Source: Escherichia coli
GTDB lineage: Bacteria > Pseudomonadota > Gammaproteobacteria > Enterobacterales > Enterobacteriaceae
DNA: 64,000 nt
NCBI RefSeq assembly: GCF_003018115.1
Contig: NZ_CP027457.1
Direction: 5' to 3' (one strand)
Shown: positions 1 through 64,000 of the stretch, in pieces
Numbering within the stretch: the first letter of the stretch is position 1
How the letters are laid out: every line of letters begins with the position of its first letter
Position numbers and translations under genes: made by a program
Notes under the pieces: generated by a model
Database searches by the model: none
Seen by the model: the letters and a program-made list of their open reading frames with translations, nothing else
What the model was told of the DNA's origin: nothing

Positions 1-736
1 TCAGCTCTCCCCGGGAAATCCGTTGTGAAATGAGTGTCAGCCAGATGCGCTCCGTCAGCGTTTCAGGAAGGCTGTAATCGTTTTGCAAACTGCTCAGCCA
101 CGATTTACTGTTGAGCACCGGTTGTTCTTCCAGTGTCTGGCGGATGGCACTGGTCAGTCTTTTCAGCGCCTGGATCTGGCTGGCCGCCCATAGCAGCGTC
201 ACTAATGCAGCCAGCCAGTACAACAACCCGCCCCACCACATCAGTGAGGGTGAAATATCGAACTGCAATGCGATCAATGGTGCGTATGCAGAACACGCCA
301 TAAGGAAAAAAGCAGTATAAAAACAGCAGTAATACCCGTTAATTTCCTTGCTGATATCTTCAGGTGTGAGCCCGTTCTGCTGAATGGTTCTTATCTGCAC
401 GGGAAGAGCCAGCAGACCAGCAGCGAGAGCGGTGGTCAGAATAAATTTTACAGAGTCAAAAGTATGAGCCTCCAGTGCGATATGTTTACCATCAAGTCCC
501 CACATGAAGCTGATGATCATTCCGGCAATCGTCAGAAATACGCCTGCCAGCCAGCGAATATGGAATAACCGGGTTATGCGTTCAGTGATATAGCCAGCCA
601 GTAAAGCCGGGCCGAACAGACACAGCAATACGAATCCTGCCAGCGCAGACGCCGTGCTGGTTAATGCTCTGAACAAAAGGCGAAGAATGGCAAATCCTGC
701 GATCAGCAGAATCAGCGCGCCGACTATCTGTAACAT
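1..736 (-). CDS. yeeR: YeeR-like inner membrane protein, partial (C-terminus lies beyond the window start)
   Basis: Minus-strand frame open from ATG at 736-734 to the window edge; hydrophobic N-terminus MLQIVGALILLIAGFAILRLLF resembles my recollection of CP4-44 YeeR; sits 120 bp downstream of flu as in the K-12 flu-yeeR arrangement. Absent from the ORF track, presumably because it has no stop inside the window. Confidence 0.55.
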   Translation of the reverse strand, partial: MLQIVGALILLIAGFAILRLLFRALTSTASALAGFVLLCLFGPALLAGYITERITRLFHIRWLAGVFLTIAGMIISFMWGLDGKHIALEAHTFDSVKFILTTALAAGLLALPVQIRTIQQNGLTPEDISKEINGYYCCFYTAFFLMACSAYAPLIALQFDISPSLMWWGGLLYWLAALVTLLWAASQIQALKRLTSAIRQTLEEQPVLNSKSWLSSLQNDYSLPETLTERIWLTLISQRISRGEL

Positions 737-856
737 AGTCACTCCGTGATGAATATCATGTTATTGTGAATGCCAGTGAATGTGGCACTGAAACGTTTTC
801 CCCCGTCCGGGTCCCGGTCATGATGACCGGGACCACAGAGAGGCAATGCAGAATTA

Positions 857-3800
857 TCAGAAGGTCACATTCAGCGTGGCCTGACTGCTATAACCTTCAG
901 CGCTGCTGCCGTTGATGCTGTGGGCATAACCGGCCTGAACGCCCAGGGTGATATTTTCCCGGACACGGGCTTCCAGTCCGGCCTGCAGATCCAGTGAAGT
1001 GCCATTCTGTGAGGGAGAGAACGTCATCCCGCTGCCTGCGGTGGAGGTCCCCACACGCATATCACCCCGGGAGCTGAAGGTGCGGATAACGGAAGGCTGT
1101 ACCCACCAGTTCACCGGCAGTTCACGCACACTGTGTTTTGCACTGTCACGCAGGGGGGCACGGGATGAGGTGCCTTCACCAAAGGTCATATCGTTGTGGC
1201 TGCCCAGACGGAAACCGGCACGCACATGCTGTGCACTGCCATGCCCGAACTTCACATAACCGGCGTTGTCCTTACCGTCATCCAGCGAAAGCCCCTGCCA
1301 GGTGTACTGCAGCCGTGGCTCCAGCATCAGGTTGTCAGTGATACTGAAGGGCAGACCGGTTTCCAGTGAGCCCAGCCAGCCCCAGCCCCGTGCGCGGAAG
1401 TCGTTATTGCCCGATGACGCTTTCATACTGTGGCGGGTTCCCTGTGCCACAATGTCAGCCCACAGGCCGGAGGAGGTGTGTGCCAGGTTCATATATCCGC
1501 CCAGGCTGCCGGCATCATCCCGGACCGTGCCGGCGCGGGAGCCGTCATCATCCTTAACATCAACGGAAGAATGGCCTGCAGCACCATACACTCCTGTCGT
1601 CAGTGACATACCGGCGACCTCTGTTCTGAGCAGGTCACCCTCCAGACGGACGAAGCCATAGCTGCCGCTGCTTTCCGGCGTGGCCCCACGGGCAATACCG
1701 CCGTTGTTATCGTGACCGAGATGGCCGCCCTGAATGCTGAGACGGACGCTGTTATTTTCACCGTTTACACCGGTCTGATGGCTGCGGGAGCCTGCCAGAA
1801 TCCGGTCATAGTCCATTGCCTGTGTCAGCATGGAGGCGTACAGGGGGACTTCAGCACGATAACGTTCTTCACTGCGCAGATACCAGCTCTCATCACTGTC
1901 CCGGTTGAGGGTGTAGTTAAAGGCCCCGGCCTGCAGCATATTCCCCTGGACAAAAGCCCCTTCCTCCGTGGTGGCACCGTTAATGGCCTCAACCACCTGA
2001 ATACCCTTACCGGTGGTCGCCAGCCCCGTACCACTGTTGCCGGCGTTCACCAGATTCAGGATGGTTTTTCCGGTTGCCCTGCCACCGTCAATGACCAGTC
2101 TGTCAGCATTGTTCTGCGCCATATCCGGACGTACACGCAGGCTGATGGTGCCATTCTGCCCGTTCAGGTTTTTCACCTGCAGAGTTGTCGGAACGAACTT
2201 CCCTGTGCGGGCGGAGGTGAAATGAATCTGTCCGGCATGGCTGAGGTCATCCACCACCGACTGAACCGTGGCGTTATCGGGAATATTCCAGGTGGCACCA
2301 GAGGCGAGAGTGACATTCGTGGGGTCAATGGCACCGTTCAGCACTGTGCTGCCGGTCAGCTTCAGGGCCGTGCCGCGCTGAGCAATGACATCCGTGGTGA
2401 CGGTACTGTCGTTCAGCGTCAGCGTGCCTTCATTCAGGTTGACGGCTTTCTGGGTGAGTGTGGTGTTGCTGACAGTGAGTGTTCCACTTCCTGATTTTTC
2501 CACCCTGCCGTTACCGGTGAGAGAGCCTCCCTGCAGGAGTGCATCGCCTTCACGGATGGTCAGGGTATCGTTGTTCACCGTCTTCCCGGAAAGGGTAAGT
2601 ATGGCGCCGTTATTCAGCGTGGTGGTGCCCGCCAGTGTGCCGCCCCTGGCGGTGAACAGTCCGCCATTTACCGTGGTATCCGTGGCCGTATCACCGGCGT
2701 TCAGCGTGAATGAACTGCCTTTTTCCAGCATCAGGGCATCCGCCTGACCGCCTCCGATACGGAATGCCTTTCCGTCGCTCCGGGTACCACTGACAGCGGC
2801 ACCGGAATCGGCCAGCAGTACACCGCCATTTCCCATGGATACGGTGGTGGCGGTGCCACCGTTGCGGACATCCAGCGTTCCGCCATCATCCACGCGGGTA
2901 TTAGTGGCTGTGTGTCCGGTCAGCACATCCAGGCGTCCGCCATTTTCCAGTACGACATTATCAGCTTTACCCTCCACAACAGAGAATGCTCCCAGGCGGT
3001 TTATGCCGGTAACGGTTGCAGCCGTACTGGTAACCAGTGCGCCGCCCTGCTTCAGGGTGACATTCGTGGCTGTACCACCGGCGTCCACCTGCAGTCTGCC
3101 CTTCTGATTAACGGTGGTATTCCCGGCCACACCCCCGTTTTTGACAATCTGCCAGCCGTCACTGTTCACAACAGTGTCAGACGCTGTACCGCCGTTGTGC
3201 ACATACTGGTATCCCCCATTCAGCGTGGTATCCAGTGCGTGACCATGTACAGTCTGGTCGCCGCCGGCATAAACCACAGTGGTATTTGCCGTTCCTTCAG
3301 TTCTCACAATCTGGCGACCGTTTTTATTGATGGTTGTGCGTACGGCATCCCCGCGAACAAACTGCCCGGTATCACCGTTTTCTGCATCCGGTCCCCCTTC
3401 CGCCCCGGTATTAACAACGGTATCCGTTGCCACTGTACCGGGCTTGACGACCTGCCAGCCCTTATCATTAATGACGGTTCCTGTGGCTATCGCCCCCTCA
3501 TGCATCCACTGTTCGCCACCATTCAGCGTGGTGTTCACTGCCCGTCCCTGAAGGCTCTGTCCGCCTCCGGCACTGATAACCGTGTCTGAGACACTTCCAC
3601 CGGGGTTCACTCTCTGAAGACCACCACTGGTGACAGTCGTTTTGTTGGCTGTTCCGCTATCCTGTACCCATTGCCCGCCGGTATTGGCCTCATTGTCCGG
3701 CCCGTACTCCAGACCGGTACTGATGGTCATTCCGTTGACCGTACCGAAGACAATCTGGTTGTCATGATTTGTCAGTGTTCCGCCGTTCACGGTTTCTCCC

Positions 3801-3976
3801 GCCTGTACAACCGTGTCAGCAGCCAGTGCCGGGACTGACGTGACAGCAGCAAGAGACAGCGCAACCGCCACACCAGCGCGTTTTCCCCGTGAGCGGGCCA
3901 GTTCGGAGGCCACCACCAGGGTGCCCGTAATGTGATTCCATACCAGCCTGTAGCTGGTGTTCAGATGTCGTTTCAT
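857..3976 (-). CDS. flu: Antigen 43 (Ag43) self-associating autotransporter adhesin
   Basis: 1039-aa product from MKRHLNTSYRLVWNHITG (signal peptide), repetitive passenger domain, C-terminal beta-barrel ending ATLNVTF; near-identical to my recollection of Ag43. The track ORF is extended 25 codons upstream; start chosen at the Met preceded by AAGGA. Confidence 0.95.
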   Translation of the reverse strand: MKRHLNTSYRLVWNHITGTLVVASELARSRGKRAGVAVALSLAAVTSVPALAADTVVQAGETVNGGTLTNHDNQIVFGTVNGMTISTGLEYGPDNEANTGGQWVQDSGTANKTTVTSGGLQRVNPGGSVSDTVISAGGGQSLQGRAVNTTLNGGEQWMHEGAIATGTVINDKGWQVVKPGTVATDTVVNTGAEGGPDAENGDTGQFVRGDAVRTTINKNGRQIVRTEGTANTTVVYAGGDQTVHGHALDTTLNGGYQYVHNGGTASDTVVNSDGWQIVKNGGVAGNTTVNQKGRLQVDAGGTATNVTLKQGGALVTSTAATVTGINRLGAFSVVEGKADNVVLENGGRLDVLTGHTATNTRVDDGGTLDVRNGGTATTVSMGNGGVLLADSGAAVSGTRSDGKAFRIGGGQADALMLEKGSSFTLNAGDTATDTTVNGGLFTARGGTLAGTTTLNNGAILTLSGKTVNNDTLTIREGDALLQGGSLTGNGRVEKSGSGTLTVSNTTLTQKAVNLNEGTLTLNDSTVTTDVIAQRGTALKLTGSTVLNGAIDPTNVTLASGATWNIPDNATVQSVVDDLSHAGQIHFTSARTGKFVPTTLQVKNLNGQNGTISLRVRPDMAQNNADRLVIDGGRATGKTILNLVNAGNSGTGLATTGKGIQVVEAINGATTEEGAFVQGNMLQAGAFNYTLNRDSDESWYLRSEERYRAEVPLYASMLTQAMDYDRILAGSRSHQTGVNGENNSVRLSIQGGHLGHDNNGGIARGATPESSGSYGFVRLEGDLLRTEVAGMSLTTGVYGAAGHSSVDVKDDDGSRAGTVRDDAGSLGGYMNLAHTSSGLWADIVAQGTRHSMKASSGNNDFRARGWGWLGSLETGLPFSITDNLMLEPRLQYTWQGLSLDDGKDNAGYVKFGHGSAQHVRAGFRLGSHNDMTFGEGTSSRAPLRDSAKHSVRELPVNWWVQPSVIRTFSSRGDMRVGTSTAGSGMTFSPSQNGTSLDLQAGLEARVRENITLGVQAGYAHSINGSSAEGYSSQATLNVTF

Positions 3977-4193
3977 CAGCTTTTCCTTACAGAGGGTGAA
4001 TAAAAAAGCCGGTACCCACAAATGTGGATACCGGCAGGTACAAAACAGCATGGTCAGATAAAGTGGTTTTTCCCGGACATAAATGCTTCCCCTCTCTCAT
4101 CCGCCAGAGAAGTATCAGTCCGTTGTGTGCAATTCCGTTCTGCATGATGAAGAGATTCAGCTGCCTTTTCGCAGGCCATTAACCACCATAAAC

Positions 4194-4229
4194 GATCGAT
4201 AGTAACGATCGATACCTGTTTTATCGATC
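4194..4229 (-). promoter_or_regulatory. agn43 phase-variation switch: three Dam GATC sites in the OxyR-binding region
   Basis: GATC at 4194-4197, 4207-4210 and 4226-4229 inside ATAG/CTAT-rich sequence, about 220-250 bp upstream of the flu start codon. Confidence 0.8.
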
Positions 4230-4348
4230 GTTTTATTCTATTGATAGCAGAGCGGTCACGCAAGAGAAACAGGAGGGGCATGAGGTGTTTGTATCATGTT
4301 TTCAGTTGGTTAACGCAATGTAATCAGGCATTTCCCCTGGCAGACTGT

Positions 4349-5221
4349 TCAGAAGAAAATCCAGTTCCATACCGCGCGGGCAACAGAGACCACCGAGTCA
4401 CGGACGGCACGCAGAACCGTGCGTGCAACAGAGGCAATACAGACGCTCTCCGCCGTGTCAAATATCCGGTCCACCGCACCGGTAAACTGTTCACGGGCCT
4501 GAGACCGGACAGATTCCGTGCGCAGCTCGTCCTGCAGGCGGGTCATCAGGGGGCTGGCGGCATGGTCGGGAAGCGCTGTCATGAGCGCACTGACCAGCGT
4601 ATCCAGTTCCCAGCCGGTGCGGGCCGATACGGCAACAACCGGATGTACGGGCCGGAACAGACGGAATACCGCCTCCGTTTTTTCGCGAATGTTCTGTGCC
4701 TGTGCGGGAGAAGGCTGAATGCCGGCCATATCCCATTCATGGCAGGGCTCCGTTTTGTCGGCCTGCGTCACCACAAACAGCACCTGCTGATGCCCCCGGT
4801 GCAGAATGTGTCGCCAGAAATACTCATCCACAGACAGGGCCCGGTCATCGGCTTTAATCAGCCACAGTACCAGGTCCAGTTCAGACAGAATGTTACGGTA
4901 CAGGGCTTCATACTCTGCATCCCTGTCACGGCTCTCGCCCACCCCGGGCAGGTCAGTGATAACCATGCTGTGACCGTGACCACTCAGACGGAAGCGCTGC
5001 ACTTCCCGGGTGCCGGCGTGAACATCACTGACCGGGGTGACCTCCCCCTGAAACAGTGCATTACAGAGTGAGGATTTACCGGCCCCGCTTTTCCCCATAA
5101 TGCCAATCACGGGTTCGTGACTGGTGAGTTTGCGCAGATGTTCCAGGATGTGACGGGAAAGTGAGTAAGGCAGGGAAGAAAGTGGTTTTTCAATTGCCTC
5201 AATGGCATCAGACGGATTCAT
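4349..5221 (-). CDS. yeeP: YeeP/YkfA-family GTPase (intact)
   Basis: P-loop GIMGKSGAGKSS and family-typical DLPGVGES; start set at MNPSD rather than the track's upstream extension; positioned upstream of flu as in CP4-44. Confidence 0.85.
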   Translation of the reverse strand: MNPSDAIEAIEKPLSSLPYSLSRHILEHLRKLTSHEPVIGIMGKSGAGKSSLCNALFQGEVTPVSDVHAGTREVQRFRLSGHGHSMVITDLPGVGESRDRDAEYEALYRNILSELDLVLWLIKADDRALSVDEYFWRHILHRGHQQVLFVVTQADKTEPCHEWDMAGIQPSPAQAQNIREKTEAVFRLFRPVHPVVAVSARTGWELDTLVSALMTALPDHAASPLMTRLQDELRTESVRSQAREQFTGAVDRIFDTAESVCIASVARTVLRAVRDSVVSVARAVWNWIFF

Positions 5222-5384
5222 ACATGTATTCCCGGTGAAAAAAGACAAAACCCCGCGCACCGGAAAGATGGCGGGGGATTCACGGAGATAATATCTGTCT
5301 GAAATTATTTGAAATGCAGGTATATGCAGCTAATTTGTATCAGCTTATTGGTACAGTACTAAACCTCATCTGACAGTCCGCTCT

Positions 5385-5399
5385 GTGCCAGGAGCGGAC
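5385..5399. repeat. 15-bp direct repeat copy A (GTGCCAGGAGCGGAC) within an 8-bp-stem palindrome GTCCGCTC-tgtgccag-GAGCGGAC
   Basis: Exact 15-mer shared with 6896-6910 in the same orientation; the two copies bracket the HEPN-motif gene and the short tyrosine recombinase gene. Confidence 0.6.
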
Positions 5400-5502
5400 A
5401 TTCCGATATTGAAAAGTAAATTGTCTTGCTGTATTTTTTCAGTCATAAAAATGAATAAGGATTCTCAGATGAGTGAGATATTTGAACTATTCAGTTCTAC
5501 TG

Positions 5503-6219
5503 TCAGTCCTTAAGTTTATTCATAGAAAGCCGCTCTTGGCGTTTAAGCTCATTTAAAGTGAAAAAAGCACATTTATTAGATAAAATATAAATAGTTCCTA
5601 CTAACCGATGTAAGCGCCTCATTTTTTCGGGCATAGAGAATTCAGCATTTTTGACAAACATTAAAGAATCAACCCCAGCAGAGAACATATATTGTAAACT
5701 TTCCATATTAAAAGCCTCTAGTGGATTTACTTCGTTAATATCAATACTATTAACAGACCTCTCTATTTCGAGGTAATCTTCACTTGTCATTGAATAGTCT
5801 ATTTTATGAGCGAATTTATTGCGGATAGAATTCAGCTTAACTAAAGAATTTGCAATTGAGAGAGGTAAACCTAAAGCAACACAGATCTCCAGTTTTGGAG
5901 TAAAATATCGTGATGGTTTAACGAACTGCTCAGTACCAGGCTTCCTAACATTGTTGATGAATACTTCCAAGAAATTCTCAATCAATAGGCTAAGTCTTAG
6001 CAAGACTGATGCTTCGTCATTTATACTTAGTAAAGGTGCAAATTTTTCTGCGTCAAGAAAGAAACCGAGGTCATTATTAATCGCTACATATCCAGTTAGA
6101 TTGTTATTTGACTTCATATTCATAAAAACCTTATCTTGTATATTAGCGGCATATTGTACCATAAATTGAATCGTGGTTTGTTCTAAGAATGGACACAAGA
6201 ACTTCCTCTCCTCACTCAT
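5503..6219 (-). CDS. hypothetical protein with a HEPN-like R-N-x-x-A-H motif (possible Abi-type RNase)
   Basis: AT-rich ORF; motif SIRNKFAH matches the HEPN Rx4-6H signature in its common RNxxAH form. Start uncertain: track starts at TTG 6228, ATG at 6219 (MSEER), or ATG at 6123 (MNMKS, preceded by AAGG). Confidence 0.5.
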   Translation of the reverse strand: MSEERKFLCPFLEQTTIQFMVQYAANIQDKVFMNMKSNNNLTGYVAINNDLGFFLDAEKFAPLLSINDEASVLLRLSLLIENFLEVFINNVRKPGTEQFVKPSRYFTPKLEICVALGLPLSIANSLVKLNSIRNKFAHKIDYSMTSEDYLEIERSVNSIDINEVNPLEAFNMESLQYMFSAGVDSLMFVKNAEFSMPEKMRRLHRLVGTIYILSNKCAFFTLNELKRQERLSMNKLKD

Positions 6220-6265
6220 AAGAGACAACCATACTCAAATCTCCCACATTGCAGGAGATTTGAGT

Positions 6266-6868
6266 ATGAACACGTCACCGTGGAACAAAGACCGTATCAT
6301 CGCCCAAAAAAGACCACTTCAGATATCTCATATCTGGGAGATCCGAATCCGGCTTGAACTGGAAGGTAAAACGCGCGATTTAGCTCTGTTCAATATGGCC
6401 CAGGACAGTAAGCTTCGAGGCTGTGATCTGGTCAAACTCAAAGTATCGAATGTGGCATATGGTAGCTCGGTTTCAAGCAGAGAAACGGTGTTGCAACAAA
6501 AAACCGGTAACCTTGTGCAATTCGAGATAACCAAAGGGACAAGAGAAGCTGTTGCTGCATTGATAAAGCTTGGCAATTTGCACAGTAAAGACTTCTTGTT
6601 TCGGTCTCGGGTCGGAACTAATCGGCACATATCAACCCAGCAATACAGCCGAATTTTTCATGGGTGGGTAGAAAAGCTTGGTCTCGAAGCTTCGCTGTAC
6701 AGCACACAATCCATGAGAAGAACAAAACCTTACCTAATCTACAAGAAAACCAAGAATCTCCGGATCATCCAACTTCTGTTGGGTCATAAGAAACTGGAAA
6801 GCACGATCCGTTATCTGGGCATTGAAGTCGATGATGCGTTAGAGACCTCTGAATCGATTGAAGTCTAA
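6266..6868 (+). CDS. short (~200 aa) tyrosine recombinase, catalytic domain only (FimB/FimE-sized)
   Basis: C-terminal LLGHKKLESTIRYLGIE (His...Tyr box), upstream Arg and HSMRRT boxes; start at ATG 6266 preceded by AGGAG at 6254-6258. Confidence 0.7.
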   Translation: MNTSPWNKDRIIAQKRPLQISHIWEIRIRLELEGKTRDLALFNMAQDSKLRGCDLVKLKVSNVAYGSSVSSRETVLQQKTGNLVQFEITKGTREAVAALIKLGNLHSKDFLFRSRVGTNRHISTQQYSRIFHGWVEKLGLEASLYSTQSMRRTKPYLIYKKTKNLRIIQLLLGHKKLESTIRYLGIEVDDALETSESIEV

Positions 6869-6895
6869 GGTTGTCAGAGCTGCAATAGCAGCCCC

Positions 6896-6910
6896 GTGCC
6901 AGGAGCGGAC
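6896..6910. repeat. 15-bp direct repeat copy B (GTGCCAGGAGCGGAC)
   Basis: Exact match to 5385-5399, same orientation, 28 nt past the recombinase stop codon. Confidence 0.6.
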
Positions 6911-7026
6911 CTAACTAAGTTCATACAACATTGATTATTGAAGATTAGGTCAGAAATAAATACTTTATTTTGATAATTTAGTTACGTTAGAACACCGCAA
7001 TGTACAACGTAAAAATGAGGAATAAT

Positions 7027-8388
7027 ATGACTCGGAGTGAAATAAACGTCTGGGATGAGAGAAGAGGTACCAATAGTCATCGAGTGGAGGAGATTCGATC
7101 TGAAGCTCAGCACGACCTTTCTCGATTGATTCACTCGTCTGCTTTCAGACGATTACAATCCAAAACACAGGTTCTTGGTCTGGGTGAAAGTGATTTCTAC
7201 CGCACACGACTGACTCATTCTATGGAAGTCGCACAAATCGGTTCAGGTCTTCTTGCTAAGTTGAAAATAAAATATAAAGGTAAAGAGCAAGAGCAATTTT
7301 TACCAGATAACGCTCTTATGCAGGCAGTATGTCTCGCACATGATATTGGACATCCTCCATTTGGTCACGGCGGTGAGGTAGCTCTTAACTACTGTATGCA
7401 GGATTACGGTGGTTTTGAAGGAAACGGTCAGACGCTTCGCATTCTCTCGAAACTAGATAAGTATACCTTAGAACACGGACTCGATCCTACACGCAGACTT
7501 CTGCTAGGCATACTGAAATATCCGGTTAAATACTCGGAGCTAGTGGTTACAAAAGACAGAATCCCGGTCACTATCGGATCACCAAACTGGCTCTTTAAGT
7601 CATCTGATTTTAAACCTCCAAAATGCTATCTAGATTCAGAATGCGATGTTGTAAAATTTGCTCTCTCACCATTTACTGAACAGGATCGGAGGCTTTTTAC
7701 TTCCGTTGAAGATGGTCAAACTAAATCCGATCATAAAAAAGCTTCTTATAAAGCTCTCGATACAACTATAATGGATCTTGCCGATGAAATTTCGTATTCG
7801 CTGCACGATTTGGAGGATGCTATTTCTCTCGGAATGGTGACACGAGAAATGTGGATGGAGCATTTCAGTGAACATGAAACCCTATTTACTAACTGCCATG
7901 GAAAAATATTTTCCGAAACATGCCAATCTGTAGCGGATAGCCTTTTTGGTGAAAGTTACAAGAGAAAAGAGTGCATCGGGATGCTGGTTCACCTGATGAT
8001 TACAAGCGTTGAGCTTATTACAAAGAATCCAGCATTCGAATGTGGCATGCTCAAATATAATGCGGTCCTTCCGGAAGCGGTCGAAGCACTACGGTTGAAA
8101 ATTTTCAAACTGGTCAAAAATAAAGTAATTAAGCATGAAAATGTACAGCAGCTTGAATTCAAGGGACAAAAGTTGATTGTTGAGCTCTTCGGTGTGTTGG
8201 CGAACGATCCGTGTCGGTTTCTACCTGCCTCAACGAGGGAAATTTACGAGCGGCAGACTAGCTTAGACAAGAAGGCTGGTATGCGAGTCATTTGCGACTA
8301 TGTTTCAGGGATGACTGATGACTATGCAACAAAGCTTTATGAGAAGATCCTTATTCCACGCAAAGGGTCTATTTTTGACCATCTCTAA
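7027..8388 (+). CDS. dGTP triphosphohydrolase-like HD-domain protein (candidate anti-phage dGTPase)
   Basis: HD motifs RLTHSMEV, HDIGHPPFGH, DLADEISYSLHDLEDA, YVSGMTDDYA; alignable by eye to E. coli Dgt but AT-rich and shorter (453 aa); start at ATG 7027 with GAGG six nt upstream. Confidence 0.8.
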   Translation: MTRSEINVWDERRGTNSHRVEEIRSEAQHDLSRLIHSSAFRRLQSKTQVLGLGESDFYRTRLTHSMEVAQIGSGLLAKLKIKYKGKEQEQFLPDNALMQAVCLAHDIGHPPFGHGGEVALNYCMQDYGGFEGNGQTLRILSKLDKYTLEHGLDPTRRLLLGILKYPVKYSELVVTKDRIPVTIGSPNWLFKSSDFKPPKCYLDSECDVVKFALSPFTEQDRRLFTSVEDGQTKSDHKKASYKALDTTIMDLADEISYSLHDLEDAISLGMVTREMWMEHFSEHETLFTNCHGKIFSETCQSVADSLFGESYKRKECIGMLVHLMITSVELITKNPAFECGMLKYNAVLPEAVEALRLKIFKLVKNKVIKHENVQQLEFKGQKLIVELFGVLANDPCRFLPASTREIYERQTSLDKKAGMRVICDYVSGMTDDYATKLYEKILIPRKGSIFDHL

Positions 8389-8449
8389 CACGGTAAGAAT
8401 GATACTCTGAGTTCAATTGACCTATAAACATTAACCAAGGCATCTACCA

Positions 8450-8470
8450 GGGGGGATATCAAATCCCCCC
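8450..8470 (+). terminator. GC-stem hairpin downstream of the dGTPase-like gene
   Basis: GGGGGGAtatcaaaTCCCCCC inverted repeat about 60 nt after the stop codon; the T-tract is weak. Confidence 0.35.
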
Positions 8471-9414
8471 ATTCTGAATTTGTTCATGCAGAATCGGTGA
8501 ACGTTCTCATCTGAGCGTTAAACGCCAATAATCATTGATCTACACTGATCATTAATACACCTTAATACCATTAGCGTCTTACTCCGTTATGAGAACAAAC
8601 GCGAACTTCCGCTGTTCGCTCAAAGCAGACCATTCGCTCAGTTAACGCATCAGTGTCGTGCTAGAAGTAGAAGTGGTTAACAACAATGTGAGTTAATCAA
8701 CGGAGAGCAGGTCAACTCTAACCTGTATCAAAAAACAAATGTGTCATAAAGATGCCGCATGCCTTAATTTGAGTATAATTGAGACGGAAGTAGACGGTTT
8801 ATGACTAGATATTGTTGATATATAGCTATTTGAAGAGTTGTAGCGCAAGCGCATAGCCCAAACTAATAACGCTACGCCCCTTATCAAAGAGCGGCAACGA
8901 TGCACAGCTCGCACGAGACAATATTCGCACAAGAAATCAGGTTCGGAAATAACCAGCTCTGGCATGGCGGGGAGAGTATCAATGGTCAGGCTTTCGGTAA
9001 GATGCGGCGGGATGAGGTCGGCGTGGGTTACAGCAGTACAAGGTCGCCCACAGAGGGTAAGCCACAGCGTGGAATCCTCGGTTTCTATCAGGGATTCGGC
9101 GAAGCGGGCGCAGTTGTCGACCAAGACGATGAAATCCATTGTGGCATTATAAGGGAACGAACAATAGATCGAGTAAATCGCAGTCAGGGACAAGGATTGT
9201 AGTCATAGAGAAGTCTCCTGTAACGGTTTTCAGGAGGCTAATCCCGACGCCTGATTTCGCAGGCGCGGAAAGAGAGGATACTGCGACCATTAATCCGCCA
9301 CAAGTCATTTACGTACATAAATCGCGCAGTCAGATCCGACTCCCACTGTAGTTCTTGAACTTGATACCACATTTAGCTAATTTAGCTAAATTATCCAGTA
9401 TACCAGTGGTTGCC

Positions 9415-9660
9415 ATGAATATGAATGAAGATGAGATTTATCGCCATATCCGGCAGGCACTTTCCAGTGCGCCGCGTAACCAGTACACCGTCGAGCTACA
9501 CCTGCAAATGATTAAATATGCCGACGAACTGGAACACATTACGGCAAAAGCCTTTTGCGAAGGCACCGGTCTGAGCCAGAGCCTCGGTACCGAATTCAGC
9601 AAAATGCGTAACTTAACCCGTCGGTTGAAGGCCGCCGGTCTGAATACCGATCTGCTGTAA
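9415..9660 (+). CDS. small hypothetical protein immediately upstream of hsdM
   Basis: ORF 9355-9660 has protein-like composition but no convincing Shine-Dalgarno before TTG 9355 or ATG 9415/9421; ends 40 nt before hsdM. Confidence 0.3.
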   Translation: MNMNEDEIYRHIRQALSSAPRNQYTVELHLQMIKYADELEHITAKAFCEGTGLSQSLGTEFSKMRNLTRRLKAAGLNTDLL

Positions 9661-9699
9661 CCGACTTACGGCAGATTATCGCGCAAAACGAGATATTTA

Positions 9700-12138
9700 A
9701 TGGCTATCAAAAAAACCGAACTCTATTCTTCCCTGTGGGCAAGCTGCGACGAACTGCGTGGCGGGATGGACGCCAGCCAGTACAAAGACTATGTACTGAC
9801 CCTGCTGTTTATGAAGTACGTTTCCGATAAGTATAAAGGCGATCCTTACGGGATGATCGTGATACCCAAAGGAGCCAGCTTTGACGATATGGTTGCGCTG
9901 AAAAATGACAAAGAGATCGGCGACAAAATCAACAAAATCATCCACAAGCTGGCGGAAGAGAACGGCCTGAAGGGCGTCATCGACGAAGCCGACTTTAACG
10001 ACGAAGATAAGCTCGGCAAAGGCAAGGAAATGATTGACCGCCTGAGCAAGCTTGTCGGTATCTTTGAAGGGTTAGATCTCTCCAGCAACCGGGCCGAAGG
10101 CGACGATCTGTTGGGCGATGCCTATGAATATCTGATGCGTCACTTCGCAACCGAATCCGGCAAGAGTAAAGGGCAGTTTTACACTCCGGCGGAGGTGTCA
10201 CGTATTCTGGCGAAGGTGATTGGTATTACTCCCGATACGCCGCGAGATGCAACGGTTTATGACCCAACCTGTGGCTCTGGTTCGCTGCTGTTGAAAGTGA
10301 ATGATGAAGCCCGGCGCGGACTATCGATTTTCGGCCAGGAGATGGATAACGCTACCAGTGCACTGGCGCGGATGAACATGATTCTGCATAACAATGCCAC
10401 CGCGAAAATCTGGCAGGGTAATACGCTGAGCGATCCGCAGTGGAAAGAGGCGAACGGCAAACTGAAAGCCTTCGATTTTGCCGTGGCGAACCCGCCTTTT
10501 TCCAATAAAAACTGGACCAACGGGTTGACGCCGAAAAAAGATCCGTTTGAACGCTTCGGCTGGGGCATTCCGCCGGAGAAAAACGGCGATTATGCTTTTT
10601 TGCTGCATATCATTAAAAGCCTGAAAAGTACCGGCAAAGGCGCGGTGATCCTGCCCCATGGCGTACTGTTTCGCGGTAACGCCGAGGCAAATATCCGTGA
10701 AAATCTAATCAAGCAGGGCTATATCAAAGGCGTTATTGGTTTGCCGGCCAACCTGTTTTACGGCACCGGCATCCCGGCGTGCATTATTGTGATTGATAAA
10801 GAGCACGCCCACAGCCGCAAAGGCATTTTTATGATCGACGCCAGTCGGGGCTTTATCAAAGATGGCAACAAGAACCGCCTGCGTAGCCGAGATATTCACC
10901 GCATTGTGGACGTGTTCAACCATCAGCGAACGGTGCCGGGCTACAGCCGGATGGTGCCCTCCAGCGAGATCGCCGGAAATGATTACAACCTGAATATTCC
11001 TCGCTATATCGAGAGCGGCGAGCCGGAAGATTTGCACGATCTGACCGCGCACTTACAGGGCGGTATTCCAGCACGCGATGTGGATGCTTTGCAGGATTAC
11101 TGGCGGGTATTCCCTGCCCTGCGCAACGTGCTGTTTGCTGACGACCGTTCCGGTTACTGTCGGGCGCAGGTGAACGCGCAGCAGGTGAAACCAACCATTC
11201 TGGCACATCAGGAGTTTAAGGATTTTGCCACCCGCAGCCTGCTACCGTTTAAAGCGTGGGTGAAAGAGGCAAGTCTGGAAGAGATTCGCAAAGGTGATAA
11301 ACCCAAAGCGCTGATCCACGATATCAGCGAGATGTTGCTTGTGCAGTACGCCAACAGTGAGTTGCTGAACAAGTACAGCGTGTACCAGATCCTGATGGAT
11401 TACTGGGCTGATGTCATGCAGGACGATGTGTATGTGATTATGCAGGATGGCTGGCAAGCCGCCGCGCAAATCCGCGAGCTTCAACCGGTGAAAGGCAAAG
11501 ATGGCAAAAACATCTGGAAAGAAACGCACGATTTCGAGTTTACCAAACAGCGCTACAAGGCCGATGTGCTACCCCGTTCACTAGTGGAAATTCGCTGCTT
11601 CCCGGAACTGCTGGATACGTTGAACCGCGCGCAGGAGCGCAGTGAAGAAGCCAGTCGTCAGCTAGCGGAACTCATCGAGGAGCAGGCAGGGGAAGAGGAT
11701 CTGCTGGCTGAGGCGAAGAACGATAAAGATAAGGTGACGCAAAAGCTGGTGAATGCCCGTCTGGCACAGTTGAAGAAAACCCCTGCCGACCCAGATGAGC
11801 TGGCAGTGCTGAACCGCTGTCTGGCGCTGATTAAGGCCGAGGCCAGTGCGAAAAAAGCGCTGAAAGCCGCACAGGAAGCGTTGGATCGAGCGGTATTTAA
11901 ACATTATCCCACGCTGGATGAAACAGCGATTAAAACGCTGGTAGTGCAGGATAAGTGGCTGGCAACGTTGCAGGCAGGAATCAAGGCGGAGATTGAGCGT
12001 ATTACCCAGCAACTGGCGTCGCGCGTAAAGGAGCTGGAAGAGCGTTATGCTGAACCGTTGCCAGCGCTTGAAGCCTCCGTTGAGGCGTTGAGCGAGAAAG
12101 TGGCCGGGCATTTGCGGGCGATGGGGCTGGAGTGGTGA
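9700..12138 (+). CDS. hsdM: type I restriction-modification N6-adenine DNA methyltransferase subunit, long form (812 aa)
   Basis: N-terminal HsdM signature LWASCDELRGGMDASQYKDYVLTLLFMKYVSD, AdoMet motif DPTCGSGSLL, catalytic NPPF; about 300-aa C-terminal extension rich in charged/coiled-coil-like residues. Confidence 0.95.
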   Translation: MAIKKTELYSSLWASCDELRGGMDASQYKDYVLTLLFMKYVSDKYKGDPYGMIVIPKGASFDDMVALKNDKEIGDKINKIIHKLAEENGLKGVIDEADFNDEDKLGKGKEMIDRLSKLVGIFEGLDLSSNRAEGDDLLGDAYEYLMRHFATESGKSKGQFYTPAEVSRILAKVIGITPDTPRDATVYDPTCGSGSLLLKVNDEARRGLSIFGQEMDNATSALARMNMILHNNATAKIWQGNTLSDPQWKEANGKLKAFDFAVANPPFSNKNWTNGLTPKKDPFERFGWGIPPEKNGDYAFLLHIIKSLKSTGKGAVILPHGVLFRGNAEANIRENLIKQGYIKGVIGLPANLFYGTGIPACIIVIDKEHAHSRKGIFMIDASRGFIKDGNKNRLRSRDIHRIVDVFNHQRTVPGYSRMVPSSEIAGNDYNLNIPRYIESGEPEDLHDLTAHLQGGIPARDVDALQDYWRVFPALRNVLFADDRSGYCRAQVNAQQVKPTILAHQEFKDFATRSLLPFKAWVKEASLEEIRKGDKPKALIHDISEMLLVQYANSELLNKYSVYQILMDYWADVMQDDVYVIMQDGWQAAAQIRELQPVKGKDGKNIWKETHDFEFTKQRYKADVLPRSLVEIRCFPELLDTLNRAQERSEEASRQLAELIEEQAGEEDLLAEAKNDKDKVTQKLVNARLAQLKKTPADPDELAVLNRCLALIKAEASAKKALKAAQEALDRAVFKHYPTLDETAIKTLVVQDKWLATLQAGIKAEIERITQQLASRVKELEERYAEPLPALEASVEALSEKVAGHLRAMGLEW

Positions 12139-13445
12139 TGGTGGATTTAATGGTGAATGAGCAACGATCAGGTACGGCGGGGAAAGATGTGCCTGCGGGG
12201 TATAAGCTGACTGAGGTGGGGGTGATTCCTGAGGATTGGGTAGTAATCTCTATTGATGACTGTACAACCAAAGTTGGTAGTGGAAAAACACCAACTGGTG
12301 GAGCATCTGTTTATATTGATAGCGGACGCCCTTTTGTCCGTAGCCAAAATGTTGATTGGGGAAGATTAGATCTCGCCGATGTCGTACATATTACAGATGA
12401 AACCCATAACACATTCTCTGGTTCTGAAATTCAGCAAGATGATGTTTTACTCAACATAACGGGAGCATCTATCGGCCGATGCGCTAAAGCTGATTTTAGG
12501 GTTATAGGTGGTAATGTTAACCAACATGTTTGCATCATCAGAACAGAGGCAAAAAAACTCTCCCCATCCTTACTGGTTGAATTAATCAATTCAAATTATG
12601 GACAAAACCAGATTGATAGTTATCAAGCCGGAGGAAACAGAGAAGGACTGAATTTTTCTCAAGTTAAAAATCTTAAGTTTGCTATTACACCAAACTCCCT
12701 TGAACAAACGGAAATTGTCAGAACATTAAATGATATTAATGCATTCACTCTCGCTCTGGAAAACTTAATTGCTAAAAAACAGGCCATAAAAGCCGCTGCT
12801 ATGCAACAACTACTCACCGGTAAAACCCGTTTGCCGCAGTTTGCGTTGCGCAAAGATGGATCTGCTAAGAGATATAAAAAGAGCAAGTTGGGGGAGACTC
12901 CAGAAGATTGGGCAGTTAATAATATTGGAGATTTATTCTCCATTACCGCAGGAGGAGATTTAAGACAGTCTGAATTCTCTAATATTCAATCTGAAAAACA
13001 TCTTTACCCTATTTATTCCAATGCAATTAGTCATTATGGTTTATATGGCTATTGCCAGAGTTATGATTATGTTGGTGACTATCTAACAATCACTGCGAGG
13101 GGAGGAATCGGCCATGCCGTGGCAAGAAAAGGAAGATTCTGTGCAATTGGACGATTATTAGTTCTTAGTCCAAAAGGAGATTCAAACGTAAAATTTTATG
13201 AAGGGTATATAAACCAATACTTATCATTTGCAAATGAGAGCACTGGAGTCCCTCAACTTACAGCTCCTCAAGTTGCAAAATATCCGGTTGTTTCCCCATG
13301 CATTGAAGAACAAACCGCCATCGCCACCATCCTCTCCGATATGGACAAGGAAATTCAGACCCTGCAACAACGTCTGGACAAAACCCGTCAGCTTAAACAG
13401 GGGATGATGCAGGAGCTGTTAACCGGGAAAACACGCTTAATATAA
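12138..13445 (+). CDS. hsdS: type I restriction-modification specificity subunit with two target-recognition domains
   Basis: Two AT-rich variable blocks separated and followed by conserved LTGKTRL repeats ([13 protein letters not shown] and [11 protein letters not shown]); ATG at 12138 overlaps the hsdM TGA (TGATG). Confidence 0.9.
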
Positions 13446-13456
13446 AAGGGAAACCT

Positions 13457-14107
13457 ATGACTACAGCGCCAGCCTCAATCCGCAAAAAGCCCTGATCTGG
13501 CGTATCGTCCATCGGGACAATATCCCGTGGATTCTGGACAATGGTCTGCACTGCGGCAACAGCCCGGTGCAGGCTGCTAACTGGATCAATATCGGCAACC
13601 CGGAGCTTATCGGCAAGCACGCCGGACATCCGGTACCTGTCGGGACGGGCGGGACACTGCGTGACTATGTGCCATTTTATTTTACCCCCTTCTCGCCAAT
13701 GCTGATGAACATCCACAGCGGACGTGGCGGCATTAAGCAACGCCCCAATGAAGAGATCGTTATTCTGGTCAGCAGCCTGCGGCACGTGGCAGCACACGAC
13801 GTGCCCTTCGTGTTTACCGACAGCCATGCTTACTATAACTGGACCAACTACTACACCAGTCTGGATAGTCTGGACCAGATCGACTGGCCCATTTTGCAGG
13901 CACGGGACTTTCGCCGCGATCCAGACGATCCGGCTAAATTTGAACGCTATCAGGCAGAGGCGCTAATCTGGCAACACTGCCCGATCTCGCTGCTGGATGG
14001 GATAATTTGTTACAGCGAAGAGGTCAGGTTACAATTAGAACAATGGTTGTTTCAGCGTAATCTAACAATGTCCGTTCACACACGGGCTGGATTGGTACTT
14101 CTCATGA
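13457..14107 (+). pseudogene. darT: DarT-like (DUF4433) DNA ADP-ribosyltransferase gene, reading frame disrupted as read
   Basis: ATG 13457 with AAGGG upstream opens a frame that stops after 12 codons; DarT-like sequence ([46 protein letters not shown]) continues in the -1 frame from about 13459 to 14103; the original frame resumes for the last codons before a TGA that overlaps the darG ATG (ATGA at 14104-14107). Confidence 0.55.
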
Positions 14108-15171
14108 TCACATATACACAAGGCAATTTACTGGACGCACCGGTGGAAGCTCTGGTGAATACGGTTAATACCGTCGGTGTCATGGGGAAAGGCATCGCGT
14201 TGATGTTTAAAGAGCGCTTCCACGAAAATATGAAAGCCTATGCCCTCGCCTGCAAACAAAAGCAGGTGATCACCGGCAAAATGTTCATTACCGAAACCGG
14301 GGAACTGATGGGACCGCGCTGGATTGTTAATTTTCCGACCAAACAGCACTGGCGCGCTGACTCCCGCATGGGGTGGATTGAAGATGGCTTACAAGACTTA
14401 CGTCGATTTTTGATTGAAGAGAACGTGCAATCCATCGCCATTCCACCGCTGGGCGCAGGCAACGGTGACTTGAACTGGCCGGACGTTCGGGCGCAGATTG
14501 AATCTGCCCTTGGCGACCTTCAGGACGTTGATATCCTGATTTACCAACCAACTGAAAAATACCAGAACGTTGCCAAAAGCACTGGCGTAAAAAAGCTCAC
14601 TCCCGCCAGAGCCGCCATCGCTGAACTGGTGCGTCGCTACTGGGTATTGGGGATGGAGTGCAGCCTACTGGAAATCCAGAAACTGGCCTGGCTGTTACAA
14701 CGCGCCCTTAAGCAGCATCAACAGGACGATATCCTCAAACTGCGGTTTGAAGCTCACTATTATGGCCCCTATGCGCCCAATCTGAACCATCTGCTTAATG
14801 CGCTGGACGGCACCTATCTTAAAGCCGAGAAACGCATCCCGGACAGCCAACCGCTGGATGTGATCTGGTTTAACGATCAGAAAAAAGAACACGTTAATGC
14901 GTATCTGAACAGCGAAGCCAGAGAGTGGCTACCGGCGCTGGAGCAGGTCAGCCAGTTAATTGACGGCTTTGAATCGCCGTTTGGTCTGGAGCTGCTGGCA
15001 ACCGTAGACTGGTTGCTGAGCCGTGGCGAATGTCAACCAACACTGGATTCCGTTAAGGAAGGGCTGCACCAGTGGCCTGCGGGCGAACACTGGGCCAGCC
15101 GTAAGTTGAGGCTGTTTGATAATAATAATCTGCAATTTGCCATTAACCGCGTAATGGAGTTCCATTGCTGA
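14104..15171 (+). CDS. darG: DarG-like macrodomain protein (predicted antitoxin / ADP-ribosyl hydrolase)
   Basis: [39 protein letters not shown] with IPPLGAGNG is a macrodomain signature matching my recollection of DarG; as read it is fused in frame to the upstream DarT-like region (track ORF 13567-15171). Confidence 0.7.
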
Positions 15172-15189
15172 GGGTTTAAGGAGCGCCTT

Positions 15190-18100
15190 TTGAGTACCGT
15201 GGGCCAGCGCGAACGCGCCACACAGCAGCGTCTGATTCAGTTTTTTGTTGAAGATTTAGGTTACCGCCATCTGAGTCACCGCACCGGGTACACCGGGAAC
15301 AGCAACATCGACACTAATATACTGAGCGCGTGGCTAAAACGGCGCGGCGTTAATGATACGTTGATCACCCGGGCGTTGCGGCAACTGGATTCCGCCGCCG
15401 CTCTGGGCGAAGGCAAAAAACTCTATTACGCCAATAAAGAGGTCTATCGCCTGCTACGTTACGGCGTGAAAGACAAAGAAGGCGCAGGCGAGCAGAACCA
15501 AACCGTGTGGCTGATTGACTGGGCCAACCCACAAGCCAATGATTTCGCCATCGCCGATGAGGTGACGGTCAAAGGCGAGTACTGCAAGCGCCCGGATCTG
15601 GTGCTGTACGTTAACGGCATTGCGCTGGGCGTGATTGAACTTAAGCGTTCGTCAGTGCACGTCAGCGAAGGCATCCGGCAGAATCTCGATAATCAAAAGA
15701 AAACCTTTATCCGCGATTTCTTCACCACTATGCAGTTAGTGATGGCGGGCAACGATACGCAGGGCCTGCGCTACGGCACCATCGAAACCCCGGAAAAATA
15801 CTATCTGGAGTGGAAAGAAGATAATCCAGGCGACTATACACATAAACTCGACTTTCATTTAAGTCGTCTGTGTAGCAAATCCAGGCTGTTGGATATCGTC
15901 CATAATTACATTGCCTTTGATGTCGGAGTGAAAAAACTCTGCCGCCATAATCAGTTCTTCGGCGTCGAGGCGGCTAAACAACATATTGCCCGTCGTGAAG
16001 GCGGTATTATCTGGCACACACAGGGATCGGGTAAAAGCCTGACGATGGTCTGGCTGGCGAAGTGGATCCGTGAAAATGTGCCAAACTCCCGCGTGTTGAT
16101 TGTGACTGACCGCACCGAACTGGATGAACAGATCGAAAGCGTGTTTATGGGCGTGAATGAAGATATTTATCGCACCTCCAGCGGCAACGATCTTATCGCA
16201 ACGCTCAATCATCCTAACCCGTGGCTCATTTGCTCGCTGGTGCATAAATTTGGTCGTCGCAGCGAAGCTGAAGACAATGCGGCTACCGACGCCTTTATCA
16301 CCGAATTACAGCAGTCCCTGACGAAAACATTCCGCGCCAAAGGCGATCTGTTTGTTTTTGTGGACGAGTGCCACCGCACACAATCCGGCAAGCTGCATAA
16401 CGCCATGACTGCCATTCTGCCGGACGCCCTGTTTATCGGTTTTACCGGCACACCGCTGATGAAGAAAGATAAGAAGAAGTCGGTTGAGGTGTTCGGCCCT
16501 TATATCCATACCTATAAATTTGATGAAGCGGTGGCCGACGGTGTGGTGCTGGATCTGCGCTACGAGGCACGCGATATTGACCAGTATCTGACATCAGAGA
16601 AAAAGGTCGATGACTGGTTTGAAGCCAAGACTCGCGGTTTGTCGAATTTAGCCAGGACCCAGCTTAAGCAAAAGTGGGGATCAATGCAGAAGCTGCTCTC
16701 CAGCAAGTCGAGGCTGGAGCAGATCGTTAACGACATTTTGCTGGATATGGATACCCGTCCACGCCTGATGGACGGGCGCGGCAACGCCATGCTGGTATGC
16801 AGCAGTATCTATCAAGCCTGCAAGGTTTACGAGATGTTCAGCCAGACCGAGCTGGCAGGAAAAGTAGCGATTGTGACCAGCTATCGCCCCGATGCCGCCA
16901 GCATCAAAGGCGAAGAAACGGGCGAAGGGTTAACGGAGAAACTCTCTAAACACGCCACCTATCGTAAAATGTTGGCTGACTATTTTGAACAAAGTGAAGA
17001 GAAGGCCGCCGCACGCATTACCGAGTTCGAGCGGGAAGTGAAACAGCGTTTTATTGAAGAGCCGGGGCAAATGCGCCTGCTTATCGTGGTGGATAAGCTG
17101 CTGACTGGCTTTGACGCGCCGTCCGCCACCTATCTCTACATTGATAAAACCATGACCGACCATACGCTGTTTCAGGCGATTTGTCGGGTGAACCGGCTGG
17201 ACGGTGAGGATAAAGAGTATGGCTATATTATCGATTATAAAGATCTGTTCCGTTCGCTGGATAAAGCGATTACCGATTACACCACGGGCGCGTTTGATGA
17301 TTACGATCGGGACGATGTGGCCGGGTTGCTGAAAGACAGGCTGGAGCAGGCGCAACTGGATCTCGACAGCGCGCTGGAGATGGTTCGCAGCTTATGTGAA
17401 CCCGTCAAAACCCCGCGCAGCCTGCAGGACTATCAGCACTATTTTTGCGGTGAATCAGGAGAGAATCAGACTTCGTTAAACGAAAAAGAGGCGCTGCGCC
17501 TGACATTTTACCAGTGCGTCGCCCGTCTGCTACGCGCTTATGCCAGCATCGCCAATGAAATGCCGGAAGCAGGCTACACTGCCGAAGAGGTAGAGAGCAT
17601 TCGCGCCGAAGTCGCTGAATTCGAAAAACTGCGCTATGAGATTAAGCTGACCAGCGGCGATCTTCTGGATATGAAGCGCTTTGAACCCGCTATGCGTCAT
17701 TTACTGGATATGTATGTTCGCGCCGATGATAGCGAAGTGCTGATGGATTTTGAAGAGTTAAGTCTGATTGAACTGATTGTCGAGAAAGGCTTGGCGGCGA
17801 CCGTCGCCCTGCCGGATGATATCCGTAATAATCAGGATGCGATGGCGGAAACCATCGAAAACAACGTGCGCAAAACCATCGTGGATGAAAACCCGGTTAA
17901 CCCAAAATACTATGGACGCATGTCGCAGCTGCTGGATGAACTGATTACCCTTCGCCGACAAAATGCGCTCAATTATCAGCAGTATCTGGAACGTATCCGC
18001 GATTTGTGTAAACAAGTCATCCGCCCGGAGCAAACCGCCGGAGCGTGCTACCCTGCCACCATGGATACACAAGCAAAGCGCGCCTTCTATGATAACTTCG

Positions 18101-18285
18101 GCCACGACGAGGTACTGGCGACCCGCATAGATACGACGATTCGCTATACCAAAAGGGCAGAGTGGATTGGCGATCGTTTTAAAGAACGGGAAATTGCCAA
18201 CGCATTACGTGAAGAGACCGCCAGCTATAATATTGATATTGATGAGGTGATAGCGCTTGCCCGTCAGCAGAAGGAATATCACTGA
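15190..18285 (+). CDS. hsdR: type I restriction-modification restriction subunit (SF2 helicase/nuclease)
   Basis: 1031 aa; helicase motifs HTQGSGKSLT, VFVDECHRTQ, FIGFTGTP; apparent TTG start at 15190 with AAGGAG eight nt upstream. Confidence 0.93.
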   Translation: MSTVGQRERATQQRLIQFFVEDLGYRHLSHRTGYTGNSNIDTNILSAWLKRRGVNDTLITRALRQLDSAAALGEGKKLYYANKEVYRLLRYGVKDKEGAGEQNQTVWLIDWANPQANDFAIADEVTVKGEYCKRPDLVLYVNGIALGVIELKRSSVHVSEGIRQNLDNQKKTFIRDFFTTMQLVMAGNDTQGLRYGTIETPEKYYLEWKEDNPGDYTHKLDFHLSRLCSKSRLLDIVHNYIAFDVGVKKLCRHNQFFGVEAAKQHIARREGGIIWHTQGSGKSLTMVWLAKWIRENVPNSRVLIVTDRTELDEQIESVFMGVNEDIYRTSSGNDLIATLNHPNPWLICSLVHKFGRRSEAEDNAATDAFITELQQSLTKTFRAKGDLFVFVDECHRTQSGKLHNAMTAILPDALFIGFTGTPLMKKDKKKSVEVFGPYIHTYKFDEAVADGVVLDLRYEARDIDQYLTSEKKVDDWFEAKTRGLSNLARTQLKQKWGSMQKLLSSKSRLEQIVNDILLDMDTRPRLMDGRGNAMLVCSSIYQACKVYEMFSQTELAGKVAIVTSYRPDAASIKGEETGEGLTEKLSKHATYRKMLADYFEQSEEKAAARITEFEREVKQRFIEEPGQMRLLIVVDKLLTGFDAPSATYLYIDKTMTDHTLFQAICRVNRLDGEDKEYGYIIDYKDLFRSLDKAITDYTTGAFDDYDRDDVAGLLKDRLEQAQLDLDSALEMVRSLCEPVKTPRSLQDYQHYFCGESGENQTSLNEKEALRLTFYQCVARLLRAYASIANEMPEAGYTAEEVESIRAEVAEFEKLRYEIKLTSGDLLDMKRFEPAMRHLLDMYVRADDSEVLMDFEELSLIELIVEKGLAATVALPDDIRNNQDAMAETIENNVRKTIVDENPVNPKYYGRMSQLLDELITLRRQNALNYQQYLERIRDLCKQVIRPEQTAGACYPATMDTQAKRAFYDNFGHDEVLATRIDTTIRYTKRAEWIGDRFKEREIANALREETASYNIDIDEVIALARQQKEYH

Positions 18286-19001
18286 TGCCAATCATGCAAA
18301 TAGGCTCGTTACACTTGCTGGTCAACCGTAAGGCGATTAAGAATCTGCATATCAGCGTGCTGCCGCCTGATGGCAAAGTCCGCGTTTCAGCGCCGGAACA
18401 TATGACGGAGACGGCGATTCGTATGGCGGTTGCTTCACGCTTTCGCTGGATCAGAAAACAGCAGCAGGATTTCGCCAGACAGCCTCGTCAATCAGAGAGG
18501 GAAATGGTCAGCGGAGAGTGCCACTATCTTTGGGGCCGAAGATATCGCCTACTTGTGATTGAGCGTCACGGGCGTCACGAAGTAAAAGTTGCGGGAAATA
18601 ATAAGCTCCAGCTTTATGTTCAACCGGGAACCCGTGATGAAAATAAGGCATTGGCGTTAAGTGAATTTTATCGACATGAACTAAAACAGCAGGTGGCTAA
18701 GCTTCTACCTGAATGGCAGGACCGAATCGGTGTTCCCCTAACATTCTGGGGCATCAAAAAGATGAAAACCTTTTGGGGCACCTGTAACACTACAACAAAA
18801 CGAATCTGGCTCAATCTGGAGCTAATTAAGAAGCCGCCGGAGTGTCTGGAGTATATTCTGGTGCATGAACTGGTTCATCTTCTGGAACGTCACCATAATG
18901 CTCGCTTCCGGTTGCATATGGATCGGTTTATTCCTGACTGGCGTGAGCGTCGGGATTTGTTAAATAATATGCCGTTAGCGTTTGAGGCATGGGAGTATTG
19001 A
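18285..19001 (+). CDS. HExxH zinc metallopeptidase (M48/DUF45-like) coupled to hsdR
   Basis: HELVHLLE motif; ATG overlaps the hsdR stop (TGATG at 18283-18287). Confidence 0.8.
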   Translation: MPIMQIGSLHLLVNRKAIKNLHISVLPPDGKVRVSAPEHMTETAIRMAVASRFRWIRKQQQDFARQPRQSEREMVSGECHYLWGRRYRLLVIERHGRHEVKVAGNNKLQLYVQPGTRDENKALALSEFYRHELKQQVAKLLPEWQDRIGVPLTFWGIKKMKTFWGTCNTTTKRIWLNLELIKKPPECLEYILVHELVHLLERHHNARFRLHMDRFIPDWRERRDLLNNMPLAFEAWEY

Positions 19002-19096
19002 TTGAGCCTGTAACTGTTTTTTGTCCATAAATTAACCTTCATTTGATGCTGGATTGAACATATCAAAATCAGACAATTACACAAATCTATGTACAG

Positions 19097-19168
19097 GCTC
19101 AACTCCTGCCATGGAACGTAGTACTCACCAATAAGTAAGCATCAATACGGCGCTCCGTTAACGCTTAC
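19097..19168 (+). mobile_element. IS66-family right-end remnant (about 70 bp)
   Basis: CTCCTGCCATGGAACGTAGTACTCACCAATAAGTAAGCATCAATACGGCGCTCCGTTAACGCTTAC matches the last ~65 bp of the complete IS66 at 21836-21899 with a few mismatches. Confidence 0.6.
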
Positions 19169-19452
19169 TAGCATGGTTATCTCCTTAAAAAATTGAGGCG
19201 ACAACTATGCTGACACAGGGGGTTACTCACCGATCTCCTTCACGGTAATACGCAGTTCTTCAGAACCCGCCTCCGATACCAGCCTGGCGGTCGCCCCGGC
19301 GCAACAGAATAAATCAACCATCGTCAGACTGCGATCATTCGTAATGTTCCGGGGACCTCATCTTCAGTAAGCGTAAACTGACCGCCGTATGTAGCCATTA
19401 AGCCAGTATTGGTAACGTAGGTGCCCACCTTTTCAACTAGTGGACACCTGTT

Positions 19453-19878
19453 ATGGAACAGAAAATATTATCCTCAGAACCCCGCAGATCATTTTCAAAT
19501 GAGTTTAAACTTCAAATGGTTAAACTGGCTTCACAACCAGGAGCCTCTGTTGCCCGTATTGCCCGGGAACACGATATCAATGATAACCTCCTGTTCAAAT
19601 GGCTCAGGCTCTGGCAGAACGAAGGGCGTATATCGCGGCGTCTTCCGGTAACAATCTCTTCTGGCGCTGGCGTTGAATTATTACCTGTTGAGATAACGCC
19701 TGATGAGCAGAAAGAGCCTATGGCGGCTCTTACTCCGCTTTTATCCACTCCTTCACAAAGCACAGTCAGTGCCAGTTCCTGTAAAGTTGAGTTCCGCCAC
19801 GGTAACATGACGCTGGAAAATCCTTCACCAGAGCTGCTCACGGTGTTGATCCGTGAACTGACCGGGAGGGGACGATGA
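19453..19878 (+). CDS. tnpA: IS66 accessory protein TnpA (orfA)
   Basis: 141-aa ORF with HTH-like ASVARIAREHDINDNLLFKW; first ORF of the IS66 element. Confidence 0.8.
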   Translation: MEQKILSSEPRRSFSNEFKLQMVKLASQPGASVARIAREHDINDNLLFKWLRLWQNEGRISRRLPVTISSGAGVELLPVEITPDEQKEPMAALTPLLSTPSQSTVSASSCKVEFRHGNMTLENPSPELLTVLIRELTGRGR

Positions 19879-20225
19879 TCTCGCTCCCATCAGGTACCCG
19901 TATCTGGCTCGTTGCCGGCGTTACCGATATGCGTAAATCCTTCAACGGACTGGGAGAACAGGTACAACATGTGCTGAATGATAATCCCTTCTCCGGTCAC
20001 CTGTTTATCTTCCGTGGCCGACGGGGTGACACCGTCAAAATTCTTTGGGCTGATGCTGATGGTCTGTGCCTGTTCACCAAACGCCTGGAGGAAGGCCAGT
20101 TTATCTGGCCTGCGGTACGTGACGGCAAGGTATCCATTACCCGCTCGCAACTGGCAATGCTCCTCGATAAGCTGGACTGGCGTCAGCCAAAAACATCCAG
20201 CCGTAACTCACTGACAATGTTGTAA
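19875..20225 (+). CDS. tnpB: IS66 accessory protein TnpB (orfB)
   Basis: 116 aa; start overlaps the tnpA stop (ATGA); typical IS66 orfB position and size. Confidence 0.8.
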   Translation: MISLPSGTRIWLVAGVTDMRKSFNGLGEQVQHVLNDNPFSGHLFIFRGRRGDTVKILWADADGLCLFTKRLEEGQFIWPAVRDGKVSITRSQLAMLLDKLDWRQPKTSSRNSLTML

Positions 20226-20255
20226 AAAACTCCTGACCGCATTATAAAAACGGTC

Positions 20256-21869
20256 ATGAGTCAGAAATACCTCATTCGCATCGCAGAGCTGGAAAGATTG
20301 CTCTCTGAGCAGGCTGAAGCCCTCCGTCAGAAAGACCAGCAACTGAGTCTGGTTGAAGAGACGGAAGCCTTCCTGCGCTCTGCACTGACACGTGCCGAAG
20401 AAAAGATCGAAGAAGATGAACGGGAAATAGAACATCTGCGGGCTCAGATAGAAAAACTGCGCCGGATGCTGTTCGGTACCCGTTCTGAAAAACTGCGTCG
20501 TGAAGTTGAACTGGCTGAGGCTCTGCTGAAACAACGTGAACAGGACAGCGATCGTTACAGTGGGCGGGAAGACGATCCTCAGGTTCCCCGCCAGTTGCGA
20601 CAGTCGCGCCATCGTCGTCCGTTACCGGCACACCTTCCCCGTGAAATACACCGCCTGGAGCCAGAAGAAAGCTGTTGCCCGGAGTGTGGCGGTGAACTGG
20701 ATTATCTGGGGGAAGTCAGCGCTGAACAGCTGGAACTGGTGAGCAGTGCCCTGAAAGTGATCCGCACAGAACGGGTAAAAAAAGCCTGTACAAAATGTGA
20801 CTGTATTGTTGAAGCACCGGCGCCGTCCCGCCCGATAGAGCGTGGTATCGCGGGCCCCGGATTACTTGCCCGCGTGTTAACGGGAAAATACTGCGAACAT
20901 CTGCCACTGTATCGTCAGAGTGAAATCTTTGCCCGCCAGGGTGTCGAACTGAGCCGGGCCTTACTCTCCAACTGGGTTGACGCGTGCTGCCAGTTAATGA
21001 CACCGGTGAATGATACCCTGTACCGTTATGTAATGAACACCCGCAAGGTTCACACTGATGACACACCGGTAAAGGTACTGGCACCGGGTCAGAAAAAGGC
21101 GAAAACAGGGCGTATCTGGACGTATGTCCGGGATGATCGCAATGTGGGTTCGTCATCTCCTCCAGCGGTCTGGTTCGCGTACTCGCCGAACCGGCAGGGG
21201 AAACACCCGGAGCAACACCTCCGCCCCTTCCGGGGTATCCTGCAGGCGGATGCGTTCACAGGTTACGACAGGTTGTTCAGTGCAGAACGTGAAGGTGGTG
21301 CACTGACAGAAGTTGCGTGCTGGGCCCATGCCCGGCGAAAAATCCACGATGTATACATCAGCAGCAAAAGTGCGACGGCAGAAGAAGCCCTGAAGCGAAT
21401 CAGTGAACTGTACGCCATCGAGGATGAAATACGGGGATTACCGGAGTCAGAGCGTCTTGCCGTCAGGCAGCAGCGAAGCAAAGTGTTACTGACGTCGCTG
21501 CATGAATGGATGGTGGAGAAGAATGGTACGCTGTCGAAAAAATCCAGACTGGGCGAAGCGTTCAGCTATGTACTGAATCAGTGGGATGCCCTCTGTTATT
21601 ACAGTGATGACGGTCTGGCGGAGGCGGATAATAATGCTGCGGAAAGAGCGCTTCGTGCAGTCTGTCTCGGAAAGAAAAACTTTATGTTCTTTGGCAGCGA
21701 TCACGGCGGCGAGCGTGGAGCACTGTTGTACGGGCTGATCGGCACCTGCCGTCTGAACGGTATCGATCCGGAAGCGTATCTGCGCCATATCCTGAGCGTA
21801 CTGCCGGAATGGCCTTCCAACCGAGTTGATGAACTCCTGCCATGGAACGTAGTACTCACCAATAAATAA
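20256..21869 (+). CDS. tnpC: IS66-family transposase TnpC
   Basis: 537 aa; N-terminal coiled-coil/leucine-zipper-like region and Cys cluster CCPECGGE...CTKCDC, ends LLPWNVVLTNK. Confidence 0.9.
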   Translation: MSQKYLIRIAELERLLSEQAEALRQKDQQLSLVEETEAFLRSALTRAEEKIEEDEREIEHLRAQIEKLRRMLFGTRSEKLRREVELAEALLKQREQDSDRYSGREDDPQVPRQLRQSRHRRPLPAHLPREIHRLEPEESCCPECGGELDYLGEVSAEQLELVSSALKVIRTERVKKACTKCDCIVEAPAPSRPIERGIAGPGLLARVLTGKYCEHLPLYRQSEIFARQGVELSRALLSNWVDACCQLMTPVNDTLYRYVMNTRKVHTDDTPVKVLAPGQKKAKTGRIWTYVRDDRNVGSSSPPAVWFAYSPNRQGKHPEQHLRPFRGILQADAFTGYDRLFSAEREGGALTEVACWAHARRKIHDVYISSKSATAEEALKRISELYAIEDEIRGLPESERLAVRQQRSKVLLTSLHEWMVEKNGTLSKKSRLGEAFSYVLNQWDALCYYSDDGLAEADNNAAERALRAVCLGKKNFMFFGSDHGGERGALLYGLIGTCRLNGIDPEAYLRHILSVLPEWPSNRVDELLPWNVVLTNK

Positions 21870-21909
21870 GCGTCAATACGGTGCTCCGTTGACGCTTACA
21901 GCTTTCCCA

Positions 21910-22284
21910 CTATTTCTTGATTCCTAAACGGAACATATCAGTTGGGAATAAAGGTTGTATTATCACTTCATCATTAAAAATGAATAATTTGGGCGATAAA
22001 GCTGTTACGTCATAGATATTTTCAGCGATTAATCTTAGATTTGACCTAAAAACTGGAATACTTGCATCATCTGCAAAGACAAACATGTCATCGTTTTTTA
22101 CAGAGTTTGCACACAATAGCTCATCAAAACTCTCATAATCAGAATGCCAGATCTCTGACCAAGTAACACTTCCTTTCGCGAGAGGGTACTTATTTAAAAT
22201 GCCCAGAGCCTCCTGCTGAGCCAGCCCCTCTACTATATTAAAATCAGCACTCAGTGCTTCCCGACACTCATCAAATAAAGTCAT
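21910..22284 (-). CDS. cdiI: orphan CDI immunity protein (pair 4)
   Basis: 124-aa ORF directly downstream of orphan cdiA-CT 22290-23657 with a 5-nt gap. Confidence 0.6.
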   Translation of the reverse strand: MTLFDECREALSADFNIVEGLAQQEALGILNKYPLAKGSVTWSEIWHSDYESFDELLCANSVKNDDMFVFADDASIPVFRSNLRLIAENIYDVTALSPKLFIFNDEVIIQPLFPTDMFRLGIKK

Positions 22285-22289
22285 TTGCT

Positions 22290-23657
22290 CTACCTGTTTA
22301 GCTGTTTCAATATTGTTTCAAAAGACTTTTCATTGCCTTCAAAAGGTATGACTTGCTTCACCGCTTTTCCAGGGCCTTTACCCTGCGAGTAATCCCATAT
22401 ATTGATGTGTGTGCCTTTTTCAGGATCATAATCAACACGCCAACCAACTTTTCCGTCGCTGGATTGCCGCCCTATGACTTTCCCATTACCAGCGCTGACT
22501 TCCAAACGTCCGATAACTGGCTTAGAGTCCGCTCCTAAATTACCTACAAGATCCAATGCCTTGTTTCGAGCAGTTTCCCAGTTTTTCTCTGGCTTGAGGA
22601 TTTGTTCAATTTTAGGCTGGGAATTCCCTTTAACCTTACTAATTCCCCCAAATGCTGACGCCGCAGCGCTCGCGACTATTCCCGCCTGAACTTCATCCAA
22701 ACCGTATTCTTCTTGGAGTGCTTCCGAGACTTTGTTGGTCGCGACAACCCCTTCAGCCTGCATTTGCTGCGCAAAAGTCGCCGTCAGATCGTAGACCATT
22801 TTGATCGGGATATCTTCACCCAGAGCACGATCTATTGCCTGCTTCACCGCCAGACTGTCAGTCAGTACATCACCGTATTTCTGCTGGCAGGTTGCCGGGC
22901 TGGCTGCACAGTCACTGATCAGTTGCTTTTGCTGTGCCGTACTCAACTCTTCGTACTTTTTGATAATACCGCCGCAGTCACCGCCTTTCGCCTGACAGGA
23001 CTTCATTTCAGCGGACCAAGCATCTATCTGCTTACTGCTCAGATAGTTATTCTCAACAGCATTCTTCCCGCTTTGTGCTCCCACTGCTGCTGATGCGGTG
23101 CTGTTTCCGGTAAGACCTCCGGCCAGCCCTGCTGACACGGTTGCCAGCGTACTTATCGTTTGCTTCTGCTCTTCACTGAGGTCTGACTGTTTCACGCCCG
23201 GATACAGCATGCCGGCAATCGCTCTGACTGCCAGCTCTCCCGTTGCTGCGCCTGCTGCACCGGCAGCAACATTATTACCCTGCATTGCCGCCACTGCGCC
23301 GCCCAAAATGGCGTGAGCAATGGCGTTTACTGCCGGGTCTTTTTCTGTTGATTTCAGCAGGTGCGCCAGTTCCGGAGCCGAAGTTCCGGCCAGAGCACCC
23401 GCTAAATTACCCCCCGCCAGCCCCTGAAGCGCGGCCTGGATACCCCGCTGAATTTCACTGCCGGTACCATACTTCGCCATTTCATCCCTGTAAGCCTGCG
23501 TGTCACGCAGTTTTGCCAGATATGCCTGCCGCTGCTCTTCCGTCGCATCCGCCGGAACAGGCCCATATTTATCCTGCGCAGCCTTCAACGCATTCAGTTC
23601 CCCCTGCGTCCGCGCAATATCAGCCACCTGACTGCCTATGTCACTGATAAGCCCCAC
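22290..23657 (-). CDS. cdiA-CT: orphan CdiA C-terminal fragment (pre-toxin region, VENN motif, toxin domain)
   Basis: Contains [11 protein letters not shown]; region before VENN is homologous to the pre-toxin region of the full cdiA in this window; no upstream secretion domain. Confidence 0.75.
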
Positions 23658-23742
23658 TGTCTGCAGACGCTGCTGCTCTTTTTCCTTGTCAAAGATGGAA
23701 AAGCAAAAAAACCAGCCAACTGAACTAGCTGGTAGTTAAAGT

Positions 23743-24006
23743 CTATTTGATTTTGCTTAAAATATTATTGACTATCGGTATTACAGAACTAACCAATTGC
23801 TCTTCCTCAACTGTATACAAAAGCAATTCGATCTCATTCTCCGCATTAAATAACATTGTATGGAGCCACTTTTCCTCAACAGCAACAATTTGGCTTTCCG
23901 CAGCATAAATTTCTGATTGAATACTTTGTACCGTTATTTTCCCTTCAAGAAAGTTTTTACAAGAGTGTTGTAACCTCTCGATCACCTCAGGATAAATCCA
24001 ACTCAT
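23743..24006 (-). CDS. putative immunity protein (pair 3)
   Basis: 87-aa acidic ORF overlapping the stop of the upstream toxin-like ORF by 4 nt. Confidence 0.45.
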   Translation of the reverse strand: MSWIYPEVIERLQHSCKNFLEGKITVQSIQSEIYAAESQIVAVEEKWLHTMLFNAENEIELLLYTVEEEQLVSSVIPIVNNILSKIK

Positions 24007-24719
24007 TGCCCACTCCTGCGAAGAATAGTAACAATAATATTACTGTTATTTTCAGTGACTACACCTACGTCACCACTCCAATAAGTCGTTCTAGTTACGC
24101 CATTAACGACACTATTTTGAGGAGTTCCTTCTTTGATAACACTTTCAACCATATTCGGCGTTATATTTCTCCCTGGGCCAACTGTGCCGGCTGGAGAACC
24201 AGATGGCTGCATTCTATCAACAGCATGTTGTGAATACAAACGATGACCTATTTGTGCATATTGTCGCCCATCTACTGTAACCTTTCGATAATTTTGCCAA
24301 GAGTCCCAAGGTAACTTTTCAGAACTATTAGGTACGTTTTCTGATGAGGTTTTCTCATTACGTTGCTCTATTGATTCATTATTCCTGGCGTTCTCCTCAT
24401 CCTGCGGCTCCCATCCCCCCGGTGTTCCAGCACCTGCGCCACCAAGCTCAGCTTTCTCCTTGTCCGTAGCGCTCGCTACGTCTTTGCCCAGATTCGGCTG
24501 TTTGTTTTCGTCTGTATTGTCGCCATTCAGCACATACCCCGGCCCCCGGGCACCATCGCGACTCGGATCACGTACAGCACACTGTTCCCGTGAGCCTTCA
24601 CAACCACCACCGGTATCCCAGCTATTATCATTCCCGGTATCCTTACTGGCATTACCTGTAGCACCAGCTATTGCTGCTGCCGTATTAGCTGCTGTTTCAG
24701 TGGCTATCACGTTCAGCAT
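24003..24719 (-). CDS. orphan polymorphic-toxin C-terminal domain protein (no VENN visible)
   Basis: 238-aa ORF in the orphan array, coupled to a small downstream ORF; toxin fold not assignable from sequence alone. Confidence 0.5.
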   Translation of the reverse strand: MLNVIATETAANTAAAIAGATGNASKDTGNDNSWDTGGGCEGSREQCAVRDPSRDGARGPGYVLNGDNTDENKQPNLGKDVASATDKEKAELGGAGAGTPGGWEPQDEENARNNESIEQRNEKTSSENVPNSSEKLPWDSWQNYRKVTVDGRQYAQIGHRLYSQHAVDRMQPSGSPAGTVGPGRNITPNMVESVIKEGTPQNSVVNGVTRTTYWSGDVGVVTENNSNIIVTILRRSGQ

Positions 24720-24736
24720 ATTGTTTTCAGCAACAA

Positions 24737-24955
24737 CTATTTACGATAGTATCTTCGCATTTGTAGATAGAGTTGTAACCAAATCCCAGCACCTCCCCAT
24801 AAGCCAACTACTGCGCCAATTATTCCGTATTTTACATACACCTCAGAAGGTATTGGTTCCCGAGCTATAAGCCAGATACTAACCACTATTCCAATAGAGC
24901 AAGTAGCTATAGATATAAGTAACAACTTAATAAGAAGTAGTAGATGTTTTTTCAT
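24737..24955 (-). CDS. cdiI: small membrane immunity protein (pair 2)
   Basis: 72 aa, two hydrophobic segments (LLLLIKLLLISIATCSIGIVVSIWLI and IIGAVVGLWGGAGIWLQLYL); overlaps the upstream toxin stop. Confidence 0.6.
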   Translation of the reverse strand: MKKHLLLLIKLLLISIATCSIGIVVSIWLIAREPIPSEVYVKYGIIGAVVGLWGGAGIWLQLYLQMRRYYRK

Positions 24956-25809
24956 TTTTTGTCTCCATCAACTTCTTTTTGCGTTGCGCTGCTTGCACCT
25001 TCTGATACGAATGAACCAACAAATCCACCAAATGTTCCTGGTATAGAGCTCATTTGGCCGCCTTGATACATACCGTATCCGATAGACTTTTCCGAATATT
25101 GCAGTGAATATTTACTGGCGTCCATTCCCAGTTGATTTTTGATGTATTGAGCTTCTAACTTATTAGTAATTGAAGCCCCAATGTTATAGCCAAGGCCTGT
25201 ACCAGCCATGCTACCCACTACTGATGCGGTACTGTCCTGGCCTTCAATCTGGCTGCTCATGTAAGCGCTACCGGCACCCAACAACTGATTAGCGTAATAT
25301 CCTTTCCCGGCTGTACCTACACCAGTCAAGCCTGACATCATGAAACTGAGATAATCGAACTTATCACCGATATTTCCCGTACCAATTTGTACCGCACCAT
25401 TAGCCCCATAGCTCAGCCCGGCACTGACAAATTTTTCAGTCAGCGTGGCTGATGATGTTAACAATGAACCCGCTCCGGCAACCGTACCCCAGTAATTTTC
25501 CGGTTCCCCGAAGAAAGCCAGAGCCTTATCACCTTTCGATGTGTTGTTGTTCAGATAGTTCAGGTCATAGCTGTTACTTTCAGTGACGTAGTTCTTCACG
25601 TCCTGGTTTTCCAGCGAACCATACAACCAGCCAGGCCGACCTGCCGCGCTGAGTCCGCCCTCAATATTCCATTTATCTTCCCCGGACAGAGCCGTCAGAG
25701 GATCTGTGGCCACATCAATGTGTAATTTCTGTCGGTGCTCTGCGCTTATTACAGCATATTTATTCTGAATATCGCCGCAGTCTCCACCCACTTTACGACA
25801 GGCCGTCAT
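24952..25809 (-). CDS. cdiA-CT: orphan CdiA-CT, glycine-rich membrane-active (ionophore-like) toxin domain
   Basis: In-frame VVVENNYLS is encoded at about 25836-25860, upstream of the first Met; body rich in G-x-x-x-G/A runs. Confidence 0.65.
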   Translation of the reverse strand: MTACRKVGGDCGDIQNKYAVISAEHRQKLHIDVATDPLTALSGEDKWNIEGGLSAAGRPGWLYGSLENQDVKNYVTESNSYDLNYLNNNTSKGDKALAFFGEPENYWGTVAGAGSLLTSSATLTEKFVSAGLSYGANGAVQIGTGNIGDKFDYLSFMMSGLTGVGTAGKGYYANQLLGAGSAYMSSQIEGQDSTASVVGSMAGTGLGYNIGASITNKLEAQYIKNQLGMDASKYSLQYSEKSIGYGMYQGGQMSSIPGTFGGFVGSFVSEGASSATQKEVDGDKK

Positions 25810-26173
25810 TTCTCTGTCAAAAGCATGCGCCTCGTCGTAGCTGAGGTAGTTATTCTCAACAACAACTCTTTCCGACGTAAGTTGCTGCGATGAACCCTAT
25901 TTTCTCCTTGCCTTTCCGTGAATTACAACCGTTTTCCCCTGCTGTACTTCCTGCCTGCCAACTTTTTGCCCCGACGCGCCTTTTTCGTCTGAACACGCTA
26001 CCGCCCCGGTGAAAAGTCCACCGAGTAAATAGCCTGCGGCTATTTAACATAACGCGCGGGAATTATGCGCAGTTCAGGAGGCCGAACCACGCATAATCAG
26101 CGTTATGTCTTGCGCCCTTCAGAAGCCTGCGATAGTGCAGGCTGACAGTCAGGAGACCCAGACGGTTAAGATA

Positions 26174-26467
26174 TTAACTGTCGGGCTCTCCTTTTTTATT
26201 ATTTTTATAATCAATCATCAAGTTATTCACCTCATTCCATAGTTGCTCATCGTTAAATTCGTATTCTTCACGATCATTATCTGGGTTGTACATATCAGCC
26301 ACACAGAAGACACTGGATAATAATTCACTTAGATTATCATTATCTTGCTTAAGTAGGTTACTATCACGCTCACCCTTCCACTTCGCCATATAAGTGTCGG
26401 TAAAATATTCAGCCGATATATTCTTAGCAAGAAAATCATCAATGTATTTTTTAAGAGACTGACTCAT
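26174..26467 (-). CDS. cdiI: orphan CDI immunity protein (pair 1)
   Basis: 97-aa acidic ORF whose start overlaps the stop of orphan toxin 26464-27237. Confidence 0.55.
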   Translation of the reverse strand: MSQSLKKYIDDFLAKNISAEYFTDTYMAKWKGERDSNLLKQDNDNLSELLSSVFCVADMYNPDNDREEYEFNDEQLWNEVNNLMIDYKNNKKGEPDS

Positions 26468-27237
26468 CTTAATGTCCCGTTATTTATGAAGTTTTCATAT
26501 TGCTTCGTTTGAGGATCAAGCTTCCACCCACTAACAAAATTACCAGATTTATCAATTACAACCACATTATTAGTTTGTGGATTGAAGAACACCTTTGATT
26601 CTGGAATTAATAGGTATGTCCCATGTTCATAAGTCGTCTTATTATCTAAATGTGATTTGATGGCAGCCTGATATTCTGCAATGGTATCACTATTTTTCTT
26701 AGTTGTTATTACGCCAAAATCAGAAGCATGTTTAAATTTCTTATCTAACTGTTTTGCGCTGAAAGCGACACTATCAGAGACGATTGTAGCTCCAGCATTT
26801 GGAATTTTCTTCCCTGGAAGTATAAGGCTAGCCAGTATTCCGCCAGTTGCTTCCAGCGCAGCCTGGTTCCCTCCATACGCTTGTTTCACATTCTCTGCTA
26901 CTGCTGACCAGGTTTCACTTTGCATCAGCGCTTTAACGCTGTCTGCCACTGCCTGATTTTTACCCGCCAAATCACTCAGTGCTTTATCACAATAGCTTTC
27001 GCCGGTTGCACATGAGGCGAGCGCCATTGCCGCATCACCCACATAATCGGCTGAGCCTATTGCCGTATCACCGGAGTCAGCGATGACATTAATAATGCCG
27101 TTGGCAATAGCCGATGAGGCTCCGTCTCCCAGCTTATCCCTGACCTGTGTTTTCCACCATTCAGCACTTTGTTTGACCGATTCCCTGGCCTTATCACCCG
27201 CCAGCGAGTTATTCTCAACAACAACTCTTTCCGACAT
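26464..27237 (-). CDS. cdiA-CT: orphan CdiA-CT-like toxin beginning MSERVVVENNSL
   Basis: VENN-type junction directly after its own ATG; 257 aa. Confidence 0.65.
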   Translation of the reverse strand: MSERVVVENNSLAGDKARESVKQSAEWWKTQVRDKLGDGASSAIANGIINVIADSGDTAIGSADYVGDAAMALASCATGESYCDKALSDLAGKNQAVADSVKALMQSETWSAVAENVKQAYGGNQAALEATGGILASLILPGKKIPNAGATIVSDSVAFSAKQLDKKFKHASDFGVITTKKNSDTIAEYQAAIKSHLDNKTTYEHGTYLLIPESKVFFNPQTNNVVVIDKSGNFVSGWKLDPQTKQYENFINNGTLR

Positions 27238-27438
27238 AAGTTGCTGCGATGAACCCGGATTCTCCCTGCATTTTCCGTTAGTTACAGCCGATTTTCCCTG
27301 TTGTACTTCCTGCCCGCCAACTTTTTGTGCTGTTAAGCGTTTCTGGCCCCGCAGACGCTACCGCCCCGCCGTGACGCGCCACCATCATATAAGCAAACTA
27401 CAGCACCACTTAGGATGGTGGTGTCTTGGATTTATATT

Positions 27439-27822
27439 TCAATTAAGAAGTTCCTTTGATACGTTACCAGTATCAAAAAACTCTTTTAAGATCTTTACAA
27501 TAAGTTCACAGTCTTTTGTAAGCTGAGATTCCGGCCAGTAATCACCAAGAATCACCATTTTTGTATCAGGTTTAGATGAGTCCCAGTACGTTCTTACTTG
27601 GTATTCATCTTCAAAAATTTCACCTAATGTTATCAAGTAATAACCATTCTCCGTTCTGATCTGAAGCATTTCAGCGCTATTATCGCCACTGTTCTGTATA
27701 TCAAGAGTAAGTGTTCCTTTTTTTCCCTGAATTAGTTTAAACTGATTTAATACCATGTCCCAATTTGAGATCTGTTTATTGCCACCTGTTTCGCCCAGTG
27801 TCCAACTCACTTTAAAATTCAT
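27439..27822 (-). CDS. cdiI: cognate CDI immunity protein for the CdiA C-terminal toxin
   Basis: 127-aa ORF starting 2 nt after the cdiA stop; canonical cdiA-cdiI arrangement. Confidence 0.7.
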   Translation of the reverse strand: MNFKVSWTLGETGGNKQISNWDMVLNQFKLIQGKKGTLTLDIQNSGDNSAEMLQIRTENGYYLITLGEIFEDEYQVRTYWDSSKPDTKMVILGDYWPESQLTKDCELIVKILKEFFDTGNVSKELLN

Positions 27823-27823
27823 T

Positions 27824-30800
27824 TTAATCCCTAACCTTGAGAGATTTCATGCCAGGCTGCCAGTAGAGGACTGATCCTGTAGCCTCTTCATAAATTGTTA
27901 AAGATTTTAGCCCCGCTTTATCAGCCATGGCTGCTATATCACCGCGGCAATAACCACATACAGGCTCTTTAGATACACTCATTGTCATCTCACGCCCTTG
28001 AGACATACCCTTTTCAAAAGCTTGCTGTATAACACCTACTTCAGCATGAGCTGTAGCCATATTGCCGTTAGGAAGAGGCTTGTTTTGCTTATCTATTTTA
28101 GCTTGGATTCGTCCATCAATGAGTGTTGGCTTATTCACATCTGCTAAGTTGGAAGGCCTTGCACCCTGATTAGTATCAGTAAACTTAGCTCCATCAACAT
28201 TACCTTTCGCTACGACCTTAAGATTAGCATCAACGATTTTACTTAATTGTTTTGCCGCAGCAGAACCCAAAATTGGTGTCACCGAAGCCGCAATGCTCTC
28301 CAGACCCTGCTTTGTTTCGGTGTAGCTTTCTGCGGTCTGACGATCCACCCCTTTGGTGACCATGAAATAGTTAATCATGGCGTCTTTCACCTGTTGCTGA
28401 TTCTGTGCATCAACACTGGTGATATCGAGGAGATTGACCATCTGACCATACGCATCAGCGTATTGCTGGCTGTATTTCGAGTTATAAGGGCCATCTTCGT
28501 ACCCTTCTTTCGACGCAATAACTTTCAGTCTTGCGCTGGCACACGCTGAACTACCCGCATTACCATTACCGCAGGCAGCAATAACCTCCTTATCACTGGC
28601 AATATCTTTCTCACGCAGAGCATTATATTTCTGTTGCGCCTTTTCGCGCTCTGCCGGATCTTTACTATTTTTAAGCGTCTGTTTTGCTATCTCAAGCTCT
28701 GTCTTTTCAGACACGCTAAGATAGTTATTCTCAACCGCGTTCCTGCCTGCCTGTGCCCCCGTACCGGCAGACGCCGTACTGTTGCCTGCAAGCCCGCCCG
28801 CAATACCTGAGGCAATGGTGGCCAACATGCTGATTTGCTGACGTTCCTGTTCACTCAGGTTATCAGTACGACCACCATAGTAGTTATCAATGATATACCG
28901 GGCTGCAAGTTCACCGCTGAATGCCCCTGCAGCACCGGAAGCCGCATTGTTTCCGCCCAGTTGTGCGGCAAGCGCTCCCCAGACTGCGTGAGCCATCAGG
29001 TTTGCTTCCCGGTTATCGCCGGTGGCCTGTTTTATAAGCTGTGCCACTGCCGGATTCAGACCGCCAGCCAGTATCTGCCCCGGATTCCCTGCATTCAGTC
29101 CGCCCAGCACACCCGTGATGGCCTGTACCACCATCTGCGGCGTACTGCCCGTACCGTAGCCTTTCATGACCTCTCTGTATTCCGGGGTCTCCCGCAACTG
29201 TGCATCGCTCATGCCAGGATGCTCTTTCCTGGCTGCTTTCATCGCTTCAGTTTCGCCATACGTCATGACGATGTTACTCATCTGACCGCTAATCTGGCTG
29301 ATAACCTGCGCTTCCTGCAGACGCTTCTGCTCTTTCTCCCTGTCAAATATCGGTGCAATGCTGCCGTTGGCGTTTTCCGGGTCCCGGCTGAGCCCGGCAA
29401 TATCCTGCTTCTGACTCTCATTATCACGGATAATGAGATTTCCGCCGCTGATGGCGGATGACGTGGTACCTTCAGCATGTCCACTGCTGCCGGACATACC
29501 GGTAAGTGCGTTCGCCGCACCGGCTATTGCATTTGAGGCCACCATCTGGCTGGCTGACATCCCTGAGCCACCCGATAAACTGATTCCGGTATGGCTGGCT
29601 TTATAGTCTGCCTGGTTATGGATATCCGACCAGCCCAGCGTATTGGTATTGAGGCTGTTTTTGTCATCCGTTGCCGTGGACGCAATTACCGCACCATTGA
29701 GCTGAGTGTGATTCCCAACAGTGACATCAAACCCGTCTTTTCCGGCGTAGATACCACTCTGTTCCCGGACAGAATCGTAATTGCTTTTAATTTTGTCCTG
29801 ACTGATGCTGGCATAGCCGCTGCCGGACATTGAGCCAAACGTGAAGCTTCCACCTGCAGCCACGCTGTTCTGTCTGCTGTCGTAACGGTCACTGTCCTGA
29901 AGGCTCGAAATGGTCAGGTTGTTGCCGACATCTGCTGTGACTTTCTCGCCACTGACCTGAGCCCCCGACAGGGTGGTATCACGTCCGCTTGTGAGGGAGA
30001 CATTTTTACCCGCATCCAGCGTGGTTTCGGTCCAGGTCGTGCCGTTGCCTTTCTCCCTGCCCTCTGAACCATTGATACCGGCGAAGATACTGAGGCCTCC
30101 GCCATTGGTTCCACCACCAAAGCTGACGCCCACGCCGCCACCTTTGCTGCTGTTCTTCCCGGTTGTCTGTCGGGTGTCAGCGGCGGCAGCCAGCAGAATA
30201 TCGTTCTGTGCATTCAGGCTGGTGTCATTGCCGGACTTAATCTGGCTCCCGGTAATGAGAATATCGCCGCTGTTGTTATGGTCCTTATTTTTCCCCGTGG
30301 CAGTGACAGAGACATTGTTACCGGCGCTGAGGGTTGAGCCGGAGACGATATCGTGCTGATATTTCGTCTCAGACTTCGACTGCTGATGGTTGAGCGAAAT
30401 GCTCACGCCGATACCATTATTCGGGTCAGCACTCTGTTGCTGCAGTCCGTGGTTAACACCGGCCTGTACACCAGACAGAACCGCCTGTGTTCCTTTCAGT
30501 GCCGCCAGACGGCTGTCGCTGGTTTCTTTCGCCTCCCGGGCCATGGTGGCAGCATTATTGATGGCACTGCCCACTGTGCCGGAAAGGGCAACCGTCAGCC
30601 CGCTTTTCTTCTGCTCAAATTTTTCGTCCACAGTACGACGGTCATGCCCCGGGTCAACCACCACACTGTCACCGGTAATGCTGATATCCCGGTTCGCAAT
30701 CACATCCGAACCGCTGATATGAGCCTGTTTGCCCGCGGTAATACTGACATTACCAGCAGTGGAGCCGATGGTGCTGGCACTCTGACTCTGCGTTGTCCCG

Positions 30801-33800
30801 GCCTCGCGGCGGTCGTGCGTTGTCTTACTGCTGCCAGTGGTGAAACCAATACCGCCGGTACCCGTCAGACCGGATTTCTTCGTTTCCTTAAAGCGCCAGG
30901 ACGTATCTGTACTGGTGGCAGCAAGAACATCAACATGGTTATCCGCCGCCAGTGACACATCCCAGTCAGCCACCACATCCGAACCCTGTACCGTCAGGTT
31001 ATTACCGGCGTTAACGGTCACGCGGTTTCCCGACAGCAGGGAGCCCTTCTCACGGGTGACGCTGTCTTCCGTGATGGTCCGGGTGGTCTGATGGCTGAGG
31101 AGACGGTTACGGGTTTCCCCTGATTCACTGTAGTGATAATCACTTTCCGTGGCAGTACCCAGTACGATGTCATGACCGGCATTCACACGGATATCGCCCT
31201 TTGCCGTTACAGCGGTCGCAACTGAGGTGATATCCCGTCCGGCAGTAACCGTAATGTCACCGCCACTGGTCATGTCTGTTCCCTGCTGCCGGACCGAATC
31301 ATGAACCGTCTTCATGCTGAAAGTGCTGTCGTGGTCACCTGCGCCTGTGGACTCCGCAGCCATGTTCACATCCCGTCCGGCGCGGATAGCCATACTGTTT
31401 TCAGCCGTAATACCGGCAGCCTGGCTGTTCACATCACGACCGGCGGAAAGCATCAGACTGTTCCCGGCAGTGACCGTGGGGGCCACGGCATGAGTTTCAT
31501 ACCACCCGGACCCGCCATAGCGACGACGTTCTCCGGCCTGTATCGCGTTCATGTTCAGGTCATTACCGGCGGACAGTAACACGCTGTCACCGGCAGAAAC
31601 GGCGGCACCGGTGATACTGATATCCCCGGCTGCGCCCATAAACAGTGAGTCCGTTGCCCTGACAGCAGCCAGCGGACCGGTATCCGTTCCGCTGAAATGG
31701 TTATATCCGTTGTTCATCGCCCACTGTTCTGTCCGGGTGAGGTTACTGATGTTTCCGGTGGCGCTTTCCAGGGATACGGTTTTACCGCTGATGACTGAGC
31801 TGATATTGCCGATATCCCCGATGGCCTTCAGGTTCAGTGCACCACCGGCGTTTATCAGTCCGGCATTCAGGTTGTCGATACTACCTGTGCTGTCGAGCAG
31901 GAGGTCATTCTGTGCGTTGATGCTGCCGCCGCTGTTGGTGATATTGCCACCCGCAAGCTGCACGTTGTTCCCGCTGATAACGCTGCCATTATGAAGGGTG
32001 ATATCTTCCGGAGACAGATACAGTTTCGGAACCATGACTGTCTGTCCGTTGATGGTGACTGACTCCCACCACAGCAGGCTTCTGGTCAGTTGTGCAACCT
32101 GCCCGGCGGTCAGCGACACTCCAAAGGTCAGTCCGAGCGCTTTCTGTTGCGCTGCCGCGCTGTCCATCAGGTATTTCATCTGCGCCAGGTCAGAGCCTGT
32201 GCCGTTAATATAACGTGAGCCCGTCTGGTTCAGTATGACGTTACTGACATACCGGGTATCAAAAGCCGCATCCCCCAGAAAGCGGTAATCTTTTTCCGGT
32301 TTCAGGCCAAGACGGTCAAGAATGTACGACGAGCCCAGAAACTGTTTTTCATCGGTATATGCCGGGTCTGTTTCTCGTGGTGCCTGTCCGGGTTGCATCC
32401 TGAGCAGGTCATACAGTCCGGCAAACAGACTGCTGTCCACCTTTCCGAGACCATCCAGTTTCGGGTTCACCGTAATCAGATACGGACTGTCCGGGTCCGT
32501 GGACGGGACAAAATAACCATTGTTACCGGATGGCAGGGGATAGTTGCTTACACTTGCCCCGGACAGCGACAGCGCACCCGGGATATCCTTCAGCGTATCC
32601 GGCAGCGCGTCATTCCATACAGGGCCGGTTATCCCGGTACCGCTTTCATTCAGCAGGGCTTCACCGCTCACCCCCTGACTGACCGTCGGTGGTGTCAGGG
32701 AGTTCAGCGAAGGCACCGTTATCGTGTTACCTGCACCACCTGCCCGGGGCATGACAGTGGTATTACCGGTGTCAGTGGCAAAGCTGGCAGACACATCACC
32801 GGCAGCGCTGATAACCGCACGGTACTGACCTGCCGGAGAGGTGCCACTGGCTTCTGTCGCATCCGGCGAGACCTGGCGATAGACCTTATACCATGGCTCA
32901 GTAAACCACGCTTTGGGGAGTGAGCCGGAGGCAAGCCGCCAGACCGTTTCCTTTCCGGTGGTCCCCTCCTGCCAGCCCTGATTGTTCAGTGTGTCGCCAC
33001 TCAGGGTCATACTGCCACCGGCGAGAAGAAACGATGCCTCATTATCCAGTCGTCCTGCACGGATATGCATATCAGCGCCGCCGGATATCCGGGCAGCATG
33101 ACCGGAGGCACTGACTGTCACCGTTTCCGTATCGCCCGTACGGATACGGTATTCATCAGGTACCGTGGCACCCTCCCCCCAGTACACGGCCAGATATTCC
33201 ACACCATCATGCCGGACAACACCCCACCAACGGTTATTTTCCGGAACCGGTGAAATCACCCCGCGACTGCTTCCAGGAATGACCTCATGGCTGGCCGAAA
33301 TGGCATCCCAGGAATTCAGCAGATGCGCCGTATTCATGGTGATATCGCCACGTGTGGTTTCAATATTACCGGAACGGTTAATGATTTCGCTGTTTGCCGT
33401 ACCGCTGCTGTCCTTCTGTACCCACAGACTGTTGCCGGCCAGGATATCACCATGCTGGTTATGCAGACGGTCTGTAAACAGCTTCAGGTTATTCCCCGCA
33501 TAAATCAGCGCACTGTTCAGCAGGGTACCGGCCACATTCATTGTCAGACTGCCTGCCGTGCCGGTAAAACCACTGATGGTGATATCACTCCGGCTGTTCA
33601 GACTCACATCGCCACCGGCCTGAAGTGAACCCGGTGCGTTAAGGAAAAGACGCTGTGCGCTGAAAACACTGTTGCCTTTACCGGCAGTCAGCGTTCCATT
33701 GTTGGTGAATGCCTCTCCGGCACCGAGCACCATGGCATCACCCAGCATGACACCGCCGTTGGTGATGGCATTTTGCGACGTGACGGAAAGGGTTTTCCCT

Positions 33801-36800
33801 GCGGCCAGGGTACCGTAATTCGTGAGGGCAGCAATCAGTTTCAGTGTGACATCACCGGTGGCCACCACCTGGCCCTGACCACTGAAGTCCTGAGCGTCAA
33901 GCAGCAGGTTGCCTGCACTGTACAGCCGCCCTGTACCATTTTGCAGCAGTGAACTGCCCTTGACGCCAAGCCCGGAGGTTCCCAGCAGGGTACCGCTGTT
34001 GCTGAATGTGTGGTAATTCACCAGCAGATCCGCACCCTGAAGCGTACCGATATTATTCAGCGTGGTTCCTTTAACGTCGGCACTGCCGGTGGCAAGTACG
34101 CGTCCGCCGTTGACAGTATTCACCACATCCAGCAGCAGGGTGGCAGCCTGTACCAGTCCGCTGCCGGTGTTCGCCAGCACCTGCGCCGTCAGCGTGAGGT
34201 TACTGCCGGAGAAGATTTTGCCGTCGTTCTGCAGACGGTCAGTGGCGTTCAGGGAAACCCCGCCACCACCCTGTATCGTGCCCTGGTTACTCAGGGTCGC
34301 AGTACTGACATTCAGTGCATTCCGGCTCATCAGAACACCACCGGAACGGTTGTTCACGCCACCGGAGGCGGCCAGCGTCAGCGTTTCGCCCTGCAGATGC
34401 CCGCCGTTTGTGAGTTGTCCTGCCGTGATGGTGGTGGCATTTCCCTGTAATTGCCCGTCGTTTGTGACACTGTCTGCCTTCAGCGTCAGCACACCTGCAC
34501 TGAGCAGTTTTCCGCTCGCGTGATTGTTCAGCGTCTGATTCACCGTGAGCGTGAGAGCATCCACACCGGTGATGTCACCCGCACTGGTCAGTGAGTTCGC
34601 CTTCAGAGTCAGATTTTTTGCAATCCATTGTCCGCTGTTGCTTAAATTCAGTGCACTGAGCGCCATTTCACCGTTCGAGGTGACTTTGCTGCCTGCTGTG
34701 CTGACAAGCTCACCCGTCAGACGTGCAGTCAGGCTGTCAGCCGCCTGGATCGCCCCGCTGTTTGCCAGACTGTCTGCGGTGATCAGCACCCGTTTGCCCT
34801 GCCAGTGTCCGGAACTGGTAATACTGCCTGCGGTGATTGTCAGATCGCCGCTGGTCAGCAATGAACCTCCGTTATTCATCAGCGCAGGTTGAGGGGATAC
34901 CATACGAGCAGCAAGCGTCAGCGCGGCAATCCCGGTGAGCGAGCCACTGTTGGTGACACTGTTCTGGCGAATCGTGACATGGTCACCCTGGACAGTGCCG
35001 CTGTTATCCAGTGAGTTTCCATCAAGGGAGAGCGTGCCGGCCGAAAGCAGACTGCCCCGGTTGTCCGTGGTGGCTGCTTTCAGCGTGGTGTCACCCTGGC
35101 TCATGATATCGCCGGTACTGGTCAACTGACCGGTTGCCGAAGCAGTAAGGTTACCGGTTGCCAGTACGGAACCACTGTTCGCCCATCTGTCCGCCTGCAC
35201 GGTGAGATTCTGTCCCTGCGTGGTCCCTGCGGTATTCAGTGTTTTACCCCGGAGGGAGAGGTCGCCCGCCGTCAGCCAGCGTCCGTTACGGCCCTGTGAG
35301 AGGGTGTCGCCTGCAAGCGCCAGTGCACCTGCGCCCTGCAACAGGCCATCGCCATCCAGCGTGGTCGCCCTGACGTTCAGCGTGTCAGCGGTGATTTTTC
35401 CCGGATTGCTGAGGGAGGCAGTGTTTAACGTTAAACCGTTATCACCGGTGATAAGCCCGCTGTTGCGGATGTCCGGTATATCCAGCGTCAGGTCTGCAGC
35501 ACTGTACAGCGTGCCGTTCTGCTGATTATCAAGCCTCTGTGTGTTAACGGTGAGTGAGGCCTCCCCCTGCAACAGACCGCTGTTGGTCAGGGTCTGTGAC
35601 TGTGTATTCAGGGCGGAAGCAACAAGTACGCCGCTGCTGGTCAGTTCCGGCGCAATGAGGCTGAGCGACGGGGCACTGCTTTTCCCGCTGTGGGTGAGCT
35701 TTTCACTGGCGTTCACCACCATGGTCTGTTGTGCTGCCTGCGTACCTGCAAGACGTGCATCTCTGGCGTTGATGCTGAGATTTTTGCCGCTCTGAAGTTG
35801 TGCGCCCGCTGCGGTACTCAGTTTGTCTGCCTGAACCCGGAGGGTGTCACCGGCACTGGTTTCCCCGTCCAGCGCCACGGTTGTCACATTCAGCGTCATC
35901 GCAGCATCGCTGTGGGTGACTGATTTTTTACCGGAGCTCAGCGTCTGCGCACTGACTGTCAGCCCTTTGCCGCCGGACAGCACACCGTTCTGTGTCACAT
36001 CCTGCGCCTTCAGCACCAGTACATCATCGCTCACCAGCGAACCTGTACTGGTCAGTTTCCCACTGGCTGTGATATCCACTTTGCCCTTCGCGCCAGTGCG
36101 GCCGCTCTGGGTAAAGTCGCGGGTATTCACGGTCAGGCGACCGCCACTGAGCAGGGAGCCACTGTTGCTGAGCGTTGTACTGCCGAGCGTCAGGGAAGCC
36201 CCCTGAACAGCACCACTGTTATTCAGCGTGCCGGCATCGAGTCCCGCATGACCTTTCGCCAGCAATATTCCGTCCTGTGTCAGCGTGGTGGCGCTGGCCG
36301 TGAGATTCTGCCCGGCGGTTATCTGTCCCTGTGTTGTCAACGTGTCACTGGCGACAGTCACAATATTGCGGGCCGCGTTAATCTGGCTGGCGGTATCCTG
36401 TGTGATGTTTTTCGCGGCAAGCGTTACATCCCGGCCGGCAGTCAGTTTTTCATTCTGTTGAGTGATTCTGCCGCCGGCGGTCAGGCTGAGGTCCTTGTCG
36501 CTGTTAAGCGTTCCATTGCTGAGAACGATATCGCTCCGGCTGCTGACGCTCAGGTTACCTCCCGCTTTATGGTCGCCGGTTAAGGTGACGCCCTGACCTT
36601 TTGCAGTGACGGCCCCCGTGGCGAGACTGTTGTTGACAGTCAGTCTGCCGCTGGCATCCAGGGTGATATCGCCATCGCGGGCATAAAGGTTACCAAGATT
36701 AACCCCGACACCACTTTCAGTGGAGGTCAGATGAATACGCCTGGCGTACATTCCACCGAGCGCGCCGGTATCAACGGCAACTTTCGGCACATCACCTTCG

Positions 36801-37501
36801 CCCTTCAGTGCACTGACACGACCATCTGCAGTTATCCGGTTAGCGCCTGCAGTGACAGTTAAATCCTTCGCATGAAGCGCGGCATTCACTTCCGTTGCAC
36901 GGGCAATAATGGATACGGCATCGCTCCGGGTGCCGTCCAGGCCCGCGCCATTGATGGTGATACTGCCTTCAGTCACCTCCAGCGCCTGCAGGCTGCCGTC
37001 GGCATTCATCACAGGTCTGCCCGTGGTGAGCGTCGCGTGCGGCGTGTTGATAAAACCACAGCCGTCACAGGTGATACCATACGGGTTGGCAACAATCACA
37101 TTCGCCGCTTTGCCGGCCACTTCCGTATAGCCCTGCAGCAGTGAACGGTTACCGCCGGTCACTTCGTTGATGATACCCTTCGCTTCCCCGCCCGCTTTCA
37201 GGTTCGGGTTATTCTGTATCAGTCCACCAAGCTGCGTCGGATTAAGCTTACCGGTGGCATTATTGAGAATCAGCCCTTCCTTCCCGACGTTGTAATCCGT
37301 AAACCGGTTATGCGAAATCCCGGCCCCGTTCGGCGTGGCAATGTTCACGACCGGCACACCATTTGCCGCTTTATCCATTCCGGCCCCGTTTTGTGGGGTG
37401 ATGACGGCCCCCACAGCCGGTAACAACGGCTGCCCGGCGATAATCGTACTGATAAGGTAACTCAGCAGGCGGTAAGTGAAGCGAACGGGAGGCTGATGCA
37501 T
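27824..37501 (-). CDS. cdiA: contact-dependent inhibition exoprotein CdiA (3225 aa) with a deaminase-like C-terminal toxin
   Basis: N-terminal two-partner-secretion domain ([21 protein letters not shown]), long repeat region, pre-toxin VENN ([11 protein letters not shown]), C-terminal HAEVGV...(~25 aa)...PVCGYC. Confidence 0.95.
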
Positions 37502-37513
37502 GGTAATAATCCC

Positions 37514-39280
37514 TTAAAACGCGACGGCAACGCGCCAGTAAACCGTGAGATGGTCAGGGGCAAGCCAGTCCGGGTAGACCAGAGGCAGTCCGGCGGTGAA
37601 CGAACCGGAAACATGACCACTGGTGGTGCTGAGCCCGGCAGCAGCACCCCACAGCGTGCCGGACGAGTACGGGTCATCGCTGTCAGAGTGCAGCCAGCCG
37701 CCGTCCAGTGCAGCCACTGCACGGACAGTTCCCACATATGGCAGGGAGAACAGAGACCAGGACAGCTCATTTCGCAGATAACCGCCGTTATTACCGGAGA
37801 TATACTGCTCCTTAAAGCCACGCACTGAACTCTCACCCCCGAGGCTCAGTTGTTCCACACCATGAAGACGGTCCGGTGACCACTGGGCATAAGCGCTGGT
37901 CAGCCACCACACCCTGTCCGTGACGGGGCGCTGAAAACTGGCACTCACCGACCATTTCCGGAACTGATTTACGGGCAGGTCTCCCCTTTTCCCGTGGTCG
38001 CTTTCTGCGCCGAACCAGGGCATCCCCCGTGTGAATACCGGATTCAGTGTTCCGACCCCCCCCAGAAACTTGTGTGTGTGATTCAGCCCGACAGAAAATG
38101 AAGTGAGTTTACGGCTGCTGCCCTGAAGCAGAACATCATCCAGATAATTGTGAATAATGCGGTGCTGCAGACCTCCGGTCAGTGCTGTCTTCATGTCCCC
38201 GTTACGGAACAGAACATGCGACAGTCCCAGCCGGTGAGTCTGCAGGTCTCCCGTGGAACGCCACCGCCAGCCCCGGTTATCAATGGTGCTGAGGTAGTCA
38301 CTCCATGAATACGTGTAATCCACCAGGGTATAGCCATACGGCAGACTGACACCGGCGGCAAAATTCCTCGCATCATGTGACACCGAAAAGTCACTGCTCC
38401 GTCCCCCGCTGACAAACCAGTTGTCAGCCAGCCCCAGCGGATTATTAAAGGAAAGGACACCATTTAACTGCCCCGTACCGGTATTCTTCTGTCCGCTGTT
38501 GTCGAAGCCCGCGCTCCCTGTGACAGGCCATTCCGGCGATGCCGTCAGTGTCACCACCGACCATCCCTCACGGTCACCGGGCGATATTTCAATCTGTACC
38601 GGCTCCGTACGCAGACGGTTAATCTGCTCCATCCCCTGCTCAATATCCCGCAGGTTCAGAACCGCCCCCTCCATTCCCGGGAAAACCATCTTCAGGGTGC
38701 GGGCAGGAAGGTCAGCGCCTTCCGCCCGGATTTGCTGCAGCCTGCCTTCCATGACCGTTATGTGCAGTACGCCCCCTGAAAGGTCCTGCTCTGTCAGAAA
38801 GGCCCGGCTGGTGATATATCCCCGACGTATATAGCCGTCCGTCACAGCATCCGTGACCGTGGTCAGCCCCGTGATATTCAGACACTGATTCACCCACGGT
38901 GCCACCAGTCTGTCGGTTTCTGCAGACGTCAGTCGGGTGGCCCCACTGACAACAATGCGTGACACCGTAAAGCAGGGACCTTCAGTACCGGCAGACGTTT
39001 CCCGAGACGGTACAACAGTCAGCGGCGTACTGCGCTCCAGCGCATCACGCTGACGCTGGTTTTCATCCAGCAACTGCTGCTGTTGCTGCTGAATTGCACT
39101 GCGGTCACCCGGAGACAGCATGGCTGCCGGAGACGAAAACGAAAGAATACAAAGGCAGGGGAGGAGGGAAAAATAGCGTGCCACCGGAGAGAAAGTGCGG
39201 AGCTTAAATGCGCACTGACCGGAAACCATACCAGGCAACAAATTTCTGTTCGCCAGTAAGTTATCCTGCCGGTGCTGCAT
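37514..39280 (-). CDS. cdiB: CdiB two-partner-secretion outer-membrane transporter (Omp85/TpsB family)
   Basis: 588-aa ORF ending 12 nt upstream of cdiA with a terminal aromatic residue (WRVAVAF), typical TpsB position and size. Confidence 0.9.
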   Translation of the reverse strand: MQHRQDNLLANRNLLPGMVSGQCAFKLRTFSPVARYFSLLPCLCILSFSSPAAMLSPGDRSAIQQQQQQLLDENQRQRDALERSTPLTVVPSRETSAGTEGPCFTVSRIVVSGATRLTSAETDRLVAPWVNQCLNITGLTTVTDAVTDGYIRRGYITSRAFLTEQDLSGGVLHITVMEGRLQQIRAEGADLPARTLKMVFPGMEGAVLNLRDIEQGMEQINRLRTEPVQIEISPGDREGWSVVTLTASPEWPVTGSAGFDNSGQKNTGTGQLNGVLSFNNPLGLADNWFVSGGRSSDFSVSHDARNFAAGVSLPYGYTLVDYTYSWSDYLSTIDNRGWRWRSTGDLQTHRLGLSHVLFRNGDMKTALTGGLQHRIIHNYLDDVLLQGSSRKLTSFSVGLNHTHKFLGGVGTLNPVFTRGMPWFGAESDHGKRGDLPVNQFRKWSVSASFQRPVTDRVWWLTSAYAQWSPDRLHGVEQLSLGGESSVRGFKEQYISGNNGGYLRNELSWSLFSLPYVGTVRAVAALDGGWLHSDSDDPYSSGTLWGAAAGLSTTSGHVSGSFTAGLPLVYPDWLAPDHLTVYWRVAVAF

Positions 39281-39444
39281 ATTCTCCTCGTGGGGTATCC
39301 AGTGTAAATTAACGTAAGTGGAATGTCAGTGCTGAAATTTACACCAGATAAAAAACATACAGAAACAATCCTGTTATGTAAAATCCGGAAAAAATGTCAG
39401 AAATGTGATCAGAGTTGTGTTTTACGGAGGGGAGTGCACTGCGC

Positions 39445-39586
39445 ACGGACTAATCGGAACCTATCGGCTGAGCGATATCGATCCGGAAGCGTATCTGCCT
39501 CATATACTGAGAGTTTTGCCGGAATGGCCTTCCAACCTGTTGATGAACTACCTCCATGGAACGTAGTGCTCACCAATAAATAAGCG
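39445..39586 (+). mobile_element. degenerate IS66 3-prime remnant (about 140 bp)
   Basis: About 85 percent identity by eye to IS66 21740-21880 (ATCGATCCGGAAGCGTATCTGC...CCATGGAACGTAGT.CTCACCAATAAATAAGCGTCA), lacking the terminal repeat. Confidence 0.6.
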
Positions 39587-39624
39587 TCATGCCTAACTTA
39601 AAGTAAATAGAATAGCAGATATGC

Positions 39625-40203
39625 TTAATCCTTTTTGTTGAGTGTCACTGGACCATAGACCATAAAAACACAAGTTGAACCAGATACTCCCCTATAACCT
39701 CCCTGTCCATCGCCGAGATAACAGGCAAGAGCAGTAAATTCCCAGGCATCATCCATAGACGCAGCAATTTTGCGTGTGGTTAGTGTTTCTTTGCCATATT
39801 GCTCACCAAAGTCGTGCACGCGCCGGGCATATTCTCCAAGTGACTCGCTGACTGACGGATGGTCCCACCCCCATAACCAGGTGCTGTCTTCAGTATCGTA
39901 AGTGCCAACCACTTGAACAGGTGCTGTGACCATGATCTCTTTTTCATCATTGGTGAAGGTGATTGTACCTGTATTAAGATCAACATCCCACGCAGCAGTA
40001 TCAAGTCCCCACATTTCTATAGCGGCTTGTGTGAGTAACTGCATTTCGTTATTCGCTCGTGCAATTGTGAGATCTGGCTCTGAAAGAATTGCTGTGTTAG
40101 CACTGGAATCTTTATTCTTTCTGCCAAAAAGCTTCTTGAATAAATTAGTCATTCCTACTCTCCCGTTTTCTGCAAACACTTTGGCTGAATTATTAACGTT
40201 CAA
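39625..40203 (-). CDS. hypothetical protein
   Basis: 192-aa ORF between the IS66 remnant and ykgG; no motif recognised; possible alternative start at MTNLFKK. Confidence 0.5.
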   Translation of the reverse strand: MNVNNSAKVFAENGRVGMTNLFKKLFGRKNKDSSANTAILSEPDLTIARANNEMQLLTQAAIEMWGLDTAAWDVDLNTGTITFTNDEKEIMVTAPVQVVGTYDTEDSTWLWGWDHPSVSESLGEYARRVHDFGEQYGKETLTTRKIAASMDDAWEFTALACYLGDGQGGYRGVSGSTCVFMVYGPVTLNKKD

Positions 40204-40641
40204 ATTTTGTCAGACATGTGTATACCCTAACCTGACATCAGGCCTGATAATGAAAAACTATCAGAATAAAATCGTCATGAGTATTTATTGAGACAAGTAA
40301 TTAAAGGTCATAGATTCATTTATGACATATTCAGGCGTGATAGCGGCATCGTGGTAGTGACTCAGTCCTTTAAACCCGCAATATAAAACGAAAAAACAGA
40401 CCGTTTTTCAGAAGATTAGCGCATTTATTGAGAAGTTTAAAGGCGTGGGAGGGCATCTTTAGTTACAAGCACCCAGACTAACCCTTGCCACAATAAACAG
40501 GCATGAACACTGACTGCTATTGTAAGGCATTAACGGAGTCCGTATTGACGCTTACGCTCAAGTCGCGACTAATACAACTAAATGAATGATTAACAGCTCA
40601 GCTAAACGGAGCTGTTAATCGTATATACATACTAAAATGTA

Positions 40642-41337
40642 TTAGCAGTCATCAATAATCAAGTAAGTTGCATGTACTGGTCCATGCACACCAACAACTT
40701 TGATCAGTTCTATATCTGCAGTAGAACTTGGGCCTCCAATCAGATTGATACAGGAAGGCAGTCGTTGTCCTTCCTGAGCCATTTCATGAAGTTTTTGCGC
40801 AAGCTGAGCCACTCGGGGGAGAATAGTGCTTTTGCGTAAAACAAATAATGATGCTTCAGGCAAAAGGCTTACTGAGCGCCCACGTTCTGGTGCGGAGAAT
40901 AAGACAATGCCTCCTGATTCTGTCAGCCCATACTCAGCGAAAACGACACCAGTTTTTGCCTTTTCAGCAAGATGGATATTTTCATCGCCCTTCTCCGGAT
41001 CCCACAGAGCAGCGTCCATTTCTTTTTGTAGCAATGGCGTAATCCCTGTATCGACCAGTCGTTGATCGTTGCTGATAATGACTGGCCCGGAACCGAACTT
41101 CCAACAGATGTCTAAGGCTGTTGATGGTGCGTTCTCAGGCGACACCAGAACACACTCGGCAAGCATCACTTCCGAGGCAAATTTAATAAACGCCTCACAG
41201 CGTTGGTCTGATGTCAACTCTGTTAAACGTGTCGTAGCCAGCGTATTTACAGGCTCCGGCATTGCTTCGGGAATATGTCTTACTGGTCTGCCAAGCTTTC
41301 TGGCGATCGCAACGAGAAATTCCTCTCTGTTTTCCAT
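40642..41337 (-). CDS. ykgG: LutC/YkgG-family lactate utilisation protein
   Basis: 231 aa, closely matching my recollection of E. coli YkgG (YAEYGLTESGG...IELIKVVGVHGP). Confidence 0.85.
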   Translation of the reverse strand: MENREEFLVAIARKLGRPVRHIPEAMPEPVNTLATTRLTELTSDQRCEAFIKFASEVMLAECVLVSPENAPSTALDICWKFGSGPVIISNDQRLVDTGITPLLQKEMDAALWDPEKGDENIHLAEKAKTGVVFAEYGLTESGGIVLFSAPERGRSVSLLPEASLFVLRKSTILPRVAQLAQKLHEMAQEGQRLPSCINLIGGPSSTADIELIKVVGVHGPVHATYLIIDDC

Positions 41338-41340
41338 AAA

Positions 41341-51568: not shown

Positions 51569-53431
51569 TCACGACAGCTCAGGAGGGTTATTCCTGATGT
51601 CATCTTCACAAATAATGGTTAACGCATCATATATCATTCTGCGTCTGTTCCTGTTTTCGGCCTTATCGCCATACAACATCATCACATTTTTAATTTCATC
51701 GACCGGTGATTTCACATAGTGAACTAATACACCAAGCTTCTCAACACATTGCAGTAAAGTATATTTCTTACTGCCTGTGAAAAGCCCTATCATAGTTTCT
51801 TTACGTTCGCGACTGGATAATACTTTGTTTTCCATAATGACTTCAGCCAGCGTCTTACCATCATAAACATACTCTTTATCTATCAGAATATTTATCTTAT
51901 CCAGCACCTTCTCTACGTCATCAAGCAAACCTGTAATATATGGGGGCGCAATATATGGTTTCGTACTGATCTTTTCAAGCATACAATTATACATCTTAAT
52001 AACACGCATCAGGGTAAAATTGTTCGCATCATACTGTATTTCACCCTCCTTATATACAGGTTCAATAAGTGGTATTGTTTCAATAAATGCATCCTGATAG
52101 GCTTTTACATGGTCAAGCCAATAAAACAACGAGCCATACTTTATATTTTTTCTATTTACTTTAACCTCCAGTGCTGTCCGAAGCAACGATAATGCCCCCC
52201 TGACATATCCTGAAGGTAATTCACCAAACAATCCTTTTCTTTCCATGTCATCATAATGCTGCAGCACATCATTAATTTTATTTTTCCTTATCAGACAAAT
52301 GTACACCGCAAGTGTTTCGTAGCAGCTGGTCACATGAACAGCCTCATTCTGCAACTGCCCAAAATAGCTTATAATCTTTTTCAGATATGCGTCATCACAA
52401 CCATTCTTATCATTAATATTAAATACAAGATCTTTCAGACGGGAAATATATTCCTGAGATTTATCATCAAGTGAAACACTATAACGAGACAATGTTCCTT
52501 CTGCACTGTTTTCAAACTTATAAAACATTTCCAGTAATTTTTTTGCATAAGGCGTTGTATCAAAGCTGGTAAAGTCATAAAGATATTGCGCAGCGTAACC
52601 ATACAAACCATGAATCCAGAGTCCTTCTCTCACCAACACTCTGAGATAATATGCAAGGTTTTTAAGTATCTTCGTCTTTCGTTGTATATCAAGTAAGACA
52701 CTTAATGAATAAAATGCATTATAGAATTTATCAATATTCCTGAGCACTTTCTCCAGTTCATCCTTATCCAGCTTCTTCTCCCGGTAATCCTTTTTATATT
52801 CATTTTTGATAGCCATGATATATTGTTGCATCAGGCTCTTGCTTTTCCCGTTATCCTTCCGTATAGTTCCTGTATATTTCCCCAGAGCATACAGCTTTCC
52901 ATTTTCATGAAAATCTTCCTTGTTGAATCCCAGTTCAGCCAGATATTCCCGAAGATAACGTTTAACAGCAGCTTCATCGCTTTCTGTATCAGCGTGATCA
53001 AGACAAGGGCAATACGATTTCTGTAAAAAATTATAAATATGATAATAAAAAGCAGAGTCATTCTCTGGTCTGTATGTATTATACATATCTACAACAAGAA
53101 AAATAACCCCAAAAGTGCGCAGACAATAGCTGCGAAGGAATTCAGGTTTTAGTGTGGAATGCACTGGATAAGAATTCATCATGTAATAAAAATGTTCATA
53201 TCGGGCATATATGATCCGCCGTTGCTCCTGACTGAACACCCCTTCAGCATCAATAATACGACTGATCTCATTATAACGTTGATCCCAGAATTTTTGATGC
53301 ATTTCAAAATTGGTACTCTTCCGCTTGTGTGCCGGATTCTCGCCTTCCTTAAACAACCCCAAAACAGTACAAATATCATACAACAGATTTGTAAATGTGC
53401 GCATATGCTGTGCTCTCCGGTTGGTTTGCAT
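51569..53431 (-). CDS. large AT-rich hypothetical protein (620 aa), function unknown
   Basis: Long uninterrupted ORF in AT-rich DNA between the YagK-like and AlpA genes; no catalytic or nucleotide-binding motif recognised. Confidence 0.7.
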   Translation of the reverse strand: MQTNRRAQHMRTFTNLLYDICTVLGLFKEGENPAHKRKSTNFEMHQKFWDQRYNEISRIIDAEGVFSQEQRRIIYARYEHFYYMMNSYPVHSTLKPEFLRSYCLRTFGVIFLVVDMYNTYRPENDSAFYYHIYNFLQKSYCPCLDHADTESDEAAVKRYLREYLAELGFNKEDFHENGKLYALGKYTGTIRKDNGKSKSLMQQYIMAIKNEYKKDYREKKLDKDELEKVLRNIDKFYNAFYSLSVLLDIQRKTKILKNLAYYLRVLVREGLWIHGLYGYAAQYLYDFTSFDTTPYAKKLLEMFYKFENSAEGTLSRYSVSLDDKSQEYISRLKDLVFNINDKNGCDDAYLKKIISYFGQLQNEAVHVTSCYETLAVYICLIRKNKINDVLQHYDDMERKGLFGELPSGYVRGALSLLRTALEVKVNRKNIKYGSLFYWLDHVKAYQDAFIETIPLIEPVYKEGEIQYDANNFTLMRVIKMYNCMLEKISTKPYIAPPYITGLLDDVEKVLDKINILIDKEYVYDGKTLAEVIMENKVLSSRERKETMIGLFTGSKKYTLLQCVEKLGVLVHYVKSPVDEIKNVMMLYGDKAENRNRRRMIYDALTIICEDDIRNNPPELS

Positions 53432-53504
53432 TTTATCGCAGAGGACATTCTGAGCTTAACGTATCAAACTGACACAACGACATGCAATGCATATGGAGAA
53501 CAAT

Positions 53505-53792
53505 ATGTCAAATCAAACCGGACAGCTTTACACGCCTTCACGCATCCTGCGTATGGCTGAACTTACCCGACTGCTGGGTATATCAAGATCTACTATTTAC
53601 GTGAAAATAAATCCGGCCTCGAAATACCACGACCCTACCTTTCCCAAACCAATAAGGCTTGGTAGTGCATCCGTAGGCTGGCGGGCATCTGCCATCGATG
53701 AGTGGCTGATGTTACATACGGCACCAGCCTGGTCTGAACCTGAAAACAAACGAAAGGAACTTAATGATGACGACAAAACTATCACTCCCTGA
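53505..53792 (+). CDS. alpA: AlpA-family phage/island transcriptional regulator (P4 Vis-like)
   Basis: MAELTRLLGISRSTIY helix-turn-helix and FPKPIRLGSASVGWRASAIDEWL; start taken at MSNQTGQL. Confidence 0.8.
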   Translation: MSNQTGQLYTPSRILRMAELTRLLGISRSTIYVKINPASKYHDPTFPKPIRLGSASVGWRASAIDEWLMLHTAPAWSEPENKRKELNDDDKTITP

Positions 53793-55293
53793 ACTTGACA
53801 CAACTAAACTGCCTGACAGGTGCCAGGCATTACTTGATGAAATGCATGAAGAAACAGGAATACGCCGTGAAATACTTCTGTCTGTTATGCTGACGGTCAT
53901 GGCTGCCTCGGTCCAGGATACGCATGAAGTTGAACTTTCCGGAGGGCAACGTACCAGCCTTCAGATATTTATGTGTCTTTCATCAGCATCAGGCAGTGGA
54001 AAAACCTCTGCCTGCGCAAAATTAATCGCTCCTGTTCATGAAACAGAAGAAGAACTACATCAGGCATATATCGACGATAAAAAAAACTATGACCGAATGA
54101 TGGAAATGTGGACAACAGATAAAAAAATCCTGGAGCGGAGATATAAAAAGGAAATTGAAAGATCCCCGGAAAATGCTGCTGCTGCACGAGCAGCACTTGA
54201 AAAGTGTATAGCAAATAAACCCGAACCTCCCGTACAACAGGTTCTCATCGTGAATGACGCGACACCAGAAGGGATAGCTTTGAAACTCAGCCAGTCACCC
54301 TCTCTTCTGTTGCTGTCTGATGAAGGAGGTACTATTCTGGATAAGCGTTTCGAACGCAAATCGGCACTGTACAACACATTATGGAGTGGGCAACCAGTCA
54401 ACGTTGAACGGGCATCCAGACCCGGGTTCCGGCTGAATGATGTCCGTCTCACTATACTTATACTGACTCAACCGGTAATATTTAATAAGTTTTTTACTCT
54501 CACTGGCGATCAGATCCGGGGCAATGGCTTTCTGGCCCGGTTGCTATTTTGCGAACCCGGAGCAATTAAAATAATGACGACAGAACCGCATACTGCCACT
54601 CCTGTTGTGACGCAACAATGTGCAAGCTGTTTTCGTAAGAAAAGTTTTGGCAGTCAGATCAGAGACTCTCTGAGAGCATCCAGAGAAAGACGTGCAAAAA
54701 GTAAAGAGCGCATCTGCATGACATTATCAAATGCAGCATCCCGCGCACTGGAGCGCTTTCACAAAGAAAATATGGATACTGTCAGACAGAATCCTCATAT
54801 GGGTACTTTTGAAGACATTATTGTCAGAAAAAGAGAGCAGGTTGTCAGGATAGCAGCACTTCTGGAACTGGAGAAAGATCCAGACTCGACAGTAATAACG
54901 CTGGAAAGTACTAATAGCGCCATTTATCTCATTGAATTTTATTTCAAGCATCTTATATATAAACTTGAATCCCTTCGGGAAATATCCCCGGCTGAGAAAC
55001 TTGATAAATGGCTTCAGAAAAGAATTATCACAACAGCAGGTTACATATTCCAGAAAAGTTATATTTTACAATATGCCCCATATGCTCTCAGGAAAAAATG
55101 TGTTCTGGATGAAGCACTTGACATACTGGCGGAACAAAGGAAAATAAGGATTGATGATAACCTGGTTGTTTATATAGGAAACACGATTACACCATCCGAA
55201 CTGGCAAAAAAACTAAATATTCCTGCATTCGATGCCGGAGTTTTCATTTGTGATCATCAAAACATACTGAAGTATCACCGAAACAGACTATAG
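53764..55293 (+). CDS. YfjI/DUF3987-like P-loop protein of CP4/P4-type islands
   Basis: Walker A-like SASGSGKTSA; overlaps the alpA 3-prime end as in CP4-57-type elements. Confidence 0.7.
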   Translation: MMTTKLSLPELDTTKLPDRCQALLDEMHEETGIRREILLSVMLTVMAASVQDTHEVELSGGQRTSLQIFMCLSSASGSGKTSACAKLIAPVHETEEELHQAYIDDKKNYDRMMEMWTTDKKILERRYKKEIERSPENAAAARAALEKCIANKPEPPVQQVLIVNDATPEGIALKLSQSPSLLLLSDEGGTILDKRFERKSALYNTLWSGQPVNVERASRPGFRLNDVRLTILILTQPVIFNKFFTLTGDQIRGNGFLARLLFCEPGAIKIMTTEPHTATPVVTQQCASCFRKKSFGSQIRDSLRASRERRAKSKERICMTLSNAASRALERFHKENMDTVRQNPHMGTFEDIIVRKREQVVRIAALLELEKDPDSTVITLESTNSAIYLIEFYFKHLIYKLESLREISPAEKLDKWLQKRIITTAGYIFQKSYILQYAPYALRKKCVLDEALDILAEQRKIRIDDNLVVYIGNTITPSELAKKLNIPAFDAGVFICDHQNILKYHRNRL

Positions 55294-55462
55294 ATACTAT
55301 CGGACAAAAAATAAATTATCACAAGTGTATTATTCGTTATAATAATGAATAATCGTTATCTGAGTGCAATGCCAGGTTTTCATTACGAACTGGCATTGCA
55401 TTTATTTTTCAAAAAAGAAAGCAGTAACCATTTGGCTACTCTGAGTATGCCAGTCCATGAAA

Positions 55463-56680
55463 CTAAGCGAATTCCTTAGTGTTTTTAGCAAGTTGAGACA
55501 TCACATAATCCGCCCATGCCTGCATCATCGGTACACGCTGCTCCAGTAGATCAGTACGATGATATGCCGCCTCAACCTTATTTTTCAGCGTATGAGCGAG
55601 CGCCCTTTCCGCCAGATCCCGCGAATACCCCTGTTCACTACACCAGTCCCTGAATGTTGAGCGAAAACCATGTGCCGTGGCAACTCGCCCCGGTATATCA
55701 CTGATGGCTTTCTTTTTACGCAGAAAACTCGTCAACACCATATCTGAAAGGATCTGCTGCTTTCTGGGAGAAGGAAACACTAGTTCATCATGCAAACCAC
55801 GTATATTTTCCAGAATGTGAATGGCCTGCCGGGATAAAGGAACACGATGCTGTATCCTGGCTTTCATTCTTTCTGCGGGTATAGTCCATATCCGCTTATG
55901 AAAATCAATTTCAGCCCAGCGCATTCCCCTGGCTTCGCCCGAGCGGGTTGCTGTAAGTATCACCATTAATAACAGTGCCCGGGTAACATTATAAGGTTCA
56001 TCTGTATACACACTGGTCGCCACAAAAAGCGGTAACTGCCTCCAGGGCATTGCGGGTTGGTGTTCATCACGTCCTCTTGTCTGCTGAGGAAGCAAATGGT
56101 CAACCACATCAACAGGGTTTGCCACACAAAAACCGTGCGCCCATCCCCACTGCATAACAACATGAATGCGCTGTTTAACCCGGCTTGCCGTTTCTGACAA
56201 GGTTAACCAGACTGGACGCAGTGTTTCTGCCACGTCCGCAGCCGTAATCGAATCCAGCGTTTTTGCTCCCAGTTGAGGAAACGCGTAATTTTCAAGCGTC
56301 GATAACCACTGCCTGACATGCTTTGGATTTTCCCATCCCGGTGACAATTCAGCATGTACACGCCTGGCTGCATCGGCAAATGTTGGGATAACAACTTTTT
56401 CAGCTTCAGCCTTTTTAATCTCCAGTGGGTCATCACCTGCAGCAAGTTGCTCTCGCATTATCCGGGCAGCACGTGCAGCTTCAGCAATACTGACCTCAGG
56501 ATAAGTTCCCAATCCAGCATTACGCCTTTTTTGTGTCACCGGACTTACATAACGAAAAACCCATTTACCCCGCCCTTTTACTGAAGAAGGATGAAGAGTC
56601 AGTCCTGTAATTCCCCCATGGGGCAATGGTTTGTCATCAGGTTTGATATGCCTTGCTTTAGTATCCGTCAATACTGCCAT
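55463..56680 (-). CDS. int: P4-type tyrosine integrase
   Basis: 405 aa; N-terminal MAVLTDTKARHIKPDDKPLPHGGITGLTLHPSSVKGRGKWVFRY, catalytic boxes ...TATRSGEARGMRW..., AHGFRSTFRDW, LAERALAHTLKNKVEAAYHRTD. Confidence 0.9.
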   Translation of the reverse strand: MAVLTDTKARHIKPDDKPLPHGGITGLTLHPSSVKGRGKWVFRYVSPVTQKRRNAGLGTYPEVSIAEAARAARIMREQLAAGDDPLEIKKAEAEKVVIPTFADAARRVHAELSPGWENPKHVRQWLSTLENYAFPQLGAKTLDSITAADVAETLRPVWLTLSETASRVKQRIHVVMQWGWAHGFCVANPVDVVDHLLPQQTRGRDEHQPAMPWRQLPLFVATSVYTDEPYNVTRALLLMVILTATRSGEARGMRWAEIDFHKRIWTIPAERMKARIQHRVPLSRQAIHILENIRGLHDELVFPSPRKQQILSDMVLTSFLRKKKAISDIPGRVATAHGFRSTFRDWCSEQGYSRDLAERALAHTLKNKVEAAYHRTDLLEQRVPMMQAWADYVMSQLAKNTKEFA

Positions 56681-56945
56681 ACGCTAATTCCTGTTACTCT
56701 GGTATGCCATCCAGTATGCCATTAGTCTCTCGCTTCACTAAGAATACATTAGATAATATCGGACAGCAAAAAGTGTAATACATTGTTTATAATGAAATTA
56801 TATAACACCCCCGGATTAAGTCAGATTTATTTCAGGCGGCCCCCCTCACCGCCATATTTAAAGAAGAGCTCGTACGAAAGTACGGGCTTTTTTTTCGTAT
56901 ATTGCACACACCGGGGGGATGAGAATCCCCGACCGGGATACTTAG

Positions 56946-57632
56946 TTAATGCAACGGTTCACTCTTTGTCGCCGCGACTAATGGGCGAATTTTGTCACGA
57001 GTCTCCCAGACCGGAGGGATTTCCTCCAATTTAGTGACAGAAGCTCGTACAAAAGGCACCCGTGCAAGAGTCATAATCGTATCCAACCAACGGTCACGAA
57101 TAATGCGATCCGCCCTTTCATGACTCGGGTCATCCAGCTCAATAACACAGACTATTTTATTGTTCTTCTTTGAAACCAGAACATAATCCATTGCCATGCC
57201 ATTATAAATTGCAAAGAAACGCTTTCTTTCTTCTTCGCTAAACTCAGGTTGTTCTGGAAAGTTGATCAAGCGCCCCAGAGAGACCTGGCAATGGATATGA
57301 CAATAATGTCCAAACCATTTTTCCAGATTATCGAAATACATTTTTTCACAACGCGTGATTAACCACTCTTTTCTTTCCAATAAAATACCTTCGGCAACCA
57401 TTCCCTGAAATAACTCATCTCGCTCTTGCCAACGAGAGTCACGATAGGTTTTCTGCGGTATATAGCTCCTTGTCGACGCCTTAGCGGCAGGGGAAGTTGC
57501 AGATGAAGGGACTGGTTGCGATTTAGCGATGATTACCGATGAGGCAACTTTTCGGAGTGTCAATTTTCTGGCAACAGCAAAACCGGCGATAAATGCAATT
57601 GTCAAACAAGTTACAAAAGACATAAAGCTCAT
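56946..57632 (-). CDS. hypothetical membrane-anchored protein
   Basis: 228-aa ORF with N-terminal hydrophobic segment; no family assigned with confidence. Confidence 0.45.
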   Translation of the reverse strand: MSFMSFVTCLTIAFIAGFAVARKLTLRKVASSVIIAKSQPVPSSATSPAAKASTRSYIPQKTYRDSRWQERDELFQGMVAEGILLERKEWLITRCEKMYFDNLEKWFGHYCHIHCQVSLGRLINFPEQPEFSEEERKRFFAIYNGMAMDYVLVSKKNNKIVCVIELDDPSHERADRIIRDRWLDTIMTLARVPFVRASVTKLEEIPPVWETRDKIRPLVAATKSEPLH

Positions 57633-58178
57633 AATTAATGTTCACCTATCCATGTTGATTATATTTCATTACCAATGTTACTCGCTGAAGCGTGTTACAT
57701 GCCAACAATGCAACGATCAATATATAGTTAGTATCATGTTTTGATTATTACAACCATCCCTATTTAGCCATTGCGGCTTGCCTTCCACAAAAAAACAACA
57801 ACACACAATATTAGCCAAAGAATTAATTAAGATTAACCTTACATTTATAATATTATCCCTAAAGAATAAATCAGAGGAATATATTCGGTGTTAAACAGTC
57901 AGTCAAAGTATGGCCCATTGTTGATTAAACCTCATAAGCAAAATTGGCACCAGATCTCCTGTACAGGTTGAATGGCCGAAAAAAGATAGGCAGATGCTCA
58001 TTTTTTTGGCTTCTGGAAGAAAAACTCTCCGCGCTGGCAGTATTACACTGGTCTGATGCTATGACGAAAAATGCCTGGTAAGAGTATCTAAACCAGACTC
58101 CAGTTCAGCTTATCAACACCCTCAAAGTCGCCCCCCTGAACGCTAACCTGAAGTGAAAATCTGTTGAAATAAAACAAA

Positions 58179-58197
58179 GCCCGGTTCGCCCGGGCTC
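58179..58197 (-). terminator. hairpin downstream of phoH
   Basis: GCCCGG-ttcg-CCCGGGC inverted repeat; on the minus strand it is followed by a T-rich tract (TTTGTTTTATTT), consistent with a rho-independent terminator. Confidence 0.5.
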
Positions 58198-58213
58198 TGC
58201 ACCGATAATACAC

Positions 58214-59278
58214 TTAACTGTATGCATGTAGCGTACGTTGGCAAAGTGCCGAACGTACGCAATCCTCTTTACCGAATCGGACGATCCCGACCATTTCATC
58301 TTCTTCGAAACGTTCCAGTGCGTCACTTAATCCGGAGTGCACGCCGCGAGGTAAATCGCATTGCGTGATATCACCGTTGACGATAACCGTCACGTTCTCC
58401 CCGAGGCGGGTTAAAAACATTTTCATTTGCGCGGCAGTCACATTCTGCGCCTCGTCAAGAATGACGACTGCATTTTCAAAGGTACGTCCACGCATATAGG
58501 CGAACGGCGCAATTTCCACCTTCCCTATTTCCGGTCGCAGGCAGTACTGCATAAAGGAAGCCCCTAAGCGCCGGACCAGCACGTCGTATACCGGGCGAAA
58601 ATAGGGAGCAAACTTTTCTGCGATATCTCCAGGTAAGAAGCCAAGATCTTCATCGGCTTGCAGAACTGGACGGGTGACGATAATCCTGTCGACATCCTTA
58701 TGTATCAGGGCCTCTGCCGCTTTTGCTGCGCTGATCCAGGTTTTTCCGCACCCGGCTTCGCCCGTGGCGAATATCAGCTGCTTACTCTCAATAGCCTTCA
58801 GATAGTGCAATTGCGCTTCATTTCGCGCGAGGATGGGCGAGGTATCGCGACTGTCGCGGGCCATACCAATGGCTTCTACGCCGCTCATCTGCACAAGCGA
58901 GGTGACCGATTCTTCTTCACGCTGCTTATGGCTGCGCGAATCCCGTCTCAGCACACGTTTTGCCTCGCGACGAGCTTTGATCACTGCTTTTTGTCTTCCC
59001 ATGGAGAGCACCTTGAGTTGTTTGTATTCATCACACGCGCCGTTGGCAGCGCGATTATGCGCACGAACATCAGAGGGTTGGCTTCCTTGTAAGCCATAGT
59101 TTGCTTTTGGATAAAATGCCGAAAAACGGCTACGCGCACCGTTTACGGCGTCGGTAACACATGAAAAGAAAGGATGAGGTTGAAAATGCAAAGTGACGAG
59201 ATGACTACCGGAGGAGAAAACTCCGCGAGTGGTGGCGCGTTGATTATCTAAAACATGTCCAGTACAGGACGTTACCAT
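58214..59278 (-). CDS. phoH: PhoH ATPase (phosphate-starvation inducible)
   Basis: 354 aa; Walker A GEAGCGKT; matches my recollection of E. coli PhoH. Confidence 0.9.
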   Translation of the reverse strand: MVTSCTGHVLDNQRATTRGVFSSGSHLVTLHFQPHPFFSCVTDAVNGARSRFSAFYPKANYGLQGSQPSDVRAHNRAANGACDEYKQLKVLSMGRQKAVIKARREAKRVLRRDSRSHKQREEESVTSLVQMSGVEAIGMARDSRDTSPILARNEAQLHYLKAIESKQLIFATGEAGCGKTWISAAKAAEALIHKDVDRIIVTRPVLQADEDLGFLPGDIAEKFAPYFRPVYDVLVRRLGASFMQYCLRPEIGKVEIAPFAYMRGRTFENAVVILDEAQNVTAAQMKMFLTRLGENVTVIVNGDITQCDLPRGVHSGLSDALERFEEDEMVGIVRFGKEDCVRSALCQRTLHAYS

Positions 59279-59426
59279 CCGCGATCTCCATAGTGACTGA
59301 CTATCACTGCCGGGAACTTCCGCTGCTACTTAATAAGTACAACAGATCTCGCATTTATTGCAACAATATATTTACTTATATTTAACTATAAAACACCATT
59401 TCAGTGACATTAGTTTCTACTGGAAA

Positions 59427-59450
59427 GATGACAGAGTGATGACAGTGATG
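59427..59450 (-). promoter_or_regulatory. putative PhoB box upstream of phoH
   Basis: Minus strand reads CATCACTGTCATCACTCTGTCATC, i.e. tandem CTGTCAT half-sites about 150-170 bp upstream of the phoH start. Confidence 0.5.
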
Positions 59451-59479
59451 AAAAAAGCTGTGTGCTTTCAGCAGGATTT

Positions 59480-59622
59480 GCATCAGGCATCAGTGCACGA
59501 TCGCCGGATGCGGCGTGAACGCCTTATCCAGCCTACCAAACCCGCACTGATTGTAGGCATGATAAGACGCGCAAGCGTCGCATCAGGCATCTGCGCACAA
59601 ATGCCTTATCCGCCTAAAAACA
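59480..59622. repeat. REP/BIME-type extragenic palindromic elements
   Basis: GCCGGATGCGGCGTGAACGCCTTATCCAGCCTAC and an inverted partner ...GCATCAGGCATCTGCGCACAAATGCCTTATCCGCCTA; classic E. coli REP sequence. Confidence 0.7.
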
Positions 59623-60894
59623 TTAAACCCGCAATAATGCGCTTCCGAGATAATCGTTCGCGTCCTTCACTCCCGGCAGCGCAAAAAAATAACCGCCGCC
59701 GATAGGTTTAACGTATTCCTCCAGCGCTTCGCCATTGAGCCTTTTTTGTACTGTCAGGAAGCCTTTTTCCAGATCGTGCTGGTAGCAGACAAACAGCAAC
59801 CCCATATCCAGTTGTCCGGAGTTGGTGACGCCCAGTGAATAACTGTAGCCACGACGCAGCATCAGGCTGGACTCACTCTCCGCCGTGCGGGGATTCGCCA
59901 GCCGGATATGGCTGTCCAACGCAATCACCTTCCCTTCCGGGTCGCTGGCGTAATCAGGCACATCATGCTCATGTTGCATTCCCAGCGGCGCACCGGTTTG
60001 CTTATCACGGCCAAAAATCGTCTGCTGTTCTTTCAGCGGCGTTCTGTCCCAAAATTCCACTCGAAACTGAATCAAGCGTACTGCCTGATAGCTGCCACCG
60101 ATTGTCCACGCAAGCTCCTGCTGATCTGCCGTTACCCACACCACTTTTTGCATCAACTTATCATTCTGGCTATCGGGATTGGCAGTGCCGTCTTTGAAAC
60201 CCAGCAAATTAATCGGCGTCTCTTTGCCTTTACTACGCGCCGCGTGATCGGAAATAAACCCTTCCCGCTTCCAGCGCACACTGAGCAAATCCGGCGTGTG
60301 TTTGATGATATCGCGCAGCGCATGGATCACCGTGTCCTGGGTGTTGGCGCAAATCTGTAACAACACATCACCATGACATAACGCCGCATCCAGCGAGTCG
60401 TTGGGGAAACGCGTCATCTTCTGCAGCTTTTTTGGCATCTGTGGCGCAAGGCCAAAGCGCTCATCAAACAATGAGTGACCCACCGATAACGTGATGGTGA
60501 GATTATCGGGCGCAATGTAGCCGCCAAGAATGCCGGAATCGAGTGGTGGCAGGCGCGGATTTGGCGTTTCTGGTGCTGCTCCGCCCTGAGTCAGAAAAGC
60601 AAAACGCTGAGTCAACAAGCGAAACAACCGCTCAAGATCGGCTTTATCGCTGGCAAGCACATCAAACGCCACCAGCATCATTGCGGCCTGTTGTGGCGTC
60701 AGGATCCCTGCCTGATGCTCACCATAAAACGGCTGTTTCTCATTGCGTGCATCCGGTGAAAGCGTACCCGGCGCACTTTGCGTTTTTTGTGCATGAGCGA
60801 CCGGACAACTTCCCGCCAGCGCCAGTGCACCAATCCCTTTCAGTAAACGTCGGCGTGACGGTCCATTCACGCCGTTTTCATCTTTATACTGCAT
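59623..60894 (-). CDS. efeB: EfeB Dyp-type peroxidase (Tat-exported)
   Basis: 423 aa with twin-arginine signal ([16 protein letters not shown]); last gene of efeUOB. Confidence 0.9.
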
Positions 60895-60899
60895 AACGC

Positions 60900-62027
60900 T
60901 TAATCCAGTCCCAGCACACCGCGAAGTTGCGCCAGATCTTCCGCCAGCGCAGTAATCGGTCCTTTCAGTGCATTCCGGTCGGCATCGGTCAATTTGTCGT
61001 AGGTTTCAAAACCGTCTTTAGTACGGTATTTCGCCAGAATGGTATCGACCTTTTTAAAGTTGGCATCGACTTTTGCCAACAGTTCCGGGTTGGCTTTTTG
61101 CAGTTGTGGACGCAGCAGATCGACAATTTTCTGCGAGCCTTCAACGTTAGCCTGGAAATCCCACAGATCGGTGTGGCTGTAGCGATCTTCTTCACCGCTG
61201 ATTTTGCTGGCTGCCACTTCCTCAATCAGTCCGGCTGCGCCGCCGACCACTTTTGAAGGTGGGAAAGCCAGTTCACTGATGCGTTTTTGCAAATCGACCA
61301 CATCGGTATAAAGCTGGTCGGCATACTTATCCATCCCTTTGGTGGTGTTGTCGCCAAACAATGCTTTTTCCAGACGGTGGAAACCGGTGAATTTTGGATC
61401 AGCAGCTTTTTGCTCGTAATCATCTTCACGGGCGTCAATGCTGCCATCCAGATCGGAGAACAGTTCAGCAATCGGTTCAATGCGCTCATAGTGCTGGCGC
61501 GTCGGCGCATACAGTGCTTTCGCTTTTTCGATATCGCCTGCTTTAATCGCGTCGGTAAAGGCTTTGGTGTCGGTCACCAGCTGTGTGGTTTCCGCCATGA
61601 CATACGCTTTATATGCAGTAATTGCACCACCAAGACTTAACAGCGCATCACTTTGCGCCGCATCCGCCGTTGCCTCACCTTTGACAATCAACTTCCCTTT
61701 CGGGTTAGTCAGCAGACCGCAGGTCATATCGTATTCGCCAGGCTGTAAATTCGCCGTCATTTTCTGGCTAAAACCAGGGGCGATATTTTCCCGCTCTTCC
61801 ACCACCATCACGCCTTTGAGGATCTCCCACTCCAGCGCCTTCTGGCTGTGGTTCTGAATAATGAACTGTGTTTTCCCGGCGTTAACCGTAATGGTCATCG
61901 GTTCGCACTGCTTATCCGTCACGGTCACTTTGACCTGCGGCACATCAGCGGCGTTAGCCATAAAAGCAGAAGAGAACAGCGCAGCCACGCTCAACTGCAA
62001 TGCGTTACGGCGGAAGTTAATGGTCAT
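60900..62027 (-). CDS. efeO: EfeO periplasmic iron-uptake component
   Basis: 375 aa with signal peptide; between efeU and efeB. Confidence 0.9.
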
Positions 62028-62084
62028 GACGAGACTATCCCTTTAAAGTATGTTGTAACTAAGCAAGAGTTTGCGTCGTATTTG

Positions 62085-64000: not shown

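Follow-up and report, generated by a model that had tools for sequence, protein, structure and literature searches.

A P4-type integrase at the very probable right junction of a serX genomic island in Escherichia coli

We analyzed a 64,000-nucleotide stretch of E. coli DNA (the window) in which a P4-type integrase gene, int, lies close to phoH. Our results indicate, with a probability of about 0.95, that a genomic island has undergone site-specific integration into the 3' end of the tRNA-Ser(GGA) gene serX and that the window contains its right junction, attR. We place the integrase at the attR end of such an island because the 15-mer next to it equals the end of serX and because the sequence beyond is collinear with an unoccupied site. 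A first-pass annotation of the same DNA had reported a P4-type integrase lacking any recognizable tRNA or tmRNA attachment site beside it, a claim that hinged on there being no tRNA 3' segment adjacent to int. Such a segment, the 3' end of serX, is present 159 bp from the int start, and the claim is refuted. The first-pass annotation had itself allowed for a non-tRNA site, a degraded att site, or a tRNA fragment that escaped notice. It was the last of these that proved correct, in the form of a 15-nt serX end; the other two are unsupported in view of the exact core and the breakpoint described below.

The integrase call itself was confirmed: the gene is full length and encodes a protein of 405 residues with three Pfam domains. 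These are Arm-DNA-bind_3 (PF13356; residues 4–92; 1.1e-15), the central SAM-like domain Phage_int_M (PF22022; residues 101–191; 2e-24), and the C-terminal tyrosine-recombinase catalytic domain Phage_integrase (PF00589; residues 232–375; 1e-19). Motif inspection revealed TATR246, K273, H337GFR340, LAH363, and AAY373, consistent with the catalytic residues, which were assigned through conserved box motifs and not by structural alignment. Given this domain set, these catalytic motifs, and the adjoining tRNA 3'-end att site, Int is a member of the P4-type (DUF4102-class) integrases, and its sequence suggests that it may still be active. The protein is 97% identical at the amino acid level to a 400-residue integrase found at the serX/ycdU junction of strain SW071619. 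Its exact sequence occurs on 686 public contigs, and its cluster holds 2954 members, Shigella flexneri among them; the 90% cluster includes a 405-residue S. flexneri member. A tblastn search against phages returned 455 records, all below 60% identity, with the best matches 33–40% identical and none of the best 15 of the 455 being P4.

With 159 bp between it and the int start codon, the putative attR core, CCCCCCTCACCGCCA, is located upstream of the gene; it agrees at every position with the 3' end annotated for serX in K-12. No other serX suffix of at least 10 nt occurs anywhere in the 64 kb, and a fixed 15-mer is expected only 3e-6 times in 1533 bp, counting both strands. Relatives carry 14 nt at the core position, one C fewer than the 15 nt seen here. 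The repeat common to both island ends in those genomes is CCCCCTCACCGCCA, and the extra C in the window extends the tRNA match to 15 nt. The direct repeat published for serX and serW islands, TGGCGGTGAGGGGG, is the reverse complement of the core found here (PMC3064760). Judged by its sequence, the att core is intact rather than degraded, with 14–15 of 14 bp of the published repeat present. A match of 15 nt is weak evidence when taken by itself; the case stands on the breakpoint and the collinearity. The coordinates of the core and of the surrounding features are summarized in Table 1.

Table 1. Features of the island, its right junction, and the chromosomal flank (window coordinates)
Feature	Position	Strand	Evidence
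serX island body as visible in the window	1-56839	.	Match to 2014C-4135
AlpA-family small DNA-binding protein	53487-53792	+	Pfam Phage_AlpA, 1.7e-17
DUF3987 protein, conserved int-proximal module	53764-55293	+	Pfam DUF3987, 7.1e-64
int, P4-type (DUF4102-class) tyrosine integrase, full length, 405 aa	55463-56680	-	Pfam domains and catalytic motifs
Island-side attR arm (putatively attP-derived), also the int upstream region	56681-56839	.	Identical or near-identical in int-bearing genomes examined
Two GTATGCCAT repeats 12 bp apart, candidate arm-type Int sites	56702-56710 and 56714-56722	+	
Promoter-like site CTGACT-16-TATAAT facing int, possible int promoter	56797-56824	-	Consensus match 10/12
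Putative attR core, cryptic ser'X, CCCCCCTCACCGCCA, last 15 nt of tRNA-Ser(GGA) serX	56840-56854	+	Exact match to annotated K-12 serX 3' end
Native serX terminator: GC stem 56868-56887, GAAA loop, T8 run	56861-56895	+	Fold; same after intact serX in K-12 and EcPNK004
Remainder of first serX-downstream repeat unit (RtT-like), chromosomal	56896-56937	+	56840-56937 match to K-12-type serX/RtT region
DUF2726-domain gene, 228 aa, chromosomal flank	56946-57632	-	Pfam DUF2726, 2.5e-18
phoH terminator	58174-58200	-	Terminator-like site by scan
phoH	58214-59278	-	Annotated in all matched genomes; next gene rightwards common to all genomes

The sequence that follows CCCCCCTCACCGCCA, including a hairpin and a T8 run, equals the sequence found 3' of intact serX, which identifies the hairpin as the native terminator of serX. 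The first-pass annotation had suspected that a GAAA hairpin with a T-tract in this region marked the 3' end of a small RNA, and this holds, the RNA being the tRNA of serX. Pairing between A and U residues extends the GC stem to the full hairpin, and the T8 run follows directly. At −22.7 kcal/mol (z = −5.4), the fold of the surrounding 65 nt (56841–56905) was not equaled by any of 200 shuffled sequences. A terminator scan of the plus strand did not list this site, an omission probably due to pairing between the A-tract and the T-run. A megablast search with the spacer between int and phoH, against a database of 5426 complete E. coli genomes, matched window positions 56840–56937 at 99% to sequence annotated as tRNA-Ser, together with its downstream DNA, in thousands of genomes.

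Dedicated RNA searches returned no tRNA. ARAGORN found no tRNA or tmRNA gene across the whole window, and Rfam at the gathering threshold, also applied to the whole window, gave no tRNA or tmRNA and matched just Ysr251 and IS102 RNA, both located elsewhere. When the Rfam cutoff was relaxed to E ≤ 10 on positions 56500–58300, there was again no tRNA, tmRNA, or RtT match; sub-threshold matches to MicC and Thr_leader reflect the terminator hairpin. The tRNA finders are negative at int because this end of the island carries merely 15 nt of the tRNA. The check by ARAGORN and tmRNA models that the first-pass annotation put forward thus came out negative in that no tRNA was called, yet the 15-nt tRNA end is there. 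The ser'X fragment was found solely through comparison with genomes in which serX is unoccupied. Since attL is not part of the window, a search for exact direct repeats of at least 13 nt between positions 56681–58213 and the rest of the window gave no att-like match, just two 13-mers attributable to chance. The first-pass annotation had also proposed looking for a direct repeat on the opposite side of the element; this check was positive in the relatives 2014C-4135 and E2348/69.

The int start codon and the phoH stop are 1533 bp apart, in agreement with the ∼1.5 kb given by the first-pass annotation, and the interval contains one real gene, encoding a DUF2726 protein. In our alignment, the window sequence left of position 56840 is common to int-bearing genomes only. 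From 56840 rightwards, it agrees fully or almost fully with what comes after the tRNA body in K-12 and in strain EcPNK004, in which the site is unoccupied. The gene order in EcPNK004 is ghrA, intact serX, the DUF2726 gene, phoH, and efeB, without an integrase; its alignment with window positions 56840–58213 (94%) begins 15 nt before the end of serX. This breakpoint, together with the collinearity of EcPNK004, puts the right-hand limit of the island at 56839/56840 and therefore makes the DUF2726 gene part of the chromosomal flank. The window comes from the E. coli chromosome, with phoH, efeB, efeO, and efeU in its right part.

In strains SW071619 and 2014C-4135, the 159-bp arm, the core, and the serX terminator recur with a different, K-12-type flank (ycdU...pgaABCD-phoH) next to them. 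One junction is thus found in two flank backgrounds, and it therefore follows serX and not the neighboring genes. A junction shared by two backgrounds is as expected of site-specific integration.

We weighed three other readings of this junction. In the first, the integrase would have a degraded att site next to it or would occupy a site other than a tRNA gene, and the island boundary would not be defined by a tRNA. The lack of a complete tRNA or tmRNA in the window, by ARAGORN and Rfam alike, is what such a site would give; however, int is accompanied by an exact serX 3' end that leads into the native serX terminator, the core is intact, and the breakpoint falls at the position where the tRNA ends in empty sites, so that we regard this reading as barely credible. 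Just as little weight can be given to the proposal that the mobile element takes in the 1.5-kb spacer with the DUF2726 gene and has its true boundary at the phoH terminator. The gene has a low G+C content (0.43 versus 0.49 across the entire island side), and its segment is present in only 1043 of the 5426 genomes. Against this, intact serX and phoH flank the gene in genomes that lack int, an adjoining int occurs in only 68 of the 1043 genomes with the segment, and the same island is found without the DUF2726 gene, next to ycdU.

A further reading takes the 15-mer beside int as the core of an RtT-like tandem repeat unit 3' of serX, at which the island integrated or recombined. K-12 has three such units after serX, and in strain DETEC-S792 an extra unit, with its own tRNA 3' end and terminator, lies between int and the DUF2726 gene. 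However, at attL in 2014C-4135 and E2348/69 the island DNA begins directly after the serX CCA with no unit left, and the unoccupied DUF2726-type site of EcPNK004 has no extra unit. We therefore consider this reading very unlikely, and even if it were true, the site would still be tRNA-Ser 3'-end sequence. Extra copies of the core do occur in the serX-downstream tandem repeats of other strains, and the recombination partner could in principle be one of them. Integration at the 3' end of serX itself remains our preferred reading.

The part of the island visible in the window carries, according to domain checks, Ag43, a dGTPase, a type I restriction-modification (R-M) system with DarT/Macro, copies of IS66, cdiBA with orphan modules, and lactate utilisation genes. 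An open reading frame of 3225 residues that had been considered as LifA/Efa1 was rejected as such, as the domain check identified it as CdiA. Positions 1–24000 and 39500–57000 of the window match strain 2014C-4135 at 99.0–99.4%. In that strain, the island has int at one end and an intact serX adjoining ghrA at the other, ∼71 kb apart, and serX lies ∼9 kb past the point that matches window position 1. E2348/69, which has the DUF2726 flank like the window, carries an island of ∼60 kb that also ends at an intact serX adjoining ghrA. At attL in both strains, the island DNA directly after the serX CCA has its own hairpin and T-run. By comparison with these relatives, the direct repeat at attL of the source genome itself is expected beyond window position 1.

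Among the complete genomes of the collection, no match to the whole window was found, the best coverage being 91%; the cargo of this island is already present in one complete public genome. A ∼99% identical island sits at serX in two backgrounds that diverge over the entire interval from serX to phoH, one with the DUF2726 gene only and the other, in 2014C-4135, with ycdU-pgaABCD. This raises the tentative suggestion, which we hold to be somewhat doubtful, that this variant of the serX island family, with its CDI, lactate utilisation, and defence cargo, is now or was recently horizontally mobile via Int and att and that it has yet to be described as such. A single integration followed by homologous replacement of the flank could also give rise to two backgrounds.

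On the island side, the arm between int and the core is kept in the int-bearing genomes examined whatever the right flank (DUF2726 or ycdU) and is absent from unoccupied serX sites. It contains two copies of GTATGCCAT, the only ones in the 64-kb window (0.53 expected), located on the int side of the core at a distance of 118–138 nt. At attL in 2014C-4135 and E2348/69, another GTATGCCAT pair of the same 12-bp spacing and orientation occurs within the island, 57–77 nt from serX. These pairs may represent arm-type sites bound by the N-terminal domain of Int. The promoter-like site facing int in the same arm is a possible int promoter, an assignment that we put forward with reserve; promoter-like sites in the int-upstream region are no more numerous than in shuffled sequences.

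The alpA gene adjoins the DUF3987 gene and int not only in the window but also in E2348/69, SW071619, and 2014C-4135, all three of which keep the DUF3987 gene. AlpA is likely to be the excisionase (recombination directionality factor) of the island, a candidacy suggested by its sequence.

These features can be assembled into a model of integration. The island would exist as a circular element with the 14-bp core between two arms, and the P4-type Int would recombine this core with the identical last 14–15 nt of serX. The tRNA gene would remain intact at the far (left) end, attL, where the core copy brought in by the island would complete it and the hairpin and T-run of the island would follow. 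The displaced chromosomal core, along with the old serX terminator and the downstream DNA (the DUF2726 gene and phoH), would come to lie 159 bp upstream of int. According to this model, the island DNA just after the serX CCA would begin GATTATAAGCGCATGTTA..., the attP of the excised circle would read ...TTTCAGGCGG-CCCCCTCACCGCCA-GATTATAAGC..., and the restored empty site would be serX followed by TATTTAAAGAAGAGCTCG. We infer this mechanism from the anatomy of the junction and from published work on these islands.

Our data reveal that the island boundary is an ordinary tRNA att site, and they hold nothing new on the choice of target by the integrase. In the serX-island family, int occupies the end that keeps 14–15 nt of the tRNA, and the intact gene lies tens of kilobases away; in the relatives examined, the serX island measures ∼60–71 kb. 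With only 14–15 nt of tRNA next to int, tRNA finders will therefore always come up blank there, and the att site of this family is revealed just by comparison with an unoccupied site or by a search for repeats of the tRNA 3' end. With the right border fixed at 56839/56840, the DUF2726 gene counts as flank and not as cargo.

In satellite phage P4 and in the CP4-type cryptic prophages of E. coli K-12, the integrase likewise consists of an arm-binding DUF4102 domain, a central domain, and a catalytic domain, and the 3' end of a tRNA gene serves as attB. The island described here has both properties in common with them, whereas its target tRNA differs and it is a large island in which no phage structural genes were seen.

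Closer counterparts are the islands OI-43 and OI-48 (TAI, SpLE1) of E. coli O157:H7 and the SRL-PAI of Shigella flexneri. In strain EDL933, OI-43 and OI-48 are integrated in serW and serX and are flanked by perfect 14-bp repeats, TGGCGGTGAGGGGG, which equal the final 14 bp of serW/serX and exactly match those of SRL-PAI; a P4-family int lies at the end with a cryptic ser'X, adjoining ycdU, and excision occurs by recombination between the repeats (PMC3064760). In a review, serX is given as a site of islands in CFT073, UTI89, RS218, and other strains, and SRL-PAI excision is described as int-dependent (PMC7545054). Precise, Int-dependent excision that restores serX has thus been reported for OI-43/48 and SRL-PAI (PMC3064760; PMC7545054). 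The island studied here shares with these elements the serX insertion site (serW being the paralogous site), the core repeat as read at attR, CCCCCTCACCGCCA, which consists of the final 14 bp of the tRNA, and the layout, with a P4-family int at the ser'X end and an intact serX by ghrA (ycdW) at the opposite end. The int end of this layout was read in the window, and the serX/ghrA end was read in the relatives. The 400-residue integrase at the ycdU flank, whose gene is 15 bp shorter than that of the window, fits the way in which the OI-48 int is described by comparison with the SRL int (PMC3064760). The islands differ in their cargo, which consists of contact-dependent inhibition (CDI), lactate utilisation, type I R-M with DarT/Macro, dGTPase, and Ag43 genes in the window, as opposed to ter/ure/iha or resistance and fec genes in OI-43/48 and SRL-PAI. 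They differ also in the right flank, which is the DUF2726 variant in the window, without ycdU or pgaABCD.

The island of enteropathogenic E. coli (EPEC) O127:H6 strain E2348/69 has the same order of phoH, DUF2726 gene, attR, int, DUF3987 gene, alpA, and a 620-residue open reading frame, and it is 96.6% identical at the nucleotide level to window positions 55400–59300. This serX-DUF2726 island is probably the element named IE2 by Iguchi et al. in 2009. Both islands have a type I R-M/DarTG block, and the serX-proximal module, a region outside the window, is of the same type in E2348/69 and 2014C-4135 (DUF4942, CbtA/YeeU, and others). The middle cargo sets them apart: E2348/69 carries the type III secretion effectors EspL2, NleB, and NleE and a large TcdA/TcdB-type glycosyltransferase toxin, whereas the window carries cdiBA and the lut genes. 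In its junction and integrase family, the element conforms to the known right-hand end of E. coli serX islands, and what sets it apart is its cargo.

The interval between the serX terminator and phoH occurs in E. coli as two alternative segments (window 56938–58213 versus 4242–14965 of comparison locus L009). The first type, found in 1043 of 5426 genomes, consists of the DUF2726 gene alone, whereas the second, the K-12 type, carries ycdU-IS3-dgcT-pgaABCD. Both serX-phoH backgrounds host a nearly identical island. At phoH itself, the Rfam family Ysr251 (Yersinia sRNA 251, antisense type) gave a match of 188 bits against a gathering score of 100, positioned antisense to the phoH 3′ end.

Downstream of serX, K-12 carries three tandem units of ~181 bp each, annotated as "RtT sRNA"; in the window, the first unit alone remains, and it is partial. 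Some int-bearing strains, DETEC-S792 among them, have an extra unit between int and the DUF2726 gene; the DETEC-S792 unit includes another copy of the tRNA-Ser 3′ end and of the terminator, indicating a second att core copy at that position. At attL, a hairpin and T-run belonging to the island (AAGCGCATGTTA..TAACATGCGCTTTTTT) lies immediately 3′ of the serX CCA, apparently substituting for the serX terminator that integration moved to attR.

On the island side, a 620-aa ORF without a Pfam match accompanies alpA, the DUF3987 gene, and int in E2348/69, SW071619, and 2014C-4135, and it appears to be a member of a conserved integration module. In strain 600055 (L001 1–2894), which has the same int/attR junction at 99.3% identity, the genes that come next on the island side are a DUF3987 gene in truncated form, a pseudogene of an inverse autotransporter, and the yersiniabactin receptor gene fyuA. 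These contents indicate that the cargo behind this int module varies widely from strain to strain.

Farther into the island lies a contact-dependent inhibition locus, in whose 3225-aa CdiA a C-terminal Deam_C toxin domain comes after a VENN motif. In the matching genome, immunity genes and orphan toxin/immunity modules come after cdiB/cdiA. An Rfam IS102 RNA match (74.8 bits) was located directly upstream of an Ag43-type autotransporter gene.

Coordinates of island and flanking features (window unless a comparison locus is named)
Feature	Coordinates	Strand
Ag43-type autotransporter gene	857–4051	-
IS102 RNA match	3995–4231	-
hsdM	9700–12138	
hsdS	12132–13445	
DarT/Macro ORF	13567–15171	+
hsdR	15190–18285	
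M48/YgjP peptidase	18285–19001	
Contact-dependent inhibition locus	22290–39280	-
cdiA	27824–37501	-
cdiB	37514–39280	-
620-aa ORF	51569–53431	-
serX-downstream repeat units	56855–56937; L004 2698–3196; L002 4500–4636	
Ysr251 match	58219–58412	+
attL hairpin and T-run	L007 12340–12392; L011 40025–40078	- (both)

The type I R-M operon, which comprises hsdM, hsdS, hsdR, and an M48/YgjP peptidase gene, also contains a single 534-aa ORF that combines a DarT domain, matched over profile positions 31–188 only, with a Macro (DarG-type) domain. In E2348/69, darT and darG are two separate genes, and in 2014C-4135 darT is frameshifted.
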